Below are positions 1-62,205 of a DNA stretch of 62,205 nucleotides, piece by piece. The number at the start of each line of letters is the position of its first letter. Within the stretch, counting starts at the first letter, position 1. The position numbers were made by a program, and so were the translations under genes. Location of the stretch: NCBI GenBank assembly GCA_052139595.1, contig JBKQWK010000018.1, forward strand, positions 1 to 62,205. Direction: 5' to 3'. Below the pieces are notes generated by a model. The model worked only from the letters and a program-made list of their open reading frames with translations, was not told the origin of the DNA and searched no databases. The stretch is from Thermoleophilia bacterium (GTDB lineage Bacteria; Actinomycetota; Thermoleophilia; UBA2241).

Positions 1-1186
1 CGGTCCGGTCAGCCTGCTGGCGCCCTTTCTTAACGCGCTCGCCTTGATCGATGTGCACTGCGGTGACTACGCTTCAGCAAGCGACCGCATCGACCAGTGC
101 CTCGCTCTCTGTGACCGTTTTGGCTTCGCACACATCCGGCGCGCCACACAGGGCACGCACGGGCTTAACCTCCTTGCGCTGGGGCAGCGAGATCTGGGTC
201 TCGCGCTCGTCGGGCAAGCCGCCTCTGACCCCGCCATCGAAGAGGATGCACTGTGCCTAGCCTCCGACCTCATCCGTCTGGGCACAGCGTGGCGGCGAGC
301 CGGCAATGTGCAGCAGGCGATCCACTTCTACGAATCCGTGCTCGCCATCGACAATGTTGCGGCGTTTCCCACAGTTCACCTCAACTGCCAGGTTAATCTT
401 GAGTACAGTCGCCGCCGTCTCGGCCAGAGCGCCGAGACGAGCGTCCTGGCCGAGATTGCGCAACGGGCCAGCGATATGAACCTGCAGTTCGTCAACCTGA
501 AATCACAGTTTTTCGCCGCCTGTCTCGACTATGCGTTCGGGTCACGGCGCAACGCCCTCGACGCGCTCCTCGAACTGACACCAATGCAGCTGCAACTCGG
601 GCACATCTCATTTCTGAGCAGCGAGCTGACGCTCCTGAATGAAATGACGTGTCGCCTGCTGGCAGCCGATTCGCGGCCGGAGGTCGTTGCCGGGTTGCTC
701 GATGCCTTGGCGCGACATTGGGACGCGCCGTCGATGTTGTCGCAAGCGACGCGCATCTCGGAGTTTGTCGGCGTCCGCGCCCTGAGTGCAGCCAGACTCC
801 ACCTCACACCGGAACAGCAGAGCGAACTGGCACATGGTAGCGCCCGAAGCCGGTTTCCTGGTGTGCGCCGCCTCGCCGCAGAGATGCTGCACAGCGATGC
901 ATTGGGCGACTCACCATCGCGACGCGAACAGTTCCCCGAGCTCACTCGTCGCGAACGCGAGATTCTCGGCCTCATCGCCAGCGGGCACTCGAACCGTGAG
1001 CTGGCCGGTCAGCTCTGCCTCTCGCCGGCCACGGTAAAAACGCACGTGAATCACATCTTTACAAAACTGGGAGTTCACGACAGAGTTCAAGCAGTGCTTC
1101 TGTTCCACAGTCGCATGAGTGCGGATGCGGCTCAGGCGAACGTAAATCGACCCACCACCAGCAGCAAAGATACAACCAGGGAATGA
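1..1186 (+). CDS. LuxR-family transcriptional regulator (C-terminal HTH); 5' end runs off the window
   Basis: ORF 44..1186 stays open in frame back to base 2. The C-terminus ELTRREREILGLIASGHSNRELAGQLCLSPATVKTHVNHIFTKLGV is a classic LuxR/FixJ HTH. The helical N-terminal part resembles large MalT/LuxR-type regulators. Confidence 0.8.
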   Translation, partial: GPVSLLAPFLNALALIDVHCGDYASASDRIDQCLALCDRFGFAHIRRATQGTHGLNLLALGQRDLGLALVGQAASDPAIEEDALCLASDLIRLGTAWRRAGNVQQAIHFYESVLAIDNVAAFPTVHLNCQVNLEYSRRRLGQSAETSVLAEIAQRASDMNLQFVNLKSQFFAACLDYAFGSRRNALDALLELTPMQLQLGHISFLSSELTLLNEMTCRLLAADSRPEVVAGLLDALARHWDAPSMLSQATRISEFVGVRALSAARLHLTPEQQSELAHGSARSRFPGVRRLAAEMLHSDALGDSPSRREQFPELTRREREILGLIASGHSNRELAGQLCLSPATVKTHVNHIFTKLGVHDRVQAVLLFHSRMSADAAQANVNRPTTSSKDTTRE

Positions 1187-1297
1187 TTCACAGCCGTCAC
1201 CCCTCCGCTAGCATCGCCATCAGGGAGTCAAACACCAGCAGAGGGGAAAGGTGGCATGGAAGCGTCAACATCGGTCATTTATGTCGAGTCGAACCAT

Positions 1298-2272
1298 ATG
1301 AGTCAGCGCAAACGCACGGTGATCGAGATCTTGCGCGAAAGTCCGGATTTCGTTTCCGGAGAGGTGATCAGCGACGTCCTCGGCATCTCGCGCAATGCCG
1401 TGCACAAACACGTCAAGTCGCTGAGGTATCGCGGCTATCGCATCCTTGGAATTTCGCATCGAGGCTACAAGCTCGAAGAAGAGCCCTGCCGCCTCGCCAT
1501 GCCAGTGGTCGCCAAGTTGACCAGCGAGAGCGCCTTTGGTCACCGGTTCAGATACTACGATGAGATCGAATCGACGAACAGCGAGGCGCGCAATCTCGCT
1601 GCCGAGGGAGCCCCCCAAGGCACCGTGGTGATCGCTGAGTGCCAATCCGCCGGCAAGGGAAGACTGGGCAGGCGCTGGACCTCGCCGGCCGGCAAAGGAC
1701 TGCTGCTCTCGGTCATCCTGCGGCCAAATCTGACCTTGAGTCAGGCTCACCTGCTCACGCTAGTGGCGGCCACAGCGGCGTGCGCCGGTATTGAACGGCA
1801 AACGAACATCCCCACGCGCATCAAGTGGCCCAATGATCTCTTCATCGAAAATAAGAAAGTCGGCGGCATTCTCCTAGAAACAGCCGGCGAGCGCGACGAG
1901 GTGGAGTGGATCGTCGTTGGCATCGGCATCAACGTCAACACCGAGTACAGCGAGCTGCCGGTCGCGCTGCGTCGGACGGCGGTTTCTCTCAAGATGGCCG
2001 GCGGTGCGCCCGTCGACCGTAGCGAGCTTCTGGCCAACGTGTTACTCAGCCTGGAAAGGGCATATGAAGACGCCGCCGCCAACGGTTTTGAGCGCGTCTT
2101 GCGCGAGTTCAGAGAGCGTGACTACCTGCTCAACAAGAGCGTGAGCGTGCAGACACGCGAAGGACCGGTCGTGGGTGCAGCAAGCGGCATTGACGAACAC
2201 GGTGCCCTGCTCGTAGAACTGCCCCACCGCCAAATTCGCCGTTTCCATTCAGGTGAAGTCAGTCTGCGTTAG
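1298..2272 (+). CDS. birA: Bifunctional biotin-[acetyl-CoA-carboxylase] ligase / biotin operon repressor
   Basis: N-terminal wHTH (RTVIEILRESPDFVSGEVISDVLGISRNAVHKHVKSLR). Biotin-ligase glycine-rich loop QSAGKGRLGRRWTSPAGKGL. ATG at 1298 taken as start inside ORF 1256..2272. Confidence 0.9.
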   Translation: MSQRKRTVIEILRESPDFVSGEVISDVLGISRNAVHKHVKSLRYRGYRILGISHRGYKLEEEPCRLAMPVVAKLTSESAFGHRFRYYDEIESTNSEARNLAAEGAPQGTVVIAECQSAGKGRLGRRWTSPAGKGLLLSVILRPNLTLSQAHLLTLVAATAACAGIERQTNIPTRIKWPNDLFIENKKVGGILLETAGERDEVEWIVVGIGINVNTEYSELPVALRRTAVSLKMAGGAPVDRSELLANVLLSLERAYEDAAANGFERVLREFRERDYLLNKSVSVQTREGPVVGAASGIDEHGALLVELPHRQIRRFHSGEVSLR

Positions 2273-2288
2273 CTGGTACCCGAGAAGA

Positions 2289-2339
2289 TACGAGCCGCAG
2301 CCGGCGGCTGTCGTTGACAGCCGCCGGCTGCGGCTCGTA
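2289..2339. repeat. Perfect 51-bp palindrome (24-bp arms, 3-nt spacer) between birA and bioY
   Basis: Read directly: tacgagccgcagccggcggctgtc-gtt-gacagccgccggctgcggctcgta. The arms are exact reverse complements. Confidence 0.95.
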
Positions 2340-2375
2340 CAGTGTGGTTCTGCTCCACCGCAAACAGGCTCGACC

Positions 2376-2927
2376 ATGTCTTCCCTCAGCGCACGACATC
2401 TCACCTACGCCGCCCTTTTCGCTGCACTGACAGCGGTGGGCGCCTTCATCTCCGTCCCCGTTGGCGCTGTGCCGTTTACGCTGCAGGTTGTCGTCGTGCT
2501 GCTCGCCGGCCTGCAGCTCGGCCCCTGGCTCGGCGCCCTCAGCATGTGCGCGTACCTCCTCGTCGGCATGGTCGCCCCCGTGTATGCCGGCGGAACGTCC
2601 GGCATAGGCGTCCTCTTCGGGCCAACCGGAGGCTACCTCTGGGGATTCGTCTTCGCTGCCTGGTCGGTGGGCTGGCTGCGTTCACGAATACGTGATCAGC
2701 GTTTACTGCCGACGGTCGCCATATCTTTGGCGGGCCTGCTGCCAATCTACGCCCTGGGAACACTGTGGTTGGCCACGCAGCAGCATATTGGCTGGTATGC
2801 GGCAATCGGCGTCGGCGTCGCTCCCTTCGTACTCTTCGACGCCGTCAAAACGCTGGTCGCTGCGCTCGCGGCGCGAGCGTTGACTAGCCTGCCTCTGGGT
2901 CTTCGCGAAGTGCTGCGACCCCGCTGA
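2376..2927 (+). CDS. bioY: BioY biotin transporter S-component
   Basis: Multi-TM protein with PFTLQ and GPTGGYLWGF motifs typical of BioY, directly downstream of birA. ATG at 2376 chosen; the ORF-track N-terminal extension spans the palindrome. Confidence 0.85.
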   Translation: MSSLSARHLTYAALFAALTAVGAFISVPVGAVPFTLQVVVVLLAGLQLGPWLGALSMCAYLLVGMVAPVYAGGTSGIGVLFGPTGGYLWGFVFAAWSVGWLRSRIRDQRLLPTVAISLAGLLPIYALGTLWLATQQHIGWYAAIGVGVAPFVLFDAVKTLVAALAARALTSLPLGLREVLRPR

Positions 2928-4314
2928 GGTCGGCCAGCGCATCGCCGCGTAAACGCAAGTTGATCCGTCCCCGCTGGTACTCATCCATGAAATCGGTCGA
3001 CGTACCGTCGCGATAAGCAAGATCTTTGTCACGTAGCACGCCAGCGAGCACCTCGACGTACCGGCTATCGAGCGTCTTGCCGGCGAGCCCACGCAACTCC
3101 TTGAGCGCCTCAAAGGAGCTGAGCGCATCGTGGTACGGCCGGTTAGAGGTCATGGCGTGGTACGTGTCGGCCACGGCAAGGATCTTGCTCATCTCGGGAA
3201 TCTCGTCGCCACTCACACCGTCAGGGTAGCCGCTGCCGTCCAGACGCTCATGATGGTAGCGCACGATCTGGGCGACATCCTGATAGGCGGCCAGATGCGA
3301 AAGAACCTCGGCCCCCTTGGCAGGATGCTGACGTATGAACGCCCACTCCTCCTCGTCGAGGGGACCGTCCTTGCGCAGAATGGCGTCGGGAGTACCAACC
3401 TTGCCGAGGTCGTGCAGAAGCCCGGCGAGATGCAGCGCCTCGGTGTCGGCTTCGGGCAATCCGATCGCCACGGCAATATCACGACAGTACATGGCCACGG
3501 CAGCAGAGTGACTGGCCGTGTACTCATCCTTGCTGTCGAGCAGCACCACCATCGCCGCGGCCAGACCAATGTTCATCTCAAGGTACTGGTCGGAGAGCTG
3601 CTTCTGCTTGGTCACAAGACGTCGCTCACGGAGCAGAAGCTTGAACATGTACTGACTGGCAAAGAGAGGCACAAACAGTAGAACAACGGCGACCATGCCG
3701 GACGTGGCCAAGAGAGCGGCCACCGTGAGTCCAAGCGCAGTCAGGATCGCCAGGGAGCGCAAGAACGGCAGGCTCTCCTCCCGCCAAAACTGCGTCATCG
3801 GCCGGCCATACTTCACCCGACCGCCAAGGCTGACAAGCATCGTGTTGGAAACCACTTGAAAGAGGTTGGCCAAGGCGCCAGCTACCAACAACTCCAACGT
3901 GATCTGATGCAGATTAAAAGAAAGGCTGCCGTGCAAGGAAACGAAAACAACCGCACCGAGAAAAGTCGCGATGACGTAATTCGTCACGTTGAAGGCCACC
4001 ACGAAGAGAGAACTCTCGCGCCAGCACCCCCAAACACCGACAACCGCAGCAATTGCCATCGCCGGCACGGGACCGAGGAACATGATCCCGAGCAGGATAG
4101 GCAGATTGCTGGCAGCCAGCGTCGTCACTGAGGAGAGCTCGACGGCTAGCTCTTCGCCAATGATGGCGAGAAATGCGAGGAGCCCAACTTCCCAAAGTTG
4201 CGCGACAGTCGGCGACGCAAACCGGAACACCGTCAGCGAACAGACAACAAGTCCGGTCGAAACGGCAACCGCCGTTCCGACCAGAAACTTGAACTGCTGT
4301 CCCTCACCTACCAA
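2884..4314 (-). CDS. Membrane-anchored HD-GYP domain phosphohydrolase (probable c-di-GMP phosphodiesterase)
   Basis: About 7 N-terminal TM helices, then an HD domain (HLAGLLHDLGK) and HHERLDGSGYPDG. Confidence 0.85.
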   Translation of the reverse strand: MVGEGQQFKFLVGTAVAVSTGLVVCSLTVFRFASPTVAQLWEVGLLAFLAIIGEELAVELSSVTTLAASNLPILLGIMFLGPVPAMAIAAVVGVWGCWRESSLFVVAFNVTNYVIATFLGAVVFVSLHGSLSFNLHQITLELLVAGALANLFQVVSNTMLVSLGGRVKYGRPMTQFWREESLPFLRSLAILTALGLTVAALLATSGMVAVVLLFVPLFASQYMFKLLLRERRLVTKQKQLSDQYLEMNIGLAAAMVVLLDSKDEYTASHSAAVAMYCRDIAVAIGLPEADTEALHLAGLLHDLGKVGTPDAILRKDGPLDEEEWAFIRQHPAKGAEVLSHLAAYQDVAQIVRYHHERLDGSGYPDGVSGDEIPEMSKILAVADTYHAMTSNRPYHDALSSFEALKELRGLAGKTLDSRYVEVLAGVLRDKDLAYRDGTSTDFMDEYQRGRINLRLRGDALADLSGVAALREDPEAG

Positions 4315-4706
4315 GAATTACCTCTGGTCGCCACTAACAACTACTGTCGGCAAAAGCGGCGACGAGTTGAGCGAATTCTTGGCGCTAACCGGATGCCTAG
4401 TGAATCTTGCTGCTGCCGCCCGCAGTGACGAAAGCGAAGACCAAAGAGGAGAGGATTGAGCTGACCTTCTTCATGGTGCTTTATCCTAGTGAAGTTTGTA
4501 ATAGCTGCGAATCATGGTTCCCCCTAAAGGTTGGCCGCCAACCTGCCGATAACTAGTGGTTGACGATTCGACTGCCGTCATGCTAATCGAGGCACAGCAG
4601 GCTCGCTCGACTTTTCCTTAGGACAAAGCGATCAACCTTTGCCGATCATATTGCCTAATTGGACAACACTTCTTCAAGGTAGGCTACACTTTCTCATCCT
4701 GATAGT

Positions 4707-5957
4707 GTGTGCTTGCCTTGGGAACTCGACCGGAGGGTGGCGGTGGAAGTAGACGCGGGCACGGCAGCCAAGCCTGCGCTGGGAGCGAATTTCGCTCTGC
4801 TCTGGGGAGGACAGTTCGTTTCACAGATGGGCGACCGCCTGGCGATGGTTGCCTTCCCGTGGCTGATCTACGGCAGCACGAAATCGGCATTTGGCACTGG
4901 CGTCGCCCTGGCCCTCTATACGCTGCCCTACGTATTTTTCGGGACCATTGCCGGGGTGGCCATCGATCGCTTCAACAAACGCTGGGTCATGATCATCTCC
5001 GACCTGACCCGTGCTGTTCTCGTTCTCGCCGTGCCGTTCGCCGCCACGCACTCGTTGCCACTCGTGTACGGGCTCGGCTTTCTGATCGCCAGCATCGGCG
5101 TATTCTTCGAGCCATGCAAACTTGCTGTGCTGCCTGATCTCGTCCCGAATCAGCTGCTCATGCGCGCCAACTCTCTCCTCTCGATGGCGGAAACGTTCAC
5201 CGAGGTTGTTGGCTACGCGGTCGGCGGCTTTGTCGCCTACTATTTCAGTACTCGTATGACGTTCGGCATCGACGCCATCACCTTCGCCGCGTCGGCCGCG
5301 GCCTTGCTCGTCATGCGCTACGCTCCTCCATCTAAGCAGGTGGCGAGCGTGGTTGCAGTCGGCCTGCGAGGCGAGATTCGCGAGGGCGTCGGCTTCATTC
5401 GCGACAATCGGCCGATGCTCGTAAACACCGTACTCGTGCTTTTCGCGGCCGCCGGCTTGGGCGCCTGTTCGCCGCTCAGTTTCTTGTTTGCCGTGCGCGT
5501 AATCGGCGGTGGCGTCAGGACATTCGGCTTCTTCGAGGCGGCCATCGGCGCTGGCTTTCTCTGCGGATCGCTCGTTATGGCCGCACTATCCGCCCAAGTG
5601 CGGATTGGCCCTGCGACCACTTTCGGTCTCGCCGCAATGGGTATCGCCCTTGTCGCCGTGGCGCTGGCGCACTCCATGACCGTGGCGCTGGTGCCCTTTT
5701 TCATCGCCGGCACGGCGAACGCGGTGGCCATGATTTCGATCGATACCTTTTTCCAGCAGACGATCCCCGAGCACTTGCGCGGTCGGGTCTGGGGCGTGCG
5801 ATTCACGTTGACGCAGACAGTACTTGCGCTGTCGATACTCGCTGGTGCCGCTGCCGCCAGCCTGTTCTCTCTGCGACTACTGTTCGTCGTCGCCGGGGCC
5901 ATCATCGCATTACCTGGCCTGGCTGGTCTGCTGATCCCGCGCCTACGCTCAAGCTAG
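4707..5957 (+). CDS. MFS transporter
   Basis: About 12 predicted TM segments. GDRLAMVAFPWL and the DRFNKRWVM loop are typical of enterobactin-exporter-like MFS proteins. Start codon uncertain. Confidence 0.75.
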   Translation: MCLPWELDRRVAVEVDAGTAAKPALGANFALLWGGQFVSQMGDRLAMVAFPWLIYGSTKSAFGTGVALALYTLPYVFFGTIAGVAIDRFNKRWVMIISDLTRAVLVLAVPFAATHSLPLVYGLGFLIASIGVFFEPCKLAVLPDLVPNQLLMRANSLLSMAETFTEVVGYAVGGFVAYYFSTRMTFGIDAITFAASAAALLVMRYAPPSKQVASVVAVGLRGEIREGVGFIRDNRPMLVNTVLVLFAAAGLGACSPLSFLFAVRVIGGGVRTFGFFEAAIGAGFLCGSLVMAALSAQVRIGPATTFGLAAMGIALVAVALAHSMTVALVPFFIAGTANAVAMISIDTFFQQTIPEHLRGRVWGVRFTLTQTVLALSILAGAAAASLFSLRLLFVVAGAIIALPGLAGLLIPRLRSS

Positions 5958-6063
5958 AGATCAAAGATGGAAAAGGGCAGCAAGCGCCGCCGCCGACAGG
6001 ATGGCCGCGCGGGTGTGGTCTGAAGCACGCGAACATCTGGTGAATTTGACTGTTTTTGCGCTC

Positions 6064-7380
6064 TCAATCCTGTTCAGGCGGGCAGCTGGCTAGGGGGGCG
6101 GACCGCACATCTTCGATTCTCGCCTCGAGTTCAACAACCCTGTCGTCAGCGGCGACGCTGCCAGCGACCCTCACGCGCTTCCACTCACGATTCAGGACCG
6201 ACGCGCCGGCGGCCAGACCGATCAGGGCGAGCACACCGCCAAGACTGATCGTGTAGCCGCCGATGAGGCTGTAGAGCAGCGGCGAGACGAGAGTGCCGAT
6301 CAGCGCCGCCAACTGTGCCGCCGAACTCTCCAACCCCTGTACCGCCCCGATCCAGCGCGGCGGACTCACCTGCACGAGAAAGGCCTGCTTCGCGGGATAG
6401 GACCAGGCAACCGCCAGGCCCTCGAGAGCGTTGACGATGATAAACAGCCAGAGGTTGTGGGTCGTGCCATAGATGATCCAGGCGCCGGCCGAGAGCGCAT
6501 AACCGGAGAACATCAACCAGAAGCGATTGCCGCGATCGGCGATCGAGCCGCCGACGAACGAGAGCAGCATCGGCAGACTGAAGACAATCCAGGTAGCACT
6601 GATGTAGGTCATCGTGGCGCCGAGGTGCTGCAGCCACAGACTCCACAAAACCTCAAAGCTGCCCATGGCGAAGTTGCTCGTTGCGGCGATGATGACGAAG
6701 ATGGCCACGGGGCGCGAAACCAAGCTGCGTAGGGCCGGTCGCTCGGCCTTCTCGGCCCGTCGCTGCGCCGTGTGCGCCGGCTCCTTGATCGTGACCATGA
6801 GAACCACCGCAGTGACAGCGGAAAGCGCACTTCCGAAGAGGAAGATCGTGTAGAAGGCCCACTTGCCCTGCCCGCCGCCGAGAGCATAGAGCGGCGGCGC
6901 CAGGGCGGGACCGACGACAAGGCCGCCGAACTGGGCCGTCGTTAGCCAGCCGTACGCGCGACTGCGCGTCCGGTTGTCGCTAATGTCGGCGATGAACGCC
7001 TGGCTGGCCGGCCCCACAGCGGCCGCGCCAACACCTTCGAGCAGGCGAAAGACGGTAAACCAGGCCGCGTGAGTCGTGGTCACGAAGAGCAGTGTGGAAA
7101 TGGCGTAGAGCCAGACCCCGATGACAATGATCGGCTTGCGCCCGACGGTGTCGCTGGCCCGGCCAAGAAGAGCGGAAAAAGCAAACGTGCCGACGTAGTA
7201 GGCGGCAGCGATGACGCCGATCAGCCACATCGAACTGTGTGCTTCTTCCCTGAGGAAGATGGGCAGGTAGGGCAGGATCGCGCCAAAACCAGACCAAGCG
7301 ACAAAGCTCGCGACGCAGACGACGAACAGCTGCACCCTCGTACGCCGCTCGATCGCGGGGATGGGCAACGTATTGTTCAT
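6064..7380 (-). CDS. MFS transporter
   Basis: 12-TM profile with MFS signature loop GRASDTVGRKP. Start set at the ATG giving MNNTLPIPAIERR (7380). Confidence 0.75.
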   Translation of the reverse strand: MNNTLPIPAIERRTRVQLFVVCVASFVAWSGFGAILPYLPIFLREEAHSSMWLIGVIAAAYYVGTFAFSALLGRASDTVGRKPIIVIGVWLYAISTLLFVTTTHAAWFTVFRLLEGVGAAAVGPASQAFIADISDNRTRSRAYGWLTTAQFGGLVVGPALAPPLYALGGGQGKWAFYTIFLFGSALSAVTAVVLMVTIKEPAHTAQRRAEKAERPALRSLVSRPVAIFVIIAATSNFAMGSFEVLWSLWLQHLGATMTYISATWIVFSLPMLLSFVGGSIADRGNRFWLMFSGYALSAGAWIIYGTTHNLWLFIIVNALEGLAVAWSYPAKQAFLVQVSPPRWIGAVQGLESSAAQLAALIGTLVSPLLYSLIGGYTISLGGVLALIGLAAGASVLNREWKRVRVAGSVAADDRVVELEARIEDVRSAPLASCPPEQD

Positions 7381-7625
7381 CAACGGTGGGCTCAAGAGTG
7401 CACTCGCTGTCGTCAACCGCGGCCGGGCTAGCGGTTGGCCAAGGGTATCACGACCGTGCGACGGCCAATAGGTACGTGCCGTCTGTCGGCGAGCAGGCGC
7501 CAAGCATCACCGAACGAAAGTTCGCCGTCTGTCATGAATGCGTGCGGCTGCCGTACCGTTCGACTCAGACGATGTGCGACGTGCGAGACGGCGGCCGGCG
7601 CCGGCGGCGCGGCGCGCAGCGCCGG

Positions 7626-8705
7626 CTAGAAGCGCCGCACCTCCCGATAGAGCGTGTCACGCTGCACCGGTTCACGACCGGCGGCGCGGATCACACGCAC
7701 CATCTGTTCAACGTCGGCGAAGTTGGTCACTCCGGCGGCGCGCACCACATTCTCTTCGATCATCGTCGACCCCAAGTCATTGGCGCCGAAGGCAAGCGCC
7801 ACCTGACCGAGCTTGAGCCCCTGCGTTACCCACGAAGCTTGAACGCTGGGGAAATTGTCGAGGTAGATGCGACTTACCGCCAGCAAGCGCAGGTAGTCCA
7901 TGCCGGTGGCCGGCACATGACCTGTCTGCATGGCCGTGTGACCGGCTTGAAACGTCCAGGGGATGAACGCCGTGAAGCCGCCTGTCTCATCCTGCAAGTT
8001 GCGCAAACGGCGCAGGTGTTCGATGCGCTCGGCCGGCGTGTCGAGCGAGGCGAACATCATCGTCGCCGTCGTCGGCATGCCAAGGCTGTGCGCTTGCCGC
8101 ATTACGTCAAGCCACACGTCGGTGGAGATCTTGTGCGGGCTAATAGCAGTGCGCACGCGGTCAGCGAGCACCTCTGCCCCGCCGCCGGGCAACGAGTCCA
8201 AGCCGGCTGCTTGCAGACGCCGCAGGGTCTCGACGGTGCTCAGGTCGCTGACTTCGGCGATGTGTGCCACCTCGGGCGGCGAGAGCGAATGATTGTGTAC
8301 GGGATAGCGCTGCTTGATACCGCGAAAGAGATGCTCGTAGTAGTCGATGTGCAAGCCGGGATGCAAGCCACCTTGCATCATCACTGCCGTGCCGCCGAGC
8401 TCGAGCGTCTCCTTAATCTTGACGTAGATGTCGTCGTCTGAGAGCAGGTAGCCTTCGCCGCTGGCCGGAGTTTTGTAGAAAGCGCAGAACTTGCAGCCCG
8501 AGATGCAGTAGTTGGTGTAGTTGATGTTGCGATCAACGATGAAAGTAACGTCGTTAACCGGCCAGTGGCGGCGACGCTCGTCGTCGGCGCGGCGGCCCAG
8601 ATCGAGCAGGTCAGCGCCGAGCAGCAGATCCAGTGCCTCCTGGTCGCCGAGCCGTGGACGACGCAACGGCGCTGGAGCAGAGCACAGCTTGTCGCCATGA
8701 CTCAT
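7626..8705 (-). CDS. Radical SAM enzyme of the MqnC/MqnE (CofH-like) family, futalosine menaquinone pathway
   Basis: CISGCKFCAF radical-SAM cluster motif, GGGAEV motif, and mqn/ubi gene context. MqnC and MqnE cannot be told apart by eye. Confidence 0.8.
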   Translation of the reverse strand: MSHGDKLCSAPAPLRRPRLGDQEALDLLLGADLLDLGRRADDERRRHWPVNDVTFIVDRNINYTNYCISGCKFCAFYKTPASGEGYLLSDDDIYVKIKETLELGGTAVMMQGGLHPGLHIDYYEHLFRGIKQRYPVHNHSLSPPEVAHIAEVSDLSTVETLRRLQAAGLDSLPGGGAEVLADRVRTAISPHKISTDVWLDVMRQAHSLGMPTTATMMFASLDTPAERIEHLRRLRNLQDETGGFTAFIPWTFQAGHTAMQTGHVPATGMDYLRLLAVSRIYLDNFPSVQASWVTQGLKLGQVALAFGANDLGSTMIEENVVRAAGVTNFADVEQMVRVIRAAGREPVQRDTLYREVRRF

Positions 8706-9550
8706 GGCGCGTCCAGCCCGTCGTTCAGACGAGGCACGGCATCGAGTTCGCCGATGGCAGCGGCGCGACGGTAGAACTCAAGAAGCCCCCGCCGGTACTC
8801 CGCCGTGAAGCCGAACTTGAGCTTGTCGAAATACTCCTCCAGGTAGGCGGCGCTGAAGTCGTAGAACTGCGCCGCCGCCGCCGCGGTCTCGCCTGGGCGA
8901 GCGGCACAGCGGTCACGCGAAGCCATGAGCGCCGCTTCAATCGCCCGCGCTTCATCCGGCCGCCGGTCGACAAAGGTTCGACGGGCAGCGCAGACCGCAT
9001 AGACCATCGGCAGTCCAGTGACAAGACGCCATTCCTCACCAAGATCGTACTGGTGCGGGTAGACGCCATCGCGCAGAATGTGCAGCGCCTCATCGCCAAT
9101 GAGCAGGAGGCCGCCAAAGTTGGCCAGCGTTTGCGCGAGAGGTCCTTGGCGCAGCGCAAACGAGGGCGCCAGATCCCACTCACGACAGAGCACCTTGAGC
9201 AGGCAGACCGTCGACGCACTCTTCTCGGTCAGCGCCACGCTGCCGAGCTGCTCACGCGACATCTGCGTGAACAGCTGGATCGAGTCGACGGCGCCGAACG
9301 AGCTGATGGAGATGCCCGGCAGGAGCGTGAGTTGCTCGGCATGGCGAGCGAACTCGATGGACGACGGTAGAGCCACGTCAATTTCGCCGTCAACGAGCAG
9401 GCGATTGAGTTGCGCCGGCGTACCGTCGACGATATCCGCCGCGAAACCAAGGCGAGCCAGCTCCTCCTCGAAGTGAGAGTACAGGGGAAAGCAGTTGACA
9501 AACTCGATGCGGCCCACTCGCGGGCGGGCCGCACGCCTATCCGTGCTCAC
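8702..9550 (-). CDS. MqnA/MqnD-family menaquinone biosynthesis protein (periplasmic-binding-like fold)
   Basis: RIEFVNCFPLY N-terminus and a length of ~280 aa. It is flanked by the two Mqn radical-SAM genes with 4-nt overlaps. Confidence 0.7.
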   Translation of the reverse strand: MSTDRRAARPRVGRIEFVNCFPLYSHFEEELARLGFAADIVDGTPAQLNRLLVDGEIDVALPSSIEFARHAEQLTLLPGISISSFGAVDSIQLFTQMSREQLGSVALTEKSASTVCLLKVLCREWDLAPSFALRQGPLAQTLANFGGLLLIGDEALHILRDGVYPHQYDLGEEWRLVTGLPMVYAVCAARRTFVDRRPDEARAIEAALMASRDRCAARPGETAAAAAQFYDFSAAYLEEYFDKLKFGFTAEYRRGLLEFYRRAAAIGELDAVPRLNDGLDAP

Positions 9551-10701
9551 GCCACCGCTCTGTCGTAGCGACGCACAACACCGTATAACGTGTCGCGCTC
9601 GACGGCGTTGCGGCCGGCCCCCTGGATCACACGCACGAGCTCCTCGCGGTCCAGCTCCTGACCGGTCTGCACACCGGCGGCGTGACTAATCTTTTCTTCG
9701 ACCACTGTACCATCAAGGTCGTTGACGCCGAACGCCAGTGACACCTGAGCCAGCTTGAGACCAACATTGATCCAGAACGCCTTCACGTGCTTGAAATTAT
9801 CGAGGACCAACCGACCGACCGAGAGCATCTTGAGGTCATCGTAGCCCGTCGGCCCAGGCAGCTCGCTGAGGCCCGTGTTGGCGGGCTGAAACGACAGCGG
9901 TATGAAGGCGTTGAAACCGCCCGTCTCATCCTGCAGCTCGCGCAAGCGCAGCAGGTGATCGGCCAGCTCAGCCGCCGTCTCGACATGGCCATAGAGCATG
10001 GTTGCGTTCGACTGCAGACCAACGCTGTGAGCGGCGCGCATGACATCGAGCCACCTCTGGCCGCTGATCTTGCGGTTGCAGATGAGATCGCGCACGCGGC
10101 CACTAAAAACCTCGGCCCCGCCGCCCGGCAGCGAGCCCAGACCCGCGTCTTTGAGTTCAGCCAGCACCATCGCAACCGGTTTGCCGGCGATTTTGGCAAA
10201 ATGGGCTATCTCGCTGGCCGTAAACGCCTGGATGTGCACGTCGGGCGCCAGTTGCTTGAGCGCACGCATCATCTCGAGGTAGTAGTCGAACGGCAGGCTG
10301 GGGTGCTCGCCGCCGACAATGTGGATCTCGGTAACGCCGCTGGTCAGCGACTCTCGCGCCTTATCGACAACTTCGTCAACCGAGAGCGTGTATGCACCAA
10401 CATCACCTTCGTCGTGGCTGAAGGCGCAGAAGAGGCAGCGATTACGACAGACGTTCGTGTGATTGATGTGGCGATTGGAAATGAAGTAAACATCGTCGCC
10501 GACCGCGCGTCGGCGCGCAAAATCGGCCATCGCGCCGAGAGCGAGGATGTCGTCCGAGCTAAGCAGGGCGACGGCGTCGCTTTCGCTCAGCCTGTCGCCG
10601 GAGAACACTTTGTCCCAGATGGGCGCGATGCCAGCCGAAGCCGCCAGCTCGGCGACGTGGTTTGCTTCCATGAAGTGAGCGCTCCTGCGCGCCTGCGGCA
10701 C
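9547..10701 (-). CDS. Radical SAM enzyme of the MqnE/MqnC family (aminofutalosine synthase or cyclic DHFL synthase)
   Basis: CRNRCLFCAF motif and GGGAEV motif; paralogous to 7626..8705. Start may be the internal MEANH (10671). Confidence 0.8.
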   Translation of the reverse strand: MPQARRSAHFMEANHVAELAASAGIAPIWDKVFSGDRLSESDAVALLSSDDILALGAMADFARRRAVGDDVYFISNRHINHTNVCRNRCLFCAFSHDEGDVGAYTLSVDEVVDKARESLTSGVTEIHIVGGEHPSLPFDYYLEMMRALKQLAPDVHIQAFTASEIAHFAKIAGKPVAMVLAELKDAGLGSLPGGGAEVFSGRVRDLICNRKISGQRWLDVMRAAHSVGLQSNATMLYGHVETAAELADHLLRLRELQDETGGFNAFIPLSFQPANTGLSELPGPTGYDDLKMLSVGRLVLDNFKHVKAFWINVGLKLAQVSLAFGVNDLDGTVVEEKISHAAGVQTGQELDREELVRVIQGAGRNAVERDTLYGVVRRYDRAVA

Positions 10702-10844
10702 GCCGTAGTCTTAAGGTGATGTAGCGCCACGCCTGATGCGGCGAACAGCGCGACCTTTGCCACATTCATTGTACCCCGCCGACCTTCGGCGGGGATTGAT
10801 CTGCGCCCTGCTCTGACGAATTCGCGCCCTGCCTTGATTGACGG

Positions 10845-11828
10845 TCAGCTGAAGCGCTCGACCACCCAGCCGGCGACGTCAGTGAGCAGTTCATGCTCCA
10901 CCAGGTCGCTACAAAGCGCGAGATGTTCGCGAGCCGTCGCGATCTGCTCGAGCGCCGCCGCACGCGCTCGCTCTATGGCACCACTGGCGACGATGTCGGC
11001 GATCACGGCAGCAACATCGGCTCCAGTAGCAAGTGGACCTTGCAAACGGACACCAAGATGAGGCATCGTCCTCAACGCCATGATGACCGGCAAGGTTACC
11101 GTGCCGTCACGCAAGTCCGTGCCCAAGCGCTTGCCGGTCTTTGCTTCGTCGCCGGTGAGATCAAGGATGTCGTCAAAAATCTGAAAGGCGAGACCGAGCG
11201 AGCGCCCGTAGGCAGCGAGCCCCTCGACATCACTCTCGTCGGCATTCGAAACGATGGCGCCCAGGCTACACGCAGCAGCGAAAAGGTCGGCGGTTTTCAA
11301 CTCGCAGCGACGCACGTAGTCGGCCGGCGAAAGATCCGTACGGTACGCCTCGTCCATCTGCAGTACCTCGCCGCGACTGAGTCCTTCTGCGACGCGACTA
11401 AGCAAGTCAACGACCCGTCCATCGCCGGATGCAACCAGTAACCCGAAGGCTTGGGCAAACAAGTAATTGCCGGCCGAGATCGCGAGCGGCACACCCATCT
11501 GGTGGGCAACCGTTGGCCGCCCGCGACGGAGGGCAGCTCCATCAAGCACGTCGTCGTGCACGAGCGTCGCCATGTGCAATAGCTCAACCGCAGCTGCGCC
11601 TCGATATGTAGCCGCAGAGAGCGTCCGATCACGACGCGCACTGAGCAGGACAAGCAGTGGACGGACCCGCTTGCCGCCGGCCGTCAACGTAACGGCACAG
11701 GCAGAGCCAAGTGTGCCAGGGCAATCACCGACGACCGTCTCAAGAAGCTCTTCGACGCGCTCGAGGCCACGTCGGTAGCGACGCTTTTGAGCGACCGAGC
11801 GCCAAGCAACGACGTCGGCCGGTTTCAT
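10845..11828 (-). CDS. Long-chain trans-polyprenyl diphosphate synthase (HepT/IspB-like)
   Basis: Two Asp-rich motifs, LVHDDVLD and FQIFDDILD. Sits directly after ubiE/menG, as in the Bacillus menH-hepT order. Confidence 0.85.
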   Translation of the reverse strand: MKPADVVAWRSVAQKRRYRRGLERVEELLETVVGDCPGTLGSACAVTLTAGGKRVRPLLVLLSARRDRTLSAATYRGAAAVELLHMATLVHDDVLDGAALRRGRPTVAHQMGVPLAISAGNYLFAQAFGLLVASGDGRVVDLLSRVAEGLSRGEVLQMDEAYRTDLSPADYVRRCELKTADLFAAACSLGAIVSNADESDVEGLAAYGRSLGLAFQIFDDILDLTGDEAKTGKRLGTDLRDGTVTLPVIMALRTMPHLGVRLQGPLATGADVAAVIADIVASGAIERARAAALEQIATAREHLALCSDLVEHELLTDVAGWVVERFS

Positions 11829-12595
11829 CGTGTCGCCTCGCCCCCGCCTGCTCCGCCGCGCGCCGGCACGCGACCGACGTGCAGGGCAATGATGCCCATG
11901 CCAAAACGTCGGTAACGCACTTGTCGCAGCCCGGCGGCAACCATGAGGTCCGCCAATACGTCAGCTCGAGGAAAAGCACGGACCGACGCCGGCAAATAAG
12001 AATAGGCCTTCAGATCACCGGCGATCAGGCCGCCCAGCAATGGGACGCAGCGGTCGAACCAGAGAGCGTGGAACCGACGGCCGAAGGCGCCCGACGGTTG
12101 AGTGATCTCGAGGATCACGACGCGACCACCAGATGCGGAAACACGCACCATCTCGCTCAATGCCAGCGGCAGATCAGATACATTACGCACCCCGAAAGCA
12201 ACGGTGACGGCACTGAACCGGCCGTTGGCGAATGGCAGCGCCAACAGGTCGCCGGCAACGAACTCAAGCGGAGCGCAACCATCGTCGGCCGCTACCTGCG
12301 CCTTGGCCCGGGCCAAGTCAAGCATGACGGCGCTGAAGTCGAGGCCAATAACCCCTGCCTGCGGATACCTTCGCGCCAGTGCCAAGGCAAGGTCGCCAGT
12401 GCCACAACAGACGTCCAGCGCCTGTTCGCCCGGACCCACGGCCGCCACGACCGCCGCCGCGCTGCGCCAGCGGCGGTCGAGCCCGGCCGTCATGAGCCGA
12501 TTCATGAAGTCGTAACGGCCAGCAATAGCGCTAAACATCGCCGCAATACGCCCAGGGTCTCGATCGACTCCGGCCCCACCGGCCTGCGCAATCAC
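11825..12595 (-). CDS. ubiE: Demethylmenaquinone / ubiquinone C-methyltransferase
   Basis: YDFMNRLMTAGLDRRWR signature and SAM motif LDVCCGTGD. Confidence 0.85.
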   Translation of the reverse strand: MIAQAGGAGVDRDPGRIAAMFSAIAGRYDFMNRLMTAGLDRRWRSAAAVVAAVGPGEQALDVCCGTGDLALALARRYPQAGVIGLDFSAVMLDLARAKAQVAADDGCAPLEFVAGDLLALPFANGRFSAVTVAFGVRNVSDLPLALSEMVRVSASGGRVVILEITQPSGAFGRRFHALWFDRCVPLLGGLIAGDLKAYSYLPASVRAFPRADVLADLMVAAGLRQVRYRRFGMGIIALHVGRVPARGGAGGGEATR

Positions 12596-13203
12596 GAAGC
12601 TGCACCCTCGTAAGTCGGGTACAGGTGCTGCGCAAAGCCAAGGCTCTGGAGAATCTTGCCGACAACGAAGTCGACGATGTCGGCGACTGTCTGTGGTCGA
12701 CCGTAGAAACCAGGTGCCGGAGGCAGGATCACGGCACCGGCTTCAGCGACATCGAGCAGCCGACGCAGGTGCACCGTCGAGAGCGGCATCTCGCGCGGCA
12801 CAAGAATCAGAGGCTTACGCTCCTTGAGAGCAACGTCAGCGGCGCGATGGATGAGATTGTGCCCCGCGCCCGTCGCAATGTGGGCAACGGTCGCCAGCGA
12901 GCAGGGGCAAATAACGGCGGCGTCCGGAAAGCTCGACCCACTGGCTGCGGAGCTCTCGAACTCGTCTGGATTGACGATAGCGACACTGCCAGCCCGCGCC
13001 CGCGTGAGAAATGCGTGCACCAACTCCTCACGTCCTTCGCCGGGCAAGGAAAGCTCGTGGCGCAAGACCAGCAGACCAGCGTCCGAGACGCACAGCGTGA
13101 GGTGGCAGCCAGCGCTAGTCAAGGCCTCAATCAGACGCAGCGCATACGCGGCGCCGCTGGCACCGGTAACGCCCAGAAACAGTGTCTGTGGCGGACTAGT
13201 CAT
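12592..13203 (-). CDS. ubiX: Flavin prenyltransferase UbiX family (MqnM-like in the futalosine context)
   Basis: LFLGVTGASGAAYALRLIEAL and MPLSTVHLRRLL motifs. ATG at 13203 chosen to avoid overlap with the upstream cytochrome gene. Confidence 0.85.
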   Translation of the reverse strand: MTSPPQTLFLGVTGASGAAYALRLIEALTSAGCHLTLCVSDAGLLVLRHELSLPGEGREELVHAFLTRARAGSVAIVNPDEFESSAASGSSFPDAAVICPCSLATVAHIATGAGHNLIHRAADVALKERKPLILVPREMPLSTVHLRRLLDVAEAGAVILPPAPGFYGRPQTVADIVDFVVGKILQSLGFAQHLYPTYEGAAS

Positions 13204-13244
13204 GGATTGCAGTCTACCACCGGCCGACGGCACGGCCGACGGCG

Positions 13245-14597
13245 TCACGGCGCGCTGGTAACCCCGTCGTGGTGGCAACTGCCGCCATAGCAGCCCGTGG
13301 GGCCAGAGCCCGCATTACCATGGCACTTGACGCAAATTGCACCATTGGCCAGGACTTCAGCAGGGTGATTGGCGATGAAGCTCGCTGGGTGCGGCAAGAC
13401 AACACCGTGACAGTCCGAACAGAAGGACGAGCTGTGACACTTGCTGCACAGGCCAGCGTTGTTGAGCGCGACCTGGCCATGTTGGGCAAGCCAATTGCTC
13501 GGATGCGGCATCGGCAACCCGTGGCAGCGCAGACAGCTGTTGGTGCCATGACACTTCACGCAGAGTGAGGGTGTCGCAGCACCGGCCTTCTCATGGCCAG
13601 TCGCGAGCCAGGTCGCAGGATGTGGCATTGCCAAGCCGTGACAACTGCTGCAGAACGTGGGGTCCTTCGCCTGATGGCACTTAACGCACGCGGTCTGACC
13701 GTGCTGCAGCGCATAGGCGCCGTGGGTACTGCTCCAGACGGCGGGATGGGGCATCTGCACGCCATTGTGGCACTTGCTGCAGAAGGAGGTCGAATGACAG
13801 CTCTGACAGTCCGTCGCGGTCAGATGAGTATTCATGGCAATGTGCACGGATCCCGGCGGAACACCATTGACATGGCAGATCGAGCACGTCTCCGGCTGAT
13901 TGACGCCGTTGTGACAGGTGACGCAGACCGACATGACATTAACCGTGGGCCGGGAACCAAACGCGCCGGTCGTGCCATGGGCGACACCATCATGGCAGGT
14001 AACGCATTGGAAACCTGCTGCCTGTAAACCGATGTGATTCACGATGATGCCATTGACAACGACATTCTTGTCGATCTGACTCGCGGGATGGCATTGTACG
14101 CAGCTCTCGGTGCTCACAGTCGTGCTCAGCGGCTTCTGGTAGTTACCGGAGATATAGCTGATGAGATTGGCAACGCCCTGCAGATTCTCAATGAAGTAGC
14201 GGAAAGCTCCCGGCTTCGTGTGACACGCGAGGCAACCAACACCCGCCTTATAGTGGGCGGACGTTTCATAACTCTTGACCTCTGGGGCAAGAAGATGGCA
14301 GGTGCCACACGTTGACGTGCGAGTAGCGACCGCAAAAGCCACTACGGAAACCACGATGATGACAACCAGGCCCGCCAAAACGCCCCACAACCAGCGCCGG
14401 GGAATAACGACGTCGACGAGCGACCGACGGCGCGGCGATTTGCCGCCACCGCTGGGAGCCGGTGTACCGCCGGCAGCACCGGCCCGGCCGCCGGCGCTCA
14501 ACGCTTCATCGCCGCCGCTCGGCGGCGACGCGTCGGCCGCGCCCTGCGACTCCGGCGGTTCGCCGGGACTCAACGGAGTCTTTTGCTCGTCAGTCAT
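13245..14597 (-). CDS. Membrane-anchored multiheme c-type cytochrome, 15 CXXCH (NapC/NirT-like N-terminus)
   Basis: Counted 15 CXXCH plus one CX4CH (CYGGSCH). A single N-terminal TM follows a Gly/Pro-rich tail. Diheme modules repeat, each ending in (M/L)PHP. Confidence 0.85.
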   Translation of the reverse strand: MTDEQKTPLSPGEPPESQGAADASPPSGGDEALSAGGRAGAAGGTPAPSGGGKSPRRRSLVDVVIPRRWLWGVLAGLVVIIVVSVVAFAVATRTSTCGTCHLLAPEVKSYETSAHYKAGVGCLACHTKPGAFRYFIENLQGVANLISYISGNYQKPLSTTVSTESCVQCHPASQIDKNVVVNGIIVNHIGLQAAGFQCVTCHDGVAHGTTGAFGSRPTVNVMSVCVTCHNGVNQPETCSICHVNGVPPGSVHIAMNTHLTATDCQSCHSTSFCSKCHNGVQMPHPAVWSSTHGAYALQHGQTACVKCHQAKDPTFCSSCHGLAMPHPATWLATGHEKAGAATPSLCVKCHGTNSCLRCHGLPMPHPSNWLAQHGQVALNNAGLCSKCHSSSFCSDCHGVVLPHPASFIANHPAEVLANGAICVKCHGNAGSGPTGCYGGSCHHDGVTSAP

Positions 14598-14600
14598 TTC

Positions 14601-15644
14601 TCAGAGCCCAGTTTGGCTCGGCGACGGAGACGGGCTGGGAGTCTGCGTGAAGAAACCATGCGCCGGAGGATTGCCGCTGGCGTGCTCTTCGTGACACGCC
14701 TGGCAGTTGGCCACGGAGTGACAGTTGAAGCATGTCTCATCGGATTTTGCCGCCGCAGCCGGATGCAGAGCGAGGAAATTGCTGGGATGTGGCATTGGCA
14801 CCTGGTGACAGGCGACGCAATACGTCTTCGTGTCATGACAGAGGCTGCATGCCTTCTCGCCCAGTTTTTTCTCGACAAGCCCGTGTTGTTCCAGCCAGTT
14901 CGCCGGGTGTGGCATGACGACACCGTTGTGGCACGAGGAGCAGGCAGTCGCACTTGTATGGCAGGCTGTACAGGTCGACAGAATCCCGTTCGTGCCGTGA
15001 GTCTTGAGCCACAACGCGGCGTTATCGTGTGAAGCGGGTTCGGCCGGCGGCTTGTTGACATGGCAGAGGCTACAGCGGCTAACCGCGACGGCCCCATTGG
15101 CTGCTTTGTAGTGGTTGTTGTGGCAGACCAGGCACTGATCCATAGTCGGTGAGGTCCGCGCACCCACCGGAACCGCGTTTCCGTGCGCCACAGCGGAGTG
15201 GCACTGGACGCACTGGTAGCCGGCTTGAATGAACTGTTGATGGTCGACCCTGATGGTGAGATGTATGTGATTCACGGTGACAACGTTCACGTCGACGGTT
15301 CGAAAGAGCTGCTTGTCGGTGTGGCAACGCTCACACGAAGCATTCACCACAGAACCGAGGATTGGCTTTTCATAGTCACCGGTCAGCTGCTGGATCGGTT
15401 CTTCCAGTGCCTCAAGTTTGGCCGTGAGGAAGAAGAATGGACCCGGCTGGGTATGGCACTCTTCGCAGTTGATGCCGGCATGTGGCGACTGCTCGAGAGC
15501 CTGCACCGTCGCCTTCATGTTGTGACAACTCGAGCAGAAGCTCGCCGACGACGTGCTTGTCAAGGCGAAGCCAAGTGCCACCACGACGGCCGTCACCACA
15601 ATCGTGATGACGATAAAGAAGCGTTTCGTAACGCGAATTGTCAC
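14601..15644 (-). CDS. Membrane-anchored multiheme c-type cytochrome, 12 CXXCH (NapC/NirT-like)
   Basis: An N-terminal TM helix is immediately followed by CSSCH. I counted 12 CXXCH. Paralogous to 13245..14597 and 18525..19526. Confidence 0.85.
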   Translation of the reverse strand: MTIRVTKRFFIVITIVVTAVVVALGFALTSTSSASFCSSCHNMKATVQALEQSPHAGINCEECHTQPGPFFFLTAKLEALEEPIQQLTGDYEKPILGSVVNASCERCHTDKQLFRTVDVNVVTVNHIHLTIRVDHQQFIQAGYQCVQCHSAVAHGNAVPVGARTSPTMDQCLVCHNNHYKAANGAVAVSRCSLCHVNKPPAEPASHDNAALWLKTHGTNGILSTCTACHTSATACSSCHNGVVMPHPANWLEQHGLVEKKLGEKACSLCHDTKTYCVACHQVPMPHPSNFLALHPAAAAKSDETCFNCHSVANCQACHEEHASGNPPAHGFFTQTPSPSPSPSQTGL

Positions 15645-15696
15645 GTACGCACGCCTCGCGCCATGATCTGCTGCTCGTGAAGCGAAATCAGCATGA

Positions 15697-16746
15697 TCAC
15701 AGCCCGCCGTTAAGTCCGCCGGGATAGGGATGCGTGTTGTGCACGGCGCTCAGATGACACAGCAGGCAGCTGTAACCGCCGGCGTGCTTTGCGGCACTGG
15801 AGTGACAGCGCAGGCAGGTACTCGTCGTCGGAATATTCATGCTCACACCGTGACAGGCGGTACACGCAGGCTTGACTGAGTCGTGATTTTGCATCCGTAC
15901 GGCGATCTTGCCGTTATGACAGACCGTACAGCTCGCCAGTGGAACCGCTTTCACGGTGCCATGGTGATAGCCGTTCACATTGGGATGACAGGTGATACAC
16001 GTGCCGAGATTCGTATAGTGGGCTTTGTGACAATCCGTGCACTTCGTATCTACTTTCGGCTTGGCGTTGTGGATAATCGCCGTGCCATGACAAGCCGGAT
16101 TGGTGCACGACAGCGGATTCGCCTTGCTGTAACCAATGTTGGTGTGGCACTTCAAGCACACGGCTGGCGTCGCAGGGATGTTCATGCCGCTGTGGCACGA
16201 CTGACAGGAGACACCGGCATGGGACACCTGAGCCACGGCATACTTGCCGTTATGACAGGTAGCGCAGGTCGGTGCTTTGAGGGTGACACCGCTGTGGTGC
16301 GGATCCCCACCGGGATTGGCAATAGACTGACTGACCGGGTGGCAGTCCGTGCAGGTTTTGCCATAACCGGACGCACCAAGGTGAGGTGAAGTGCCATGCG
16401 TGAATGGCGTGATGTAAAGCTTCAGGAGCGGATCCCAGAGATGGCACGTTGCTGAACAGCCGGCAGCCGTCTGGCCGGCAGATTGATCGGCACCCGGCTC
16501 ATGGCACTGCCAGCAGTTCTGCCCGGCAGCTACCTGATAGCCCGTGTGACAGCTCTGGCAATTGGTATCGGTCGGCGTTGAGCCTGAATGGCAATCGGAA
16601 CACTGCGTCGCGCCGTCGTGCGCCCACGTACTGAAAGCGTGTGCACTGCTTGCGCTGAAGGACAGTGCCGCACATGCGACAGCCAACGATGCTACCAATA
16701 CTGCGATCAGACGCTTTACGTCGTGCGATCCCACGTCGAGTCTCAC
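15697..16746 (-). CDS. Secreted multiheme c-type cytochrome, 13 CXXCH plus CX3CH and CX4CH variants
   Basis: Signal peptide ending SSAHA, 13 CXXCH, CSATCH and CTNPACH. No TM anchor. Confidence 0.85.
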   Translation of the reverse strand: MRLDVGSHDVKRLIAVLVASLAVACAALSFSASSAHAFSTWAHDGATQCSDCHSGSTPTDTNCQSCHTGYQVAAGQNCWQCHEPGADQSAGQTAAGCSATCHLWDPLLKLYITPFTHGTSPHLGASGYGKTCTDCHPVSQSIANPGGDPHHSGVTLKAPTCATCHNGKYAVAQVSHAGVSCQSCHSGMNIPATPAVCLKCHTNIGYSKANPLSCTNPACHGTAIIHNAKPKVDTKCTDCHKAHYTNLGTCITCHPNVNGYHHGTVKAVPLASCTVCHNGKIAVRMQNHDSVKPACTACHGVSMNIPTTSTCLRCHSSAAKHAGGYSCLLCHLSAVHNTHPYPGGLNGGL

Positions 16747-17645
16747 CCCCGCCCGGCAAACCAGGAGACTACGGACCAGACCATAAACACAGTCATTGCC
16801 ACCGCGGCCAGACCAGCAACCACAGTGATGGTATACCAGATACCATTCGTAACGTGAGTGCGCCAGGTGATGCGACGCTCGACCAGCACCTCGTCGAGAG
16901 TACCCTCGCGCACGCGTTTGGCGTACTCAAGCGGACGCTCTTCCATGTAGTGCTCGAGCGGGAGCGAGCCGGTGAAAATGACCTTGTCGATGGGAAACGC
17001 ACCCGGCTTGAGATGAGCACTAAAGAGATGCACGAAGATGAAAATCACGCCAGCGGCAAGCAGCGCTTCGTTGCCGTGGATGACGAGAGCGATATTGAGG
17101 AAAATGCCGGGCAGAATCCGAGTGGTGCCAATCGGGAACCACATCATGAACCCGGTGACGCCGATGATCACCGTGCCGGCTACGAGCGAGAGGAAGTCGA
17201 ACTTCTCCCAATACGTGAAGCGCGCAAACTGCGGCCTAGGACCGCGGCCGAAAAACCAGACGAACATGCCCTTGAGATCTTCCCAGTCCTTCTTGGTGGG
17301 CAAAATCGAGTCTTGGTTGAAGAGACCCCGACCGCGGCGCTTGAACACCAGGATGGACATGGCGACCATCTCCGCCGTCCAGTAGAAGACGGTAAACAGG
17401 GCGGCAATGCGATGGTAGACGCCGGCGGCCGTGACCCCGCCCATGGCGTTCATGACCCACATCGCCCAACCGCTGTCTTTGTACTTCAAGGGCATACCCG
17501 TAAACACGAGTACGGTGAAGCTGACGAAGACAATGATGTGCATCCACCGATGAAAAGCACCGAAGCGCTTGTACTCGACGCTCACGCGTGCCGTGGTGGG
17601 CACAGTCGCGTCCTGACCGATGTTAGTAATCGTCTCGTCACTCAT
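16743..17645 (-). CDS. Integral-membrane b-type cytochrome subunit (FdnI/HydC/PhsC-like, Ni/Fe-hydrogenase b-cytochrome family)
   Basis: Multi-TM protein with conserved His in helices (HRWMH, YHRIAA, VIHGNEA, FVHLFSAH). ATG at 17645 lies 2 nt after the stop of the upstream heptaheme gene. Confidence 0.7.
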   Translation of the reverse strand: MSDETITNIGQDATVPTTARVSVEYKRFGAFHRWMHIIVFVSFTVLVFTGMPLKYKDSGWAMWVMNAMGGVTAAGVYHRIAALFTVFYWTAEMVAMSILVFKRRGRGLFNQDSILPTKKDWEDLKGMFVWFFGRGPRPQFARFTYWEKFDFLSLVAGTVIIGVTGFMMWFPIGTTRILPGIFLNIALVIHGNEALLAAGVIFIFVHLFSAHLKPGAFPIDKVIFTGSLPLEHYMEERPLEYAKRVREGTLDEVLVERRITWRTHVTNGIWYTITVVAGLAAVAMTVFMVWSVVSWFAGRG

Positions 17646-18528
17646 GATGTTTCCTGTAGCCACCAGACTTGATGCCGCGGTAAATGTACAGGACCGTGTG
17701 CACCCCACCAAACGTGAAGACCGTAGCGATAAGGACAGTGTATGCAAGCCAGACTAAGAACACGACGAGCGACGAGCGCGGACTACTCGGATCGATGTGA
17801 ATGCGATAGCCAGTGAAGTTTGCGTTGGCACTGGGATGGCACTTGCGGCAAGTCGTGAGGATGTTCTGCTTGCTGATCGTGCTCGCCGGATTCGACGGCG
17901 GCAGAATTTTGTGGCCGCCGTGGCAGTCGATACAGACTGCTGCTTCCGTTTTGCCAAGCACAAACGCCTGGCCGTGATATTCGTTGAGGTAGGAGGCCTC
18001 GGCAGCCGGATGACAACGACCACACATCGTCAGCGATTGTTTGCGGTACGCCAGGCTGGCGACGTTCACTGTGTCGTGCGCGTCGTGGCAGTCGGCGCAC
18101 CGCGGCGCCTTGGTCGAGTTCTCCTTGAGTACAAGCGTGCCGTGAAACGAACCCTTGTACATGGAAAACTCGCTGGCGTGACAGTACGAGCACGAGGTGA
18201 GCTTGGCCATCTCGAGCCAGCCGGAGGTCTCGGCGGCGGTGTGCTTGTCGGCCCTGAAGCCAATGTGGCAACTCGTGCAGTCGAGTTCGCCGTGGAGCGA
18301 TGAGTTGTACACGGCCGCGTTCACATAGATGCTTTTCTTGACCCCGTTGACCATAATCATCGTCTTCTTGGCACTCTGCACACCGTGACAGGCTAAACAC
18401 GCCTGATTCTGCGTTGCCGGCGTAAGCGCCTGTGCATGCGCCGGCGCAGCGAAGAAGAGACCGGCGGCGCAGACACCGGCAACGACGAGCAAGACAATAC
18501 CAGCGATGATGATGCGTGCTCTACTCAC
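17638..18528 (-). CDS. Heptaheme c-type cytochrome with signal peptide and C-terminal TM anchor
   Basis: 7 CXXCH counted, signal peptide ending APAHA, hydrophobic C-terminal helix. Adjacent to the b-type cytochrome. Confidence 0.85.
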   Translation of the reverse strand: MSRARIIIAGIVLLVVAGVCAAGLFFAAPAHAQALTPATQNQACLACHGVQSAKKTMIMVNGVKKSIYVNAAVYNSSLHGELDCTSCHIGFRADKHTAAETSGWLEMAKLTSCSYCHASEFSMYKGSFHGTLVLKENSTKAPRCADCHDAHDTVNVASLAYRKQSLTMCGRCHPAAEASYLNEYHGQAFVLGKTEAAVCIDCHGGHKILPPSNPASTISKQNILTTCRKCHPSANANFTGYRIHIDPSSPRSSLVVFLVWLAYTVLIATVFTFGGVHTVLYIYRGIKSGGYRKHHE

Positions 18529-19526
18529 GGCGTGATCCCCATCTTGCTATGACAGGCATCGCAGTACGACTGCTGATGGCAGACCAAGCACGACGCGCTG
18601 TTCTGGACGGCCACCGGCCCATGCGTGGTCACCCAATTCGCCGGATGATTCACTTGGTGGCACTTTTGGCAGAAGGTCTGGTAGTTGTGACAGCCGAGAC
18701 ACGAGGCTGGATCAGCCTTGGCTGGACCGGCGTGCGTATAGCTCCACGTACCGCTGAAGTGGTCAGCCGGTGGCTTGGCGTGACAAGCACCGCAAAATGC
18801 GGCCTCGTCGTGATGACATGTCAGACAGCTGGCCGGATTGGCAAGCGCCTGCTTGCCGTGCAGCGCGATGTAGTTGGCGGGATGGACGTTCTTCGGTGGC
18901 GGCGTTGTATGACAGAACGAACACTGGTTCTGCTGAATCTGCTGGCTGTGACACATGGAGCAGATGGTCATGGAAACTGTCGTCGCTTGCCCAGGCTTGG
19001 CGTGCGACACCTCGTTGTGACAGTCGACACACGTCAGGTTGGCCAGATTCAGGTGAATCTGGTGCGAGAAGCGAATATCGGTCTGCGAGGGGCCCAGATT
19101 CTTCACGTTGTGACAGCTCGTACAGTTGGCGTTCGAGGGCAGCTGCTGTTTGGCTGATACGTTCGTCATATCCAAGTACGTGGCCCAAATGTTGACCCAC
19201 TCTTTGGTACGCCACTTGATCGACGCGAACAGGCCCGGAGGGACGTGACAGCTGACGCAGGCGACGTTGGCGTGCACAGAGTGCTCCAACGTCGCCTGGT
19301 AGGGCTTCATCTGGTGGCAGCTCGCGCAGTAGGACGTCGACGAGGTGAGGTGCACCGGCACATAGACGACGACCGCAACGACCAGGACTGCCGCCAGAAC
19401 AGCAACAATGATGAACCAGGTTGAGCGATACCAGGGCTTATGCTGCGCACCAGCCTTCTGGCTTGACGAATCGTCGCTCACTCGATAATCCCCTGTGGCT
19501 CCTCGTACCGACTGATGAACCGGCAT
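18525..19526 (-). CDS. Membrane-anchored multiheme c-type cytochrome, 12 CXXCH (NapC/NirT-like)
   Basis: TM helix then CASCH; 12 CXXCH. ATG at 19526 is preferred over the GTG at 19577, because the extra CAGCH would lie on the cytoplasmic side. Confidence 0.8.
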   Translation of the reverse strand: MPVHQSVRGATGDYRVSDDSSSQKAGAQHKPWYRSTWFIIVAVLAAVLVVAVVVYVPVHLTSSTSYCASCHQMKPYQATLEHSVHANVACVSCHVPPGLFASIKWRTKEWVNIWATYLDMTNVSAKQQLPSNANCTSCHNVKNLGPSQTDIRFSHQIHLNLANLTCVDCHNEVSHAKPGQATTVSMTICSMCHSQQIQQNQCSFCHTTPPPKNVHPANYIALHGKQALANPASCLTCHHDEAAFCGACHAKPPADHFSGTWSYTHAGPAKADPASCLGCHNYQTFCQKCHQVNHPANWVTTHGPVAVQNSASCLVCHQQSYCDACHSKMGITP

Positions 19527-19701
19527 CCCCAGAACTCTGTGCCGAAACCGGTTGTGACAGCCGGCACATTGTACCACGAAGGGTATTCGTCGGCGACAAC
19601 TTCATTCCTACCCCAGGATCCTCCGACGGCAAGCCAACATCGACCAGCTACGGCTTGGCTTGAAGAGGGGCGATAGCAACCGCCGTCTGCGTCAGGACGC
19701 G

Positions 19702-20583
19702 TCAGGCAAGCAGCGCCGCGACAACCGCCACGACGCCATACAGAATGCCTACCACACTGTTGGTCGTCATGAAGCTCATGCCAACGCGGTCCAGACCGCG
19801 ACGGGCGATGTCGATGTTTGACCAGGCCAAGAGGGCGACGACCACAGTCATGCCGGCGAAGTACGCCACGGGCAAGTGCAGCAAGCCGCCGACGATAAAC
19901 AGCAACGCCAGCGCGGCCAGATGTGACAGCGCCGCGACCCGCAGAGCGCCCCGCTCGCCGAGGCTGACCGGGATCGAGTGGATGCCCTCGCGACGGTCGA
20001 CGTCGAGGTCGAAGATGGCATAGATGATGTCGAAACCACCGATCCACAGACCGACGGCAAGAAACAGGAGCACAGGTGGCCATGAGATGTGGCCGCTCAC
20101 CGCAAGCCATGCCGCTGCAGGAGCGAGCCCGTCGGTCAGGCCAAGGCCGTAGTGGCAGAAAGCAGTGAAACGTTTCAGATAGGGATACAAGACGAAGGCC
20201 AACACCGGGATCGGCCACAGGTACCGACAGGGGTGTGAGAGGTTGAAGGCGGCGAGCACGAGAACGGCCACGGATGCCAGCGTGAACAGAATCACTTCGC
20301 CGCGACGCAGGCGGCCTGCCGGCAGCTCACGCGCCGCCGTGCGCGGATTGCGCGCATCGATCTCGGCGTCGATGAGACGGTTAAGCGCCATCGCCGCGCT
20401 GCGGGCACCGATCATGGCAACGGTAATCCAGATGAGGTTGGTCCAGCCAGGCCAGCCGGGGCGAGCCAGAAAAGCACCGGCGTACGCGAACGGCAGAGCA
20501 AAAACGCTGTGCTCAACCTTTATCAGACGTGCGAACAGGCCGGGCTTAGCCACCAGCCCGGCGGCCGCAGGCGAAACCGACAT
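19702..20583 (-). CDS. ubiA: UbiA-family aromatic prenyltransferase (MqnP-like)
   Basis: NRLIDAEIDARNPRTAARELPAG Asp-rich motif and ~8 TM helices. ATG at 20583. Confidence 0.85.
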   Translation of the reverse strand: MSVSPAAAGLVAKPGLFARLIKVEHSVFALPFAYAGAFLARPGWPGWTNLIWITVAMIGARSAAMALNRLIDAEIDARNPRTAARELPAGRLRRGEVILFTLASVAVLVLAAFNLSHPCRYLWPIPVLAFVLYPYLKRFTAFCHYGLGLTDGLAPAAAWLAVSGHISWPPVLLFLAVGLWIGGFDIIYAIFDLDVDRREGIHSIPVSLGERGALRVAALSHLAALALLFIVGGLLHLPVAYFAGMTVVVALLAWSNIDIARRGLDRVGMSFMTTNSVVGILYGVVAVVAALLA

Positions 20584-20597
20584 GAAAAAGGCGGTCG

Positions 20598-20825
20598 CTA
20601 CTCGGCTGGTTCGCGGCCAAAGCGTGCCACGACGAAACCAGCGATGCCGACGAGTACGGCAAAGGCGCCGATAACAAAGATGATGGAGTAGAGAAGCATG
20701 CTTTCCGGTCGAGATCCGCCAAGGTAGGCACTGACTGACCAGGTGATGACGGCCAGCGCCCAATTGGCGATGGACAAGATCCAGAAGCGTCGTGCAACGT
20801 GGTATCTGTGAGTTTCAGCCATCAA
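20598..20825 (-). CDS. Small two-TM membrane protein, unknown function
   Basis: 75-aa ORF with two hydrophobic helices. It fills the gap between the UbiD- and UbiA-like genes on the same strand. Confidence 0.4.
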   Translation of the reverse strand: MMAETHRYHVARRFWILSIANWALAVITWSVSAYLGGSRPESMLLYSIIFVIGAFAVLVGIAGFVVARFGREPAE

Positions 20826-20879
20826 TCTCCTTCCCTTTCGCCAGTGTAGCCAGCAACACCAGGGCAGTAAAGCAGGCCG

Positions 20880-22304
20880 TTACGAGAACGGCAGGTCGAA
20901 TTCTCCCCAACGTGCCGTAACACGAGCAACGACGCCAGGGTCCATGACAAGTTCGTCGGGCCACTCGCGTGCGTGTCCCTCTGCCGGCCAGGTCTTGGTG
21001 GCATCGATACCCATTTTGCCGCCGTACCGCGCCGTCGGGCTGGAATGGTCAAGAACATCGAGCGGACCATCAACGATGAGGCAGTCACGTCGCGGGTCAA
21101 CATTGTTGAACACGCGCCACATGACCTCGCTGTAATCGTGCACATTCACATGCTCATCGACGACGACGATGAACTTCGTGAACATCATCTGTCCCATGCC
21201 CCACACGGCGCTCATGATCTTGCGCGCCTGGCCGGGGTAGACCTTTCTGATGCTGATGATGGCGCAGTCGTGAAAGACACCCTCGATGGGCAGATCCATA
21301 TCGACAATCTCGGGCTGTACGAGGCGCAGCAGCGGCAGAAAGAGCCGCTCCGTCGCCTTGCCCAGATATGCGTCCTCCATCGGTGGCTTGCCAACGATCG
21401 TCGCCGGATAGATCGCGTCGGGCCGCATGCTCATGTGCGTCAGGTGAAACACCGGGTACTCGTCGGCCAAGGAGTAATAGCCGGTGTGATCCCCGAACGG
21501 TCCTTCGCGGCGCAGCTCACCTTTTTGTACGTACCCTTCGAGCACAATCTCAGCCTCGGCGGGCACGTCGAGGTCGACGGTCGCGCAGTGGACCACGTCA
21601 ACCGGCTCGCCGCGCAGAAAGCCGGCAAACATGAGTTCATCGATTCCTGGCGGTAGAGGCGCCGTCGCTGCATAGGTGACAACGGGATCGGTGCCGAGCG
21701 CAACAGCGACTTCAAGGCGATCGCCGGCAGCGCGAAAGTTGGCGGCACCATCGTGATGCAGATGCCAATGCATGCCGGTCGTCCGTTCGTCGTGAACCTG
21801 CAGGCGATACATGCCGGCGTTGCGCCGACCGTGAGCGTCCTTTGTGAAAACGACGGGCAAGGTGATGAACGGTCCGCCATCCGCTGGCCACGTGGTGAGA
21901 ACGGGCAAGCGACTCAAGTCCGGCGGGTTAACCGGAACACTCTGCCAAGCGGCCTTCTTTGCTGTCCGCGGTGAGTAAGAGGCAAGCTCGCGAAGCTGGC
22001 TGAGCGCTTTGACTTTACCGACGAGGCCACTGGGCACTTGCAGATCAAACAGACGAGCGATTCGCTCTGCGACCTCGTCCAGCGGAGATCCCAAAGCCAG
22101 CTCAAGGCGCCGCATCGATCCGAACTGATTCATGAGCACCGGCAGTTCGCTGCCCTTTGCCCGGGCAAAGTACAGTGCCGGGCCATGGGCCTTGCTCGCC
22201 CGATCCGCGATCTCGGCCATTTCAAAACGCGGATCGACAGCGGCAGTTATGTTGGCAAGCTCGCCCTCGCGGGCCAGAAGTTCAACGAACGCGTGCAGAT
22301 CCAT
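20880..22304 (-). CDS. ubiD: UbiD-family (prFMN-dependent) decarboxylase, menaquinone-type (MqnL-like)
   Basis: 474 aa with typical UbiD blocks (GPFGDHTGYY, MSAVWGMGQMMFTKFIVVVDEHVNVHD). Confidence 0.9.
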   Translation of the reverse strand: MDLHAFVELLAREGELANITAAVDPRFEMAEIADRASKAHGPALYFARAKGSELPVLMNQFGSMRRLELALGSPLDEVAERIARLFDLQVPSGLVGKVKALSQLRELASYSPRTAKKAAWQSVPVNPPDLSRLPVLTTWPADGGPFITLPVVFTKDAHGRRNAGMYRLQVHDERTTGMHWHLHHDGAANFRAAGDRLEVAVALGTDPVVTYAATAPLPPGIDELMFAGFLRGEPVDVVHCATVDLDVPAEAEIVLEGYVQKGELRREGPFGDHTGYYSLADEYPVFHLTHMSMRPDAIYPATIVGKPPMEDAYLGKATERLFLPLLRLVQPEIVDMDLPIEGVFHDCAIISIRKVYPGQARKIMSAVWGMGQMMFTKFIVVVDEHVNVHDYSEVMWRVFNNVDPRRDCLIVDGPLDVLDHSSPTARYGGKMGIDATKTWPAEGHAREWPDELVMDPGVVARVTARWGEFDLPFS

Positions 22305-22906
22305 CAGGCGGCACCGGCCACGCTGGCGCGCAGCCAGAGATCGGGGCCAATGGTGTCACCACGGAGAAAGGCGGCCAGTGGTCGCCGATCGCTAACTGCC
22401 AACTCGCGCACGCAGGTGCGCGCGGCCTGCGCCAGTGCCGTCGAACTGCCGTCGACGAGTTCGTGAACATGCGCAAACAGCGCCAGAGCGGGGCCGACGG
22501 CAGCACCGGCACGCAGGGCGCCGATGGCGGCCACGGTGACGACCCAGAGGTCGTCATCGTGGCTGAACGGCGCCTCGACTGCACGCAAGCAGGCGCACGA
22601 CGCCATGAGCCGCGCGAGCAGGTCGACGGCGGCAATATCGTGTCGACCCGCAACCAGGCGCAAACCACGTGCATAGAAGAAATCACCAGCCAGCAGGCTC
22701 ATCTCGCGACTCGCGGAGCGCAGCAGACGACCATGACGATAGTGCAGCAGGTAGCCCTCGTGGATGAGTTCGAAGGCCAGCGCGTCGTCAACGGCTGCCG
22801 GCGCCAGGGCGACAAGCAGCGGTCCGTACAGCAGCGGCACGGCGCCGGTGACTGCCGGCGCGGCCACCTGCAGGTCAGTGGCCGCTGCCGCTAGACCTGC
22901 CTGCAA
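22304..22906 (-). CDS. Hypothetical protein, possibly a degenerate polyprenyl-synthase-like (HepS-like) subunit
   Basis: ORF 22304..23122 overlaps rex by ~200 nt, so a TTG at 22906 (8 nt after the rex stop) is proposed as the start. FELIHEGYLLHY and LLAGDFFYARG resemble trans-IPPS helices but lack the DDxxD motif. Confidence 0.35.
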   Translation of the reverse strand: MQAGLAAAATDLQVAAPAVTGAVPLLYGPLLVALAPAAVDDALAFELIHEGYLLHYRHGRLLRSASREMSLLAGDFFYARGLRLVAGRHDIAAVDLLARLMASCACLRAVEAPFSHDDDLWVVTVAAIGALRAGAAVGPALALFAHVHELVDGSSTALAQAARTCVRELAVSDRRPLAAFLRGDTIGPDLWLRASVAGAA

Positions 22907-22913
22907 TGACTCG

Positions 22914-23567
22914 TCAGCTACGCTGCTCACATTCCGTGCCCAGATAGAACGAGAGGAACATGAGTTCGCTGGAAAGGTCAACCTGGCGCAGAACGACCTC
23001 TTTGGGCGTGGAGACTCGCACTGGCGCGAAGTTGAGAATCGCCTTGACACCGGCAGCAACGATACGGTCGATCGTCGCCTGGGCGGCATGCGCCGGCACC
23101 GTGACCATGGCGATGTCGACATGCTGCGTGGTACAGAATTCTTCTAGCTCGGTGATGCTGCGCACGCGGCCAGAGCCGTAACTAGCGCCGATCACCCGCG
23201 CCGAACTGTCGAACATGGCCACCAGACGGTAGCCCTGCTCGCTGAAGCCGCGGTAGCGGGCCAGAGCGGTGCCAAGCAGGCCAGCGCCGATAATGGCCAC
23301 GTTCCAGGTCGTGTTGAGGCCCAGGCGACACGTGATCTCCTCGATAAGGCGCGGTATCTCGTAGCCGACGCCGCGCGTGCCAAACTCACCGAAGTACGAG
23401 AAATCCTTGCGGATCTGCGCCGCGTTGAGATCGATCATCTCGGCCAGATCTTTGCTCGAGATCCTCTCGGTCCCGTGCGCATTCAACTCGCGCAGCTTGC
23501 GCAGGTACAGGGCCAAGCGGGGAACGGTCACCGTGGGGACACTGTTCTTGTCGATGTTGCGCGCCAT
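22914..23567 (-). CDS. rex: Redox-sensing transcriptional repressor Rex
   Basis: RLALYLRKLREL wHTH, RKDFSYFGEFGTRGVGY, Rossmann motif IIGAGLLG. Confidence 0.9.
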   Translation of the reverse strand: MARNIDKNSVPTVTVPRLALYLRKLRELNAHGTERISSKDLAEMIDLNAAQIRKDFSYFGEFGTRGVGYEIPRLIEEITCRLGLNTTWNVAIIGAGLLGTALARYRGFSEQGYRLVAMFDSSARVIGASYGSGRVRSITELEEFCTTQHVDIAMVTVPAHAAQATIDRIVAAGVKAILNFAPVRVSTPKEVVLRQVDLSSELMFLSFYLGTECEQRS

Positions 23568-23581
23568 ACGCTTCCCCCAGC

Positions 23582-24880
<1,299 letters not shown>

Positions 24881-25054
24881 CAGAGCAGCCGCTGTTGCTC
24901 GTACATAATACTTGCATCGCGGCGAGAACGGGTGGAGAACCGGTGCAAGTGATCACAAGTGCGCTCACACGCCGTTCAGCGCGACCCGCCCCGAAGGCAA
25001 CTCTCACCCTCGACTTCAGGGTCAGCGCTACCATTGTCCTGACGCCGGTTGCGC

Positions 25055-26191
25055 TCAGCTGGACTGTGCCACATACCCCTGTGGCACGTAAGCGCAATAG
25101 GGCTCCTCCGCCATGTAGTCGCCGGTGCATTCGTAGGCTCGGGCGCGACAGCCGCCGCAAACCTTCTTGTACTCGCAGGCACCACATTTACCGGTGAGCT
25201 GACTCAAGTCGCGCAAGCGCACGAACAACGGCGAGTGCTGCCAGATTTCGGCAAACGGTTGCTCGCGGATGTCACCGGCGACCTTGTCGAAGTAGCCGCA
25301 CGGCTGCACTTGGCCGGTATGCGAGATGAAGCAGAAACCGACGCCGGCCAGACAGCCACGACTGAGAGTGTTCATACCGCCATGCGAATGCGGGTGCACT
25401 TCGATCTTCCTGCCCTCAGCTTTGGCACGCTGGCGCATCACGCGCCAGTAGTGCGGCACGTCGGTCGGCTTGAAGAAAAGCTCTGACGTCTGCTGCGCGT
25501 CGTACATCCAGTTCAGTGCTTTCTCGTACTCTTCGGGCGGCAACTCCTGCTCTTCGAGTTCTTTGCCGCGACCTGTGGGCACCAGCATGAAGGGATGAAA
25601 GCTCACGGCACCAAGTTTGGTGGCGAGATCAAGAAGGGCCGGCAGATAGTGCACGTTGAGCTTGGTGATGGTGCTGTTAATCTGCACCTCCACGCCAGCA
25701 GCAAGTGCGTTCTGAATACCGCGCACGGCACCATCAAAAGCCCCCGGCACGCCGCGAAACTCGTCGTGCTCGGCAGCGGTCGGAAAATCGATGCTGACGC
25801 TGATGCGGCCGATGCCAATTTCGTGCATGCGGGCAGCAACTTCAGGTGTGATGAGGGTGCCGTTGGGCGACATGACTACGCGAAGACCACGCTGCCTGGC
25901 ATGGACGGCGATGTCGAAGACGTCGGCGCGCATGAGTGGGTCGCCACCGGTGAGAATGAGGATCGGGCTGGCAAAGGCAGCAATCTGATCAACCAGGGCG
26001 AGCGCTTCGGCCGTGCTCAACTCGCCCTCGTACGGACCGCGTACGGCAGACGCGCGGCAGTGCACGCAGGCGAGGTTACAGCTGCGCGTGACCTCCCAAG
26101 CGATAACGCGGGGCAGCGAGTCTGCGAGCTGGGCGCCACTCCTGTGGGCTCGCGACTCGTCGGGCGGCGATCGGCGATCATTGGACTGCAT
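25055..26191 (-). CDS. Radical SAM/SPASM protein of the AhbD / NirJ family (alternative heme pathway candidate)
   Basis: VTRSCNLACVHCRA radical-SAM motif. C-terminal SPASM-type Cys cluster GKCGACEYKKVCGGCRARAY. Sits between hemB and hemL. Confidence 0.75.
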   Translation of the reverse strand: MQSNDRRSPPDESRAHRSGAQLADSLPRVIAWEVTRSCNLACVHCRASAVRGPYEGELSTAEALALVDQIAAFASPILILTGGDPLMRADVFDIAVHARQRGLRVVMSPNGTLITPEVAARMHEIGIGRISVSIDFPTAAEHDEFRGVPGAFDGAVRGIQNALAAGVEVQINSTITKLNVHYLPALLDLATKLGAVSFHPFMLVPTGRGKELEEQELPPEEYEKALNWMYDAQQTSELFFKPTDVPHYWRVMRQRAKAEGRKIEVHPHSHGGMNTLSRGCLAGVGFCFISHTGQVQPCGYFDKVAGDIREQPFAEIWQHSPLFVRLRDLSQLTGKCGACEYKKVCGGCRARAYECTGDYMAEEPYCAYVPQGYVAQSS

Positions 26192-26347
26192 GCGAATCCG
26201 TTTCAGGTTGAGGTGGTCAAAGACGCAAATAAACAATGCCTTACTAGTGAAAATATGGACAAAGTATGACGTGGCCAGGCAGGCGCTGCAAGAACAGGAC
26301 CGTTAGGAGCCCTCATCATGCCGTCGCCGCAGCCGCCCGCCGACGCC

Positions 26348-27319
26348 TCAGCCAAGCCAGCGACAGACGTCTTTGGCGTGGTAGGTGAGGATCAGGTCCG
26401 CGCCGGCGCGCTTGATGCCGGTCAGCGCCTCAAGGACACAGCGCTCCTCGTCGAGCCAGCCCCTCTCAGCAGCGGCCTTGATCATGCTGTACTCACCGCT
26501 GACGCTGTAGGCCGCCAGAGGGAACTTCGTCTCGGTCTTGATCGCTTTAACGATGTCGAGATACGGCAGTGCCGGCTTCACCATGACAATGTCGGCGCCT
26601 TCTTCGATGTCGAGCAGGGCCTCGCGCACGGCCTCTTCGCCATTGGCGGGATCCATCTGGTAGGTGCGCCGGTCACCGAAAGCCGGCGTCGACTCGGCCG
26701 CTTCGCGAAACGGCCCGTAAAAGCCCGAGGCGAACTTGCTTGAATAGGCCATGATGATCGTGTCGATGTGGCCCTCATCGTCGAGGGCGTTGCGAATCGC
26801 CGCCACACGCCCGTCCATCATGTCGCTCGGCGCCACCATGTCGGCCCCAGCCTCGGCGTGCGTGATCGCCGTCTTAGCGAGCAGCTCCAGCGTGATGTCG
26901 TTGACGATCTCGCCGTCGTGGACAACGCCGCAGTGGCCGTGGTCCATGTACTCGCACAGACAGACGTCGGTGATGACGACAAGCTCGGGCACTTCCTGTT
27001 TGATCGCCTTGACGGCCATCTGCACGATGCCCTCGGGATCGTAGGCGCTGCTGGCAGCCGAATCTTTGTGGTCAGGCAGGCCAAAGAGGATGATTGCCGG
27101 GATGCCCAGCGATTTGACCTCGCGCACTTCGGCCAGCAGGTTGCTGATCGACAGCTGGAAGCAGCCGGGCATCGACGCAATGGGGTTCTTGACGTTCTCA
27201 CCGTGGGTGACAAAGAGCGGGTAAATAAGGTCGTTCGGCGTGAGCACCGTCTCGCGTACCATGTCACGGATGATCGGCGTGCGGCGCAGTCGCCTCATGC
27301 GGTAGCTAGGGTAGTACAT
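26348..27319 (-). CDS. hemB: Porphobilinogen synthase (delta-aminolevulinate dehydratase)
   Basis: [17 protein letters not shown]-terminus; active-site regions [14 protein letters not shown] and [13 protein letters not shown] at 27319. Confidence 0.9.
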
Positions 27320-27546
27320 TCGGTTGGATCCTTTCGTAGGACGGAGTCGTCGCTGCAGTAGTTCTGCCCGCAATCTACTCCTGCCAGAGCGACCGAGGCA
27401 AGACGTGTGGCGCAGCGGCCACACGGAGCAACGGTATAGCAGTGGCGCGGTAGCCACGCACGGCGGCGGCAGCGGCAGCCGGCGACGACCGCCGCCCGAC
27501 ATGTGAGAGCACGCCCGGCCGTCACGGCAGCGGCGTATCGTCGGCT

Positions 27547-28827
27547 CTACGTTTCAGTCAGCGCGAGCGCTGTCTTCACGACGGCCAGAACCGATTCGCG
27601 GTCACGGAGGCTGCAGTGCACAACCGGGACATCGGCGGAGAGACCAAGCACCGTGCGCACGACGCCAGCACTGACCGCCTCGTCACTGGTCGAGACGTAG
27701 GTTGCGACGACCAAAGGCGCCGTGCCGAGGCCGTGGACAAAGGCAAGATCGCGCTTAGTAGCCCGCAAGCTGTCGTCAGAGTTGGCGTTGGCGAGGAGGA
27801 TGAAGACCGCACTTTCGCTGGCCAGACGCCGCCACGCCTCGTCCGGCGACGAGGTACTGGCGGTGAAAATGAGAGACTCTTGAGAGGCGCGATGGCCATT
27901 TTCAGCGTCGCTGGCTGCGCCCGCACTGAGTGGCGGCACGCTAGCGGCATAGATCGGGATCTCGATCTCTTTCTCGTCAATCATCTCGACCCGTAGATGC
28001 TTGATCACATTGCCGTTCGTCAGGGTGTTAAGAAACACTTCGTTGTAGATGTCGATGGGGCCCCGGATGACAATGGCACGGTTCTTGCCGATGCCCTCGA
28101 TAACCGGCTCCGAGACGGTGAGCAAGCCACCCGAGTAAAGGCTGTAGATGGCCTTGGCGGCATAAAACCGGTCCAGCCCACAGTCGCGCACGACGGTGTT
28201 GATGTCACGGCGACCATCGACGCGGCAGATTACGCACCATTCGTCCGCTGTCAGCTTCACTGTGTCACGCACCTGCACACGTTCGTCGTAATTGAGGTGC
28301 GGCACACGTTCCAGTGAGCCTAGAGTTGCGGCAATGCGTTCCCATTCATCGACCCGCCGGCAGCCCTCCATGATCACGTCCTCGACGTTCATGGCGACAA
28401 GAATGTCTTCCTCGTCGCCCGTCGTGTCGACAGCAAACTCGAATTCACCCTCGGTCCAGCTGAAACAGGTGAAGGCGGCGTCTTCAATCTGCGCCCGCAC
28501 CGCCAGCTCGAGACTGGCGCGGTCGATCAACCCCGTGGCGAGGAGGATGGTGCCCAACCGTGCCTCGCTGCCGTTCGCCTCTTGCTGGGCGAGAGCGGCC
28601 TTCAGTTGCGCCGACGTCAGCTTGCCGGCTTTGATCAGGCGCTCGCCGACGGGCAGCGCCTGCGGCACCGTGAAGGCGTACGAGATCAGACCGTTGCGGA
28701 ACGAAATGCGGCCCCACTCCTGCTCGCGCCGAATGGTAAGCGCGCCAGTTTTGGCACTCATCTTCACGAGCTGAAAGATATTGGGCAGACTGAACTCTTT
28801 GAGGTTGCCTTGGAGGAGCAAACTCAC
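27547..28827 (-). CDS. DUF4388 (PATAN-like) domain protein with a C-terminal GTPase/roadblock-like region
   Basis: The N-terminus [28 protein letters not shown] is the typical DUF4388 opening. The rest is not confidently assignable. Confidence 0.55.
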
Positions 28828-28954
28828 CCTTCCTGTCGTTGCCGTCGGTCAGCGGAACGAACGCCAAGCTGGGCGCCACACGTCGTGGTCCTCGCCGCCA
28901 AGCGGGATACAGTCATCATCGGTACATCCGCGGTGAGGATTAAGCCTGCTCGTC

Positions 28955-30373
28955 CTATCGGACGATCTGTGTGGTGCGCAGGACCGACGTATTGCGCACG
29001 AGCAACAGGTTGCGCCCAACCCGGGTCTGCGCGTTGCCCGCTTGATCGGTCGCATAGATGTAGAAATGATACGTTCCCGCCGGCAATGTGCAGTAAAAGC
29101 TGGCCGCAAGTCGCTTGTTGACCGGCACCGTGCCGACCACCTTTTTGACGAGACGATCAGCAGCATTGCACACTCTGATCATCACCGTCGCCGTCGGGCT
29201 GCCGGGGCGCGGATCGCTGATGTAGTACAAGAGCGATGCCGTGTGACCGCGCACGACACTGGCCAGCCAGTTGGCGATCGGCGTCGGCTGGCGAGTGTCG
29301 ATGTTGACGGTGCAGATCCGCGCGCGCTCAAGGTTGCCAACCTTATCGGCAGAGCGATAAAGAATCTTGTGGGTGCCGTCATTGGCATGATCACGCGGCG
29401 CCGGAATCACAAGAGACGTGCCCTTTGTCCAGGTCGCGCCGTTATCCAGTGAGTACTCGGTGTAGGCCACGCCTTGGCCGCCCGGATTATCGATCGCCGT
29501 GAAGGTCAACGGCACCGGCTTGCTGTGCCAGAGACTACCGGCGCCGGCGACTTTGGTGACCGGCGGCGTGACGTCGCTGGTAACGAAGAAGCTCGCACCG
29601 TCGCTGCCGAGCGCCGACGTGTTCGCCTCCGGGACATTGAGGTCGGATGCCATGCTGATCTGCGACCAGTTGAAGGCGCTGATCGGCGAGCCGTTGAAGG
29701 CGCAGGCGCTAAAATTGACGAGGCCGAAATTGGCCAGCGGCAATACGCCGCCGGCCCAGGGAGCCTCTGTAATCACCTCAGCCGAGTAATCGTGAGCCAC
29801 ATTGCCAGACGGCACGAGAGTCGTCTTCGTGAACGACACCCCGGTGGTGTGGTCAACAAGCGAAAGGGTAAACGTAGCCGGGGCGGGAGCTGAAATTGGA
29901 TTGGCAACCACGCTGCCGGTCAGCACATCGCCGGGACGGATGATCATTGGGATTGTGACCGGAGGGGCGGGATACATCTCGTACCAGGCGTCGTACAGGA
30001 CCATTCCGCCCTGGACGTACCCCTCCGTGCCGATCTGCTCGACCGTGCTGCTGTAGAGCGGGTTGCTGTTGCTGCCGCTGTCGCCGTCAAGGCCAACCCA
30101 GAAATCGGCGTAGGCCTCGACGGTGCCAAGGGAAACGATTTTCGGCTGCGTCCAGGTAGCCGTGACTGAGGTGAACGGGAGCGGGTTAACGTCGTCAGTG
30201 GCGTCGTAGCCGGCCCAGTTCGTCGATGAACCGGCAGCGCCAAGAATCGGATGCGTATGCCCGAGCGGCAGAGTCGCCGCCGCGGCCGAAGGCAGCCAGG
30301 CGACGATCAGAAGGGCGAGAACGGCAGCAGCGCCGCCCCGGATTATGCTGTGCACGCCACTTGTCACCGCCAC
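28955..30373 (-). CDS. Secreted glutamic peptidase (family G1/eqolisin-like) with C-terminal Ig-like domains
   Basis: Signal peptide, then NWAGY, FWVGLDG, YDAWYEMYP and SAEVITEAP blocks that I associate with the G1 (formerly A4) fold. The C-terminal ~200 aa is beta-rich. Confidence 0.5.
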   Translation of the reverse strand: MAVTSGVHSIIRGGAAAVLALLIVAWLPSAAAATLPLGHTHPILGAAGSSTNWAGYDATDDVNPLPFTSVTATWTQPKIVSLGTVEAYADFWVGLDGDSGSNSNPLYSSTVEQIGTEGYVQGGMVLYDAWYEMYPAPPVTIPMIIRPGDVLTGSVVANPISAPAPATFTLSLVDHTTGVSFTKTTLVPSGNVAHDYSAEVITEAPWAGGVLPLANFGLVNFSACAFNGSPISAFNWSQISMASDLNVPEANTSALGSDGASFFVTSDVTPPVTKVAGAGSLWHSKPVPLTFTAIDNPGGQGVAYTEYSLDNGATWTKGTSLVIPAPRDHANDGTHKILYRSADKVGNLERARICTVNIDTRQPTPIANWLASVVRGHTASLLYYISDPRPGSPTATVMIRVCNAADRLVKKVVGTVPVNKRLAASFYCTLPAGTYHFYIYATDQAGNAQTRVGRNLLLVRNTSVLRTTQIVR

Positions 30374-30511
30374 TCACCCGCGTCCGGCTGCACGCCGACA
30401 GCAAGAATGCCATCAGTGCACAGTGGCGCGACCCTCCCCGCCGTTGCTGAACTCGTATCGTAGTATAAATCGGATCGTCAAACCGCCCTGCCGACGCCGC
30501 CTGTGCGCGAG

Positions 30512-30598
30512 CGGAGCGATGTGACGGCGTCAGATCCTTTTGAGCGACGTGGCACCGTCAGACCGTTTTGAGCGACGTGGCACCGTCAGACCGTTTTC
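30512..30598. repeat. 29-bp tandem repeat, two exact copies plus one degenerate copy
   Basis: tgagcgacgtggcaccgtcagaccgtttt occurs at 30541-30569 and 30570-30598. A ~75% identical copy at 30512-30540 contains the palindrome tgacggcgtca. Confidence 0.9.
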
Positions 30599-30938
30599 TT
30601 TGACGTAGACGGTCGCACAGCTATAACTCAGCTTATGCTCAGGACAACCTCAGCCTTGCCGGGCACACTGGTCAATGCCACGATGGCAAACAGAGTTCCA
30701 GAACAACAGCATCACGAGGAGAAAGACGATGAAAAGATCGCGAGCGCAACGATGAGTGCCGTCTGGTACGTCGCCGCTGCGGCGCTGGCTACCCTGGTCT
30801 GGCGGGCAAGTGCCCGCCGGCGCGCGAACGAGCCAAAGCCGATTGCCCAGCGTGTCGTCAGCGACGAGACGACGCAGATGACCACACCGGCGGCCGACGA
30901 AACCGTGTGGTAGCACCGCGGCGACAAGACGAAGACGC

Positions 30939-32528
30939 GTGAACCTGGCGCACAGCCGAGCAACGACGACGATCCGGGCACTCTTCGGCGCCCTCGCGAT
31001 CGTCGTCGTTGCCACTCTGGCGACCGCCTGCGGATCCGGTTCAACCACATCTACAGTGAACGCGACTGGCTCAAAGACCGGCTCCCCGGTGCCGTCGGCG
31101 CGCGCCAGCGGTTCGCTGGCCACCGGCAGCCAGCTGGCGACGTCCTCGGCAATCCCCCACGCCTCTCAGCAGTCCGACGTCTGGCACTTCGTCTCTGAAC
31201 CTTCGCTCCATCCGCCACGTGTCAACGTCACGGTCAACGCTGCCGGCACCGCCCCGGGCGATATCTTCGTGTCGCCGATGAGTACCACCATTACGATCGG
31301 CCAGGCCGCACCGATGATCGTCGACAACGCCGGTAACCCGATCTGGGTACATCCCTTACCGCCAGGAGTGGTGGCCACCAACTTTCGCGTCCAGATGTAC
31401 CGCGGCAAACCGGTTCTCACGTGGTGGCAGGGACGCATTATGCCGCAAGGCTATGGCGAGGGCATCGACATCATCGCCAACAGCTCCTACCAGACGATTG
31501 CCACGGTGAAGGCCGGCAACGGCTATCAGACCGACCTGCACGAGTTTGCTCTCACGCCACAGGGTACAGCGCTCATCAGCGGTTACCGGCCGCAAACGTA
31601 TGACACCACGGCCGTGGGCGGCTCGCGCAAGGGCACGCTGCTCGACTCAGTTGCCCAGGAAGTCGACGTGCAAACAGGACAGGTGCTCTTTCAATGGGAT
31701 CCGATGGATCACGTCCCCCTGACCGACACTCACGCGACGCTGTTCAAGGGCATGTGGGATCCCTACCACGTAAATTCAATCGAGCTTGGTTCGCACGGTG
31801 ACATACTCATTTCGGCACGCAATACGTGGACCATCTATGACGTGAATCTCAGAAGTGGCGCCATCGTGTGGCAGCTCGGCGGCAAGCAGACGAGCTTCAG
31901 GCTGTCGGCCGGTGTGCGCTTCGCCTTTCAGCACGACGCTCAGTTCGAGGGGCCAAACCTGATCAGCGTCTTCGATAACGAGGCGGGGCCGAACGTGGGG
32001 CCGCAGTCGCGGGCTCTTCTTTTGCGGCTCAGTATGACGACGATGACGGCCACCGTTGTGGACCAGTACACGCATGTTGGCGTGCTCGCCAACAGTCAAG
32101 GCAGCGTGCAGCTCCTGGCCAACGGCGACGTGTTTGTCGGCTGGGGGGCGCAGCCCGTCTATTCGGAGTTCACCCGCAACGGTCGCCTGCTCTACGACGC
32201 CCGCTTTCCCGGCGTTGATCAAAGCTACCGCGCCTTTCGCTCGCTCTGGGTCGGGCACCCGGCCGGCCGGCCGGCCGTCGCGCTGCGCGCGTCGGCCGGT
32301 GCAGCCGGCCATACGACCGTGTATGCGAGCTGGAACGGAGCGACACAGGTCGCGCGCTGGCAGGTGCTCGCCGGCGCCAGCGCCAATCAACTCTCGCCAG
32401 TTACGTCGCAGGCGCGCAACGGCTTTGAAACGGCCGTGACGACAACGGCCGCCGGCCCTTTCTTCGCGGTGCGCGCCCTTAATGCCGCCGGACAGATGCT
32501 CGGTACGTCGCGGACGGTCAGGGAGTAA
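30939..32528 (+). CDS. Arylsulfotransferase (ASST) family lipoprotein
   Basis: Lipobox LATAC-G. MWDPYHVNSIE and a repeated beta-propeller-like pattern typical of ASST proteins. Confidence 0.65.
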   Translation: MNLAHSRATTTIRALFGALAIVVVATLATACGSGSTTSTVNATGSKTGSPVPSARASGSLATGSQLATSSAIPHASQQSDVWHFVSEPSLHPPRVNVTVNAAGTAPGDIFVSPMSTTITIGQAAPMIVDNAGNPIWVHPLPPGVVATNFRVQMYRGKPVLTWWQGRIMPQGYGEGIDIIANSSYQTIATVKAGNGYQTDLHEFALTPQGTALISGYRPQTYDTTAVGGSRKGTLLDSVAQEVDVQTGQVLFQWDPMDHVPLTDTHATLFKGMWDPYHVNSIELGSHGDILISARNTWTIYDVNLRSGAIVWQLGGKQTSFRLSAGVRFAFQHDAQFEGPNLISVFDNEAGPNVGPQSRALLLRLSMTTMTATVVDQYTHVGVLANSQGSVQLLANGDVFVGWGAQPVYSEFTRNGRLLYDARFPGVDQSYRAFRSLWVGHPAGRPAVALRASAGAAGHTTVYASWNGATQVARWQVLAGASANQLSPVTSQARNGFETAVTTTAAGPFFAVRALNAAGQMLGTSRTVRE

Positions 32529-32658
32529 GAGAGAACCCGGCCGAGCCGGCGCAGCCCGGACACAGCCGCGAAGACACGAGCGGATGAGCCCTGACAGAAC
32601 GGCAGGAAAGCGAGCGCGAGTGGGGTCGCCCACTCTCGCTCGCCTCTCGCCGAGGCCG

Positions 32659-33825
32659 CTACGCGGGACGCCGATCGCTCGGCAGGAGTGACAAGACGGC
32701 ATCGTCGCTGCGCTCGTCGCCGCGCCTGACCAGGCCGTGCAGCGTGCCTTCGCGACGAAAGCCGCTGCCGGCGGCCACCTGCAGCGAGGCGCTGTTGCGG
32801 GTGTCGATACCGAGGTCAAGACGCGCCAAGCCCAGTTCGTCAAACGCCCACGCGGCGACAAGTTCGACCGCGCGCGTCGCAACGTGCTTGCCGCGCGCGC
32901 TGGGGTTCACACGATAGCCGACCTCGCCGATGGCGTTAACGAGGTCAATGTCGACGTTCACACCGCCAAGGAGAGCGTCACTCGCTGCATCGGCGATGGC
33001 AAACTGAGCCTGGTGAGCAAGCCACGAAGTGGTGACAAAGTTGAGAAACCAGCGACCCTCGTCTTCGCTGTACGGCCAGGGAATGTGGTTGAGCCAGCGA
33101 GCAGTCTCTTCGTCAATCGACGCGACCAAGGCCGCGAGGTCGTCGTCGCGATACGGCCGCAAGCGCAAACCGCTGCCCGCGAGAATCGGCGGCGCAGGAG
33201 GAAGCACAACGTCATGGCTCGCTGGCCGCTCGTGCTCCGCCGCAACCTCGGCTTGCTCAATGCCATCGACAAAGTCGGGGCCGACGTGCCACGACGGCAT
33301 CGGCAGGGCGTAGATGTAGTAGTCCGTGCGATGCTCGCCAAGCTGCCGATAACTGCGGTAAATGGCCTCGGGGCGAAAACCGACGGCCCGAGCGACCTGC
33401 TGGGCGCCAGCGTCAGCCACAGCAGTGGCCACTTCGAGCCGCTCCAGGCCGAGATCGTCGCGCGCCCACGCAGCCACCAACGCCAGCGCGTGCCGCGCGA
33501 AGCCGTGCCCGCGGCGCGCGGTACGCACCCAGTAACGAAACCGCCCCAGCGACTCGAGGGGATCTACGCCGAGCAATCCGATTGCGCCGACGACTCTACC
33601 GCTGGCGGCATCGACGATCGCCAGGTGGGCGTCGTTGCCGTCAGCCCAGGCAGCCTCGGCGTCACCGATCCAGGCCAGAGCGTATCCGAACGTGAACGGT
33701 GACGGCATGCCCGACCAGTAGCTGATTTCGGGCTCTCTGTAGCCGGCCACGACCGCGCGGGCATCGTCAACCTTCCACGGACGAACGATCACAACCTCAT
33801 CCGACAGATACGGCAGGTATCTCAT
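32659..33825 (-). CDS. Tandem GNAT (RimJ/RimL-type) N-acetyltransferase
   Basis: Two acetyltransferase cores (RRGHGFARHAL and ARGKHVATRAVEL). ATG at 33825 is preceded by an AAGGGGG Shine-Dalgarno sequence. Confidence 0.75.
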   Translation of the reverse strand: MRYLPYLSDEVVIVRPWKVDDARAVVAGYREPEISYWSGMPSPFTFGYALAWIGDAEAAWADGNDAHLAIVDAASGRVVGAIGLLGVDPLESLGRFRYWVRTARRGHGFARHALALVAAWARDDLGLERLEVATAVADAGAQQVARAVGFRPEAIYRSYRQLGEHRTDYYIYALPMPSWHVGPDFVDGIEQAEVAAEHERPASHDVVLPPAPPILAGSGLRLRPYRDDDLAALVASIDEETARWLNHIPWPYSEDEGRWFLNFVTTSWLAHQAQFAIADAASDALLGGVNVDIDLVNAIGEVGYRVNPSARGKHVATRAVELVAAWAFDELGLARLDLGIDTRNSASLQVAAGSGFRREGTLHGLVRRGDERSDDAVLSLLPSDRRPA

Positions 33826-33837
33826 CGTCCCCCTTCG

Positions 33838-33872
33838 ACTCCGCAGGCGCGCAGACCTCGCGCCTGCGGAGT
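33838..33872 (-). terminator. 14-bp GC-rich stem-loop between the Res gene stop and the GNAT gene start
   Basis: actccgcaggcgcg-cagacct-cgcgcctgcggagt with exact complementarity. No U-tract, so the terminator function is only inferred. Confidence 0.45.
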
Positions 33873-34074
33873 ATTGCCTGTCGCCGATGCCAATTGCAAG
33901 GGATTGCGTGCGTGCTGATCCCAGGATGGTTGTGCCAGGATGGCTGCGTGCTGATCCGGAGCCGCAGGCGGGGGCGAGCCGGTCGACTCGACGAGCCACG
34001 AGCCCGCGCGAAGTCGAACGCGGAGTCGGGAGCAAAGTCGGGCGCGAAGTTGGCGCGCCGCCGTCACACCCCGC

Positions 34075-37026
34075 TCAGACCTCGTTCGCACTGACGACGA
34101 CGGCAAACGGCACGCCGAGCGCCGCGAAGTGCTGCTGCCCACAACGTACCTTGTCTGCCTCGCTGGTGCGCAGCTTGAGAAAGTCACGTGTGCCCTTGGT
34201 CTCGCGTACGAGGTAGAGCGGTCCGCCATCTTCTTTGAGGATCGCCCAGTCGGGGTTGTACTTGCCGACCGGCGTGTCGATCTCAAACCAGCGCGGCAGC
34301 TTGACGAACAGCTTGATGTCGTCGCGCGCGTCGAGCTGACGGGCAAACTCGCGCTCGACCTCGGAGTCGTAGGCGACGTACTCATAGACCGAGTTGTGCA
34401 CCGGCAGTGCGCTCAAGTAGTTGACCAGCTCTTCATTCTTGAAGAGCAGCATCTGCCACTCTGCCTCGGTACCGGTGCCGCCAACGCGCTCGTACTTGAT
34501 GCCGTCGACGAGCAGGCGGTGCAGCTCGTGCTTGAGGATCGTCGCGACGGCATCGAGAAACTGCTGCGGGTTGTGAAACAGCTCGCCCACGCGGCCGGAG
34601 GCGCGCAGAATGCGCACCAGCGTCGAGCGCGTCAGCTCCGTCTCATTTTGCAGGTAGGCAAGCACGTCGGGGATCGGTTCGTCGGCGTGTTCGACGCGTT
34701 CTTCGGCGGCGCTTGACGGTGCCGCCGTAACGCCGCCCTTTTCGACACTGAGCCGGCCGGCGCTGACGCGAATACGCGGCTTGTCGATCGCCGGCATGAG
34801 CTTGATGGCATCGACAGCGTGCTTGACGAGTTCCTCACTGTCGAACTCAACGTGGTAGGTGGTCCTGGGCTTGATGCGGTCCCAGAGCGCCTTGAACTCC
34901 GGCGTGAGCGTGACTTCGCGACGCAGACGATTGGTCCTCTCGTCGCGGTCGCGGCGGATGTGGCGCTCGATCTTATAGGCCGAGAGCAGGTCGATGACCG
35001 CCGGCGCAAGCTCTGCGTGCGCCGGCGGCAGCTCAAGTGCGAAGCCGGCCCGCCGGGGGTCAAACGCTGGCTGGATGCGGCCGGCTGAGTCGAGCAGCTT
35101 CTGCTCGACAAGGGCCGCGCGTAGCTCTTCGGCGGCGGCGCGGCCGATAGGCTGCTCGCCGCCGTCGACCACGCGGCTGAGCTTGGCAAACGCGGTCAGT
35201 GGCACCTTGCCGAAGGTGACGCCACAGTCCTCTTCGTATTCGCTCTGCAGGGCACGGGCGAACTCCTCATAGCTTTCGTTGGCCATCACGTAGAGGCGAT
35301 TGATCGACTCATCGAAGACACGCTTGCCGTCCTGATCGACCGGCAGGCGCAAGCCGCGGCCGATCTCCTGACGCTTCTTGATCGCACTGCGCGTCTCATT
35401 CAGGGTGCAGATCTGAAAGACGTTGGGGTTGTCCCAGCCTTCGCGCAGCGCTGAGTGGCTAAAGATGAAGCGCAGCGGCTCATCGACGGAGAGGAGCCGC
35501 TCCTTGTCTTGCATGATGAGGGCATAAACATCGTCGTCGGCCTGCGTGTCACGGCCTTCGCGTGAATCCTTGACGACACCCTTCTTATCCTGGGCAAAGT
35601 AGCCGTTGTGGAGGCGCTCGACCGGTTCTTTGAGCCAGGCAAGCGCCGCATACTGCGGCTCGCGCGCCAGCGCCGCCAGTTCGGCCTCAAACACCTGGGC
35701 GAACTTGCCTTTGGCCGGGTGGCCGGCCTCGTCGTAGTCGCGATAGTTGGCCACCCGATCGACGAAGAACAGCGAGAGCACCTTGATGCCGCGCTCTCTG
35801 ACCTCGAGTTCCTTGTCGAGGTGACGACGGATCGTGTGCTTGATCTGTGCCCGCCAGATGTCGTCGCGCAGGCCGCCCATCTCTTCGCCCAGGCGCAGCG
35901 TGCGACCGTTGCTGAAGCGCACGAACTCGGCGCCCGGCTCGGCGTTGATCTCGGCGACCTCGAAGCCATCCGCGTAGGCGGCGCGCTCGCTCGACAGTGC
36001 GTAGAGGTCGGCGCCGCTCTTTACCGTCAGTGACTTCTCCTTGGGGCCGCCGTTCGTCTGCACCTGCAGACGCAGCTTGGCCTTGATACCGTTTTCGTAC
36101 TCGATGCGCTCGACGCGTACGAAGGCGTCATTGGCGGCGCCTTCGGCGACGGTGCTGGCGACGACGATCTGCTTGACGAGCTTAAGCTCAAAGGCGCGCA
36201 CCGGATCGAGCCGGTAGACGAGGTTATAGACGTTGCGGTGGGTGGCCGAGTAGCGCAGCGTGCACAGCGGGTTGAGCGCCCGGATCGCCTCCTGCGCCTT
36301 GTCGGTCGAGTCGACGCTCTGCGGTTCGTCGATGATTACGATCGGCCGGGCCGCCTGCACGAACTCGATGGGCTGGCGGCCCGAGAGCCGGTCGCTCTCC
36401 TTGTAGATCACGTTGCTCTTCTGCTCATCCTCGGTGCCGGTGAAGTTCTTGCGAAAGGCGTCAATGTTGATGATCAGGATCTGCAGCGTGGTGGACGTCG
36501 CAAACTGGCGCAGGCGGTTGACGCGCCTCGCGTCGTACACAAAGTGCTCGAACGGCAGGTTGTTATACAGGGCGCGGAAGTGCTCGGCCGTGATCTCGAT
36601 GTTCTTGAGCACGCCCTCGCGGATGGCCACGCTGGGCACCACGATGACGAACTTCTGGAACCCGTAGCGCTGCGAGAGCTCGAAGATGGTGCGCAGGTAC
36701 ACGTAGGTCTTGCCGGTGCCGGTCTCCATCTCGACGGTGAAATCGCCTGACGCCAACGAGGCCGAAGGACGCAGGCCGTTGCGAAGCTGGATATCGCCGA
36801 GGTTGGCCAGGATTTCTTCGTCGAGCAGGTGCAGGCGGTTGCCGATGCCCAGTTCGTTCTCCATGCCTGGCAGGCGAAGCTGAAGGCCGACATCGCTGGT
36901 GACGGTGAACTCCGTGCGGCAGGTCTCTTGGCCCTTGAACAGATCGCAGACGGCCTCGATGGCGTCTTTCTGAAAGCTCATGTGGTCATCGGTGTATGGG
37001 TTCTCGAAGTGCAGTTTCATGGTCAT
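34075..37026 (-). CDS. Type III restriction enzyme Res subunit (SF2 helicase plus PD-(D/E)xK nuclease)
   Basis: METGTGKTYVY Walker A and VIIDEPQS DEAH-variant box. Helicase C-terminal motifs (FIFSHSALREGWDNPNVF). C-terminal nuclease motif YNPDWAIL...LVRETKG. Confidence 0.9.
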   Translation of the reverse strand: MTMKLHFENPYTDDHMSFQKDAIEAVCDLFKGQETCRTEFTVTSDVGLQLRLPGMENELGIGNRLHLLDEEILANLGDIQLRNGLRPSASLASGDFTVEMETGTGKTYVYLRTIFELSQRYGFQKFVIVVPSVAIREGVLKNIEITAEHFRALYNNLPFEHFVYDARRVNRLRQFATSTTLQILIINIDAFRKNFTGTEDEQKSNVIYKESDRLSGRQPIEFVQAARPIVIIDEPQSVDSTDKAQEAIRALNPLCTLRYSATHRNVYNLVYRLDPVRAFELKLVKQIVVASTVAEGAANDAFVRVERIEYENGIKAKLRLQVQTNGGPKEKSLTVKSGADLYALSSERAAYADGFEVAEINAEPGAEFVRFSNGRTLRLGEEMGGLRDDIWRAQIKHTIRRHLDKELEVRERGIKVLSLFFVDRVANYRDYDEAGHPAKGKFAQVFEAELAALAREPQYAALAWLKEPVERLHNGYFAQDKKGVVKDSREGRDTQADDDVYALIMQDKERLLSVDEPLRFIFSHSALREGWDNPNVFQICTLNETRSAIKKRQEIGRGLRLPVDQDGKRVFDESINRLYVMANESYEEFARALQSEYEEDCGVTFGKVPLTAFAKLSRVVDGGEQPIGRAAAEELRAALVEQKLLDSAGRIQPAFDPRRAGFALELPPAHAELAPAVIDLLSAYKIERHIRRDRDERTNRLRREVTLTPEFKALWDRIKPRTTYHVEFDSEELVKHAVDAIKLMPAIDKPRIRVSAGRLSVEKGGVTAAPSSAAEERVEHADEPIPDVLAYLQNETELTRSTLVRILRASGRVGELFHNPQQFLDAVATILKHELHRLLVDGIKYERVGGTGTEAEWQMLLFKNEELVNYLSALPVHNSVYEYVAYDSEVEREFARQLDARDDIKLFVKLPRWFEIDTPVGKYNPDWAILKEDGGPLYLVRETKGTRDFLKLRTSEADKVRCGQQHFAALGVPFAVVVSANEV

Positions 37027-37030
37027 CCTC

Positions 37031-38983
37031 CTACAGGCTCCTCACGTTTTCCAGACCGTTCTGCTGGAGAATGGCGGCCAGGTTGGTCTTGGCAACGTCA
37101 TCGGCCTCCGGCGGCGCACCTTTCTTGGAAGGCCGAGTGAACGCGCTGTCGCGGAAGACGACCTGGGATTCACCCACGGGGGCCAGTTCCTTGTGCCACG
37201 CGGCGATGCCCAGCGCCAGCGATTCCACCTCGGCGGTGGCGATCTGTTCGGCGAGGCAGACCAGGAGGACACCTGCGCCGATGCTGTGGACCGTCTTGCC
37301 CGCAACGCACTTCTGCTCGATGGGCACGGTAAGGTCCAGGCCGAGCTTCAAGAGCAGCTCGAAGAGAATGTCCTGCTCTGTGCGGTCGGCCTTCAGGTGC
37401 TCGGTGTGCTCATGGAGCGTTGTCGCAAGGTTGTCGCGGTCCGGCTCCCACGCTCGGATGTTGCTGGAGGCCAGCTTGAAGACGCGGAAACCGAGGTCAC
37501 CCGCGAACATGGGGTTTTCTTCTCGGGTCTTCTTCCCCGCACGGCGCAGACGTTCTTTGCATACCTCTGCGAGATTTCGGGGTTTCTTCAGCTTGTCGCA
37601 GAAAGCGGCGGCCGTCTTCTGATCCTTGTTCTCCGGGTCAAGCGGCTCGGGAAGTTGCACAAGGATATAGCGTCTGGCTCCTCCGTCGTCCTTGTTCTGC
37701 CGAAGTACCGCGTGGCCCGTCGTCCCCGAACCAGCAAAGAAATCGAGGATCAGGGCATCTTCGTCTTTCTCGTCATTGATCGTGAGCGATAAGAGTTTTG
37801 CGATCAGGCCCACCGGCTTAGGAAACGAGAAGACGCCATCGCCGAGCAGCAGTTCCATCTCTTTCGAGCCCTCCTGATTAAAGGGGCCAATCATAATGGA
37901 GAGAGGCTTCATCTCTCGCATGTCACCGTTTTCGTCCTTCAGGTACTGTTTTACCCTGACGCTGACCTTCCCGTTCGTTTCATTGACGACGACCTCATCG
38001 TTGGCGATAGCGGCTTCAACTCGATCTTTAGCCCAGATCCACTGCTTCTCTGGCCAAATCTCGCGTCCGTTGATTGTGATCGGGTATCGAAGGTTCGGAC
38101 GGTCGTCTTTGCTGCTGGTGGCAAGTGGCTGCGTAACGAAGCCACCACGGGTCTTCAAGACGAAGTCCCGATCGAACGCGAATCCATGAGTGTTCAACGA
38201 CTCCAGCAGGTCCTCCATCTTCTCATCGGCGACATCCCAGCTAGCGCTCAGCAACGAGAACAAGAGATCCGACTTACCCAGTTTCGTCCCACCCGAGTTG
38301 GCGCGGATGAAGACTTCGACCACGTCGTCTTCCTTGTAGAGCGCAGGATTGTCGATGCTGTCCAGCTCCTGGTAGGTCAGAGCCTCGTCCATCTTGAACG
38401 TCCGGTCAATCAAATCCAGATGGTCCTTGAGCTTGTCGTTTTCATCCTTGGTCAGCGCAGGACCGGCGGCCGCCTGTAGGGAATCGAGCACTTCACGTTG
38501 TTTCTTGATGGTGAAGACGAGGTCCTTGAACTTCACCCAAGGGAAGGTGATAGAGGCAGGAGGCAGGAACTTGAACTTGTACTTCACGTCATCCGGGGCG
38601 GCGACCTCACCGCTCAAAATGTCAAAACACAGCTCTTTGCCCTCGAAACTACCGCACAGCCCAATGAAGAGGCTTTGCAAGCGCTGTTGGCCGTCGAGAA
38701 CGAGGCACTTCTTCTTGGCGTTGGTGGGCACATAGAAATCGCTCAGGCGGAGCGTGTACTTCCAGTTGTCGATGAACTTGCGATGACGGATTGTGCTCGT
38801 GGTCTTCCAAATCAACAACGTGCTGATGGGGTACTCGCGCAGGATAGAATCGAACAGCCTGCAAATCTGCTCTTCGCTCCAGACGAACGGCCGCTGGATG
38901 TTGGGAAGCCAGAAGCCTCCCTCCTCTTCGTCGTTGTTGAGAAATGTGACGATCTTCCTGATGGTCTGCTTCTGGTTCTTCAT
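37031..38983 (-). CDS. Fusion protein: N-terminal DUF262 (GmrSD-type ParB-like NTPase domain) plus the C-terminal half of a Type III Mod methyltransferase; no catalytic motif IV
   Basis: Residues 1-265 carry LPNIQRPFVWSEEQICRLFDSILREYPISTLLIW, DGQQRL and FIRANSGGTKLGKSDLLFSLL (DUF262). From about residue 270 come YPITINGREIWPEKQWIWAKDRV, FSFPKPVGLIAKLL and the SAM motif I LILDFFAGSGTTGHAV, as in beta-class Mod. No DPPY/NPPY/NPPF occurs anywhere in the 650 aa. Confidence 0.8.
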   Translation of the reverse strand: MKNQKQTIRKIVTFLNNDEEEGGFWLPNIQRPFVWSEEQICRLFDSILREYPISTLLIWKTTSTIRHRKFIDNWKYTLRLSDFYVPTNAKKKCLVLDGQQRLQSLFIGLCGSFEGKELCFDILSGEVAAPDDVKYKFKFLPPASITFPWVKFKDLVFTIKKQREVLDSLQAAAGPALTKDENDKLKDHLDLIDRTFKMDEALTYQELDSIDNPALYKEDDVVEVFIRANSGGTKLGKSDLLFSLLSASWDVADEKMEDLLESLNTHGFAFDRDFVLKTRGGFVTQPLATSSKDDRPNLRYPITINGREIWPEKQWIWAKDRVEAAIANDEVVVNETNGKVSVRVKQYLKDENGDMREMKPLSIMIGPFNQEGSKEMELLLGDGVFSFPKPVGLIAKLLSLTINDEKDEDALILDFFAGSGTTGHAVLRQNKDDGGARRYILVQLPEPLDPENKDQKTAAAFCDKLKKPRNLAEVCKERLRRAGKKTREENPMFAGDLGFRVFKLASSNIRAWEPDRDNLATTLHEHTEHLKADRTEQDILFELLLKLGLDLTVPIEQKCVAGKTVHSIGAGVLLVCLAEQIATAEVESLALGIAAWHKELAPVGESQVVFRDSAFTRPSKKGAPPEADDVAKTNLAAILQQNGLENVRSL

Positions 38984-39756
38984 GGGGCATCTCCTGCTAC
39001 GAGTCTTTGTTCAGCGGCGGCCAGTTCGGCTTCGAGCCGTTTGATTTTGAGATTCAGTTCCACAAGGCGGTTGATCTGCTTCTCCTTCTTCGCCTTGGCC
39101 CGCAAGACGGTCAGATCGCGCTGAAGCTGGGCGTGGGCGTCCAAGCCCTCCCGCACGGCAGAACCACGGTCGGTGGACTCCGGCGGCGCGAACGTGCCGG
39201 TGATCTCGGCTGCCTCCAGCGCCGCCACGCGGTCCAGCCAGCCCTGGTAGACCGCGTACAGGTTGCCGGAAGGCTGGCTGGCCAAAGGAAGACTGGCCAG
39301 GAACGCCGCTTCTTCCGCCGTGGGTGCGTCTGGCTGAAACGGGGCCGTGCGGCGGACGTCCTCGATCACCACCTTGCCCTTCTCGCCCTGCGACCAGCGC
39401 TTGTGGGCCAGCGACAGGCTGAAGGTATCACCGTGGGCGGTCACGAGCACGACCGGATAGGGCACCGCCCTGTGTATCAACTCGACCAACCGGGGCGGCT
39501 TGGCGGCGGCGCGCAGCACGACACTGAGCACGACGATTTCCAGGTACTCCCGTGCGTCGTCGCGGAAGATCGGCACGCCGATGTTGGTGGGCTTCAACGC
39601 CGCGATCCAGGTCAGCTCCTCGATGCCGTCCTGTAGGTATCGCTTGTCGGCGGGCGTGGGCGCGCCCTGCTCCAGCAGCAGCTTCTTGGGCACCCGCTGG
39701 TCCACGCGGGCGTCCGGCGGCAGCGCCAGGGCATTGATGAGCGTGGCGATGCTCAT
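38980..39756 (-). CDS. DUF4391-like protein
   Basis: The opening LINALALPPDARVDQRVPKKLLLEQGAPTPADKRYLQDGIEELTWIAALKP matches my memory of DUF4391 proteins found beside SNF2/Mod/Res genes. The C-terminus is a coiled coil. Confidence 0.55.
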   Translation of the reverse strand: MSIATLINALALPPDARVDQRVPKKLLLEQGAPTPADKRYLQDGIEELTWIAALKPTNIGVPIFRDDAREYLEIVVLSVVLRAAAKPPRLVELIHRAVPYPVVLVTAHGDTFSLSLAHKRWSQGEKGKVVIEDVRRTAPFQPDAPTAEEAAFLASLPLASQPSGNLYAVYQGWLDRVAALEAAEITGTFAPPESTDRGSAVREGLDAHAQLQRDLTVLRAKAKKEKQINRLVELNLKIKRLEAELAAAEQRLVAGDAP

Positions 39757-41366
39757 TTTCCCGGGTCCCCTTTCTGACGACGAGAGGATGAGCCCTTTGA
39801 TCCGTTTGTGAGCCCTTTGCGGCGCGATTTCCCGGCACCCGTGGATGTCCCCTTTGTCCCGTTTATGTCCCGTTCGCCGCCCGGTGTGGTGGCGTCTGCG
39901 GATGTCCCCTTTGTCCCCTTTATGTCCCCTTTGCTCGCGAGCACGTAGAACGCGCCCCGCCCCGTCTTGCCGATGCGTGCGACAACACCTTTTGCCACCA
40001 GATCGGCCAAGTCGCGAGATGCGGTTTTCTTGGTCGCTCCCGTTATCTCCTGGTACTCTTGATTGGTGATCCGGCCAGCGGCTTTCAGATGGGCCAGGAC
40101 CCGGCTCTGGCGTTCATTGAGGCCCAGGGCCGCAACGACCTGCTCCGTGAGCCAATCGCGCCAGACCGTAACCGAGAACTCACCGGCGCGCTGCTCGAAG
40201 TCGGGTTCGGGGAGCGAGTGCTCGACGCTCTCGCGGATCATCATCAACGTGCCGGTGCCGTACTTCTCGATATAGCGGGCCAGAAACATGGCTTCGCAAA
40301 TCCCAGCGTTGCGGGCCACGGAGCCGTGGGGCTCGCGCAACCGCTCAAGCGTCAGCGGTGGCGGAAGCACGCCGGGGTTCCAGACCTCCACTCGGTCGGC
40401 GAAAACGGAAACCTGCACTGCGCCTGCCAAGGCGTAGTCGCGGTGGGCGACGGCGTTGACGACGGCCTCGCGCACAACGTCCGGGGGGATTTCGTAGGCA
40501 ACTGGCGCCTGCGCGCTCAGGGCGCGGGTGCCGACGCTGCGGTTGATCACGGAGAGCACGAAGTCCGCCGCTCGGTCCACCTGCTCAAAGAGCCGACCCT
40601 TGAATATCTGGTAGTAGGGGGCTGGCCGCTGGATTTCCGTGCCGTGGAAGTGCATGCAGCGGACCTCAGCGCTGGACACGAATCGCTGGGGATCGCGGCC
40701 GAAGAGCAGCACGGCAGCGTTGGTGGGCTGCCCCTCCACGAGCAGGTGCAAGTGGGCCAACACGTCGGCCTTCGGGGTTCGCGCCGCCAACGGAAACTGC
40801 CGCTCGGCACGGGCGCAGCCAACGAAGTCGGAAACGGCTCGCCCATCAATGTCATCAAGGGTAGCGCCGGGACAGGGGCGCTCGTCGAATGGTCGGTTCT
40901 GGATGACGCCCACGCTTTCCAGGTAATCCACCAGGCTTGCGTAGACCGCATCGGTGAGGTCGGCAGTCTCGGCAAAGCGGCGGCGGATCAACTGCGCCCC
41001 AGCCTTGCGCACCAGGACCTGCATCTTCGGATGACGAGCGGAGTCCTTATCGCCCTTGACGAAGATCAGACGTTCCTTCCCGGTGGCGGTGGCGCGGTCA
41101 AACTCGCGTTCAGTGGGCGACAGGCCCTTAGCGTCCTCGTAGCCGTATTCGTTGCCGAACAGGCCCAGGTAGACGTCGCAACGGTCCACCTCTTTCAGAT
41201 ACACCTCATCTGCGCCGCGGCCGGAGGCGGGCAGGTCCTCGAACAGGAACACATCAAAGAAGCGCCCCAGGAGAGGGTCGCCCCGGATATAGTCCTTCAG
41301 CGCCCGGCGCTCGGCAGCGAGTTCCTTCTGGACTGAGCTGATGAAGATCCTCTTCTTGCCGCTCAT
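39753..41366 (-). CDS. DUF4062 - AlbA_2/Schlafen-like - HATPase_c_4 - wHTH protein with a basic KGT-repeat tail
   Basis: The N-terminal RIFISSVQKELAAERRALKDYI...VYLGLFGNEYGY is DUF4062-like. NAVAHRDYALAGAVQVSVFADRVEVWNPG and ARYIEKYGTGTLMM are typical of the RecG-C-terminal-like ATPase domain. wHTH: RITNQEYQEITGATKKTASRDLADLV. Confidence 0.65.
   Translation of the reverse strand: MSGKKRIFISSVQKELAAERRALKDYIRGDPLLGRFFDVFLFEDLPASGRGADEVYLKEVDRCDVYLGLFGNEYGYEDAKGLSPTEREFDRATATGKERLIFVKGDKDSARHPKMQVLVRKAGAQLIRRRFAETADLTDAVYASLVDYLESVGVIQNRPFDERPCPGATLDDIDGRAVSDFVGCARAERQFPLAARTPKADVLAHLHLLVEGQPTNAAVLLFGRDPQRFVSSAEVRCMHFHGTEIQRPAPYYQIFKGRLFEQVDRAADFVLSVINRSVGTRALSAQAPVAYEIPPDVVREAVVNAVAHRDYALAGAVQVSVFADRVEVWNPGVLPPPLTLERLREPHGSVARNAGICEAMFLARYIEKYGTGTLMMIRESVEHSLPEPDFEQRAGEFSVTVWRDWLTEQVVAALGLNERQSRVLAHLKAAGRITNQEYQEITGATKKTASRDLADLVAKGVVARIGKTGRGAFYVLASKGDIKGTKGTSADATTPGGERDINGTKGTSTGAGKSRRKGLTNGSKGSSSRRQKGDPGK
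39843..39928. repeat. 29-nt direct repeat (28/29 identical, 57-nt period) inside the 3' end of the DUF4062 gene
   Basis: ggatgtcccctttgtccc(g/c)tttatgtccc occurs at 39843-39871 and 39900-39928 and encodes the (D)I(K/N)GTKGTS repeats. A related tgagccctttg doublet lies at 39789-39819. Confidence 0.85.
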
Positions 41367-44300
41367 GGCACCGCCTCCCCGTTACCATCAGGGAGCACGA
41401 CCAGGAAGGCAACGACCTCGAAATCGTTGATCCCCTGGAACTCGCCCTTCATGGCGTGGGTGCCGCCAGGCGTGAACAGGCTGGCGATGGCCCGCTCTTC
41501 CTTCTTACCGACGATCGAGGCGATCGCCTTGGCGAGCAGGTCCTGGGCGGCCCGCATGTCACGGCCGTCCTTCGTGGCCTTGTCGAAACGGGCGCTGGCC
41601 CCAGCATCGGGCATGTCGCGGCCGATGGAGAGCCGTTTCAGCCGGTCGAGTGTCTGCTTGGCCTGGGTGAACGGCAGCAAGACCGCGCCGTCGTCGCCGA
41701 CATGCACGACGTAATGCGGCGCCAAGGGATAGCCTGGCTCGATGGCCTTCAGCGCCCCCTCGCCCACGGCGCGGAGGCAGAAGATCACGCCTGGTGGGAT
41801 AGCCGCCTCGTCGTTTCCCTGGGCCGTGGTGACGGCGAACGTGCCGGGCGGGAGCTTTTCGAGTTGGCCAGGGTGTTCCTTGAGGAAGCCGGAGAGGTCA
41901 ATGCGGAAGTCGTTCAGGGTGAGATCGGCGATGGAAACGCCGCTCGACAGGTCTTCGAGGTCGATGACGGCATCCTGGAGCTTGAGGAGCTGCTTGCGAC
42001 GGTACTCCAGGTCGTTCATCTGGTTGCCCGACTGGTGCTCGATGATATTCTCTTCGCCAGTGGCGGAGATGTCCAAGAGAACCATTCGGCCGCTGACCCG
42101 CTGTTCGAGGTTGATGTACTCCTCCAACTCGATGTTCGGCCAGAAGTTGATGAGCTGGATCCGCTCGTTCACGGATCCGATGCGGTCGATCCGGCCGAAG
42201 CGCTGGATGATACGGACGGGATTCCAGTGGATGTCGAAGTTGATGACGGTATCGCAGTCCTGGAGATTCTGACCCTCGCTGATGCAGTCGGTGGCGATGA
42301 GCAAGTCCACCTCGCCTTCCTCAGCTAGGTCCTCGGGGCGTTCCTTGGCGCGGGGTGAGAAAGCCGTGATGATGCTGGTGAAGTCCTTGCGGAGTTTAGG
42401 TAGCGTAGCCTGGTTATGGCCCGCCCCTGTAACCAAGGCCGAGTGCAGGCCAAGTTCATCCAGCGCCCAGGCGGACAATTCGCCGTACAGGTAGTGGGCG
42501 GTGTCGGCGAACGCCGTGAAGACGAGAAACTTGCGGTTATCGGGGTTGATCGGCTGACGACACTTGCACCGGATGACCTCGCGGAGGGCATCGAGCTTGG
42601 CGTCTCGCACTGCGCTCACCTGCTTTGCGGCCGAGAGGAGCGTGGCAAGCCGGTTGCGGTCCTCGATGAGGTCCTGCCTCCAGCGGATGTGGTCCACGTC
42701 CCGAAGCAGCACCTTGACCTTGCGCCCGACCAACAGGCTCTCGAAGGCCGGATCGTCCACGTCTACGTCTTCAATGTCAACCTCGTCGACCGACTCGGCG
42801 TGGGCGTCGAGCTTGGTCAGAGTGGCTTCCACGTCGGCAAGTTGGCGGGTAAGCGTAAGGGCGAACGAGGTAACCGAGCTTTCCATCCGTTTCAGGACGT
42901 TGACCCGTAGCAGGTGGATCAGGCTTTCTTCGCGGTCCACCTGGCGGAAGAAGCTCTCGCCACCGCGAATTTTGGTGCTGTACTTGGCGTCGTAGGCCGC
43001 CTGCCGGTGCGGTAGGACATATCGCAGGGGCGCGTAGGCGCTGAGGTTGAGGCGGCGGATCTCGTTGTTGATCTCGCGGATGGAACGGAACTCACCCGCC
43101 TTGTCCACGTCGGACTTGATGTTGACGGGCTTCAGACGCTCGGGGAACCGGCCCGTCTCGCGGGTGCCGTAGTATTTCTCGACGTGCTTGCGGGACCGCG
43201 CGATGGTCAACAGGTCCAGCAGCTTGAAGTAGTCGAAACCGAGCATGTCGATCAACCGTGCCGGGCGCCGCTCGGCCTCTTCTAAGGCCAACCAGCGGTT
43301 GAATTGGAGTTGGGCCTGGCGCACCGTGGCTTCGACGCTGGGGACACCTTGGTCGAGCAGGGCAGTATCATCGCCCTCGGTCACGAAGGCGATCTGGTTC
43401 TTCAGGTCGGCAAGCCGGTTGTTGACCGGAGTGGCCGAGAGCATCAGGACGCGGGTCTTGACCCCCTCCTTGATGATCCGCCGCATGAGGCGATCATAAC
43501 GGGTTTCGCGATCGTTGTGGCTGGACTTGTTGCGGAAGTTGTGCGACTCGTCGATGACCACCAGGTCGTAGTTGCCCCAGTTGACGTGGGCCAGGTCGAT
43601 GTCGCCGGAGTTGCCACCATCGCGGGAAAGGTCCGTGTGGTTGAGTACGTCGTAGCCGAAACGGTCGGCAGCCAGGAAGTTACGGCGGTCGTTGGCCTTG
43701 TAGAGCGTCCAGTTGTCGCGGAGCCGCTTCGGCACCAGGACCAGCACGCGGTCGTTGCGCAGATCGTAGTATTTGATGATAGCCAGGGCCTCGAACGTCT
43801 TGCCGAGGCCAACGCTATCGGCGATGATACACCCGCCAAGGCGCTCCAGCTTGTCGATCGCCCCGACCACTCCATCCCGCTGAAACTTGTAGAGCTTCTT
43901 CCACACCGTGGTGTTGCGGATGCCGGTGGCCGACTTGACGATGCGTTCCTCGTCCAGTTCGTCGCCGAGGTCCTTGAAAACACGGAAGAGGGTCAGGTAG
44001 TAGATGAGCGAGGGGGGCTTGGGATCGAAAAGATTCTGGAGCCCCGAAAGGAAGGCCCCCTTCTGTTGGTCGGAAACGGGCAGCGTATTCCAAAGGCTGG
44101 TGAACCACGCCCCAAGGACAGCCGATTCATCGGGGCGCTCGGAGCACTGGATCAGGCTGAATTGATTCCCTGGGGTCAGGCCCAACCCTTCGGTCGTAAA
44201 CGCGCAGTTGCCGGTAATGACCAAGCGAAGCTCCAATTCCGGCTTCCCGACGATGAGAATGGACTGCGGCAGCAAGGTGGGGGCGCTTCGCAACTCGACC

Positions 44301-44617
44301 TTTTCCTTGATCCACGCGGCGCACTCCCGAGCCAGCCAGCGGACTTGAAGGCGGTTACGAAAGGCGCGGTCGTTGTCGGAGCCGGTCAGGCCGAGATCGG
44401 CACCATTGATGGCGGGGAGGACCAAGCGGCAGGTGGTGAGCTTCTCCAGGACTTCGCGCAGCTCGGCAAAGGCGAAGAGGGAAAACGCCGGTGACGCCAG
44501 GTCAAGCGACGACGACGACGCGAGGGCCTGACGCAGTTCGTCGATCACGCGGTCGTTGCCTGTGTTCTTAATAAGTTTCATGGGTGCCGTCTTGACGGGG
44601 GCCGAAAGTGGCGTCAT
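41363..44617 (-). CDS. SNF2-family helicase with an N-terminal degenerate PLD-like domain
   Basis: LADSVGLGKTFEALAII (motif I), VVIDESHNFRN (DExH), LMLSATPVNNRL, and C-terminal helicase motifs (HWNPVRIIQRFGRIDRIGS). The N-terminus has ITGNCAFTTEGLG but no H-x-K. Confidence 0.85.
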   Translation of the reverse strand: MTPLSAPVKTAPMKLIKNTGNDRVIDELRQALASSSSLDLASPAFSLFAFAELREVLEKLTTCRLVLPAINGADLGLTGSDNDRAFRNRLQVRWLARECAAWIKEKVELRSAPTLLPQSILIVGKPELELRLVITGNCAFTTEGLGLTPGNQFSLIQCSERPDESAVLGAWFTSLWNTLPVSDQQKGAFLSGLQNLFDPKPPSLIYYLTLFRVFKDLGDELDEERIVKSATGIRNTTVWKKLYKFQRDGVVGAIDKLERLGGCIIADSVGLGKTFEALAIIKYYDLRNDRVLVLVPKRLRDNWTLYKANDRRNFLAADRFGYDVLNHTDLSRDGGNSGDIDLAHVNWGNYDLVVIDESHNFRNKSSHNDRETRYDRLMRRIIKEGVKTRVLMLSATPVNNRLADLKNQIAFVTEGDDTALLDQGVPSVEATVRQAQLQFNRWLALEEAERRPARLIDMLGFDYFKLLDLLTIARSRKHVEKYYGTRETGRFPERLKPVNIKSDVDKAGEFRSIREINNEIRRLNLSAYAPLRYVLPHRQAAYDAKYSTKIRGGESFFRQVDREESLIHLLRVNVLKRMESSVTSFALTLTRQLADVEATLTKLDAHAESVDEVDIEDVDVDDPAFESLLVGRKVKVLLRDVDHIRWRQDLIEDRNRLATLLSAAKQVSAVRDAKLDALREVIRCKCRQPINPDNRKFLVFTAFADTAHYLYGELSAWALDELGLHSALVTGAGHNQATLPKLRKDFTSIITAFSPRAKERPEDLAEEGEVDLLIATDCISEGQNLQDCDTVINFDIHWNPVRIIQRFGRIDRIGSVNERIQLINFWPNIELEEYINLEQRVSGRMVLLDISATGEENIIEHQSGNQMNDLEYRRKQLLKLQDAVIDLEDLSSGVSIADLTLNDFRIDLSGFLKEHPGQLEKLPPGTFAVTTAQGNDEAAIPPGVIFCLRAVGEGALKAIEPGYPLAPHYVVHVGDDGAVLLPFTQAKQTLDRLKRLSIGRDMPDAGASARFDKATKDGRDMRAAQDLLAKAIASIVGKKEERAIASLFTPGGTHAMKGEFQGINDFEVVAFLVVLPDGNGEAVP

Positions 44618-44627
44618 GCTCGCCGCT

Positions 44628-44855
44628 TCAACGCGGTTGGTGGGGTCGGCGCCAGCCGGTTGGAAACTTTCCTGACTCCTCGATTTGCCGGAGCAGTTCC
44701 TCCAGGTCGGCCTTCTTGAAGAGTCGGTAGCCGCTGATCGGGTTACGGTACACGGCCATTTTGCCGTCTCGATGCCAGTTCCTGAGCGTGTTGGGCGATA
44801 CGCCTAGAAACTTGGCCGCCTGCTTGATCGTCACGAACTCGTCCAGCTTGGTCAT
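44628..44855 (-). CDS. Excisionase/MerR-type HTH DNA-binding protein
   Basis: MTKLDEFVTIKQAAKFLGVSPNTLRNWHRDGKMAVYRNPISGYRLFKKADLEELL is a typical HTH_17/excisionase-family domain. The gene ends 10 nt before the SNF2 start. Confidence 0.7.
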   Translation of the reverse strand: MTKLDEFVTIKQAAKFLGVSPNTLRNWHRDGKMAVYRNPISGYRLFKKADLEELLRQIEESGKFPTGWRRPHQPR

Positions 44856-44994
44856 CAAAGCTACTCGCCGATTCGCGTTCCTCCTGGTCGCATGGTAGTC
44901 AAGGTTACCAAGACTATGTTCGGATCGCAAGCAGCCATGAAAAAGAAAAATCGGCTCATCGAAAGTTCTCGCGGCAAGATGTTCGCAGGCTTGG

Positions 44995-45873
44995 TCAAAC
45001 CAAACCTTCGTCTGCCAAGCCGGTCGGAACCCGACCGAGCACGTCCCGATGCACCACGCTCCCTTTCCTCATGACGATCTTCGGCAGCGTGCGCCCGTGC
45101 CCAGTCCAAACCAGGGCCGGATGCGGTCGGCGGTAGTGGGGCATGACCTCGATCTTCGCGCCCACGTTCCACCCCACTTTGCCGCGGCGGTGGGCCTTCT
45201 CTACGTACTTATGGTCACCACTTTCCTCGTACTTCGGCCGGTCGTCGGCCAACACGTCCGGCGTGATGACGTCGGGGTCATCGGCCAACAGGCAGAGCAT
45301 CGCACAGAGCCGCAGGCAATCCTGCGCCATCGGGAGGTGCTGCTCGGAGAAGAAACTGCCGCTCACGACATAGCTCTGCGTATTGACGGCCGACTCCTGG
45401 AAGGATCGCTCCAGGGTCTTGCCCGGCTCGCAACCGAGCGTCATGTGCAGGTTGAACAGGCCCGTAGGCCCCATGAAGTTCACCCACAGGCGAAGATCGT
45501 CGGCATCTTCCTGGTACATGAGCGCCGTATGAACGCCAGGCAGGCCGCCGATCGGTTTCTCGGCCGGCAAGCGGATCGCCAGTGCCCGCAGCGGGGTATG
45601 GATCAAGCTCGCGTCGAGATCCAGCCGCAGTTTCAAGAGGGCAGGGACGATGGCCGGCCAGAGTTGGTAGTAGGGTCGGTGGAGCCGCTGCCAAACGCCC
45701 TCGGCCAGGACCAGACCGTTACCCGTTCTACCGCCGCCAGCCACGGAAGCAGCGTAAAACTGGTCGGCAGTAACATGGCGTGGGAGCTGTTCCCGCATCT
45801 CCTCCCACATTGTCCGATACTCGTGAAACTTCACGGTCGCGTCCCCTGATCTTTCCAGATTCCAGAATAACAC
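44995..45873 (-). CDS. Hypothetical protein (292 aa), no family recognised
   Basis: Long ORF with ordinary amino-acid composition, on the same strand and upstream of the HTH gene. Confidence 0.5.
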   Translation of the reverse strand: MLFWNLERSGDATVKFHEYRTMWEEMREQLPRHVTADQFYAASVAGGGRTGNGLVLAEGVWQRLHRPYYQLWPAIVPALLKLRLDLDASLIHTPLRALAIRLPAEKPIGGLPGVHTALMYQEDADDLRLWVNFMGPTGLFNLHMTLGCEPGKTLERSFQESAVNTQSYVVSGSFFSEQHLPMAQDCLRLCAMLCLLADDPDVITPDVLADDRPKYEESGDHKYVEKAHRRGKVGWNVGAKIEVMPHYRRPHPALVWTGHGRTLPKIVMRKGSVVHRDVLGRVPTGLADEGLV

Positions 45874-46085
45874 GGGGATCGTTCGCAGTCACCCAGGCGA
45901 GTGAGGAACAGAGCAGGACGTAGATAGGACCACGACACCGACGAATTGTGACCGTGACGAGGATTCGGATTCCAGACCACGGCGAACGAAATGGTGATGG
46001 TGCGGAAGTTGGAGTATCGCCGTGCGGCTGGTCCTCGAACGCTGCGCGATGGCCGTTCCGGAAATCGGTGTCGTCAGCGCTTCCC

Positions 46086-46328
46086 TCAATCCGTCATCGC
46101 CGCCTTGATCGCCTGCAACTCTTCCATCGGTTCCTGATTGAAACACTCCATCTTGCCGGCTCGACGATACCAGTACCGGCTGTTGTCGAGGTCGCCCTCG
46201 ATCTTGTGCAGTACGGCGTGAATCCAGGCGGCACTCGGGTCCTCCTCGAATTGCTGCACAATGCGGTGGGCGCTATCCCAGTGCCCCTCGGTAGCCAGGT
46301 CGATGGCTTTGAGCAGATCGTCTTTCAT
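46086..46328 (-). CDS. Small hypothetical helical protein (80 aa)
   Basis: Balanced composition (MKDDLLKAIDLATEGHWDSAHRIVQQFEEDP...). No family recognised. Confidence 0.4.
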   Translation of the reverse strand: MKDDLLKAIDLATEGHWDSAHRIVQQFEEDPSAAWIHAVLHKIEGDLDNSRYWYRRAGKMECFNQEPMEELQAIKAAMTD

Positions 46329-47180
46329 GCCGGAACACCCTCGATTGCCGATTCCAACCCCGTCCCCATTCTACCGCGCCGTCGTAACAAGAGAACCGTC
46401 CGATCTGATTGATCCCGCTCTCCGATCGCACGTTTCGTCGCATACCCGACGATGTTGCCAAGGAGCGAAATAACGGCCCGAAACGCGTCAATATCTATGG
46501 AGCGGGTCGCTTAGACTCGGGAATCCCGAGTAGACCCGTTCCGAAGGCCCCGCTCTCAGCCATCCCTGGCCGGGGACTTCGGCTGCCTGACGGACGATGC
46601 GTAGCATGTGCTCTGGCAGTCGGACGCCAACCGGATTCCACCGGCCGTCGATGACTGGTGACGTTCCTCCCTGGGCGATGGCGAAGCGGCGGCCGGTCCG
46701 CCAACTGGTCGCCGGTCCGGCCTGCCTCCTTCAGACTTGGGACTTCGCGCTGAACAAGGTGCCGTGACCACCGGCTAACCTCACGTTGTACCGATCTGAT
46801 AAAATGAAGCAAACACAATCCAAAAACTGGTTTTGGCGTTCGAGATTTCAGACCTTCTCTGCTTTGCCGACTCTTCCCAATTTCCGTTTTTCGTCCACTT
46901 CGGCGTGAATGATCGAGGGTTTCAACCCCTGCGGTCAGGATGCCCCGTTTCCAGGCCCCGGGAAGGCCCCTGGCGTTCGTCGCGGATGCCGGGGTGCCAA
47001 GAGCCCGTGCGGCTGGCCGTGCCGTCAGCGGGCCTGCTAGGGGCCTCAGCAAGACAGCTCGCTAGAAACGTAAAAAAACGCCCGTTTCACCCTCTTCAGG
47101 AGTAGTACCATGATCCTGTTGACCTCGACCTTCGCGTGTGCCATTGTCGCAGTCATGCCTCGCAACGGATCGACCAGCAT

Positions 47181-47348
47181 ATGTCGCCTGGATACCCGTC
47201 CGGCTCTGCCGGGACCCTTTTCATCGTTGTCGCCTGCCTCGTTGTCGCAGGTGTAATGTCGTACGTCACCGCAACCTACGGACACTGGCCTTTTATAGTG
47301 GCCGGCATCCTCGTGGGCCTGTTGGCCGTGTCGTCCATTAGCAAGTGA
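47181..47348 (+). CDS. Small two-TM membrane protein
   Basis: MSPGYPSGSAGTLFIVVACLVVAGVMSYVTATYGHWPFIVAGILVGLLAVSSISK. It ends 12 nt before the DUF1257 start. Confidence 0.3.
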   Translation: MSPGYPSGSAGTLFIVVACLVVAGVMSYVTATYGHWPFIVAGILVGLLAVSSISK

Positions 47349-47359
47349 TAGGAAAAACC

Positions 47360-47731
47360 GTGAGTCACACCGTCACCATCAAGACCGAAATCCGGGACCG
47401 CTCGGCTGTCGAAGCCGCGTGTCGCCGCCTCGGCTTGGCTCAGCCTGTCGAGGGCAAGGCCACGCTCTTCAGCGGCGAGGTCTCTGGGCTGGCCGTCCAG
47501 TTGCCCGACTGGCAGTACCCCGTGGTCGCCGATCTCACCACCGGCCAACTAAAGTTCGACAACTTCGGTGGCCGCTGGGGCGATCAGAAGGAACTGGACA
47601 AGTTCCTACAAGCCTACGCAGTCGAACGTGCCAGGGCGGAAGCCAGGAAGAAGGGCTACTCCGTAGCCGAGCAGCAGTTGAGCGACGGCTCCGTCAAGCT
47701 CACCATCCAGGTCGCAGGAGGTGCCGCATGA
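47360..47731 (+). CDS. DUF1257-like protein
   Basis: (V)SHTVTIKTEIRDRSAVEAACRRLGL...WQYPVVADLTTGQLKFDNFGGRWG fits my recollection of DUF1257. The GTG start is preceded by GGA. Confidence 0.55.
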   Translation: MSHTVTIKTEIRDRSAVEAACRRLGLAQPVEGKATLFSGEVSGLAVQLPDWQYPVVADLTTGQLKFDNFGGRWGDQKELDKFLQAYAVERARAEARKKGYSVAEQQLSDGSVKLTIQVAGGAA

Positions 47732-47922
47732 GCCGAAGCATCGAAATCACCGTCAACACGAAGGGCGAGACCACCGTCACGACCAAGGGTTTCGTCGGAT
47801 CGTCATGCCGGGAAGCAAGCAAGTTCGTCGAGGAGGCCCTCGGCCAGCGGCTCGACGAGCGGCTCACTGTGGAGTTCCATCAGGTCCAATCCGTCGAGCA
47901 GAACGCTCAGCAGCGGGCCTGA
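47728..47922 (+). CDS. DUF2997-like small protein
   Basis: MSRSIEITVNTKGETTVTTKGFVGSSCREASKFVEEALG. ATGA overlap with the DUF1257 stop; this pair commonly co-occurs. Confidence 0.5.
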   Translation: MSRSIEITVNTKGETTVTTKGFVGSSCREASKFVEEALGQRLDERLTVEFHQVQSVEQNAQQRA

Positions 47923-48266
47923 TCTTCCTGGAGCTGATCCGCAGCCAAGCACGATACCCGGCCTCCATCGGAAGCCGATTGCCGTAACCGCCGCCGGAAC
48001 GTCCGGCAGGACGGCATCGCCTCAAAAAAGAACAGGTGCGATCGGCACGAACAATCGGACGCGCCGAACCGTTCCTGGAACACGATGCCGTTCATTTCCA
48101 AAAGCACGGACGCCCACTTGCACTCGCTCCGATGTTCGTCCGCGGTGTACCATACCTCCACGAGGTCGGTGACTTCGCAGAGGTAGTCCACGTGCCAGTG
48201 GAGCGTCTTGTTTGTCTTGGCATGCCACATGATTCGCGCCGCCAGCCCTCGACCGCCGATTTTCAC
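47907..48266 (-). pseudogene. 5'-truncated DUF123 (GIY-YIG superfamily) remnant
   Basis: It has the family's C-terminal blocks (HWHVDYL, ECKWA, FGASDCSCRSHLFFF). The N-terminal GxYxYVGSA part is missing, and an in-frame TGA lies 7 codons upstream of the GTG. Confidence 0.45.
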
Positions 48267-48285
48267 GGAGGTCGGGGGCTTTTTT
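48246..48285 (+). terminator. Intrinsic-terminator-like hairpin with T6 tract
   Basis: ccctcgacc-(15 nt)-ggtcggggg pairs 9 bp (one G-U) and is followed by cttttttc. Confidence 0.45.
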
Positions 48286-48472
48286 CATTTCTTGCCCGCC
48301 GCGGATCTCATCCCGGCACACCCACTGGAGATTTCGATGACCGCCTCCGTTTTGATCGTGAGTTCGCTCTTGACCGTCTTCTTGATCGCTGTTCTGGCGC
48401 GCGAAATTCGGCTCAGGACCGCGATGCAGCGGCTACTGTCGCGTCTTTTGATCCGTTGGAGGACCCCGCCGA

Positions 48473-49039
48473 ATGAAGCTGATTCTGACATGTCTCAGGG
48501 TCTTGATCACCATCGCACCGCTGGCGTTGATTCTCGGTTGTGACGAAAAACCTGACGAGCGGATCAACCAAGCAAACCGCGAATTAGTCGCCCGGCAGGC
48601 TGAGCAGCAGCGGCAATTCCAACAAACGCAGAAGGAACTGGCTGAAGGCTCTCGCAAGCTGGTCGAAAGTGACGCCAAAGCTCGGGCAGAGTTGGTCGCC
48701 GTCCAACAGGGACTCCGTTCTGACCAAGCCGAAATAGGCAAGCAGCGCGATGCTCTGGAAACTGAGCGCAAAGAGATTGCCCGCACCAGGTACTTGGACC
48801 CAATCATCGCCGCCGCTATCGAGCACGTAGGAATTATTGTCGCCTGCTTGATCCCGCTTGGACTCGGGTTCTACCTGCTCTTCACGTTGAACCGGCATAG
48901 CCAAAGCGACGAAATCCTGACCGAGTTTTTGATTCAGGAGGTCGCAAACGACCTGCCACTACTCAGCCAAAGCAAGCCCAGGGCGTTGCCATCCGTTCCG
49001 CTTCCGATTTCAGGATCGCCCTCCGATCCTTTGATCTGA
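48473..49039 (+). CDS. Putative lipoprotein with coiled coil and C-terminal TM helix
   Basis: Lipobox LILGC, a Gln/Glu-rich coiled-coil region and one hydrophobic helix. Confidence 0.5.
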   Translation: MKLILTCLRVLITIAPLALILGCDEKPDERINQANRELVARQAEQQRQFQQTQKELAEGSRKLVESDAKARAELVAVQQGLRSDQAEIGKQRDALETERKEIARTRYLDPIIAAAIEHVGIIVACLIPLGLGFYLLFTLNRHSQSDEILTEFLIQEVANDLPLLSQSKPRALPSVPLPISGSPSDPLI

Positions 49040-49064
49040 ACGTTCCTTTTCGCCCTGCGATGTA

Positions 49065-49103
49065 GCGGGGCGGTTTGTGTTTTTTTCAACACAGCCGCCC
49101 CGC
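49065..49103 (+). terminator. GC-rich stem-loop after the lipoprotein gene
   Basis: gcggggcgg ... ccgccccgc with further pairing (tgtgt/acaca) and a T-rich loop. An overlapping alternative hairpin is ccgccccg-ca-cggggcgg. Confidence 0.4.
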
Positions 49104-49137
49104 ACGGGGCGGCCTAGCTATCAGGAGGTCGTTTCGT

Positions 49138-49770
49138 ATGGTTGCTCCCCGCAAGTTCTCCCAGAAACATTCTGCTCCGAACTGGCATCCGGTCTTCCTC
49201 CAGATGCTGCCGACGATTCGCCGGTGCGCTCGGCATGCCTTCCGAAATCTCCCGCCCGAGGCCAGGGAGGAAGCCATCGCGGACGTTATCGCCAACTCGT
49301 TCGTCGCGTTCGTCCGGCTCGTCGAACGTGACAAGATCGAACTGGCCTACCCGACCGTGCTAGCCCGATACGGGATTGCCCAGCACAAGTGCGGCCGTCG
49401 CGTGGGCACGAGGTTGAACGTCAAAGACGTTTCGTCGGATTATTGCCGGGTGAACAAAAGCGTCTTCGTCCAAAGGTTGGATCGCTTCGACGACGACGAA
49501 GGCGTTTGGAAAGAAATCCTGCTTGAGGATCGGACTGCCGGACCGGCCGAAATCGCAGCCTGCCGCATGGATTTTTCGGGTTGGCTGAAAACGCTCAGCC
49601 GCCGCGATCGGAAGTTGGCGCTGACGTTGGCCACCGGCGAAGGCACCGGCACGGTGTCGAAGTTGTTCCGTGTGTCCGCGGGTAGGGTCAGCCAGATTCG
49701 CAGAGAACTCATGGACTCGTGGCGAAAGTTCGTTGGCGAGGAGCCCATACCGGGGCCGGAGCCCGCGTAG
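49138..49770 (+). CDS. Sigma-70 region-4-like HTH protein (ECF-like, atypical)
   Basis: GGAGG lies 9 nt upstream of the ATG. The C-terminal LSRRDRKLALTLATGEGTGTVSKLFRVSAGRVSQIRRELMDSW resembles sigma region 4. No clear region 2. Confidence 0.5.
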   Translation: MVAPRKFSQKHSAPNWHPVFLQMLPTIRRCARHAFRNLPPEAREEAIADVIANSFVAFVRLVERDKIELAYPTVLARYGIAQHKCGRRVGTRLNVKDVSSDYCRVNKSVFVQRLDRFDDDEGVWKEILLEDRTAGPAEIAACRMDFSGWLKTLSRRDRKLALTLATGEGTGTVSKLFRVSAGRVSQIRRELMDSWRKFVGEEPIPGPEPA

Positions 49771-50066
49771 GAAGGATCGTCCAAGGTAAATGCTTCACGA
49801 GGGCCGGTCCCATTTGGGGCGGCCCTCGTTACCTATCAGAGACTCGCTCATTCCACCGCTCCGCACACAATCCATCGTCACCTGTTTCGCCGCCTGCGCC
49901 AGCGGATCTCAGCGGCCCTTTTCACACCCTTCCCCCCAAGGACTATACGGAGCCCACTTGCTCCGGCCTTCCTGTCAAAATAGGGAAGATCGCCGGGAAT
50001 GCCGCTGGCATTGCGCCTAGGGCCCACACAAAGCGGACGATGCTCTGGCCGCCCTGACCACGTTCT

Positions 50067-50094
50067 GGCCCCAGGCGAACCCCTGGGCCTTTTT
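50067..50094 (+). terminator. Orphan intrinsic-terminator-like hairpin with T5 tract in a 660-bp gap
   Basis: ggccccagg-cgaac-ccctgggcc (8 bp with bulges) followed by ttttt. Confidence 0.35.
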
Positions 50095-50431
50095 GAAGGG
50101 ATTCCCGCCCGCGGTACGCTGGAAACCGGCCGACGTGGGCCAAGGGAAGGTCCGCCGAGAGACTCGCGGGCCTCTATTGGGGTGGGAAGCATACATCTGG
50201 CAGCGAAGGGCCAATGGTGGCATCCACCGACTGGTTCCGCACCAGTGGCCGACCAGTCAGGGACCAGTCCCCGCCATGGCCGCCGCCCCTGGGCGCTCGC
50301 TCCGGCACGGGCAGGGCGACACATTCCGTCAAGATGGACGGGAGGGCCCGGAAAGGGCTTGGGGGCGGATTTCGGGTCGGTAGAAGGGGCAAGGACTGGT
50401 ATCCTGTGGCGACCTGTGCTAGGTTGCGGGC

Positions 50432-51223
50432 ATGAACGAGATGCCGAGACCCCGCCGCCGTAAGTTCCAATATAGCCTGCGGTCGCTTTGCCTCGTCATG
50501 CTCCTGGCGTGCATCGGAATGAGTTGGCTGGGGGACAAAATACAGAAGGCCAGACGACAGAGGGAGATTGTGGAGGAGATACAGAAGGTGGGTGGGGGTG
50601 CTTACTATGACTATCAGGCGGATTGGGTAAGAACTGGGGCACAACCATTAAGCCCAAGATGGCTGCGACATCTCCTCGGTGACGACTTCTTTTGGAATGT
50701 TGATTACGTGAACTTCGACGACACCCAGGTGACGGGCGCTGGGCTGGAACACCTCAAGGGATTGATCCAACTCCGATTCTTGTCACTCAACAGCACGCAG
50801 GTGACGGATGCTGGGCTGGAAAAACTGAAACGGTTGACCCAACTTCAAAGCTTGTCACTCGACAGCACGCGGGTGACGGATGCCGGGCTGGAAAAACTGA
50901 AGGGGTTGACTCAACTCCACCAGTTGTCGCTCGAAAATACCCAGGTGACGGACGCTGGCCTGGAACACCTGAAGGGGTTGACTCAACTCCGATATTTGGC
51001 GCTCAACAGCACTCAGGTGACAGATGCTGGTCTGGAGCACCTGAAGGGGTTGACCCAACTCCGATCGCTCGTGCTCAAGAGCACCCAGGTGACGGACGCT
51101 GGGCTGGAACACCTGAAGGGGCTGACTCAACTCACAACATTGTGGCTCAAAAAAACCCAGGTTACGGACAAAGGTGTGAAGAAACTTCAGCACGTTCTAC
51201 CGGACGGCGCGATTGTCCGCTGA
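50432..51223 (+). CDS. Leucine-rich-repeat protein with N-terminal membrane anchor (Planctomycetes-type LRR)
   Basis: Seven 24-residue repeats with the pattern TQVTDAGLEHLKGLTQLxxLxLxx. N-terminal anchor RSLCLVMLLACIGMSWL. Confidence 0.8.
   Translation: MNEMPRPRRRKFQYSLRSLCLVMLLACIGMSWLGDKIQKARRQREIVEEIQKVGGGAYYDYQADWVRTGAQPLSPRWLRHLLGDDFFWNVDYVNFDDTQVTGAGLEHLKGLIQLRFLSLNSTQVTDAGLEKLKRLTQLQSLSLDSTRVTDAGLEKLKGLTQLHQLSLENTQVTDAGLEHLKGLTQLRYLALNSTQVTDAGLEHLKGLTQLRSLVLKSTQVTDAGLEHLKGLTQLTTLWLKKTQVTDKGVKKLQHVLPDGAIVR
50722..51195 (+). repeat. 72-bp tandem coding repeats (about 7 units) of the LRR gene
   Basis: (c)acccaggtgacgg recurs at 50722, 50794, 50866, 50938, 51010, 51082 and 51154. Confidence 0.85.
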
Positions 51224-51543
51224 TGCTCTCGATGCAATCGAGGGGGAGATAGGCATCAACCCCAGCAGCAAGCCCGCAGAGGCCAACAGGAACGCGACCC
51301 AATGCCATCGTAAAACCCGCTAGAAGTCTCTTCAAGGCATTGGCAGAAAAGCCATATTCAAGCCGTTCCCAGGTGGCATAGCGTTTCTAATCGCTATGTC
51401 TCCCGAGCATATCATGCAATCCCCACGCACTGGCTCGCTAAAGGCCCACGGCGTGTGGCATCCCGCCTGCGTGACATCCCCAAGTAAGACGGCTTGGTGA
51501 TTCCCTCAACAACAATCCTCTTGAACAGGAGACGTGCGTAACC

Positions 51544-52110
51544 ATGAAGATCAACGTCGGATTGACCAAAAAGATCGGCCACGCAAACTACGGCAGCCTG
51601 GCAGCCAACTGCGGCATCGAGTTCCAGGCCGACCAGTCGATCCTCCAAAACGAGGAAGCTCTCCGCCGCCAGGTCCAGCGGGCCTACGCCGCCTGCTGCA
51701 AGGCGGTCAACGATGAACTGGCCCGACAGCAGAGCCAATGCCAGAACAACGGCAACGGGGCTGCCGGTGTCCGTAATCAGTCCTCTCCGCCCCCGAGCCA
51801 AGCGTCTGCCTCGACCAACGGGAACGGCAGTTACGGAGATGGCAACAACGGCAACGGGCACAGCAATGGTAACGGCAACGGCAAAAATGGGCATGGCCCA
51901 TCCACGAAGCAAATGACGTACCTCCGGCAGTTGGCTGGCCAGGTCAAAGGCGTCGGCGTCCGCAAGCTCGACCAGCTCGCGATGAAGATGTTCGGCAAGC
52001 CGGTTGCCAGCCTCTCCAGCATCGACGCCAGCGGGCTCATTGACACCCTCAAAGGCGTGAAGGCAGGCGAGATCGACCTGGATTCCGTATTAGGAGAAAC
52101 CACCTCGTGA
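51544..52110 (+). CDS. Hypothetical protein with Asn/Gly-rich linker
   Basis: ATG at 51544. Two structured ends are joined by an NGNG-rich low-complexity linker. The stop overlaps the GTG of the downstream nuclease gene. Confidence 0.5.
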   Translation: MKINVGLTKKIGHANYGSLAANCGIEFQADQSILQNEEALRRQVQRAYAACCKAVNDELARQQSQCQNNGNGAAGVRNQSSPPPSQASASTNGNGSYGDGNNGNGHSNGNGNGKNGHGPSTKQMTYLRQLAGQVKGVGVRKLDQLAMKMFGKPVASLSSIDASGLIDTLKGVKAGEIDLDSVLGETTS

Positions 52111-52944
52111 GTACCGACCTCTTGATTGGTGAGGAACCGCGAAGGAAACAGGGGGGCATTTGGGCCTACGTCAGCCCAAGTCGTTTGTCGAAGTGGCTCT
52201 CATGCCCCCTCGCGTACCGCCTTGCGTACATCGACGGCCACCGGCCACCGGCCGCCGACCAACGCCAATCTGTTCCTTGGCAAGGCTGTCCACGCCGGGT
52301 TACAGGTCGTCTATCGTCATCGCCACTTGGGTATCACCTTAGAAGCGGCCGATGTCTGCCGCCGCCTCCTGGAATCGTGGGCAACGCTCGTGGACGAAGA
52401 GGACATGAAGTTCGCTTCCACCGCCGACGAGCAATCACTTCAACGCCAGGCCACGGACTTGGTAACGGCCTACCTCAACGTCGCGCCGAAGGATGAGAAA
52501 CCATTGGCAGTGGAGGTCTCCGTGGAGATGCCGCTGATTGACCCGGCCACCGGCGAAAATCTCGGCATCCCCATGCTCGGTGTCATGGATTTGATCCTCG
52601 ATGCCCAGAAAGGGCCGACAATCATCGACTTCAAGACCAGTAGCCGCTCCAGCGAGCCGCTGGAAATCACGCATGAGATCCAGCTCACCTCGTATGCCTA
52701 CCTGTTTCGACAAGTGTCCGAGCAATCGGAAGCCGGGCTGGAGATCCGGTCGCTGATAAAGACCAAAACGCCCAAGATCGAGTTCCATGCCTATCCGGCA
52801 CGCACGGACGCCCACTTCAAGCGGCTCTTCGCGGTGCTGCACGAGTATCTCGATGCCTTGGACGCCGATCGATTCAACTACCGCCCCGGATTCCACTGCG
52901 GCATGTGCGACCACCAAACGCGATGCCGTGATTGGCAGGGATAG
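52107..52944 (+). pseudogene. Cas4/RecB-like PD-(D/E)XK nuclease with Fe-S cysteines, frameshifted by a 7-bp tandem duplication
   Basis: The N-terminal part is in the frame of ORF 52107 (SPSRLSKWLSCPLAYRLAYIDGHRPP). The rest is in the frame of ORF 52126 (TNANLFLGKAVHAGL ... MDLILD ... IIDFKTS ... QLTSYAYLF ... CGMCDHQTRC). gccaccg is duplicated at 52237-52250. Confidence 0.7.
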
Positions 52945-53002
52945 CATGGGACTGCCCTGCGTTTTTGTTCTACTCGAATCTGATAGAAGAAAAGGAGGAC
53001 GT

Positions 53003-53140
53003 ATGAGTTTTTTGATCCTGCTCGGCATCATCGCAGGACTGGCAGCCTATGCCTACGCCGCTGGCAAGCGAAAGGGAAGCCACAGCGGCTACTTTGTGGG
53101 CCACCTCCACGGTTCGCGGCGACGGCGGCGGATGCGTTAA
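53003..53140 (+). CDS. Small membrane protein with Arg-rich tail (45 aa)
   Basis: A strong GGAGG lies 6 nt upstream of the ATG. Sequence: MSFLILLGIIAGLAAYAYAAGKRKG...RRRRRMR. Confidence 0.45.
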   Translation: MSFLILLGIIAGLAAYAYAAGKRKGSHSGYFVGHLHGSRRRRRMR

Positions 53141-53229
53141 GTCATCGGGATAACCACTACCGATGTTGGCGCGGGTAGTGGCGAGCGTCTTTCCTGCCAA
53201 CGACTGAAAGAAGAAGAAAGAGGTCAAAG

Positions 53230-53418
53230 ATGAAAAGCCTACTGCTCCTCGGAATCGGTGCGGCCCTCGGCGCTTTGGGTTGTCGCGTCTTTGATCGCCG
53301 CGCGGCGCTGAAGGCTCGGATTGCGGCGATCATGTCTATCTGCCGCGGCAAGAAAGAGCAGTATGAAACGACTTGGAAACGGAATGGAGACACTTGCGGC
53401 GTGGGCGCTGGTCAGTAG
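53230..53418 (+). CDS. Small hypothetical protein with N-terminal hydrophobic segment (62 aa)
   Basis: ATG preceded by a purine-rich AGAGG. Its 3' end overlaps another plausible small TM ORF (about 53363..53521), so only one of the two may be real. Confidence 0.3.
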   Translation: MKSLLLLGIGAALGALGCRVFDRRAALKARIAAIMSICRGKKEQYETTWKRNGDTCGVGAGQ

Positions 53419-53762
53419 CCTACTCGTCGTCCCGGTGTTCGGATGGGCGGCTCCTCTCGCCGTCATCAGCGGGCTGGTCCTGGTGCCGGTCGTTGTTCGC
53501 AAACTTGGGCTCGATGAGTGATTCGTCCCTGGGCCGCACGTCTTGCACGGCCCACTTTCGCCTCGCCTCGCGGTTCGGTCCTTGGGGCCGGGCGCGGGGC
53601 GGGGCCGTTCTTTCATCGCCGAGAGAACGCCCTTGGGACCGCTTCTTTACCTATTGGCTCGCCGTCGAAGCGATAGTTCCGGTACGAGCACTCGGCAGGT
53701 TCTCGGTTCGTTCGCCTTCGCTCTGCTCGGCACGCCTCGCCGTGTGCTCGACCTCCGCTCAC

Positions 53763-56700
53763 TCACTTGTCTGCCAAAACTAGGCAGACACGGAAGCCCA
53801 GGTCGCCGCTGCGGTCCCCGGGCGAGAAGATGACGCAGCGGTCCGCCGACCGGCAGCGCCACGCCGGGCCGTTCCAGCCACCGCCGCGACCCACGCGGGA
53901 CGAGCCTCCGGGAGGTCCCATCGGATCGTCCGTAGGCGACTTCGCATAATAGTCCCTATCATACCAGTCCTGACACCATTCCCACACGTTGCCAAGCATG
54001 TCGTACAGGCCAAAGACGTTTGCGCGCTTCTGCCCCACAGGGTGCGTCTGGCCGCCCGCGTTCGCATTGAACCAAGCGTACTCGCCCAGTAGCTTCTCTT
54101 CCAATGTCGCCGGGAGTTGGCCGGAATGAGGGCTAAAGGACCACGGGCCTGGGTTTCCCGCTCGGCACGCATATTCCCACTGCGCCTCCGTTGGCAACTG
54201 ATACCGCTGCTTGGCCCCCTTTTCCGAGGGCAACTCCGACAGCCGCCGACAGAACTCCACCGCATCATCCCTGGAGATTTGCTCCACGGGGCGCTTCAGG
54301 TCGCCCTGGAACTTGCTCGGATTGCTGCCTATCACCCGCTGGTACTCCTCCTGCGTCACCTCGGTTACGCCCAGCCAATACGGCTTCGTGATCCGCACCC
54401 GGTGCCGCGGCGCTTCGCCCGGCAGGTGGTCTCTGTACCAACCATCGCTACCGTGCAGCCGCAACTCCTCCTCGATCAGATCCTTCGGCGAGCCCATGTC
54501 GAACTCGCCGGGTGGTATCAGCACCAGCTTCATCCCAATCGAGTTGGTTTGGACTACGGACACGCGGAGGTACTTGGCCCAACGTGCCTGGTGAAGCCTG
54601 GCCGTCTTCTCGTTGAACGGGGCCACAGCCAAGGGCGGCAGGTGGCCTGGGAACGGCGCGAGATCCTGGCCGACCTGGGCGATTTCTGCCAGACGTTTTT
54701 CAACCTTGGTCTTGTTTACGCCTTCGAGCTTGGGAAGCGATTGTTTGTACCAGTGGCCCGCACGGAGCAAGAATGCCGTTTTCTCGTCTCCGCGACGATC
54801 CCCGGAACCATCCCACCAGGCGTCGGCCAACTTGACCTGGTCCTCCGGATTGGTTGGCGGTGAAGAAAGCTCTCGCTGAGCCAGGGCCTTGAGGACTGCA
54901 TCGCTCCCCTTCGTCAAGTATGGCAGGCCCGTCTGCCAATCGTTATGGACAAGGCAGTACCACGCGCCGATGGTAAGATTCGCGTCCGCATCTTCCGGGT
55001 TCTTTTTCAGCCTCTCCATCGCCTGCTGGAACGCTGCCATTGTCTGCTGGAGCGCCTCAGATTGCTCTTGAAGTTGTTGTACCTTCTTTCGGCGCTCGGC
55101 TACTTCCTTGCGCAGTTGCGGACTGCTTCTGACGCAGGCGTCGGCTACGGACTTGGCCAGACTTGCGGCCACTTCGTAACGATTCTCGGCCACAGCCTCG
55201 TCAATCACGCTGCGAGAACCTTCCACGAGGGACTGAACCCGAGCCGCGTTGCGAGGCCCCTTGGCGAACCGCTCCAACATTGCGGCCTTCGCGTTCAGTG
55301 GATCAATGGCGAAGGTGTCGGTCATCGGGAGGAGCATTTCCAACATGATCGCGGCGTCGCTGCCATCGCAGGCCAATTCCGCCGCCTTGTGCAGGAGCAC
55401 GTACTGCTCATTCGGTTTTGGAGTCTTCTTGGACGCGTCGAAGAGTTCTCTGGCGAGCTTGATCTTCGCTTCCGGCGTCTTGGCCTGGGAAATCTTATAC
55501 GTCTCTTCGATTACGTCTCCCACTTGGCGTTGGGTTTCTGCCGAGGGCACAGCGCATTTCTTGGGTCCCTCGGGCGGTCTGGAAACCGGCTCCGAAGGCT
55601 TCAGCGGAACGGAGTCGAGGGGCGTTACCCGGACGCTGTGAAATGTGACGGTCGGGCTAGGGCGTTCTTGCTTAGGCCCCCAGCCAGCTATTGCAAGTTG
55701 CCGCGGTTTGCCTATGCTGCACTGAACGGATTTCTGTTGTCCCTTCCAGCTAAGGTGCTTCTTTCCGTCGAGGAGTACCTCGATGCTCGCCCGGTCTGCT
55801 TGCAGCCGAACCTTCACCGTCGCGCAGTAGCGATGACCAACCACCTGGGCGAACAGCGTACATGTTGGATTGCGGTTCGGTTTGTCCCAGGCAGTATGAC
55901 CATCAATGGCGTCGATCTCGCTAACTGTACCAAAGTCTGGCGAATACTGACCGAAAGGAATCGTGCAGCCACCCTCTCCCACCGGCATACAGATCCACAC
56001 AGGGCTCCCCGCCTCTTTGTGCGGCGTGAACTCCACGTCCAGATCGTAGTCGCCCGCCATGACAGCACCGGGGACATACAACAGCGCTATTGTCTCGTTT
56101 CCCGAACCGGCAACGCCGTCCGGCGATCGGATCCACTCACCCGATTCGCGGTCTCTCGCGATGTCCACAGCGTCCAAGAGGTTGCCGGTGGGCTTGGGCA
56201 ACTCGGGATTGGGGGGAGCGGGCTTGGATGGTTCGGGTTTGGGCGGTTCCGACTTCGGCGGTTCCGGCGTCGGCTTAGGGTTGGGTGGCTGAGTTGACTC
56301 CGGCTTTGCCGAAGCTGCGGGAGAAGCAGGATGTTCACTCTTTGGACTCGCCTTCACCTTCTGCGCCGAGTTTTCTGCCTTGGACTGTGCCATCTTCGGA
56401 GCCTCGCTTCGCCCGCCCAGCCACGTCCAGAGTCCGAACGAGAACAAGATCGCCGCAAGCCCACTGGACAAAATCGTCACCGTCCGCGTCAGTTCACTTG
56501 TCTTCCGTCGCGATGCAGGCCGCGCGGGCTGTGAAGGCTGCGAAGTCACGAAGTCCAGGGCCTGCTGATCGCTCTCCGGTTCCGTGGCCTGCTCCGCGGC
56601 TGGGTGCGGCGCGATCGCGGCCCGCAACGCCTCGTCGTAGGCTGTCTTCTTTCCAGCATTCAGGAGGCAAACTCGGGCCGCGGCAATCTCGTTGAGAATC

Positions 56701-57263
56701 TTCTGCGATTCGGCGGCGTGCTGCCCTGCCTGGAAACTGCGAACGTGCGCCATCCGCTGGTCGGCCGCATTGGAGATCACGTTCCAGTCCGACTCGAACA
56801 GATCTGTCCCAAGCAGGCGGTAGTGATTGGGCGGCTGGTCCTTGGGTGAAATGCTCAGCCATTGATAATAAGGATCGAACGTCTCGGCCATGTCCAACTC
56901 CTTGTTGCTTGCCCTTGTTGGCGCGCCATCTGTTACCTCGTCGCCCAATGCCGTGGGCACAGTAATCGTGGCTCGCTTCTTGCCGATTTCAGCTTGCAAT
57001 CGTGCATCGTAGGCAGCTTTCTTCTCTCGATCCTGCAAGCACGCTTTGGCAAGAGCGAGTTCGTTGAGGATTCTCTGTGACACTGCCACATGCTGCCCCA
57101 ACTGATACCGCCGCACATGGCCCATTCGTTGCTCGGCGGCATCGCGAATGGCTTCGGGATCGTCCTCGAACAGGTCGATCCCCAGCAAGCGATAATGGTT
57201 CGGCGGCAGGTCATTGGGAGAGATCCCCAGCCAGCGATGATAGGGATTGATGTCTTCAGCCAT
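53763..57263 (-). CDS. Large membrane-anchored protein: two J-domain-like modules (no HPD), TM, Pro-rich linker, C-terminal formylglycine-generating-enzyme (FGE/SUMF1-type) domain
   Basis: Two copies of DPYxxWLxISPxDxPPNHYRLLG...AYD. Linker: PKPTPEPPKSEPPKPEPSKPAPPNPELPKP. The C-terminus MKLVLIPPGEFDMGSP ... GLYDMLGNVWEWCQDWYD ... RVGRGGGW is FGE-sulfatase-like. ATG at 57263. Confidence 0.8.
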   Translation of the reverse strand: MAEDINPYHRWLGISPNDLPPNHYRLLGIDLFEDDPEAIRDAAEQRMGHVRRYQLGQHVAVSQRILNELALAKACLQDREKKAAYDARLQAEIGKKRATITVPTALGDEVTDGAPTRASNKELDMAETFDPYYQWLSISPKDQPPNHYRLLGTDLFESDWNVISNAADQRMAHVRSFQAGQHAAESQKILNEIAAARVCLLNAGKKTAYDEALRAAIAPHPAAEQATEPESDQQALDFVTSQPSQPARPASRRKTSELTRTVTILSSGLAAILFSFGLWTWLGGRSEAPKMAQSKAENSAQKVKASPKSEHPASPAASAKPESTQPPNPKPTPEPPKSEPPKPEPSKPAPPNPELPKPTGNLLDAVDIARDRESGEWIRSPDGVAGSGNETIALLYVPGAVMAGDYDLDVEFTPHKEAGSPVWICMPVGEGGCTIPFGQYSPDFGTVSEIDAIDGHTAWDKPNRNPTCTLFAQVVGHRYCATVKVRLQADRASIEVLLDGKKHLSWKGQQKSVQCSIGKPRQLAIAGWGPKQERPSPTVTFHSVRVTPLDSVPLKPSEPVSRPPEGPKKCAVPSAETQRQVGDVIEETYKISQAKTPEAKIKLARELFDASKKTPKPNEQYVLLHKAAELACDGSDAAIMLEMLLPMTDTFAIDPLNAKAAMLERFAKGPRNAARVQSLVEGSRSVIDEAVAENRYEVAASLAKSVADACVRSSPQLRKEVAERRKKVQQLQEQSEALQQTMAAFQQAMERLKKNPEDADANLTIGAWYCLVHNDWQTGLPYLTKGSDAVLKALAQRELSSPPTNPEDQVKLADAWWDGSGDRRGDEKTAFLLRAGHWYKQSLPKLEGVNKTKVEKRLAEIAQVGQDLAPFPGHLPPLAVAPFNEKTARLHQARWAKYLRVSVVQTNSIGMKLVLIPPGEFDMGSPKDLIEEELRLHGSDGWYRDHLPGEAPRHRVRITKPYWLGVTEVTQEEYQRVIGSNPSKFQGDLKRPVEQISRDDAVEFCRRLSELPSEKGAKQRYQLPTEAQWEYACRAGNPGPWSFSPHSGQLPATLEEKLLGEYAWFNANAGGQTHPVGQKRANVFGLYDMLGNVWEWCQDWYDRDYYAKSPTDDPMGPPGGSSRVGRGGGWNGPAWRCRSADRCVIFSPGDRSGDLGFRVCLVLADK

Positions 57264-57514
57264 ATCGTATGCCTCCCGCTTCTTATTGTCCGGCTGGCTT
57301 GGCAAAGTACCTGGATCGCCTCTTCGCAACGTCCGGGTGGTTCTTACAGTGCGGCACTCCGAGCAGGCGGTAGTGGTTGGGTGGCTGATCCTAGGGTGGG
57401 ATCGAGAGCCAGCGGTAATACGAGTCAAAAGCCTTCATCTGATCGCCCCTTCTCGCTTGCACGCCTGAACTTCTCCGGATCGAGAGACCGATCTCCCGTG
57501 TCGTGCTGCTGCCG

Positions 57515-58039
57515 TCATCTACGCAATAGACGGACGACCGTCCCCAGAATGGCGATCATCGAAGCGATGACGACCATCGACAGAATAATGTACACCGTAC
57601 TCCAGAACAGGCTCTTGGTTGCCACCTCAAGGCTTTGAAAGATACCAGCCAGCCCGCTGGCCAATGGGACGCAAAGCCACACGATCAAAAGCACCCCTAT
57701 CAACGGAATGACCACGAAGAAGAAAACCCGCAACGTAGAAATGGCCCACGCGCGAATCCACCCGTTTCGGCCCATGCGGTATTCGAGAAGTGCAAAGCTG
57801 TACCGCATGGCCTCGATCGAACGCTCTGCGGCAGACATACAATGGAAGTCAACGGCTACGCGAGGCTGCGGAAGGGGCCGCAGCTCGGCAATCACGTAGG
57901 CTGTAACCGTCGCGACCAATGACCCGCGCGGTGTTCTTCCTGCGATTCGATTGCCGGGGACCGCCAGTTGGTCTGGCGGCTGAGATGATTTGATTTCGCC
58001 GGTCGGGGCGTGCTTATTCGGTTCCGGGTGGTCTGCCAT
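57515..58039 (-). CDS. Hypothetical membrane protein
   Basis: 174-aa ORF with three C-terminal hydrophobic helices. Confidence 0.4.
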   Translation of the reverse strand: MADHPEPNKHAPTGEIKSSQPPDQLAVPGNRIAGRTPRGSLVATVTAYVIAELRPLPQPRVAVDFHCMSAAERSIEAMRYSFALLEYRMGRNGWIRAWAISTLRVFFFVVIPLIGVLLIVWLCVPLASGLAGIFQSLEVATKSLFWSTVYIILSMVVIASMIAILGTVVRLLRR

Positions 58040-58463
58040 GATCGTTCACCGTTTGACGTTTAGCGGACTGATCTTTGAAATCCTTGCGAGTCCTCGTTCC
58101 CATTGCAAAGCCGATGACAAGGCTGACCACGGCAATGATGACGGCCCCGCCAAACAAGGTAGCCGTCGTTGTGGCCCAACTACTGTTCTTATCCCGAAGC
58201 TCCTTGTTCTCGACTTCTAGTTGACGGATCCGCTCCTGCAGTTGAGCGATGGTTGCGTCTCTACTGTCAGGCCCCTGTGGCCGCCCTTCGCATCCTACCA
58301 CCGCAACGACGATGGCCGCGAGCGCGACTGATAGGGGGACAGCCCCTCGGAATCGCGAGTGGGCTGAAGTTCCTGAACAATCGTCGATAGAAAAAGTCGG
58401 TCGACCTCGACCTGCTGCATGTGAACGCGGGATCACCCCTCTACTCCGGTGTGCCATGATCAT
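58014..58463 (-). CDS. Hypothetical membrane protein with coiled coil
   Basis: The internal ATG at 58463 gives a product with two TM segments flanking IAQLQERIRQLEVENKELRDK. Confidence 0.35.
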   Translation of the reverse strand: MIMAHRSRGVIPRSHAAGRGRPTFSIDDCSGTSAHSRFRGAVPLSVALAAIVVAVVGCEGRPQGPDSRDATIAQLQERIRQLEVENKELRDKNSSWATTTATLFGGAVIIAVVSLVIGFAMGTRTRKDFKDQSAKRQTVNDHGRPPGTE

Positions 58464-58976
58464 CCCTGGACCTCCATTACAATCGGAAACACCTCTCGCG
58501 GATTGAACTGCGCCAGCCGCCTGGGAGTTCACGCGCAACAAAAAAGGAGCGCCGAAACCAAGGCTGCTCCCCGAACCCCGACCAAGGGGTAGCATCGAAC
58601 AGCACCTGGCCGGCGCTCCCTTGGGCAGGGAGCGCTTGGGCCAAGTACTGCTTCGATACTTCAAGGGCCTTGCGGCCCAGGTTGGTCGTTTTCGAGGAAG
58701 CAGAACTTGACGCTCGCGCGTCGTTCAAGTTGTGTCCATGGCCGCCCAGCGGCCGTTATGATCTTCCTTTCGCCTCTTCGATGATTCGGAACGGGCCTCC
58801 GGCCAAAAACCGGAAGCAACCATCAATCTAGGCAGGCCCGAACCAGAATGCAATAGGCCCCCCAGGAAAATTATCTGGCAGACAACTCTACCAGATGCGC
58901 GACGATGCTGCCCCTTGCTGCGATTGGGTTTGCGTCGGCGGCGGTGGGCGGGCTGGCTAAAACTTGCCCGTAACGT

Positions 58977-59945
58977 CTATTCCCTCGGAGCGGGCGACTC
59001 CGCAACGGGCAGCCGAACCGCACGGCTCTGCTCGGTACACGACCAGTCCAGCGAGTACCTCGCTAGCAGCGGGTGCATGAACGGAAGGACTCGGTCTGCC
59101 GGTGGCGGCCATGCTCCATCGAGCCGCAGAGAATACGCTGCTTTGAGGCCCGCGTGCAGTCCACTCTGCGCCTGGCGAATGATGGCTTTTTCTTCCTTGG
59201 GAAGAACACTTCGTTTCTCCAGCCCCAAACCGTCCCATCGGCCCGCATGGACGTTCTCGACCGGCCCGTTTCGCCAGGTATGGAGAGTCACGGCATTGGC
59301 AATCACGCGAGCACCATGCCTCTCTGCCAATGGCAAGCAACTGCGAAGGATGTCCTCCGACCAACCGCCGCGGAGTTGATCGGCGACCACCCGAAGCGAA
59401 CACGTATGAAGGTCGTGGCCTTCCAGACGCGGCTGAACCGTCTTCGGACCAGCCGGGAGATATGCCAAGGCCCGGTACACCAAGTCCCAGTAGCGCCGAT
59501 CGTCCGAACTTGCCAGGTTGAACCACCATTCCAGCGCGGCGGAGATTTCGATGTTCAGCCGTGCCATTTCTTCGTCGTGGATCTGGCTCGCATCGGCTTC
59601 TCCCGCGCTGGACGTCAACGGCTTGTCCGCGTCGGCGAGCACTGCAAAGTAGGAGCCCCAGCGGATGCAGACGGCGGTGGCCGCCCTCGTCTCGTCGGCA
59701 ATTCGCACGCCTTCTACTGGCGGCGCTGGCTTGGCTTCCAGATAGCTCACAACCTGCAAGTACATGGGAACGTGGGGCGGTGTGATGATGACCAACGGAC
59801 CGTGAGGATCATCGGCAGCAAGTTGCCAAGTTCCACCGTCCACGGTGAGGTCTTCGGTGACCCGGACACGGAAAGCACCGTTTATTGGCAAATCAGGTAC
59901 GTTAATCACGCCCGACCCCATGATGAAAGTGTCTCCTCGACCCAC
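58977..59945 (-). CDS. Hypothetical protein (322 aa), no family recognised
   Basis: Ordinary composition. It overlaps the stop of the upstream exonuclease-like gene, suggesting co-translation. Confidence 0.5.
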   Translation of the reverse strand: MGRGDTFIMGSGVINVPDLPINGAFRVRVTEDLTVDGGTWQLAADDPHGPLVIITPPHVPMYLQVVSYLEAKPAPPVEGVRIADETRAATAVCIRWGSYFAVLADADKPLTSSAGEADASQIHDEEMARLNIEISAALEWWFNLASSDDRRYWDLVYRALAYLPAGPKTVQPRLEGHDLHTCSLRVVADQLRGGWSEDILRSCLPLAERHGARVIANAVTLHTWRNGPVENVHAGRWDGLGLEKRSVLPKEEKAIIRQAQSGLHAGLKAAYSLRLDGAWPPPADRVLPFMHPLLARYSLDWSCTEQSRAVRLPVAESPAPRE

Positions 59946-60754
59946 GGCCCAATATTTCCCGCATCGAAACTCCGTACAGCCGGGGGTTCGTGGACCATTA
60001 TCTCGCCAGGGAACGCCACCTGGGGATACTTGAGCTTGATCGTCATCTCCATCAACTGGACCATGTTGACCACATCCGTCAGGTTGTAGAGGATCAGTTT
60101 CCGCAACGCTTCACGGTCACCACGCCGGTAGCAGTGCCAGAGCCGAACGGCCTCGAATCCGTCCACACCCTGGATCGCTGCATCGCGGCAGACCCCCAGA
60201 TTCCTCTCGATGGCCTTCAGCCCGCCCCGGTATCCCAGCGAGCGCAGCACAAACCGTAGGTCGATATTGGTCTGGTCCAATCGAGCCTCCGGGAAATGCG
60301 CCCGCAGAAACGGCACGTCGAACAGGCTGCCGTTGAAGGTGACCAGGAGCGGGAACTGAGCGACGTAGGCAGGGAACTGGTCGAGGTTGATGCCCTTGAC
60401 GAACAGGGCCAGTTTGCCGCCGCCCAGCGCGCCGATCACCGTCACTTCGCTGTAGTCGGGTGACAGGCCGGTGGTCTCGATGTCTAGAAAAAGAGCCCGG
60501 TCGGCGAACTCCGGGTACAGTCGCCAGGTTTCTCCGCTCGGCAGGCGGTCGTGGAAGAAGTTCGGGTCGCCAGCCGCAACTGCGCCCAGGGACTGATGTA
60601 CCAGCGGCACGGCGGACTCGTAAATACGCTGCCGCAGAAGTCGGCTCTCGACGGCTTCCAGGAAGCGTTCCCAGTTCAGAATCCCCTGTTGCCAGAGCAC
60701 ATGCTCTCGATGGGGGCCGACGCCGGGCAAGTGGATGAAGGTGTTGCGAAGCAT
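59906..60754 (-). CDS. RNase H-fold (DEDD-type, YprB-like) exonuclease domain protein
   Basis: LFLDIETTGLSPDYSEVTVIG (ExoI motif DxE), LVTFNGSLFDVPFL (ExoII). The N-terminal HLPGVGPHREHVLWQQGI is HhH-like. Confidence 0.65.
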   Translation of the reverse strand: MLRNTFIHLPGVGPHREHVLWQQGILNWERFLEAVESRLLRQRIYESAVPLVHQSLGAVAAGDPNFFHDRLPSGETWRLYPEFADRALFLDIETTGLSPDYSEVTVIGALGGGKLALFVKGINLDQFPAYVAQFPLLVTFNGSLFDVPFLRAHFPEARLDQTNIDLRFVLRSLGYRGGLKAIERNLGVCRDAAIQGVDGFEAVRLWHCYRRGDREALRKLILYNLTDVVNMVQLMEMTIKLKYPQVAFPGEIMVHEPPAVRSFDAGNIGPWVEETLSSWGRA

Positions 60755-61110
60755 GGAGACGGCCGCTCATCAGGTTCGATTCTCCAATATATCCCATACG
60801 ACCACACACGCCAGTGGTTGAAACGCGGCTTTCCCGAGTGCGGCGTTGCGAAATGCGGAAGTCTGTGCGGCTGAAAAACGGTATTGAAGACTTGAAGCTG
60901 GCGCGGTTCAGGAAATGGTCCTCTGCGAAGTGGACATGCAATTCTGTTTTTGCGACGGAACGTGCCGTTCAACGGCGAGGACCGTTACAATGTCCTTGGA
61001 TCGAGCTTTTTCTCGTTACGAAGTCCCTCGCGGATGAGCGTCCTTTGATTTCCATTGAGCCCCGGCCTACTTTCGATGGTCTCGGTACATGGACATTGGC
61101 CCCCCGCCTT

Positions 61111-62145
61111 ATGTGGTCCACGGCGGACGTTCTCGTAAGCGGCGACGCACGGGAGACCCGCAAGTTGATCCGCCGAGAGGCACCGCAGGCTCCCGGCGTC
61201 TATGGGATGGTTGACCACCAAGGGGAACTGATCTACGTCGGCCAGTCAAAGTCGCTACGGAACCGATTGGTGAGCTATTTCGCCGGGGCGGCCCCGCGTA
61301 AGGCCCAGCGAATCATCGCTCATACCCACCGACTCCTCTGGGAAAGCGCCCCGGACGAGCTTGCCGCACTGTTGCGCGAACTGGAACTGATCCGGCGCTG
61401 GCGGCCACGGTTCAATGTACGGGGGCAGCCGAACCGCCGTCGCCCTGCCTATTTGATTCTCGGCCGGGCACCGGCCCAATACGTTTACCTGGCCACCGCG
61501 CCCTCCAGGGGGGACACAACAGTCTTCGGTCCCGTGCGGGCCAGCCGAGATTGTCGCCGGGCGGTACACGTTCTGAACGACCACTTCCAACTGCGCGATT
61601 GCGGGCAAGGGGTGCCGATGCGACTTGCCGACCAGCAGGAGATGTTCTTCTCCGAGCACGTAGCGCTTTGTTTGCGGTACGACCTGGGAACCTGCCTCGC
61701 GCCGTGCGCGTCGAAGTGCTCTAGCGCGCAGTACGCTGCTCGTGTCCGAGCGGTAAAGGGATTCCTGAGCGGAAGCGACCTGTCGTCCCTGACGCGATTG
61801 GAAAAGGATATGACGACGGCAGCGGCGGCACGCCGCTACGAAGAGGCAGCCGTCCTTCGTGATCACTGGGAAGCCCTGGAAAGCCTCCAGGGGCAGTTAC
61901 AGCGGTTTCGTGAGGCACAGCGCCACTATAGCTTTATCTACCCTCTCCCCGGTCGAGAAGGTGCGTGCGTGTGGTATTTCATTCGCCGTGGCCAGGTCTA
62001 CATGGCCATCGACGAACCTCGCGACAACGAGGCCGCTACGGAGTGCCTTGCGGCGATTGAGCGGATCTACAGGGATGGCACCCAACGCCAAATTCCAGAG
62101 GGGCTAAATGCTCGATTTAACTCTTTGGAATTCCAAGGGTTATGA
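61111..62145 (+). CDS. GIY-YIG nuclease of the UvrC N-terminal half / Cho-like type, with UVR motif
   Basis: PGVYGMVDHQGELIYVGQSKSLRNRLVSYF ... ELELIRRWRPRFNV (GIY-YIG) and AAARRYEEAAVLRDHWEALESL (UVR). No C-terminal RNase H-like/HhH half. The start could lie anywhere in ORF 60814..62145. Confidence 0.7.
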   Translation: MWSTADVLVSGDARETRKLIRREAPQAPGVYGMVDHQGELIYVGQSKSLRNRLVSYFAGAAPRKAQRIIAHTHRLLWESAPDELAALLRELELIRRWRPRFNVRGQPNRRRPAYLILGRAPAQYVYLATAPSRGDTTVFGPVRASRDCRRAVHVLNDHFQLRDCGQGVPMRLADQQEMFFSEHVALCLRYDLGTCLAPCASKCSSAQYAARVRAVKGFLSGSDLSSLTRLEKDMTTAAAARRYEEAAVLRDHWEALESLQGQLQRFREAQRHYSFIYPLPGREGACVWYFIRRGQVYMAIDEPRDNEAATECLAAIERIYRDGTQRQIPEGLNARFNSLEFQGL

Positions 62146-62205
62146 TCGTAAATTGCCTGGGGTAATCAGTATTTTCTTGATGCTGCATAAAAAAGCCGTT
62201 CCTGC

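Follow-up and report, generated by a model that had tools for sequence, protein, structure and literature searches.

CbcL (GSU0274), an inner-membrane bc-type protein of Geobacter sulfurreducens, is described in the literature as carrying a signal peptide, a c-type domain with 9 hemes (residues 30-279) and six transmembrane (TM) helices, with one histidine each in TM1-3 and two in TM5. In Geobacter it functions as a menaquinol oxidase toward low-potential acceptors and is tied genetically to extracellular acceptors, and it reduces PpcA (PMC9129911). The two-gene module CbcBA (GSU0593-0594) of the same species, which is under sigma-54/BccR control, differs in its b subunit: CbcB is described with four TM helices, no more than three histidines as heme ligands and no sequence homology with CbcL. 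Membrane-anchored cytochromes of the NapC/NirT family constitute a further group, whose characterised members mostly serve periplasmic reductases. In Gram-positive bacteria, the flavin-based FLEET locus unites dmkA and dmkB with genes for extracellular electron transfer (PMC9888254). A FeGenie survey reported homologues of CbcL and multiheme cytochromes of the cell surface in 8 of 19 Thermoleophilia MAGs (bioRxiv 10.1101/2022.03.26.485925), and the order UBA2241 has so far been found only in anoxic hypolimnia and permafrost (PMC7438021).

Gene layout and heme motifs

The host is an uncultured actinobacterium of the class Thermoleophilia, a soil and sediment lineage, and its relatives are MAGs with source names that indicate soils, lakes and sediments; the monoderm-like impression gained in a preliminary description of this DNA, putative as it was, is compatible with this placement. 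The window, that is, the whole stretch of 62,205 nucleotides that was analysed, contains six same-strand cytochrome genes between mqnP/ubiA and ubiX (13245-19481, minus strand), and all six ORFs of the co-directional cluster described previously were recovered at the same positions:

cA, 18525..19481, minus strand: membrane-anchored NrfH/NapC-headed 12-heme cytochrome, 318 aa from a conserved GTG
cB, 17638..18528, minus strand: signal peptide, 7-heme c domain and C-terminal TM helix with His277
cytb, 16743..17645, minus strand: 5-TM diheme b-type cytochrome, 300 aa
cC, 15697..16746, minus strand: soluble secreted cytochrome; 13 CXXCH motifs, one invariant CX3CH, possibly a CX4CH
cD, 14601..15644, minus strand: NrfH/NapC-headed 12-heme anchored cytochrome with a Pro/Ser-rich C-terminal tail
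cE, 13245..14597, minus strand: NapC-headed 15-heme anchored cytochrome with a low-complexity cytoplasmic N-terminus of about 65 aa

Neighbouring genes overlap by 4 nt (cA/cB), 8 nt (cB/cytb) and 4 nt (cytb/cC) or are separated by 52 nt (cC/cD) and 3 nt (cD/cE), and cE meets ubiX in a GTGA overlap or across a gap of at most 40 nt.

The longest ORFs of cA, cB, cytb, cC, cD and cE contain 13, 7, 0, 13, 12 and 15 CXXCH motifs, respectively. The longest cA ORF extends to 19577, and its extra CXXCH (codon 4) precedes the conserved GTG start at 19481 (context GTGAGYGA, ribosome-binding site GGGGGA), so that cA was counted with 12 motifs. The five c-type cytochrome genes thus encode 12+7+13+12+15 = 59 CXXCH, the number given previously, and one conserved CX3CH in addition. 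No other ORF in the whole window has two or more CXXCH, and 60 of the 64 CXXCH counted across the six reading frames (124,406 codons) fall in these five, a concentration far exceeding chance. Having 22-32 residues and two or more His for every heme, the cluster cytochromes fit pure electron-transfer cytochromes (comparison values from PMC9129911).

The preliminary description had named close homology to a characterised periplasmic reductase system with a matching catalytic heme environment as the contrary case, and no such system was found: CXXCK was absent from the window proteins, no NrfA, HAO or OTR model came near its cut-off in the profile search of these proteins, and the window contained no catalytic reductase or molybdoenzyme partner. 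The genes flanking the cluster, here and in those related loci that were annotated, were exclusively heme- and menaquinone-synthesis genes.

The split CbcL-type module and the anchored cytochromes

By topology prediction, cB begins with a Sec signal peptide and ends in a TM helix; each of its seven CXXCH is kept in at least 97% of 114 homologues, and His277 in 88%. The cytb product matched PF01292 (35.2 bits, cut-off 30.1) and has five TM helices, with H36, H78, H190 and H206 invariant in 112 homologues from many phyla. BLASTP of cytb against OCR-damaged CbcL sequence fragments, taken from a paper supplement, gave an E-value of 4e-15 with 32% identity over 139 aa, and both contain the motifs GxPLK and RGPxPxFxRxxYWEKFDF. 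Natural cB::cytb fusions were found in close relatives (P0115; L010-L020), and a fusion of 975 aa (P0396) joins a 7-heme c domain, a 6-TM b domain and an 18-heme diheme-repeat tail, in this order. This fusion, and the co-occurrence of CbcL-like and NapC-headed genes in several other phyla, argue for a putative functional link between the CbcL-like and diheme-repeat modules.

Judged by sequence, cB and cytb form a split CbcL homologue with the same six-helix, five-histidine layout, in which cB is the equivalent of the CbcL c domain plus TM1, and cytb the homologue of its membrane domain. The Cbc-type pairing proposed earlier can therefore be narrowed to CbcL by the histidine layout, the fragment match and the fusions. 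As in CbcL, a signal peptide precedes an outward-facing multiheme c domain, and neither system has an FeS, flavin or molybdopterin partner. Unlike CbcL, the present predicted module is divided between two genes (fused in some close relatives), has 7 instead of 9 c hemes, is actinobacterial rather than from the Desulfuromonadia, and lies in a menaquinone-synthesis operon beside three NapC-type cytochromes. Like CbcBA, it is encoded by two genes, that of the c subunit coming first; in both, the c subunit has seven hemes and a histidine in its C-terminal anchor helix, and the diheme b subunit is separate. CbcBA was rejected as the counterpart since cytb, with its five helices and four invariant histidines, matches CbcL; in place of sigma-54/BccR control, a sigma-70-type extended -10-like motif was found here.

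MAGs labelled Burkholderiales, Rubrivivax and Aquincola also encode homologues of the bc module, and lineages of this type include Fe(II) oxidisers. Since multiheme chains, like NapC/CymA-type proteins, are reversible in principle, the direction of flow is not readable from sequence, and electrons might pass from extracellular donors (Fe(II), reduced humic substances, a cathode or a syntrophic partner) into the menaquinone pool. We regard this as improbable, because at neutral pH Fe(II) would have to reduce the low-potential menaquinone against the thermodynamic gradient, CbcL as the nearest characterised relative oxidises menaquinol, and Cyc2-type and MtoA-type oxidation markers were not found in the cluster by profile search.

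The products of cA, cD and cE matched PF03264 (NapC/NirT) with 57.5, 46.3 and 42.3 bits (cut-off 24.1), and each is predicted to have a single N-terminal TM helix, as in NrfH, CymA, NapC and ImcH; the domain and topology assignments made earlier were right by Pfam profiles and topology prediction. The NrfH structure 2j7a_C matched the anchored cytochromes (E 4e-11 for cA, and 5e-10) with its TM helix and hemes 1-4 aligned, the four heme motifs corresponding one-to-one, and the cD profile likewise aligned with the NrfH TM helix and four hemes. The heme-1 motifs of cA (CASCHQM) and cD (CSSCHNM) show the CxxCHxM signature of NrfH; that of cE (CGTCHLL) is without Met. The majority of cD orthologues have CxxCKSH at heme 1, a variant that would retain a ligand-capable residue where NrfH has Met.

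The three proteins are paralogues, all 12 shared heme motifs being alignable, and behind the NrfH-type head carry four to five and a half diheme repeats of the pattern C..CH-x5-9-C..CH...PHP..W...H. This tail family was matched by 1015 representative proteins (372 at E<=1e-10), some of which, elsewhere, have as many as 32 hemes following a NapC-like head. The two AlphaFold2 models had low confidence (pLDDT 52.7 and 57.2), and a 'linear wire' geometry is therefore proposed from motif spacing. In contrast to NrfH, CymA, NapC and ImcH, the repeats add eight to eleven hemes, three paralogues with differing heme-1 motifs lie in one operon, the cluster is without an NrfA-like or other catalytic partner, and scores against the NrfH, NapC and TorC equivalogs reach 44-56 bits against cut-offs of 134 or more.

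The cC product has a signal peptide with a conserved cleavage site between AHA and F, and probably binds at least 14 hemes because an invariant CX3CH (C97-C101-H102) accompanies its 13 CXXCH. It is the fastest-evolving member of the cluster, in a family of only 90 members (248-610 aa), of which the few source-named ones are nearly all from actinobacterial MAGs and one is labelled Deltaproteobacteria. It matched the c7-type triheme 'nanowire' domain TIGR04257 weakly (29 bits, below the cut-off of 40), and its closest solved relative, also a weak match, was 3oue_A (E 0.004), presumably part of GSU1996, a periplasmic cytochrome of Geobacter. Thus cC resembles the periplasmic poly-c7 'nanowire' GSU1996 and the triheme PpcA in being soluble and secreted, with about 22 residues per heme, and in a c7-type likeness that stays below the family cut-offs, but differs in the variable length and almost exclusively actinobacterial origin of its named family members. 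No sortase, SLH or lipobox anchor was found in cC.

The NapC/NirT membership of cA, cD and cE, the faint periplasmic likeness of cC and its lack of a surface anchor, together with a view of the genome limited to one 62-kb window, would also suit a periplasmic or wall-space hub (CymA-, NapC- or TorC-like) that passes electrons from menaquinol to soluble terminal reductases encoded elsewhere in the genome, with nothing leaving the cell. Candidate reductases would be those of nitrite, N- or S-oxides, sulfur compounds or fumarate; NapC/CymA-type proteins elsewhere do serve soluble periplasmic reductases encoded at distant loci. Such a hub is unlikely, though it deserves consideration: no reductase gene was found in the window or within 10 kb in the related loci L001, L002, L083 and L084, a homology census of other loci returned the same heme, menaquinone and cytochrome genes round the cluster, the 59-60 hemes and four quinol-oxidising modules far exceed the usual hub proteins (4-5 hemes), a short hand-off in the periplasm would hardly account for a tail family reaching 30 or more hemes, and the CbcL relative is linked to extracellular acceptors.

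Menaquinone genes and the promoter-like motif

The cluster is flanked by genes of the futalosine pathway (UbiD/MqnL, UbiA/MqnP, UbiX, UbiE, HepT, MqnE, MqnA, MqnC):

mqnL/ubiD, 20880..22304, minus strand: menaquinone-biosynthesis decarboxylase (TIGR03701, 609.9 bits, cut-off 495.9)
mqnP/ubiA, 19702..20580, minus strand: prenyltransferase in the upstream flank (TIGR01475, 271.7 bits, cut-off 180.8; MqnP models 256-282 bits, under their cut-offs)
Promoter-like or operator-like motif ATACCC-N4-TGGTACAAT, 19568..19586, minus strand: in the ubiA-to-cytochrome gap
ubiX, 12592..13248, minus strand: flavin prenyltransferase (TIGR00421, 172.4 bits, cut-off 108.9), starting at a GTG that overlaps the cE stop codon (GTGA) or at ATG 13204
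ubiE/menG, 11825-12595, minus strand
hepT, 10845-11828, minus strand
mqnE, 9547-10701, minus strand (496 bits, cut-off 434.55)
mqnA-like gene, 8702-9550, minus strand (PF02621 on the orthologue)
mqnC, 7626-8705, minus strand (475.1 bits, cut-off 428.1)

The motif lies in the 220-nt gap between ubiA and cA (19482-19701) and is the sole zero-mismatch match in the window. Its consensus across loci, ATACCC-N4-TGGTAnAAT, contains an extended -10 element (TGnTACAAT) and a TACC-N6-GGTA inverted repeat. It was found exactly in 18 related loci, one per locus and about the ubiA-to-cytochrome gap where checkable; L002 and L009 have two copies, each preceding a NapC-like cytochrome gene. The motif was not found in the non-mqn actinobacterial loci L025 and L027.

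All 23 of the 23 closely related Thermoleophilia genomes, taken at species level, have the cluster embedded in the mqn operon, and among them the cytochromes have diverged to 35-60% identity. The embedding also outlasted an internal rearrangement, in which the orthologous bc module was shifted from downstream to upstream of ubiA and remained inside the operon. These observations make it very improbable that a mobile cytochrome cluster was inserted once and then inherited without functional meaning, as the sister actinobacterial group L025-L031 (whose homologous cluster lacks mqn genes within 10 kb), the cluster's own promoter-like element and its slightly lower GC content (0.58-0.60, flanks 0.61-0.64) might suggest. 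Moreover, ubiX begins only 0-40 nt past the last cytochrome gene, so that ubiX, ubiE and hepT would now depend on transcription through the cluster.

The co-regulation of carrier and oxidase claimed earlier is thus upheld in part. The embedding is conserved, and tight coupling to the cytochromes probably concerns only the downstream genes ubiX-ubiE-hepT, whereas ubiD and ubiA may be regulated separately because the cluster has its own conserved promoter-like element. To call the embedding unusual likewise calls for some reserve, as FLEET already pairs quinone-synthesis with extracellular electron transfer genes (PMC9888254). In FLEET (Listeria, Lactiplantibacillus), quinone synthesis (DmkA prenyltransferase, DmkB polyprenyl synthase) and quinone-to-outside machinery likewise share one locus; that locus has Ndh2, EetA/B and the flavoprotein PplA and no cytochromes, in contrast to about 60 hemes here, and carries dedicated extra quinone-gene copies, in contrast to what is apparently the main futalosine-pathway operon.

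Proposed electron path

The analysis shows which genes are present, how their products are laid out in the membrane, the patterns of hemes and histidines, the relationship to CbcL and NrfH, and the conserved arrangement and motif; the direction of electron flow, the acceptor, the protein contacts and the promoter activity are inferred. We consider it fairly probable that the cluster encodes a branched menaquinol-oxidising multiheme network at the cytoplasmic membrane that feeds extracytoplasmic or extracellular acceptors. As a split CbcL-type bc oxidoreductase, cB and cytb would oxidise menaquinol at the diheme b subunit, and electrons would cross two b hemes (H36, H78, H190 and H206, with a fifth His in the cB anchor helix) and reach the outer face, where cB has its seven bis-His c hemes. 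In parallel, cA, cD and cE may act as quinol dehydrogenases, each with a four-heme head whose special heme 1 would lie beside the quinol site, and their tails as membrane-anchored heme wires of 12-15 hemes pointing away from the membrane. The secreted cC may be a relay, a store or a terminal reductase.

The menaquinol-to-outside conduit suggested previously is no more than plausible: none of the proteins could be assigned to a terminal surface-exposed step, and cC is without a wall or lipid anchor. No component is demonstrably surface-exposed, and if the cell were diderm, the locus would be without an outer-membrane conduit.

Because no catalytic subunit accompanies the cluster, its most likely role would be in anaerobic respiration, with electrons delivered to extracytoplasmic or extracellular acceptors; Fe(III), Mn(IV), humic substances and a partner cell are candidates. 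Each of the four entry points for quinol oxidation may be set to a potential of its own, like ImcH, CbcL and CbcBA of Geobacter. If the conserved promoter of the cluster drives a transcript that continues into ubiX-ubiE-hepT, synthesis of the electron carrier would be coupled to that of its oxidases, as we propose.

Cytochrome content of the cluster

Six consecutive open reading frames occupy the minus strand at 19577-13245, and 13, 7, 0, 13, 12 and 15 CXXCH motifs were counted on their translations, in gene order. The genes are designated cA, cB, cytb, cC, cD and cE, where cA, cD and cE encode membrane-anchored cytochromes, cB a heptaheme cytochrome, cytb a b-type cytochrome and cC a secreted cytochrome. 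The extra thirteenth motif of the first frame falls at codon 4 of its longest possible form. When the ubiA-to-cytochrome gaps of 20 related loci were aligned, a conserved cA start, GTGAGYGA, emerged behind a GGGGGA ribosome-binding site, corresponding in the window to the GTG at 19481; cA therefore holds 12 motifs and the cluster 59, which, after this correction of the start, is exactly the number in the preliminary description. At least one further heme is added by an invariant CX3CH in cC. These five are the only open reading frames with two or more CXXCH in the 62-kb window, and chance is excluded, since of the 64 motifs counted over the six frames 60 fall within them.

By a hydropathy scan, a single N-terminal helix was assigned to each of cA, cD and cE, a Sec signal peptide and a C-terminal helix to cB, a cleavable signal peptide to cC, and five helices to cytb; the anchors, the secreted protein and the b-cytochrome were thus all recovered as previously described. 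No porin of an outer-membrane conduit (Mtr/Pcc) is present among the six genes, all of which are accounted for as cytochromes, and models of the DmsE/MtrA and MtrC types gave only weak matches, under cut-off, to the cluster proteins.

The Pfam NapC/NirT model PF03264 scored 57.5 (cA), 46.3 (cD) and 42.3 bits (cE) against a cut-off of 24.1, and with the N-terminal helices and the counts of 12, 12 and 15 hemes the earlier designation as NapC/NirT-like anchored cytochromes is confirmed. The three proteins are mutually paralogous (31-33% identity) with 12 of 12 shared heme motifs aligned, and cE has in addition three C-terminal hemes and a low-complexity cytoplasmic N-terminus. The crystal structure of NrfH (2j7a_C), a membrane quinol dehydrogenase, aligns over the helix and hemes 1-4 (E 4e-11 with cA, 5e-10 with the family profile); a PDB sequence search gave no match for cE, and an AlphaFold2 model of cD (30-sequence alignment; mean pLDDT 52.7) was too poor to use. 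The heme-1 motif has the NrfH-type form CxxCHxM in cA (CASCHQM) and cD (CSSCHNM) and departs from it in cE (CGTCHLL), and thus the heads differ exactly at the heme beside the quinol site. Most cD orthologues carry CxxCKSH at heme 1, where Lys replaces the canonical His and a His stands at the Met-ligand position of NrfH; judged by its motif, the heme at the quinol site is of an unusual kind in these orthologues.

Close homology to a characterised periplasmic reductase system was looked for as evidence against an outward conduit. The NrfH model TIGR03153 reached 44-56 bits where 134.2 is the cut-off, models of NapC and TorC remained far under theirs, and neither a partner enzyme nor any NrfA, NapAB or TorA gene was found in the window or in the related loci with called genes listed. 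On these scores, cA, cD and cE are members of the NapC/NirT/NrfH family and not subunits of nitrite, nitrate or TMAO reductases. As the main rival explanation, possible but less probable, the cluster may be a periplasmic hub that serves soluble reductases with genes elsewhere in the genome; near the cluster itself no catalytic respiratory subunit is encoded, again in the window and in the related loci with called genes listed.

The signal-peptidase site of cC is conserved, with neither a conserved lipobox Cys nor a recognisable wall anchor. Its family comprises 90 proteins of 248 to 610 residues, and those few with a named source are almost all actinobacterial. Within the cluster, cC evolves fastest (30-45% identity), and it weakly resembles c7-type triheme domains and 3oue_A, which we take to be a fragment of the Geobacter cytochrome GSU1996. 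Relay, store and terminal reductase are candidate roles for cC.

Past heme 4, cA, cD and cE are built from a repeat unit of about 40 residues that contains two CXXCH and a PHP..W...H signature. When the full library was searched by HMMER with the tail only, 1015 representative proteins were obtained (372 at E<=1e-10); in the sampled members a NapC-like head precedes as many as 32 hemes. Two NapC-headed proteins, P0332 and P0333, carry 32 and 30 hemes, respectively.

The bc module

According to the Geobacter papers, the menaquinol oxidase CbcL has a signal peptide, nine c hemes in a periplasmic domain (residues 30-279) and two b hemes in six transmembrane (TM) helices, whose His residues lie one in each of TM1-3 and two in TM5. 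A second Geobacter menaquinol oxidase, CbcBA, has a seven-heme subunit with a C-terminal anchor and a four-helix b subunit with three His, the fourth being supplied by the c subunit; this b subunit has no sequence similarity to CbcL.

In the window, cytb matched the Pfam family PF01292 ('prokaryotic cytochrome b561') with 35.2 bits against a cut-off of 30.1, and this gathering-level score and four transmembrane His agree with a diheme cytochrome b of the FdnI/HydC type. These residues, H36 (TM1), H78 (TM2) and H190 and H206 (TM4), are invariant in 112 homologues from many phyla. The earlier label 'FdnI/HydC-like' therefore holds for the family and the four His; it does not extend to a formate-dehydrogenase gamma subunit, which was rejected (TIGR01583, 24.2 bits, cut-off 115.85; genes for a dehydrogenase or hydrogenase are absent nearby). 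The seven-heme cB ends in a TM helix that bears His277, a residue shared by 88% of 114 homologues, and precedes cytb with an overlap of 8 nt. Placed end to end, cB and cytb give six helices and five His, as in the pattern of CbcL.

BLASTP of noisy G. sulfurreducens CbcL fragments, recovered from an OCR-damaged supplementary alignment, against cytb gave E 4e-15 with 32% identity over 139 aa; these fragments and cytb share GxPLK and RGPxPxFxRxxYWEKFDF. In close relatives, seven-heme cB::cytb proteins occur as natural fusions (e.g. P0115). The pair thus resembles CbcL in the c domain followed by six TM helices, in the layout of His and in membrane-domain sequence, and differs from that single nine-heme polypeptide in being divided over two genes with seven c hemes. 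Similarly to CbcBA, cB is a seven-heme, C-terminally anchored protein encoded upstream of its b partner, whereas cytb has five predicted helices and four invariant His of its own in place of the four helices and three His of the CbcBA b subunit. Because of the His and helix pattern, the fragment match and the natural fusions, cB and cytb are read as a CbcL homologue that is split and has seven hemes, its resemblance to CbcBA being one of gene layout. Of the likeness to split Cbc-type modules of Geobacter suggested in the preliminary description, the homology is to CbcL, and CbcBA is matched in gene layout only. PDB sequence searches returned 28pb_A, named 'Cytochrome c', as the sole match for cB (E 7.6e-8) and no match for cytb. 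An AlphaFold2 model of cytb (17 sequences; pLDDT 57.2) was too poor to use, and its Foldseek matches in the PDB (best E 0.74) were meaningless.

A single chain of 975 aa from the representative library, P0396, combines seven c hemes, a six-helix CbcL-like b-cytochrome and an 18-heme tail of diheme repeats like those of cA, cD and cE, and CbcL-like and NapC-headed genes co-occur in several other phyla. Both observations speak for joint action of the CbcL-like module with the NapC-headed wires.

Embedding in the menaquinone operon and its probable control

The cluster is flanked on both sides by genes of menaquinone synthesis.

Genes flanking the cytochrome cluster and the heme genes beyond them
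Upstream of the cluster, minus strand: UbiD-type decarboxylase (MqnL), 609.9 bits, cut-off 495.9
Upstream of the cluster, minus strand: UbiA-type prenyltransferase, UbiA subfamily model above cut-off, MqnP models below
Downstream, minus strand: UbiX, UbiE/MenG and a HepT-like polyprenyl synthase
Downstream, minus strand: MqnE, 496 bits, cut-off 434.55
Downstream, minus strand: MqnA-like gene, orthologue carries PF02621
Downstream, minus strand: MqnC, 475.1 bits, cut-off 428.1
23582-27502, minus strand: hemL, AhbD heme b synthase (siroheme-dependent pathway; 515.8 bits, cut-off 500) and hemB

MqnE, MqnC and the MqnL-type UbiD exceed their NCBIfam equivalog cut-offs, which identifies an operon of the futalosine pathway. 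The hemL, AhbD and hemB genes lie directly upstream of rex and the mqn and cytochrome genes on the same strand, in an order repeated in two numbered related loci from other genomes, L001 and L083, and therefore about 20 kb of one strand is devoted to heme, quinone and heme proteins. Between ubiD and ubiA, an open reading frame (20598-20825, minus strand; about 75 aa) has two TM helices by prediction and no family. It is kept in L001 (6879-7106) and L084 (288-512), and could encode a so far overlooked membrane protein of the menaquinone operon. Between rex and ubiD, a conserved frame of about 208 aa (22304-22930, minus strand) without Pfam or NCBIfam match is also called in L001 (201 aa) and L083 (208 aa). 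The ancestral order is assumed to have had ubiA beside ubiX, from the Streptomyces numbering SCO4490-4492 in NCBIfam model names. A role of the cytochromes as an oxidant source for maturation of the UbiD/UbiX cofactor was considered and rejected, as the c-heme domains face outwards and UbiD and UbiX are cytoplasmic.

Adjoining hemB, a DUF4388/PatA_N protein (27547-28827, minus strand), also present at the edge of L083, gave a weak match to the MshE-type c-di-GMP-binding motif (35.9 bits against a cut-off of 38). Elsewhere in the window, an arylsulfotransferase-family protein (30939-32528, plus strand) and, separately, a 1221-aa protein with a C-terminal FGE-sulfatase (formylglycine-generating-enzyme-like) domain (53763-57428, minus strand) are encoded, as is a defence-like island of five co-directional genes.

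Genes of the defence-like island (34075-44617, minus strand)
Helicase and restriction-endonuclease domain protein, 983 aa
GmrSD N-terminal domain and DNA methylase domain protein, 650 aa
DUF4391 protein
DUF4062/HATPase_c_4 protein
SNF2-type helicase, 1084 aa

Hundreds of close metagenome relatives of cytb exist, and 570 relatives were obtained in a scan of one genome per prokaryotic species. The 23 loci nearest the window (65-74% identity) are almost all labelled as uncultured Thermoleophilia, including UBA2241, and when the window proteins were mapped onto the fetched loci the cytochromes adjoined mqn genes in all 23. The majority order is ubiD-ubiA-[cA cB cytb cC cD cE]-ubiX-ubiE-hepT-mqnE-mqnA-mqnC, and the order of the window was also seen on contigs retrieved by exact protein look-up. 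In a subgroup (L010-L018, L020, L024, L030), an orthologous cA and a fused cB::cytb lie between ubiD and ubiA, and a second, paralogous bc module follows ubiA; the module is duplicated in L002, L009 and L023. Six actinobacterial loci (L025-L029 and L031; labelled Gaiellales or Actinomycetota) with a b-cytochrome 51-57% identical carry a homologous cluster, and mqn genes are absent for 10 kb around it. The linkage of the cytochromes to mqn genes is therefore lineage-specific, old and maintained through rearrangement, and the insertion into a menaquinone-biosynthesis operon noted earlier is substantiated by the scored flanks and by the 23 loci. A functionally neutral co-location with the mqn genes is considered less likely; the cytochromes have diverged to 35-60% identity versus 60-86% for the mqn proteins.

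Between the duplicated modules, a 1026-aa BNR/YCF48-like beta-propeller protein (L002 4881-7961, also in L009 and L023; PF14870, E 2e-103), absent from the window, may be a surface or assembly partner. A cytochrome b/b6 (PetB/QcrB-like; PF00033, E 9e-52) is encoded a few kb upstream of the homologous cluster in the Gaiellales-type L029 (4768-5424).

The non-coding gap after ubiA (19482-19701, 220 nt) contains ATACCCTTCGTGGTACAAT at 19586-19568. Its pattern, ATACCC-N4-TGGTAnAAT, is exact in 18 related loci, once per locus (twice where the module is duplicated) and, where checkable, approximately in the ubiA-to-cytochrome gap; no other close match occurs within the window, and it is absent from the actinobacterial loci without mqn genes that were tested. 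TGGTACAAT would be a textbook extended -10 element, and the TACC-N6-GGTA symmetry suggests an overlapping operator. Searching the window for the Rex consensus TTGTGAA-N4-TTCACAA with up to 3 mismatches gave a single match, at chance level and away from the cluster. Directly downstream of the -10 element, ATGTGCCGGCTGTCACAA (19552-19569, minus strand) agrees with the Rex consensus at 10 of 14 positions, is not conserved in related loci, and probably matches by chance. Results of generic scans for sigma-70 promoters and terminators remained at shuffle level, and nothing was found in Rfam and tRNA scans.

The cE stop overlaps a possible ubiX start (GTGA; alternatively an ATG 40 nt further), and the ubiX, ubiE and hepT genes overlap or abut. 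Judging from these junctions, ubiX-ubiE-hepT must be transcribed through the cytochrome cluster. The co-regulation of carrier and oxidase that the embedding had been taken to imply is likely for this downstream half of the operon and only possible for ubiD and ubiA.

Proposed electron route and its significance

The best-supported reading is a four-step transfer from menaquinol to the outside. Up to four sites, one of the CbcL type and three of the NrfH type, would oxidise menaquinol; electrons would enter outward-facing chains of bis-His hemes, pass along the membrane-anchored 12-15-heme tails and the soluble cytochrome (at least 14 hemes), and be delivered to an acceptor beyond the cytoplasmic membrane. 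Per heme, the proteins have at least 2 His and 22-32 residues, values similar to those of CbcL, PpcA and GSU1996. Several quinol oxidases for different potentials are known from Geobacter, as in the proposed scheme. Operation in reverse, i.e. electron uptake, is less likely; in Geobacter, CbcL is required for reducing extracellular acceptors below about -0.1 V.

In a FeGenie-based survey, CbcL homologues and surface multiheme cytochromes were reported in 8 of 19 Thermoleophilia MAGs (bioRxiv 10.1101/2022.03.26.485925), and the FLEET locus is a precedent for quinone-synthesis genes beside those of extracellular electron transfer (PMC9888254). No published description was found of the gene set, its conserved insertion into the futalosine operon, the conserved, putative control motif or the NapC-headed diheme-repeat family; the machinery appears to be of known kinds, and the cluster and its embedding appear undescribed in the literature.

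Taken jointly, it is possible, and here we lean somewhat towards doubt, that cA, cD and cE mark the lower end, in heme number, of a widespread and so far undescribed family of 'quinol-dehydrogenase-headed heme wires', with a NapC/NrfH head and a diheme-repeat tail extendable from 12 to more than 30 hemes, which together with the CbcL-type module would form a self-sufficient, porin-free electron route through the wall of monoderm (or thin-walled) bacteria, genetically locked in anaerobic Thermoleophilia to the synthesis of its own quinone. Among the possible new building blocks of biological heme wires is the tail family (about 1000 representative clusters, no solved structure).

Cultured Thermoleophilia are, to our knowledge, regarded as obligate aerobes. 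Anoxic lake water, peat, soils and sediments commonly harbour uncultured orders such as UBA2241, and the proposed scheme fits these habitats. If it is correct, these bacteria would have a concrete anaerobic respiration in a conserved module with about 60 hemes and four entries for quinol oxidation, with iron, manganese or humic substances as likely acceptors. Extracellular electron transfer by cytochromes would thereby be extended to a class of actinobacteria that is poorly known. The cluster would also offer a compact single-operon test bed for several quinol oxidases sharing one quinone pool, in which the conserved menaquinone linkage and the 19-nt control element would be testable handles on regulation.

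What the first reader, a model, noticed from the sequence alone, without database searches (positions are those of the whole stretch)
34075..44855. Six-gene HTH / SNF2 / DUF4062-AlbA_2 / DUF4391 / DUF262-Mod / Type III Res operon with no intact methyltransferase: candidate undescribed defence system
Six minus-strand genes are translationally coupled. Junctions are 4-nt overlaps at 41366/41363, 39756/39753 and 38983/38980, and gaps of 10 nt or less at 44628/44617 and 37031/37026.

The Res motor-nuclease looks intact (GTGKT, IIDEPQ, PDWAIL...ETKG). I found no DPPY/NPPY/NPPF catalytic motif in any of the six products, so a restriction-type translocase-nuclease has no cognate modification activity.

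The core SNF2 + DUF4391 + Mod + Res neighbourhood is one I recall as recurrent but not functionally characterised. This version differs in two ways. A DUF4062/Schlafen-like ATPase-wHTH gene is inserted, and the methylase core is replaced by a DUF262 domain. In GmrSD, BrxU and SspE, DUF262 is the NTP-dependent sensor of modified DNA.

One reading is a Type III Res retargeted into a modification-dependent or modification-independent hybrid. Another is a decaying R-M locus.
Basis: partly seen in the sequence, partly recalled or inferred. Interest (0 to 1): 0.85.

Follow-up and report, generated by a model that had tools for sequence, protein, structure and literature searches.

The report
Deletion-scarred Type III restriction operon
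This is a damaged copy of a widespread restriction-modification operon, not a new methylase-free defence design: a 1.7-kb deletion fused two neighbouring genes and removed the methylase, and the "intact" nuclease gene was probably joined from two genomes by the assembler.

Summary
The six minus-strand ORFs, their junctions, the domains and the missing DPPY motif are all real.

**The DUF262-Mod gene is a deletion scar.**
- Residues 1-278 match the N-terminal half of a BrxU/GmrSD-like protein (87% identity, no gaps).
- Residues 279-650 match residues 277-637 of a Type III Mod (80% identity).
- In relatives these are two adjacent, complete genes: SNF2-DUF4391-GmrSD-Mod-Res.
- Every other evaluable related locus has a Mod that starts at or near its own N-terminus. 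Where I read full-length relatives (L001, L002), DPPY is present.
- No other protein in a 5.8-billion-protein database covers both halves.
- The identical fusion occurs in three other assemblies of the same population, so it is a real deletion of about 1.7 kb in one lineage.

**The window's Res is a mosaic.**
- Codons 1 to about 109 belong to the operon's native Res lineage. The rest belongs to a different Res lineage.
- The crossover lies in the Walker-A coding stretch, near 36700.
- The contig's tetranucleotide signature switches at the same place.
- Three sister assemblies, including a 385-kb long-read contig, continue with the native res and different downstream genes.
- The contig is most likely chimeric.

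**Verdict.** This is a decaying member of an uncharacterised but common SNF2-DUF4391 Type III R-M family that hosts embedded defence genes. Interest is low to moderate.

The parts
44628..44855 (-). Small HTH protein (75 aa, MerR/excisionase type), probably the operon's regulator.
   Evidence: Pfam HTH_17/MerR. PADLOC mad1 at 3e-14. NCBIfam excisionase-family DNA-binding domain. The same 75-aa gene is called in L087. HTH homologues lie upstream of SNF2 in L007, L034 and L057.
41363..44617 (-). SNF2-family helicase (1084 aa), the conserved first core gene of the operon family.
   Evidence: Pfam SNF2-rel_dom + Helicase_C. PADLOC C3a139 'HKD+Snf2' at 3.5e-120. 503 relatives were found in GTDB species genomes. 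The 80 best are 71-89% identical, and DUF4391 follows SNF2 in every locus where the contig allows it to be judged.
39753..41366 (-). DUF4062 + HATPase_c_4 + wHTH protein (537 aa), a Schlafen/COG2865-like cargo gene sitting in slot 1 between SNF2 and DUF4391.
   Evidence: Pfam hits. The same slot holds DUF4062 homologues in L007, L009, L025, L026 and L048, and is empty in most loci: 13 of 82 carry an insert. Homologues reach 85% identity.
38980..39756 (-). DUF4391 protein (258 aa), the signature core gene of the family. Its function is unknown.
   Evidence: Pfam DUF4391 at 2e-73. 1383 clusters at 50% identity in the representative search. AlphaFold2 mean pLDDT 96.6. No PDB or BFVD fold match. 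No PADLOC or NCBIfam model.
38150..38983 (-). 5' part of the fusion ORF: codons 1-278 of a BrxU/GmrSD-like (HEC-05-type) gene. The DUF262 domain with DGQQR is kept. The DUF1524 nuclease half is lost.
   Evidence: 87% identity, ungapped, to aa 1-278 of the 562-aa GmrSD-like protein of L002. 81-88% identity to many DUF262+DUF1524 proteins that cover only 43% of the query. Matches BrxU 7P9K residues 16-292. PADLOC HEC-05.
38149..38151 (-). Deletion junction, at fusion ORF nt 833/835. About 1.7 kb is missing relative to relatives.
   Evidence: blastn: ORF nt 1-833 match the GmrSD gene nt 1-833, and nt 835-1951 match mod from nt ~829. Both parental types share 'CGTG' at the join. The expected loss is 1694 nt if the parent resembled L002.
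37031..38149 (-). 3' part of the fusion ORF, equivalent to Mod residues 277-637. It keeps the target-recognition region, motif I (FAGSG) and the C-terminal domain. Motif IV (DPPY) and the N-terminal half of the methylase fold are absent.
   Evidence: 80% identity to L001 Mod aa 270-637. Full-length relatives have IDPPYNTG at aa 122 and FxGxG at aa 405-414. Matches EcoP15I Mod 4ZCF residues 354-605.
36701..37026 (-). res codons 1 to ~109, from lineage A, the Res type native to SNF2-DUF4391 operons.
   Evidence: 55-95% identity to the Res of L001, L002 and L007, against ~40% to lineage B. 99.6-100% nucleotide identity to L085, L087 and L088 up to this point.
34075..36700 (-). res codons ~110-983, from lineage B, a different Type III Res clade. 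Probably from another genome.
   Evidence: Mostly 72-100% identity per 40-aa window (60-62% at aa 721-760) to P0245/P0250/P0251, against 20-75% to lineage A. Sister assemblies diverge here to ~70% nucleotide identity. The hybrid protein P0243 is on record only for the 62205-bp contig. The tetranucleotide signature switches here.

Best explanation
**What the locus is.** It is a degenerate member of a widespread operon family. The core is SNF2 helicase, DUF4391, Type III Mod and Type III Res of lineage A. Other defence genes are embedded in three intergenic slots.

**The inferred ancestor.** The ancestor of this copy had seven genes: HTH, SNF2, a DUF4062/Schlafen-like cargo, DUF4391, a BrxU/GmrSD-like cargo, Mod and Res.

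**The deletion.**
- An illegitimate, in-frame deletion of about 1.7 kb joined codon 278 of the GmrSD-like gene to codon ~277 of mod.
- It removed the DUF1524 nuclease of the first gene.
- It removed the catalytic half of the methyltransferase (motifs IV-VIII, including DPPY) of the second.

**Why the cell survives (inferred from Type III biology).**
- Restriction needs Mod to recognise DNA and to stabilise and position Res.
- The lesion therefore most likely abolishes methylation and restriction together.
- That leaves a tolerated r-m- locus in which SNF2, DUF4391 and the Schlafen-like gene may still act.

**The Res ORF.**
- The Res ORF in this contig is a hybrid. Only its first ~109 codons belong to this operon.
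- The rest, and everything below ~36.7 kb, most likely comes from a second genome.
- The assembler probably joined the two at a stretch of about 33-45 nt, conserved between the two Res lineages, that encodes the Walker A motif.
- In the real organism the operon ends in a lineage-A res.
For: **Shown: the fusion is a deletion scar.**
- The 650-aa query has only partial homologues. Full Mods cover its C-terminal 58% at 64-80% identity. DUF262+DUF1524 proteins cover its N-terminal 43% at 81-88% identity. Nothing covers both halves.
- L002-L004, L024, L061, L069 and L077 have separate GmrSD and Mod genes between DUF4391 and Res.
- The junction is sharp at aa 278/279 and nt 833/835.
- Full-length Mods carry DPPY at aa 122, inside the deleted part.
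- In all 74 loci where the start of mod can be judged, Mod begins at its own residue 1. The same holds, from residue 12, for DUF4391 relatives at only 31-35% identity.

**Shown: the fusion is real.**
- The identical protein is encoded in L085 (NCBI short-read assembly) and L087 (385-kb long-read contig). L088, a second noisy long-read contig, matches the window across this region at 97% nucleotide identity, with the ORF split by frameshifts.

**Shown: Res is a mosaic.**
- Sliding-window identity switches lineage at aa ~110-120.
- The nucleotide alignment puts the crossover right after ...GGCACCGGCAAGACCTACGT.

**Evidence for a chimeric contig.**
- Tetranucleotide correlation is 0.91-0.98 within 1-36.7 kb and 0.93-0.95 within 36.7-62.2 kb, but 0.78-0.86 between the two blocks.
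- The sign of (r to L093 minus r to the L087 downstream region) flips between the 4-kb windows centred at 36 and 38 kb.
- Block Y is collinear with ENA contig_11625. Gene spacing is 21768 nt there against 21771 nt in the window. That contig carries on past a lineage-A res into different genes with a Y-like signature.
- Block X is syntenic with L093, from another organism, between 12906 and 32551.

**From the literature.**
- Mod recognises the site, directs Res, and is needed for stable Res (PMC3874151).
- Embedded GmrSD/BrxU-type genes in defence operons are documented (bioRxiv 10.1101/2024.01.29.577857; PMC3710099).
Against: - The fusion is in frame and stays open for 372 codons after the join. 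It keeps a complete DUF262 domain, the Mod target-recognition region and the SAM-binding motif I. Some residual or new function is therefore not excluded.
- The copies are 99.6-100% identical, so selection on the fusion cannot be measured.
- Loss of restriction is inferred from EcoP1I/EcoP15I biology. It was not tested here.
- Chimerism is inferred from composition and from sister assemblies, not from read mapping. A natural recombination between two res genes at the same conserved stretch would give the same sequence.
- The second parent, a lineage-B res with its own 5' end next to the GNAT gene, was not found in any collection.
- Whether the native lineage-A res is intact in the real organism is uncertain. 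L087 and L088 are noisy, but their frameshifts lie at different positions, which points to sequencing error.
Confidence: 0.8

Rival explanations
1. Functional neo-fusion. The DUF262 NTPase/sensor domain, joined to the Mod target-recognition and Res-binding parts, forms a new subunit. It would recruit the Type III Res to DNA without methylation, giving a modification-dependent or modification-independent hybrid restriction enzyme.
For: - The fusion is in frame and the whole DUF262 domain with DGQQR is kept.
- The break in Mod falls after the N-terminal catalytic half and before the central region, so that region, motif I and the C-terminal domain are all retained.
- The fusion gene persists in several samples of the population.
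- Translational coupling to DUF4391 (4-nt overlap) and to res (4-nt gap) is preserved.
Against: - It is a singleton among 5.8 billion proteins and about 90 related loci. All copies are near-identical, so there is no evolutionary retention to point to.
- An in-frame outcome has a prior of one in three for any deletion.
- In beta-class methyltransferases the N- and C-terminal segments together form one Rossmann-type domain (established knowledge). The remnant is therefore half a fold and is likely unstable.
- GmrSD/BrxU defence needs the DUF1524 HNH nuclease, as shown by the mutants reported. That nuclease is lost here.
Confidence: 0.06
2. The hybrid res is a natural recombinant, not an assembly artefact. 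In this reading one strain really carries lineage-A 5' and lineage-B 3' res, after recombination at the conserved Walker-A stretch. That event would have brought block X and block Y together, either as a large horizontal transfer or as a rearrangement.
For: - R-M genes are known to shuffle by recombination at conserved motifs (established knowledge).
- By comparison with lineage-B relatives, the stretch identical in both parents is only about 33-45 nt. That is shorter than the largest k-mers of common assemblers.
- The L085 contig ends 43 nt past the crossover, which is compatible with a branch in that sample's assembly graph.
Against: - The composition switch at the crossover spans tens of kilobases of housekeeping-type genes on both sides.
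- Three sister assemblies, two of them long-read, show the non-hybrid arrangement. One continues for ~350 kb.
- The hybrid protein is on record for this one contig only, and the hybrid junction was not found in JGI metagenomes.
- Every other SNF2-DUF4391 locus evaluated pairs with lineage-A Res, even at 31-35% DUF4391 identity.
Confidence: 0.17
3. The DUF262-Mod fusion itself is an assembly or sequencing artefact, produced by a collapsed or mis-joined region.
For: - The contig appears to be mis-joined elsewhere.
- No homologue shares the fusion.
Against: - The same junction, with an identical 650-aa product, is present in an independent NCBI short-read assembly (L085, 99.95% identical over 5861 nt) and in an ENA long-read contig (L087). 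A second long-read contig from another sample (L088) aligns to the window across this region at 97% identity.
- The two joined genes share no similarity that could mislead an assembler.
Confidence: 0.02

Closest known systems
Classical Type III restriction-modification systems (EcoP1I, EcoP15I; PDB 4ZCF)
   Same: - mod and res are adjacent on one strand.
- Res has SF2 helicase motifs plus a C-terminal RE_endonuc nuclease.
- Relatives' Mod is a beta-class N6-adenine methyltransferase, with DPPY in the N-terminal part and FxGxG in the C-terminal part. It is homologous to EcoP15I Mod and to 6K0W.
   Different: - The family has two extra conserved upstream genes, SNF2 and DUF4391, plus cargo slots.
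- In this copy Mod lacks residues 1-276, and so lacks motif IV.
- Res in the window is a two-lineage hybrid.
BrxU / GmrSD / HEC-05 Type IV restriction enzymes (PDB 7P9K)
   Same: The N-terminal 278 aa are a DUF262 domain with DGQQR. They match BrxU at 1.7e-23 and PADLOC HEC-05 at 6e-57. The intact gene in relatives is embedded in a host defence operon, as BrxU is in BREX, Hma and Type I R-M.
   Different: - The linker and the DUF1524 HNH nuclease half are deleted here.
- The host operon is Type III R-M. The cited embedding survey reports figures for Hma, BREX, DISARM and Type I.
Defence genes embedded in multi-gene immune operons (Payne et al. 2024 preprint; R-M-embedded RhuM/PrrC/DOC, Anantharaman et al. 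2013)
   Same: Same-strand cargo sits between core genes. In this family the cargo includes GmrSD, Schlafen/AlbA_2-HATPase_c_4, DUF4062, YhcG/DUF1016, RhuM, AAA_21 and OLD-like ATPases, UvrD-like and SF1 helicases, Macro and Bro-N.
   Different: The host scaffold is an SNF2-DUF4391 Type III operon with three recurrent slots. I found no description of it in the papers I could search.
SNF2-plus-methyltransferase defence systems (DISARM DrmD, BREX BrxHI/BrxHII, Dpd DpdE)
   Same: An SNF2-family helicase is encoded alongside a DNA methyltransferase in a defence operon. There are partial HMM hits to DrmD, BrxH and DpdE.
   Different: - All hits fall far below the family cut-offs. For example, DrmD scores 150 bits against a cut-off of 610.
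- No other DISARM, BREX or Dpd core protein was hit in the six genes by Pfam or PADLOC.
- The partner here is a Type III Mod/Res pair plus DUF4391.

Membership tests
Type III R-M system | Res subunit with SF2 helicase/ATPase motifs and a C-terminal PD-(D/E)XK-type endonuclease. | tested here: met
   Pfam ResIII + RE_endonuc. PADLOC REase_III model positions 1-964 of 989, 1034 bits. GTGKT, DEPQ and D...ETK motifs are present. Caveat: the ORF is a hybrid of two Res lineages.
Type III R-M system | Mod subunit that is a complete beta-class N6-adenine methyltransferase, with motif IV (DPPY) and motif I (FxGxG). | tested here: not met
   Only motif I is present. No [DNS]PP[YFWH] occurs in any of the six products. 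The match covers only the C-terminal part of N6_N4_Mtase and of the PADLOC MTase_III model (277-620 of 621). Relatives have DPPY at aa 122.
Type III R-M system | Cognate hemi-methylation of an asymmetric site, and ATP-dependent cleavage between two inversely oriented sites. | not testable with these tools
   This needs methylome data and biochemistry.
GmrSD / BrxU Type IV restriction family | N-terminal DUF262 NTPase domain with DGQQR. | tested here: met
   Pfam GmrSD_N at 5e-29, profile positions 5-198 of 199. LDGQQRL lies at aa 96-102. Matches BrxU 7P9K.
GmrSD / BrxU Type IV restriction family | C-terminal DUF1524 HNH-type nuclease domain. | tested here: not met
   There is no GmrSD_C hit. 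The homology to 562-aa relatives ends at aa 278. Those relatives carry GmrSD_C and a DHIFP motif at ~aa 451.
SNF2-DUF4391 Type III operon family (unnamed; defined here from about 90 loci) | An SNF2 orthologue immediately followed by DUF4391 on the same strand. | tested here: met
   SNF2 is 71-89% identical to the 80 best loci. DUF4391 follows, here after one cargo gene, as also in L007, L025 and L048.
SNF2-DUF4391 Type III operon family (unnamed; defined here from about 90 loci) | A full-length Mod downstream of DUF4391. | tested here: not met
   In 74 of 74 evaluable loci Mod starts at its own residue 1. The seven distant loci that could be judged align from residue 12. Here Mod starts at the equivalent of residue 277.
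SNF2-DUF4391 Type III operon family (unnamed; defined here from about 90 loci) | A lineage-A Res as the last gene. | tested here: inconclusive
   In the window only codons 1 to ~109 are lineage A. The same population's other assemblies (L085, L087, L088) carry lineage-A res throughout.
MADS (methylation-associated defence system) | The multi-gene mad1-mad8 set, including a methyltransferase. | tested here: not met
   Only the HTH hits mad1 (3e-14). Res gives a weak mad8 hit (8e-4). No other mad models were hit.
DISARM | DrmA, DrmB (DUF1998) and DrmC together with DrmD/DrmE and a DrmM methyltransferase. | tested here: not met
   SNF2 gives partial DrmD/DrmA helicase-core hits well below the NCBIfam cut-off (150 against 610 bits). 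Neither Pfam nor PADLOC reported a DrmB/DUF1998 or DrmC hit among the six genes.

The most novel reading that the evidence does not exclude
In the real organism the in-frame GmrSD(DUF262)-Mod(C-terminal) protein may still assemble with the native lineage-A Res, and perhaps with SNF2 and DUF4391. It would then act as a methylation-free recognition subunit, turning a Type III enzyme into a sensor-driven restriction complex with no self-protecting methylase. My evidence does not exclude this. The ORF is open, the DUF262 domain and the Mod target-recognition and SAM-binding parts are intact, and the gene persists in several samples.
Probability: 0.05. Interest if true: 0.75.

Novelty: new member of a known kind. 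Interest (0 to 1): 0.28.

Why it matters
**For the finding as stated, the result is a correction.**
- The methylase-free hybrid architecture is a lineage-specific deletion scar.
- Part of the operon in this contig is probably an assembly chimera.
- It should not be catalogued as a new defence system.
- It is also a reminder that a conserved motif such as Walker A can seed mis-joins, which then produce plausible-looking intact ORFs.

**The parent family is worth more attention.**
- SNF2-DUF4391-Mod-Res is a stable four-gene unit. It holds together down to 31-35% DUF4391 identity.
- I found 503 SNF2 relatives in species-level genomes spanning many phyla.
- It pairs with its own Res lineage and has three slots that collect other defence genes.
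- DUF4391 has a confidently predicted fold with no structural neighbour.
- I found no model for DUF4391 in PADLOC 2.0 or NCBIfam, and no functional paper.
- What a chromatin-remodeller-type ATPase and DUF4391 add to a Type III enzyme is an open and testable question.
- This r-m- derivative is a natural Mod knockout in which SNF2, DUF4391 and the Schlafen-like gene remain.

Tried and rejected
- **Another methyltransferase in the window that could protect the host.** None was found in Pfam scans of about 55 ORFs.
- **A named system in PADLOC or NCBIfam.** There were only component hits (REase_III, MTase_III, HEC-05, mad1, C3a139), and nothing for DUF4391.
- **Literature on DUF4391.** Two papers mention it. 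One lists it in an enrichment table. The other appears to use the name by mistake for DUF7941.
- **Sequence-profile and fold searches for DUF4391.** No significant PDB or BFVD match, despite a pLDDT of 96.6.
- **P0366 (1419 aa) as a possible SNF2-DUF4391 fusion.** Rejected. Its N-terminal part is not SNF2 and looks like an SF1-helicase cargo gene.
- **Finding the second parent of the hybrid res.**
  - The GNAT neighbour is not on record.
  - The hybrid junction gave no match in JGI metagenome contigs.
  - A lineage-B-specific pattern gave no match there either.
  - The best lineage-B relative is only 83-87% identical.
- **Island boundaries and regulatory signals.** No tRNA was found, and promoter and terminator counts are at chance level.
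- **Structure prediction with locus-derived DUF4391 sequences.** I redid it with hits from the representative search.
- **Misassembly as the origin of the ModL fusion.** Rejected because independent short-read and long-read assemblies share the junction.

Full report
**1. Checking the observation**

The six minus-strand ORFs are at the stated coordinates: 34075-37026, 37031-38983, 38980-39756, 39753-41366, 41363-44617 and 44628-44855. The last of these extends to 44930 if the ORF is opened at its TTG. Three junctions are ATGA overlaps and two are gaps of 10 and 4 nt.

Domain assignments from Pfam and PADLOC:

| Gene | Hits |
|---|---|
| Res | ResIII + RE_endonuc; PADLOC REase_III full length, 1034 bits |
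| 650-aa protein | GmrSD_N/DUF262 at aa 15-245; only the C-terminal part of N6_N4_Mtase; PADLOC MTase_III model positions 277-620 of 621 |
| 258-aa protein | DUF4391, 2e-73 |
| 537-aa protein | DUF4062 + HATPase_c_4 + winged HTH |
| 1084-aa protein | SNF2 |
| 75-aa protein | MerR/excisionase-type HTH |

No product contains [DNS]PP[YFWH]. The 650-aa protein keeps motif I, DFFAGSGTT. Pfam scans of about 55 ORFs found no other DNA methyltransferase in the window.

**2. What the DUF262-Mod gene is**

I searched the 650-aa protein against 5.8 billion proteins and found no homologue that covers both halves. There are two kinds of partial hit:
- Full Type III Mods of about 640 aa cover only its C-terminal 58%, at 64-80% identity.
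- DUF262+DUF1524 proteins of about 563 aa cover only its N-terminal 43%, at 81-88% identity.

The neighbourhoods explain this. The Mod hit P0001 sits in SNF2-DUF4391-Mod-Res. The DUF262 hit P0033 sits in SNF2-DUF4391-GmrSD(562 aa)-Mod(628 aa)-Res.

The join is sharp:
- Residues 1-278 equal GmrSD residues 1-278 (87% identity, ungapped).
- Residues 279-650 equal Mod residues 277-637 (80% identity).
- At the DNA level, nt 1-833 match the GmrSD gene and nt 835-1951 match mod. This places the join at window 38149-38151. Both parental types share CGTG there.

Full-length relatives have IDPPYNTG at residue 122 and FxGxG at residues 405-414. The GmrSD relative has DGQQR at residue 97 and a DHIFP nuclease motif at about residue 451. 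A deletion of about 1.7 kb therefore removed two things. One is the DUF1524 nuclease. The other is the methyltransferase half carrying motifs IV-VIII. The deletion happened to stay in frame.

Against solved structures, aa 20-278 align to BrxU (7P9K) residues 16-292, and aa 320-602 align to EcoP15I Mod (4ZCF) residues 354-605.

**3. Is the fusion real, and how common is it?**

The identical 650-aa protein is encoded on independent assemblies:
- L085, an NCBI short-read assembly, 99.95% identical over 5.9 kb.
- L087, a 385-kb ENA long-read contig.

L088, a second ENA long-read contig from another sample, matches the window across this region at 97% nucleotide identity. There the ORF is broken by frameshifts. 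The fusion is therefore not an assembly artefact.

It is confined to one near-clonal population. A scan of species-representative genomes with SNF2 found 503 relatives. I fetched the 80 best loci:
- DUF4391 follows SNF2 in every locus where the contig allows it to be judged.
- In all 74 loci where the start of mod can be judged, Mod begins at its own residue 1.
- Two other loci, L018 and L050, are visibly degenerate in other ways.

DUF4391 relatives at only 31-35% identity still sit in SNF2-DUF4391-Mod-Res, with Mod aligned from residue 12 to its end.

**4. The operon family and its cargo**

The four core genes have three variable gaps between them:

| Slot | Loci with an insert | Cargo seen |
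|---|---|---|
| SNF2 \| DUF4391 | 13 of 82 | DUF4062/Schlafen-like, a GmrSD_N protein, an RNase_H_2 + SF1-helicase protein of ~1140 aa |
| DUF4391 \| Mod | 24 of 74 | GmrSD, SLFN_AlbA_2-HATPase_c_4, YhcG/DUF1016, AAA_21, a UvrD-like helicase, Bro-N |
| Mod \| Res | 20 of 45 | RhuM, Schlafen-like, UvrD-like, an OLD-like ATPase, Macro |

This is the documented "embedded defence gene" phenomenon:
- Payne et al. report GmrSD-like genes, including HEC-05 (99.2% identical to BrxU), embedded in Hma, BREX and Type I R-M operons. They also show that both the DGQQR motif and the HNH motif are needed for defence.
- Anantharaman et al. describe RhuM, PrrC and DOC genes embedded in R-M operons.

The window's DUF4062 gene and its former GmrSD gene are both cargo of this kind. 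L007, a Planctomycetota MAG, has the closest architecture to the inferred seven-gene ancestor: HTH-SNF2-DUF4062-DUF4391-GmrSD-Mod-Res.

**5. The Res gene and the contig**

The window's Res is only 44-48% identical to the Res of all 80 family loci. It is 73-83% identical to a different Res clade. That clade occurs in two contexts: Mod-RhuM-Res, and SNF2(~950 aa, no DUF4391)-cargo-Mod-cargo-Res.

Sliding-window identity shows that the window's Res is a mosaic:
- Residues 1 to ~110 are lineage A: 55-95% identity to L001, L002 and L007, and ~40% to lineage B.
- Residues ~120-983 are lineage B: mostly 72-100% per 40-aa window, against 20-75% to lineage A.

The nucleotide alignment puts the crossover directly after ...GAGATGGAGACCGGCACCGGCAAGACCTACGT, at about window 36700. 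By comparison with lineage-B relatives, this stretch of about 33-45 nt is conserved in both lineages and encodes Walker A.

L085, L087 and L088 are 99.6-100% identical to the window from 48985 down to this point. Beyond it they continue as pure lineage A, with different downstream genes: FGase, DUF6508 and metK.

Four further observations bear on the contig:
- The RNase_H_2 gene at 59906-60754 lies on the same 385-kb contig as ModL. The spacing there is 21768 nt, against 21771 nt in the window. The whole 36.7-62.2 kb block is therefore collinear with that contig, which then runs on for ~350 kb.
- Window 12906-32551 is syntenic, at ~90% identity, with L093 from another organism.
- Tetranucleotide signatures split the window at the same place. 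Correlation is 0.91-0.98 within 1-36.7 kb, 0.93-0.95 within 36.7-62.2 kb and 0.78-0.86 between the blocks.
- The upper block matches the L087 downstream region, which is absent from the window. The lower block matches L093. The preference flips between the 4-kb windows centred at 36 and 38 kb.

The hybrid protein is on record for this contig only. The hybrid junction has no match in JGI metagenome contigs.

I conclude, with about 0.8 probability, that the contig is a chimeric join of two genomes inside res. A natural recombinant is the alternative, at about 0.17.

In L087 and L088 the lineage-A res has frameshifts at different positions. This indicates long-read noise, not a shared pseudogene.

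**6. How it most likely works**

- **Shown:** the ancestral operon encodes a complete Type III pair plus SNF2, DUF4391 and cargo. This copy lost the Mod catalytic half and the GmrSD nuclease.
- **Established knowledge:** in Type III enzymes Mod recognises the site, directs Res to it, and is needed for stable Res (PMC3874151). In beta-class methyltransferases the N- and C-terminal segments form one Rossmann-type domain.
- **Inferred:** the deletion abolishes methylation and restriction together. That is why it is tolerated, and the locus is r-m-. SNF2, DUF4391 and the Schlafen-like gene may retain activity.

The neo-functional reading cannot be excluded, but nothing supports it beyond an open frame. 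I give it about 0.05.

**7. DUF4391**

- The family has 1383 clusters at 50% identity with E <= 1e-3.
- AlphaFold2 with 75 sequences gives a mean pLDDT of 96.6. The model has an alpha/beta N-terminal domain (aa 1 to ~160) and three long C-terminal helices.
- Foldseek finds nothing significant in the PDB or BFVD.
- A sequence profile finds nothing in the PDB.
- PADLOC and NCBIfam have no DUF4391 model.
- The searchable literature has no functional statement.

**8. Verdict**

- The headline interpretation is not supported. The fallback reading, a decaying R-M locus, is correct.
- The specific feature is a deletion-scarred, probably inactive member of a known kind of system, sitting on a probably chimeric contig.
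- The parent SNF2-DUF4391 Type III family is common and uncharacterised. It is a better target for experiments than this copy.

Noticed in passing
window ~36700 (block X = 1-36700; block Y = 36701-62205): The contig has two compositional blocks that meet inside res. The lower block resembles L093 and carries housekeeping-type genes: futalosine/menaquinone, multihaem cytochromes, and a block of haem-biosynthesis (ALAD), aminotransferase, Rex and UbiD/UbiA genes. The upper block is collinear with a 385-kb ENA long-read contig. A chimeric assembly is likely.
   Followed up: yes
window 38980-39756; model mb325ab4e7e49: DUF4391 folds with very high confidence (pLDDT 96.6) into an alpha/beta domain plus three long helices. 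It has no significant structural neighbour in the PDB or BFVD. Invariant residues include W50 and R96, and E73, H95 and the P99-Y100-P101 run are nearly invariant.
   Followed up: partly
L005-L084 (loci related through SNF2): The SNF2-DUF4391-Mod-Res operon has three recurrent cargo slots holding varied defence-type genes: GmrSD, Schlafen-like, YhcG/DUF1016, RhuM, OLD-like and AAA_21 ATPases, UvrD-like and SF1 helicases, Macro and Bro-N.
   Followed up: partly
L091 1436-13000; L092 2242-12985: The lineage-B Res clade has its own sister architecture. A shorter SNF2 (946-961 aa) with no DUF4391 is followed by cargo (DUF3800 or an OLD-like ATPase), then Mod, then RhuM or a Schlafen-like gene, then Res.
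   Followed up: no
window 37103-37135 (ModL aa ~617-627): An in-frame 11-aa insertion (TRPSKKGAPPE) lies near the C-terminus of the Mod remnant. It is absent from the L001 and L002 Mods.
   Followed up: no
window 39786-39934 (C-terminal tail of the DUF4062 protein): Two overlapping, imperfect 92-nt direct repeat copies (~75% identity, 57-nt offset) encode a low-complexity Gly/Thr/Lys-rich tail (…GTKGTS…GTKGTS…). Most homologues lack this tail; they cover 88-96% of the query.
   Followed up: no
window 44581-44617: Relatives' SNF2 proteins align from residue 12-13 of the window's ORF. The true start may therefore be M13 at 44581, which would widen the HTH-SNF2 gap from 10 to 46 nt.
   Followed up: no
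window 47345-48266; L087 1064-1626: A small cluster upstream of the operon encodes DUF1257 and DUF123 (GIY-YIG-like) proteins, and in L087 also a DUF2997 protein. Further upstream lie an LRR protein, a PD-(D/E)XK protein, a 1221-aa FGE-sulfatase-domain protein, an RNase_H_2 protein and a UvrC-like GIY-YIG protein. An RNase_H_2 gene also flanks the operon in L002-L004.
   Followed up: no
P0366 (1419 aa, representative search): A DUF4391 domain is fused to the C-terminus of a large protein whose N-terminal part is not SNF2 and carries an SF1-helicase-like P-loop. It resembles the slot-1 cargo gene run into DUF4391. This is a single case and could be a read-through or a frameshift.
   Followed up: partly
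L018 13228-13713; L050 13228-15094: Two other family loci are degenerate. In L018, DUF4391 is truncated and no Mod or Res was detected downstream. L050 shows an inversion that disrupts DUF4391 and mod. Decay of this operon is therefore not unique to the window's lineage.
   Followed up: no

What the first reader, a model, noticed from the sequence alone, without database searches (positions are those of the whole stretch)
37031..38983. DUF262 (GmrSD-type) domain fused in frame to only the C-terminal half of a Type III Mod
One 650-aa ORF changes identity at about residue 265-270 (FDRDFVLKT | RGGFVTQPL). Upstream is a complete-looking DUF262 domain (DGQQRL, FIRANSGGTKLGKSDLLFSLL), but the usual DUF1524 His-Me nuclease partner is absent. 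Downstream are the post-TRD and SAM-binding motif I/II/III parts of a beta-class Mod (FSFPKPVGLIAKLL, LDFFAGSGTTGHAV), but motifs IV-VIII are absent.

In Type III systems the Mod dimer supplies DNA recognition and docks Res. This product might therefore still dock Res while replacing methylation and recognition with a ParB-like NTPase.
Basis: partly seen in the sequence, partly recalled or inferred. Interest (0 to 1): 0.75.

Follow-up and report, generated by a model that had tools for sequence, protein, structure and literature searches.

The report
Deletion-made fusion of two defence genes
The 650-residue protein is real, but it is what remains after a deletion of about 1.7 kb joined two neighbouring phage-defence genes and removed the catalytic half of each, so it is most likely a recent broken allele rather than a new kind of enzyme.

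Summary
ORF 37031-38983 (-) encodes a complete DUF262/GmrSD_N domain (aa 1-278) joined in frame to aa 277-637 of a Type III Mod. It has no DUF1524 nuclease and no methyltransferase motifs IV-VIII.

The origin is ordinary. Relatives carry the operon SNF2/HKD helicase - DUF4391 - full GmrSD-like gene (~562 aa) - full Mod (~630 aa) - Res. In those relatives the DUF4391 stop overlaps the GmrSD start exactly as it does here. One in-frame deletion from GmrSD codon 279 to Mod codon 276 explains the ORF.

The junction is not an assembly error. The identical 1953-nt gene occurs in two other assemblies, which carry a different Res allele.

No protein with this architecture was found in 5.8 billion protein clusters, 1.84 billion representatives or 185,579 species genomes. 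The Mod remnant keeps most of the TRD, motifs X and I-III, and the Res-contacting C-terminal domain. It lacks the dimerisation domain and half of the Rossmann fold.

The adjacent Res in this window is itself a hybrid of two Res families from codon ~110, so it is not the remnant's cognate partner.

Neither half shows decay at conserved sites, so the deletion is probably recent. A new function is not excluded, but nothing supports it.

The parts
38150..38983 (-). Fusion ORF codons 1-278. This is the complete DUF262/GmrSD_N domain of a BrxU/HEC-05-like GmrSD gene. It carries RLFDS (38846-38860), DGQQR (38681-38695) and FIRANSGG...LFSLL (38249-38311).
   Evidence: Pfam GmrSD_N covers aa 15-245. 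PADLOC HEC-05 covers aa 1-278. It is 88% identical to aa 1-278 of the 568-aa DUF262+DUF1524 protein P0020. It aligns to BrxU (7P9K) residues 16-292.
38149..38151 (-). Deletion junction (..TTGAAGAC[C]CGTGGTGG..). GmrSD-like sequence ends here and Mod sequence begins. There is 0-1 nt of possible microhomology.
   Evidence: blastn shows fusion nt 1-833 matching the GmrSD genes of L004/L005 and nt 835-1951 matching the L003 Mod from its nt 829. No repeats flank the junction.
37031..38149 (-). Fusion ORF codons 279-650 plus the stop. This is the Type III Mod remnant: most of the TRD, motif X region (FSFPKPVGL, 37805-37831), motif I (LDFFAGSGTTGHAV, 37706-37747), motifs II-III, and the C-terminal domain (~37034-37381). 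The N-terminal domain and motifs IV-VIII are missing.
   Evidence: It is 80% identical to aa 270-637 of the 637-aa Mod P0001. PADLOC MTase_III matches at 7.9e-84. It matches EcoP15I, H. pylori and Mbo45V Mod structures. The fold search puts 4ZCF and 6K0W on top. There is no DPPY-type motif.
38980..39756 (-). DUF4391 gene (258 aa). Its stop overlaps the fusion ORF start (ATGA), as in relatives that have an intact GmrSD-like gene.
   Evidence: Pfam DUF4391 at 2.2e-73. The same overlap is present in L004 and L005.
39753..41366 (-). Embedded 537-aa gene (DUF4062 + HATPase_c_4 + winged HTH) between the SNF2 and DUF4391 genes. It is absent from most relatives.
   Evidence: Pfam. A homologous insert is present in L034 and L068 only.
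41363..44617 (-). SNF2-family helicase (1084 aa; PADLOC 'HKD+Snf2'). It is the first gene of the conserved SNF2-DUF4391-Mod-Res core.
   Evidence: Pfam SNF2-rel_dom and Helicase_C. PADLOC C3a139 at 3.5e-120. It is 62-86% identical in about 40 related loci.
34075..37026 (-). Type III Res (983 aa, intact: SF2 helicase plus RE_endonuc domain). It is itself a hybrid. Codons 1-109 are of the Res family that partners this Mod. Codons 110-983 are of a different Res family. The crossover lies in the Walker-A coding motif at about 36700-36714.
   Evidence: Pfam and PADLOC REase_III at 1033 bits. L001 and L002 carry the cognate-family Res after the same fusion.
44628..44930 (-). Small HTH_17/MerR-like gene immediately upstream of the SNF2 gene. 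It is a likely regulator, or an excisionase-like gene, of the locus.
   Evidence: Pfam HTH_17 at 7.7e-12. The same gene is called in L001.

Best explanation
The ORF is the product of one in-frame deletion of about 1.7 kb in a five-gene defence operon: SNF2/HKD helicase - DUF4391 - GmrSD-like Type IV nuclease - Type III Mod - Type III Res. This window has an extra DUF4062 gene in the operon.

The deletion runs from codon 279 of the GmrSD-like gene to codon 276 of mod. It removed the linker and DUF1524 nuclease of the first gene, the intergenic spacer, and the N-terminal dimerisation domain and catalytic motifs IV-VIII of the second gene.

Shown:
- the two parental gene types and their adjacency in relatives;
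- the exact breakpoint;
- the absence of the catalytic motifs;
- the authenticity of the junction.

Inferred:
- The product can neither methylate nor cut DNA. The GmrSD-type defence is lost, because BrxU and HEC-06 need the His-Me motif. The Type III methylation and target delivery are lost, because half of the Rossmann fold and the dimer interface are gone.
- The allele is tolerated because Type III Res depends on Mod for DNA recognition.
- The event is recent, because neither half has begun to decay.
For: Parental genes and the breakpoint:
- All strong homologues fall into two classes. One class is Mods of ~637 aa that align only to aa 272-650 (up to 80% identity). The other is DUF262+DUF1524 proteins of ~563 aa that align only to aa 1-278 (up to 88% identity).
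- Loci L005, L006, L007 and L016 carry SNF2 - DUF4391 - GmrSD(562) - Mod(628) - Res(990) in this order and orientation. L004 has the same order up to its contig end.
- The DUF4391-stop/GmrSD-start overlap (ATGA followed by AAGAACCAGAAGCAGACCAT) is the same in the window as in L004 and L005.
- The DNA breakpoint resolves to 1-3 nt.
- The missing halves are nowhere else in the 62-kb window. No other amino-methyltransferase motif IV occurs in any long ORF.

Authenticity of the junction:
- The junction is identical in ENA ERZ25039593 contig_11625 and in NCBI GCA_052916005.1. Both carry a different Res allele from the window, so at least two haplotypes share it.

No conserved fusion family:
- No protein spans both halves among 5.8 billion clusters or 1.84 billion representatives.
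- No such locus occurs among 68 loci from GTDB species genomes.

Loss of function:
- His-Me mutants of BrxU and HEC-06 lose defence (bioRxiv 10.1101/2024.01.29.577857).
- In EcoP15I, Mod dimerises through its NTD and MTase domain. The MTase domain is built from residues 62-262 plus 390-516 (PMC4490356).

Other deletions in the family:
- Another relative, L031, has its SNF2 gene broken by an internal deletion.
Against: - The fusion is in frame and the ORF is intact.
- It has 0 of 162 changes at conserved DUF262 sites and 1 of 130 at conserved Mod sites. This fits a recent deletion but also fits continued selection.
- Translational-coupling signals to DUF4391 upstream and Res downstream are kept.
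- The DUF262 domain is complete. The Res-contacting C-terminal domain is retained and is the only confidently predicted part of the remnant.
- No near-identical intact parent allele was found, so the deletion is inferred from relatives that are only 80-88% identical.
Confidence: 0.85

Rival explanations
1. The fusion has a new function. The DUF262 NTPase, joined to the Mod TRD remnant and C-terminal domain, docks onto Res (or onto the SNF2/DUF4391 proteins) and acts as a sensor or regulator in place of the methyltransferase.
For: - The ORF is in frame and intact, with no decay at conserved sites.
- The DUF262 domain is complete and has RLFDS and DGQQR.
- The CTD that contacts Res in EcoP15I ModA is retained.
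- Operon coupling is preserved.
- Res is intact in the window.
Against: - It is a singleton. No homologue with this architecture exists in any collection searched.
- It is fully explained by one deletion between adjacent genes.
- The NTD and half of the MTase fold, both needed for Mod dimerisation and part of the Res interface, are gone.
- Res in the window belongs to a different family from codon 110 onward, only 42-54% identical to the cognate family.
- Res delivered to DNA by a non-methylating Mod remnant would be expected to harm the host.
- AlphaFold gives low confidence for the TRD and half-MTase region. This is weak evidence because the alignment was shallow.
Confidence: 0.07
2. The junction is an assembly or binning chimera that joins two unrelated contigs.
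For: - The window appears to be a metagenome-derived contig.
- GC content drops in the DUF262 part (0.54, against 0.59-0.66 in the neighbouring genes).
- A second hybrid junction exists about 1.4 kb away, inside Res.
Against: - The 1953-nt gene is identical in two other assemblies from different archives, on contigs of 385 kb and 5.9 kb, which differ from the window downstream.
- No repeat or shared sequence at the junction could mislead an assembler.
- The same GC drop is seen in intact GmrSD-like genes of relatives (0.54 in L004 and L005).
Confidence: 0.02
3. The cause was not a simple deletion. Instead, a recombination brought a partial GmrSD cassette into an operon that had only SNF2-DUF4391-Mod-Res, and replaced the 5' half of mod.
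For: - Both four-gene forms (L003 and many others) and five-gene forms of the operon exist.
- The GmrSD-like gene also occurs in other contexts: L010, L012, L014, L015 and L020.
- The Mod remnant is closest to a Mod from a four-gene locus (P0001/L003, 80%).
Against: - This needs two precise junctions. One of them reproduces exactly the DUF4391/GmrSD overlap seen in five-gene relatives. A deletion needs only one event.
- L004, which has the closest GmrSD (88%), has a Mod N-terminus 84% identical to that of L003. The five-gene form therefore exists with this Mod lineage.
Confidence: 0.05

Closest known systems
BrxU / HEC-05 (GmrSD-like Type IV restriction enzymes, DUF262 + DUF1524)
   Same: The N-terminal 278 residues are a complete DUF262 domain with the RLFDS and DGQQR motifs. 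They align to BrxU (PDB 7P9K) residues 16-292 and to the PADLOC HEC-05 model. In relatives the full gene is nested inside a multi-gene defence operon in the same orientation. This is the 'embedded' arrangement described for BrxU/HEC-05 in BREX, Hma and Type I RM loci (bioRxiv 10.1101/2024.01.29.577857).
   Different: The linker and the DUF1524 His-Me nuclease domain are absent. Mutating that motif abolishes defence in BrxU and HEC-06. The host operon here is a Type III-like system with SNF2 and DUF4391 genes, not BREX, Hma or Type I.
Type III Mod subunit (beta-class N6-adenine methyltransferase; EcoP15I Mod, PDB 4ZCF; H. pylori Mod, 6K0W)
   Same: Residues 279-650 are 80% identical to the C-terminal 361 residues of a 637-aa Mod. 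They include most of the TRD, motif X, motif I (FAGSGTT), motifs II-III and the C-terminal domain. The fold search returns 4ZCF and 6K0W as the top matches.
   Different: It lacks the N-terminal dimerisation domain and motifs IV-VIII, including DPPY. It therefore cannot be a methyltransferase and probably cannot form the Mod2 dimer that recognises DNA and carries Res.
Type III RM systems with an extra helicase/ATPase gene 5' of mod (Murray et al. 2021, PMC8259958) and other methylation-based multi-ATPase systems (e.g. MANTIS/Gao_RL, bioRxiv 10.64898/2026.09.23.753747)
   Same: The parent operon has a Type III Mod and Res preceded by a second SF2/SNF2 ATPase.
   Different: The parent operon also has a DUF4391 gene and an HKD-type N-terminus on the SNF2 protein. 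I did not test whether it is the same family as the Murray et al. group. MANTIS uses an AAA+ ATPase, and nothing found here links it to DUF4391. The window's copy lacks a working Mod.
Chimeric pseudogene or remnant ORF made by an intergenic deletion
   Same: A single deletion joins the 5' part of one gene to the 3' part of the next, in frame, leaving an ORF that automatic annotation reads as a two-domain protein.
   Different: Nothing material. The only unusual aspect is that both partners are defence genes and that both lose their catalytic halves in the same event.

Membership tests
GmrSD/BrxU-type Type IV restriction enzyme | DUF262 (GmrSD_N) NTPase domain with the DGQQR motif | tested here: met
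   Pfam PF03235 at E 5.3e-29, covering nearly the full profile. DGQQR is at aa 97-101 and RLFDS at aa 42-46. It aligns to BrxU 7P9K.
GmrSD/BrxU-type Type IV restriction enzyme | C-terminal DUF1524 (GmrSD_C) His-Me/HNH nuclease domain with a (D/E)HxxP motif | tested here: not met
   There is no PF07510 hit and no (D/E)HxxP motif. The homologues have PF07510 and DHIFP at residue 451.
Type III Mod (beta-class amino-methyltransferase) | Catalytic motif IV (D/N/S)PP(Y/F/W) and motifs V-VIII N-terminal to the TRD | tested here: not met
   A regex search finds none in the ORF. The parent-type Mod has DPPY at residue 122. The Pfam match covers only profile positions 151-205 of 221.
Type III Mod (beta-class amino-methyltransferase) | SAM-binding motif I (FxGxG) with motifs X, II and III C-terminal to the TRD | tested here: met
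   LDFFAGSGTTGHAV is at aa 413-426. It aligns to the same motif in 6K0W, 7DSU and 4ZCF.
Type III Mod (beta-class amino-methyltransferase) | N-terminal domain and complete MTase core that form the Mod2 dimer | tested here: not met
   Parent residues 1-276 are deleted. The EcoP15I domain map gives NTD 14-60 and MTase 62-262 plus 390-516.
Type III Mod (beta-class amino-methyltransferase) | C-terminal domain that contacts Res (in ModA of EcoP15I) | tested here: met
   The ORF aligns to P0001 through to its last residue and to EcoP15I up to residue 605. pLDDT is 80-95 for the last ~100 residues. Actual binding to Res was not testable.
Functional Type III RM system | An intact Res (SF2 helicase plus PD-(D/E)xK-type endonuclease) together with a cognate, active Mod | tested here: not met
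   Res is intact by domain content. Mod is truncated. No other Mod is in the window. Res is of a non-cognate family from codon 110 onward.
A conserved DUF262-Mod(C) fusion protein family | Homologues with the same two-part architecture in other lineages | tested here: not met
   No hit spans both halves or 23/27. The only full-length matches are 100% identical copies. The junction 41-mer is absent from the JGI metagenome contigs.

The most novel reading that the evidence does not exclude
The in-frame product is kept because it does something. One possibility is that the DUF262 NTPase, tethered through the Mod C-terminal domain to Res (or to the SNF2/DUF4391 proteins), turns a methylation-based Type III-like system into a methylation-independent or modification-sensing one. 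Another is that it acts as a dominant inhibitor that silences Res.
Probability: 0.05. Interest if true: 0.6.

Novelty: already known. Interest (0 to 1): 0.15.

Why it matters
It matters mainly as a calibration case. An ORF that reads like an inventive domain fusion turns out to be a deletion scar once the neighbouring genes of relatives are examined.

It also documents how defence operons decay. One deletion disables an embedded Type IV nuclease and the Type III methyltransferase together. The cell should tolerate this because Type III Res depends on Mod for target recognition.

Annotation pipelines would name this product a 'DUF262 protein' or a 'site-specific DNA-methyltransferase', and neither name describes an activity it can have.

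The more interesting object is the parent. SNF2/HKD - DUF4391 - Mod - Res is a widespread core operon with variable embedded genes. It is found across many phyla, and only two papers in the searched library mention DUF4391 at all, neither in its title or abstract.

Tried and rejected
- AlphaFold on the whole fusion with a mixed alignment (A1). MAFFT aligned the non-homologous halves of the two parent families against each other. The model was poor (mean pLDDT 60, pTM 0.33) and I did not use it beyond the C-terminal domain.
- A second alignment from trimmed locus translations (A2). It was misaligned in the same way and I did not submit it.
- AlphaFold on the Mod remnant alone with 48 full-length Mods (A3). 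The mean pLDDT was 61.9 and only the CTD was confident. The alignment is shallow (65-83% identity), so the low confidence of the TRD and half-MTase part is only weak evidence of instability. Foldseek still placed 4ZCF and 6K0W on top.
- An exact-match scan of the JGI metagenome contigs for a 41-nt junction probe. It gave no hits, so it adds no independent occurrences.
- A search for repeats or microhomology that could explain the breakpoint. Nothing was found beyond one ambiguous base. The true parent sequence is unknown.
- A literature search for DUF4391. It found two incidental mentions and no functional study.
- MANTIS/Gao_RL, considered as the parent system. I rejected it because it uses an AAA+ ATPase and nothing links it to DUF4391.
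- Hma, considered as the parent system. I rejected it because Mod and Res match the PADLOC Type III models and SNF2 gives only a weak partial HmaA hit.
- Using the frameshifted Res of L001 as evidence of decay. I rejected this because L001 differs from the window by about one indel per 2 kb even in the shared region, so its frameshifts may be sequencing errors.
- I did not determine the taxonomy of the host organism. The window has no tRNA genes. It carries multihaem cytochromes, an MqnC-like radical-SAM protein, UbiD and HemB.
Full report
**What is there.** The minus strand between 34075 and 44930 carries a tightly packed operon. Successive genes either overlap by four bases or lie within about ten bases of each other. 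In order:
- an HTH_17/MerR-like gene (44628-44930);
- an SNF2-family helicase of 1084 aa (41363-44617; PADLOC 'HKD+Snf2', 3.5e-120);
- a 537-aa DUF4062/HATPase_c_4/wHTH protein (39753-41366);
- a DUF4391 protein (38980-39756);
- the 650-aa ORF in question (37031-38983);
- a 983-aa Type III Res (34075-37026).

Pfam GmrSD_N covers aa 15-245 over almost the whole profile. Pfam N6_N4_Mtase covers only aa 373-432, which correspond to profile positions 151-205 of 221. PADLOC splits the protein at the same point: HEC-05 matches aa 1-278, and MTase_III matches aa 277-649, aligned to positions 277-620 of a 621-position model. The ORF has no motif IV and no His-Me motif.

**Where the two halves come from.** A search of 5.8 billion protein clusters returned no protein that covers both halves. 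The strong hits fall into two classes:
- Type III Mods of about 637 aa, which align only to aa 272-650 (best is P0001, 80% identity);
- DUF262+DUF1524 proteins of about 563 aa, which align only to aa 1-278 (best is P0020, 88% identity).

The switch is sharp. It falls at ..FDRDFVLKT|RGGFVTQPL.., after residue 278 of the GmrSD-like parent and before residue 277 of the Mod parent. At the DNA level, fusion nt 1-833 match the GmrSD-like genes and nt 835-1951 match mod from its nt 829. One base is ambiguous and there is no useful microhomology. The junction is window 38149-38151.

**The decisive context.** The contigs that encode the best homologues show both parents as complete, adjacent genes in the same operon. 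L005, L006 and L007 read SNF2 - DUF4391 - GmrSD-like (562 aa) - Mod (628 aa) - Res (990 aa). L004 has the same order up to its contig end, and L016 has it in a Verrucomicrobia genome. In these loci the DUF4391 stop overlaps the GmrSD start (ATGA), followed by nearly the same first codons as in the window. A four-gene form without the GmrSD-like gene also exists (L003).

A tblastn survey of 68 loci from GTDB species genomes shows that SNF2 - DUF4391 - Mod - Res is a widespread core. It occurs in Chloroflexota, Planctomycetota, Acidobacteriota, Nitrospirota, many Proteobacteria, Paenibacillus and others. Variable extra genes sit between its members. This matches the 'embedded defence gene' pattern. 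In that pattern, BrxU/HEC-05-type GmrSD proteins are reported nested in BREX, Hma and Type I RM loci in the host operon's orientation (bioRxiv 10.1101/2024.01.29.577857).

The window's ORF therefore needs only one event. That event is an in-frame deletion of roughly 1.7 kb, estimated from L004 and L005, running from GmrSD codon 279 to mod codon 276.

**Is the junction real?** Yes. The exact 650-aa product is encoded on ENA ERZ25039593 contig_11625 (385 kb) and on NCBI GCA_052916005.1 JBLFKZ010141227.1 (5.9 kb). Both are 100% identical to the window over all 1953 nt. Both differ from the window further downstream, so the same junction sits in at least two haplotypes. No repeats at the junction could cause a mis-join. 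The lower GC of the DUF262 part (0.54) is a property of this gene family. Intact copies in L004 and L005 have the same value.

**Is it a family?** No.
- Apart from those identical copies, nothing with this architecture appeared in the cluster search.
- Nothing appeared in an exhaustive HMMER scan of 1.84 billion representatives. Every one of the best 150 hits matches either within aa 1-285 or within aa 249-650.
- Nothing appeared in the GTDB loci.
- A 41-nt junction probe found nothing in the JGI metagenome contigs.
- The missing halves are not elsewhere in the window.
- No stop-free segment of 200 aa or more in the 62 kb contains a (D/N/S)PP(Y/F/W) motif, so no other amino-methyltransferase is nearby.

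**What the product can and cannot do.** The EcoP15I Mod domain map (PMC4490356) gives NTD 14-60, MTase 62-262 plus 390-516, TRD 263-384 and CTD 539-644. The parent Mod aligns to EcoP15I residues 18-250 and 353-572. Together these place the break about 14 residues into the TRD.

The remnant therefore keeps most of the TRD, motifs X and I-III, and the CTD. It loses the NTD and motifs IV-VIII. In EcoP15I the Mod dimer forms through the NTDs and MTase domains. [quoted passage not shown]

I infer that the remnant cannot methylate, is unlikely to dimerise, and has only half of its Rossmann core. AlphaFold runs were of limited value. Only the last ~100 residues (the CTD) were confidently predicted. 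Foldseek did place EcoP15I Mod and H. pylori Mod on top.

On the other side, the DUF262 domain is complete. However, BrxU and HEC-06 lose defence when the His-Me motif is mutated, and here the whole nuclease domain is gone.

The most likely state is therefore a double loss of function. The cell should tolerate it because Type III Res depends on Mod for target recognition.

**Points in favour of function, and how I weigh them.**
- The fusion is in frame. A random deletion has a one-in-three chance of that.
- The ORF is intact and the coupling signals to its neighbours are kept.
- I compared the ORF with 65 GmrSD-like and 47 Mod homologues. It has 0 changes at 162 conserved DUF262 columns and 1 at 130 conserved Mod columns, fewer than the median homologue.

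This is what a recent deletion predicts. It is also what continued selection predicts, so it does not discriminate between the two. The gene is a singleton with a one-step origin, so I put about 85% on a deletion origin (a non-functional remnant is the most likely outcome) and about 5-7% on a retained or new function.

**A second hybrid next door.** The window's Res is also a mosaic.
- Its first 109 codons are identical at the DNA level to those of L001 and L002. In codons 61-109 they are 92-94% identical to the Res that partners this Mod family.
- From codon 110 onward it is 87-95% identical to a different, equally widespread Res family (P0272, P0273). It is only 42-54% identical to the cognate one.
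- That second family sits in operons of the form SNF2 (~950 aa, no DUF4391) - Mod (627 aa) - embedded genes such as RhuM - Res (994 aa).
- The crossover lies in the conserved Walker-A coding motif, at about 36700-36714.
- L001 and L002 continue with the cognate-family Res. L002's contig ends 44 nt past the crossover.
- No independent contig carries the hybrid Res.

I therefore cannot tell whether it is a genuine recombinant or a chimeric contig. Either way, it weakens the idea that the Mod remnant docks onto the Res encoded beside it in this window.

**Verdict.** The explanation is ordinary: a deletion scar in a decaying or rearranging defence locus, not a new fusion enzyme. The parent operon family is the more interesting lead.

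Noticed in passing
window 34075-37026 (-), crossover about 36700-36714: The Type III Res gene is a hybrid of two Res families. Codons 1-109 are of the family that partners this Mod and are identical to L001 and L002. Codons 110-983 are 87-95% identical to a different Res family. The switch lies in the Walker-A motif. The hybrid is not corroborated by any independent contig, so it could be a real recombinant or a chimeric contig join.
   Followed up: partly
window 34075-44930 (-); loci L003-L069: SNF2/HKD helicase - DUF4391 - Type III Mod - Type III Res is a conserved four-gene core found in many phyla. Variable genes are embedded between SNF2 and DUF4391, between DUF4391 and Mod, and between Mod and Res. 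The full-text search found only two incidental mentions of DUF4391.
   Followed up: partly
window 39753-41366 (-): A 537-aa gene is embedded between the SNF2 and DUF4391 genes. It has DUF4062, HATPase_c_4 and a winged HTH, plus a Gly/Lys/Ser/Thr-rich C-terminal tail. It has weak PADLOC similarity to pAgo-associated PNTD modules. Homologous inserts at the same position occur only in L034 and L068.
   Followed up: no
L076-L079 (relatives of the window's Res 3' part): A second Type III-like family has an SNF2 helicase of ~950 aa 5' of mod, no DUF4391, and embedded genes between SNF2, Mod and Res (RhuM, OLD-like ATPase-TOPRIM, SLFN/AlbA_2, DUF3800). It may be the 'third group' with an extra helicase described in PMC8259958. 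I did not test this.
   Followed up: no
L031:2456-4508: A relative has its SNF2 gene broken by an out-of-frame internal deletion of about 385 codons. It also has a 1233-aa gene embedded between DUF4391 and Mod. This is another example of deletion decay in this operon family.
   Followed up: partly
L001:11958-15000: In the ENA contig, the cognate-family Res that follows the same fusion is split over several reading frames. The contig also shows about one indel per 2 kb relative to the window in the shared 12.4 kb. The frameshifts may therefore be sequencing errors rather than true pseudogenisation.
   Followed up: partly
window 37106-37138 (-): The Mod C-terminal domain has an 11-residue insertion (TRPSKKGAPPE, aa 616-626) relative to its closest homologue, P0001.
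   Followed up: no
window 45000-53800: Upstream of the operon is a stretch of short ORFs mostly without Pfam matches. It includes a PD-(D/E)XK nuclease (52126-52944) and a leucine-rich-repeat protein (50432-51223), and is followed by a 1221-aa protein with an FGE-sulfatase domain (53763-57428). It could be part of a mobile or defence island. No tRNA or integrase was identified.
   Followed up: no
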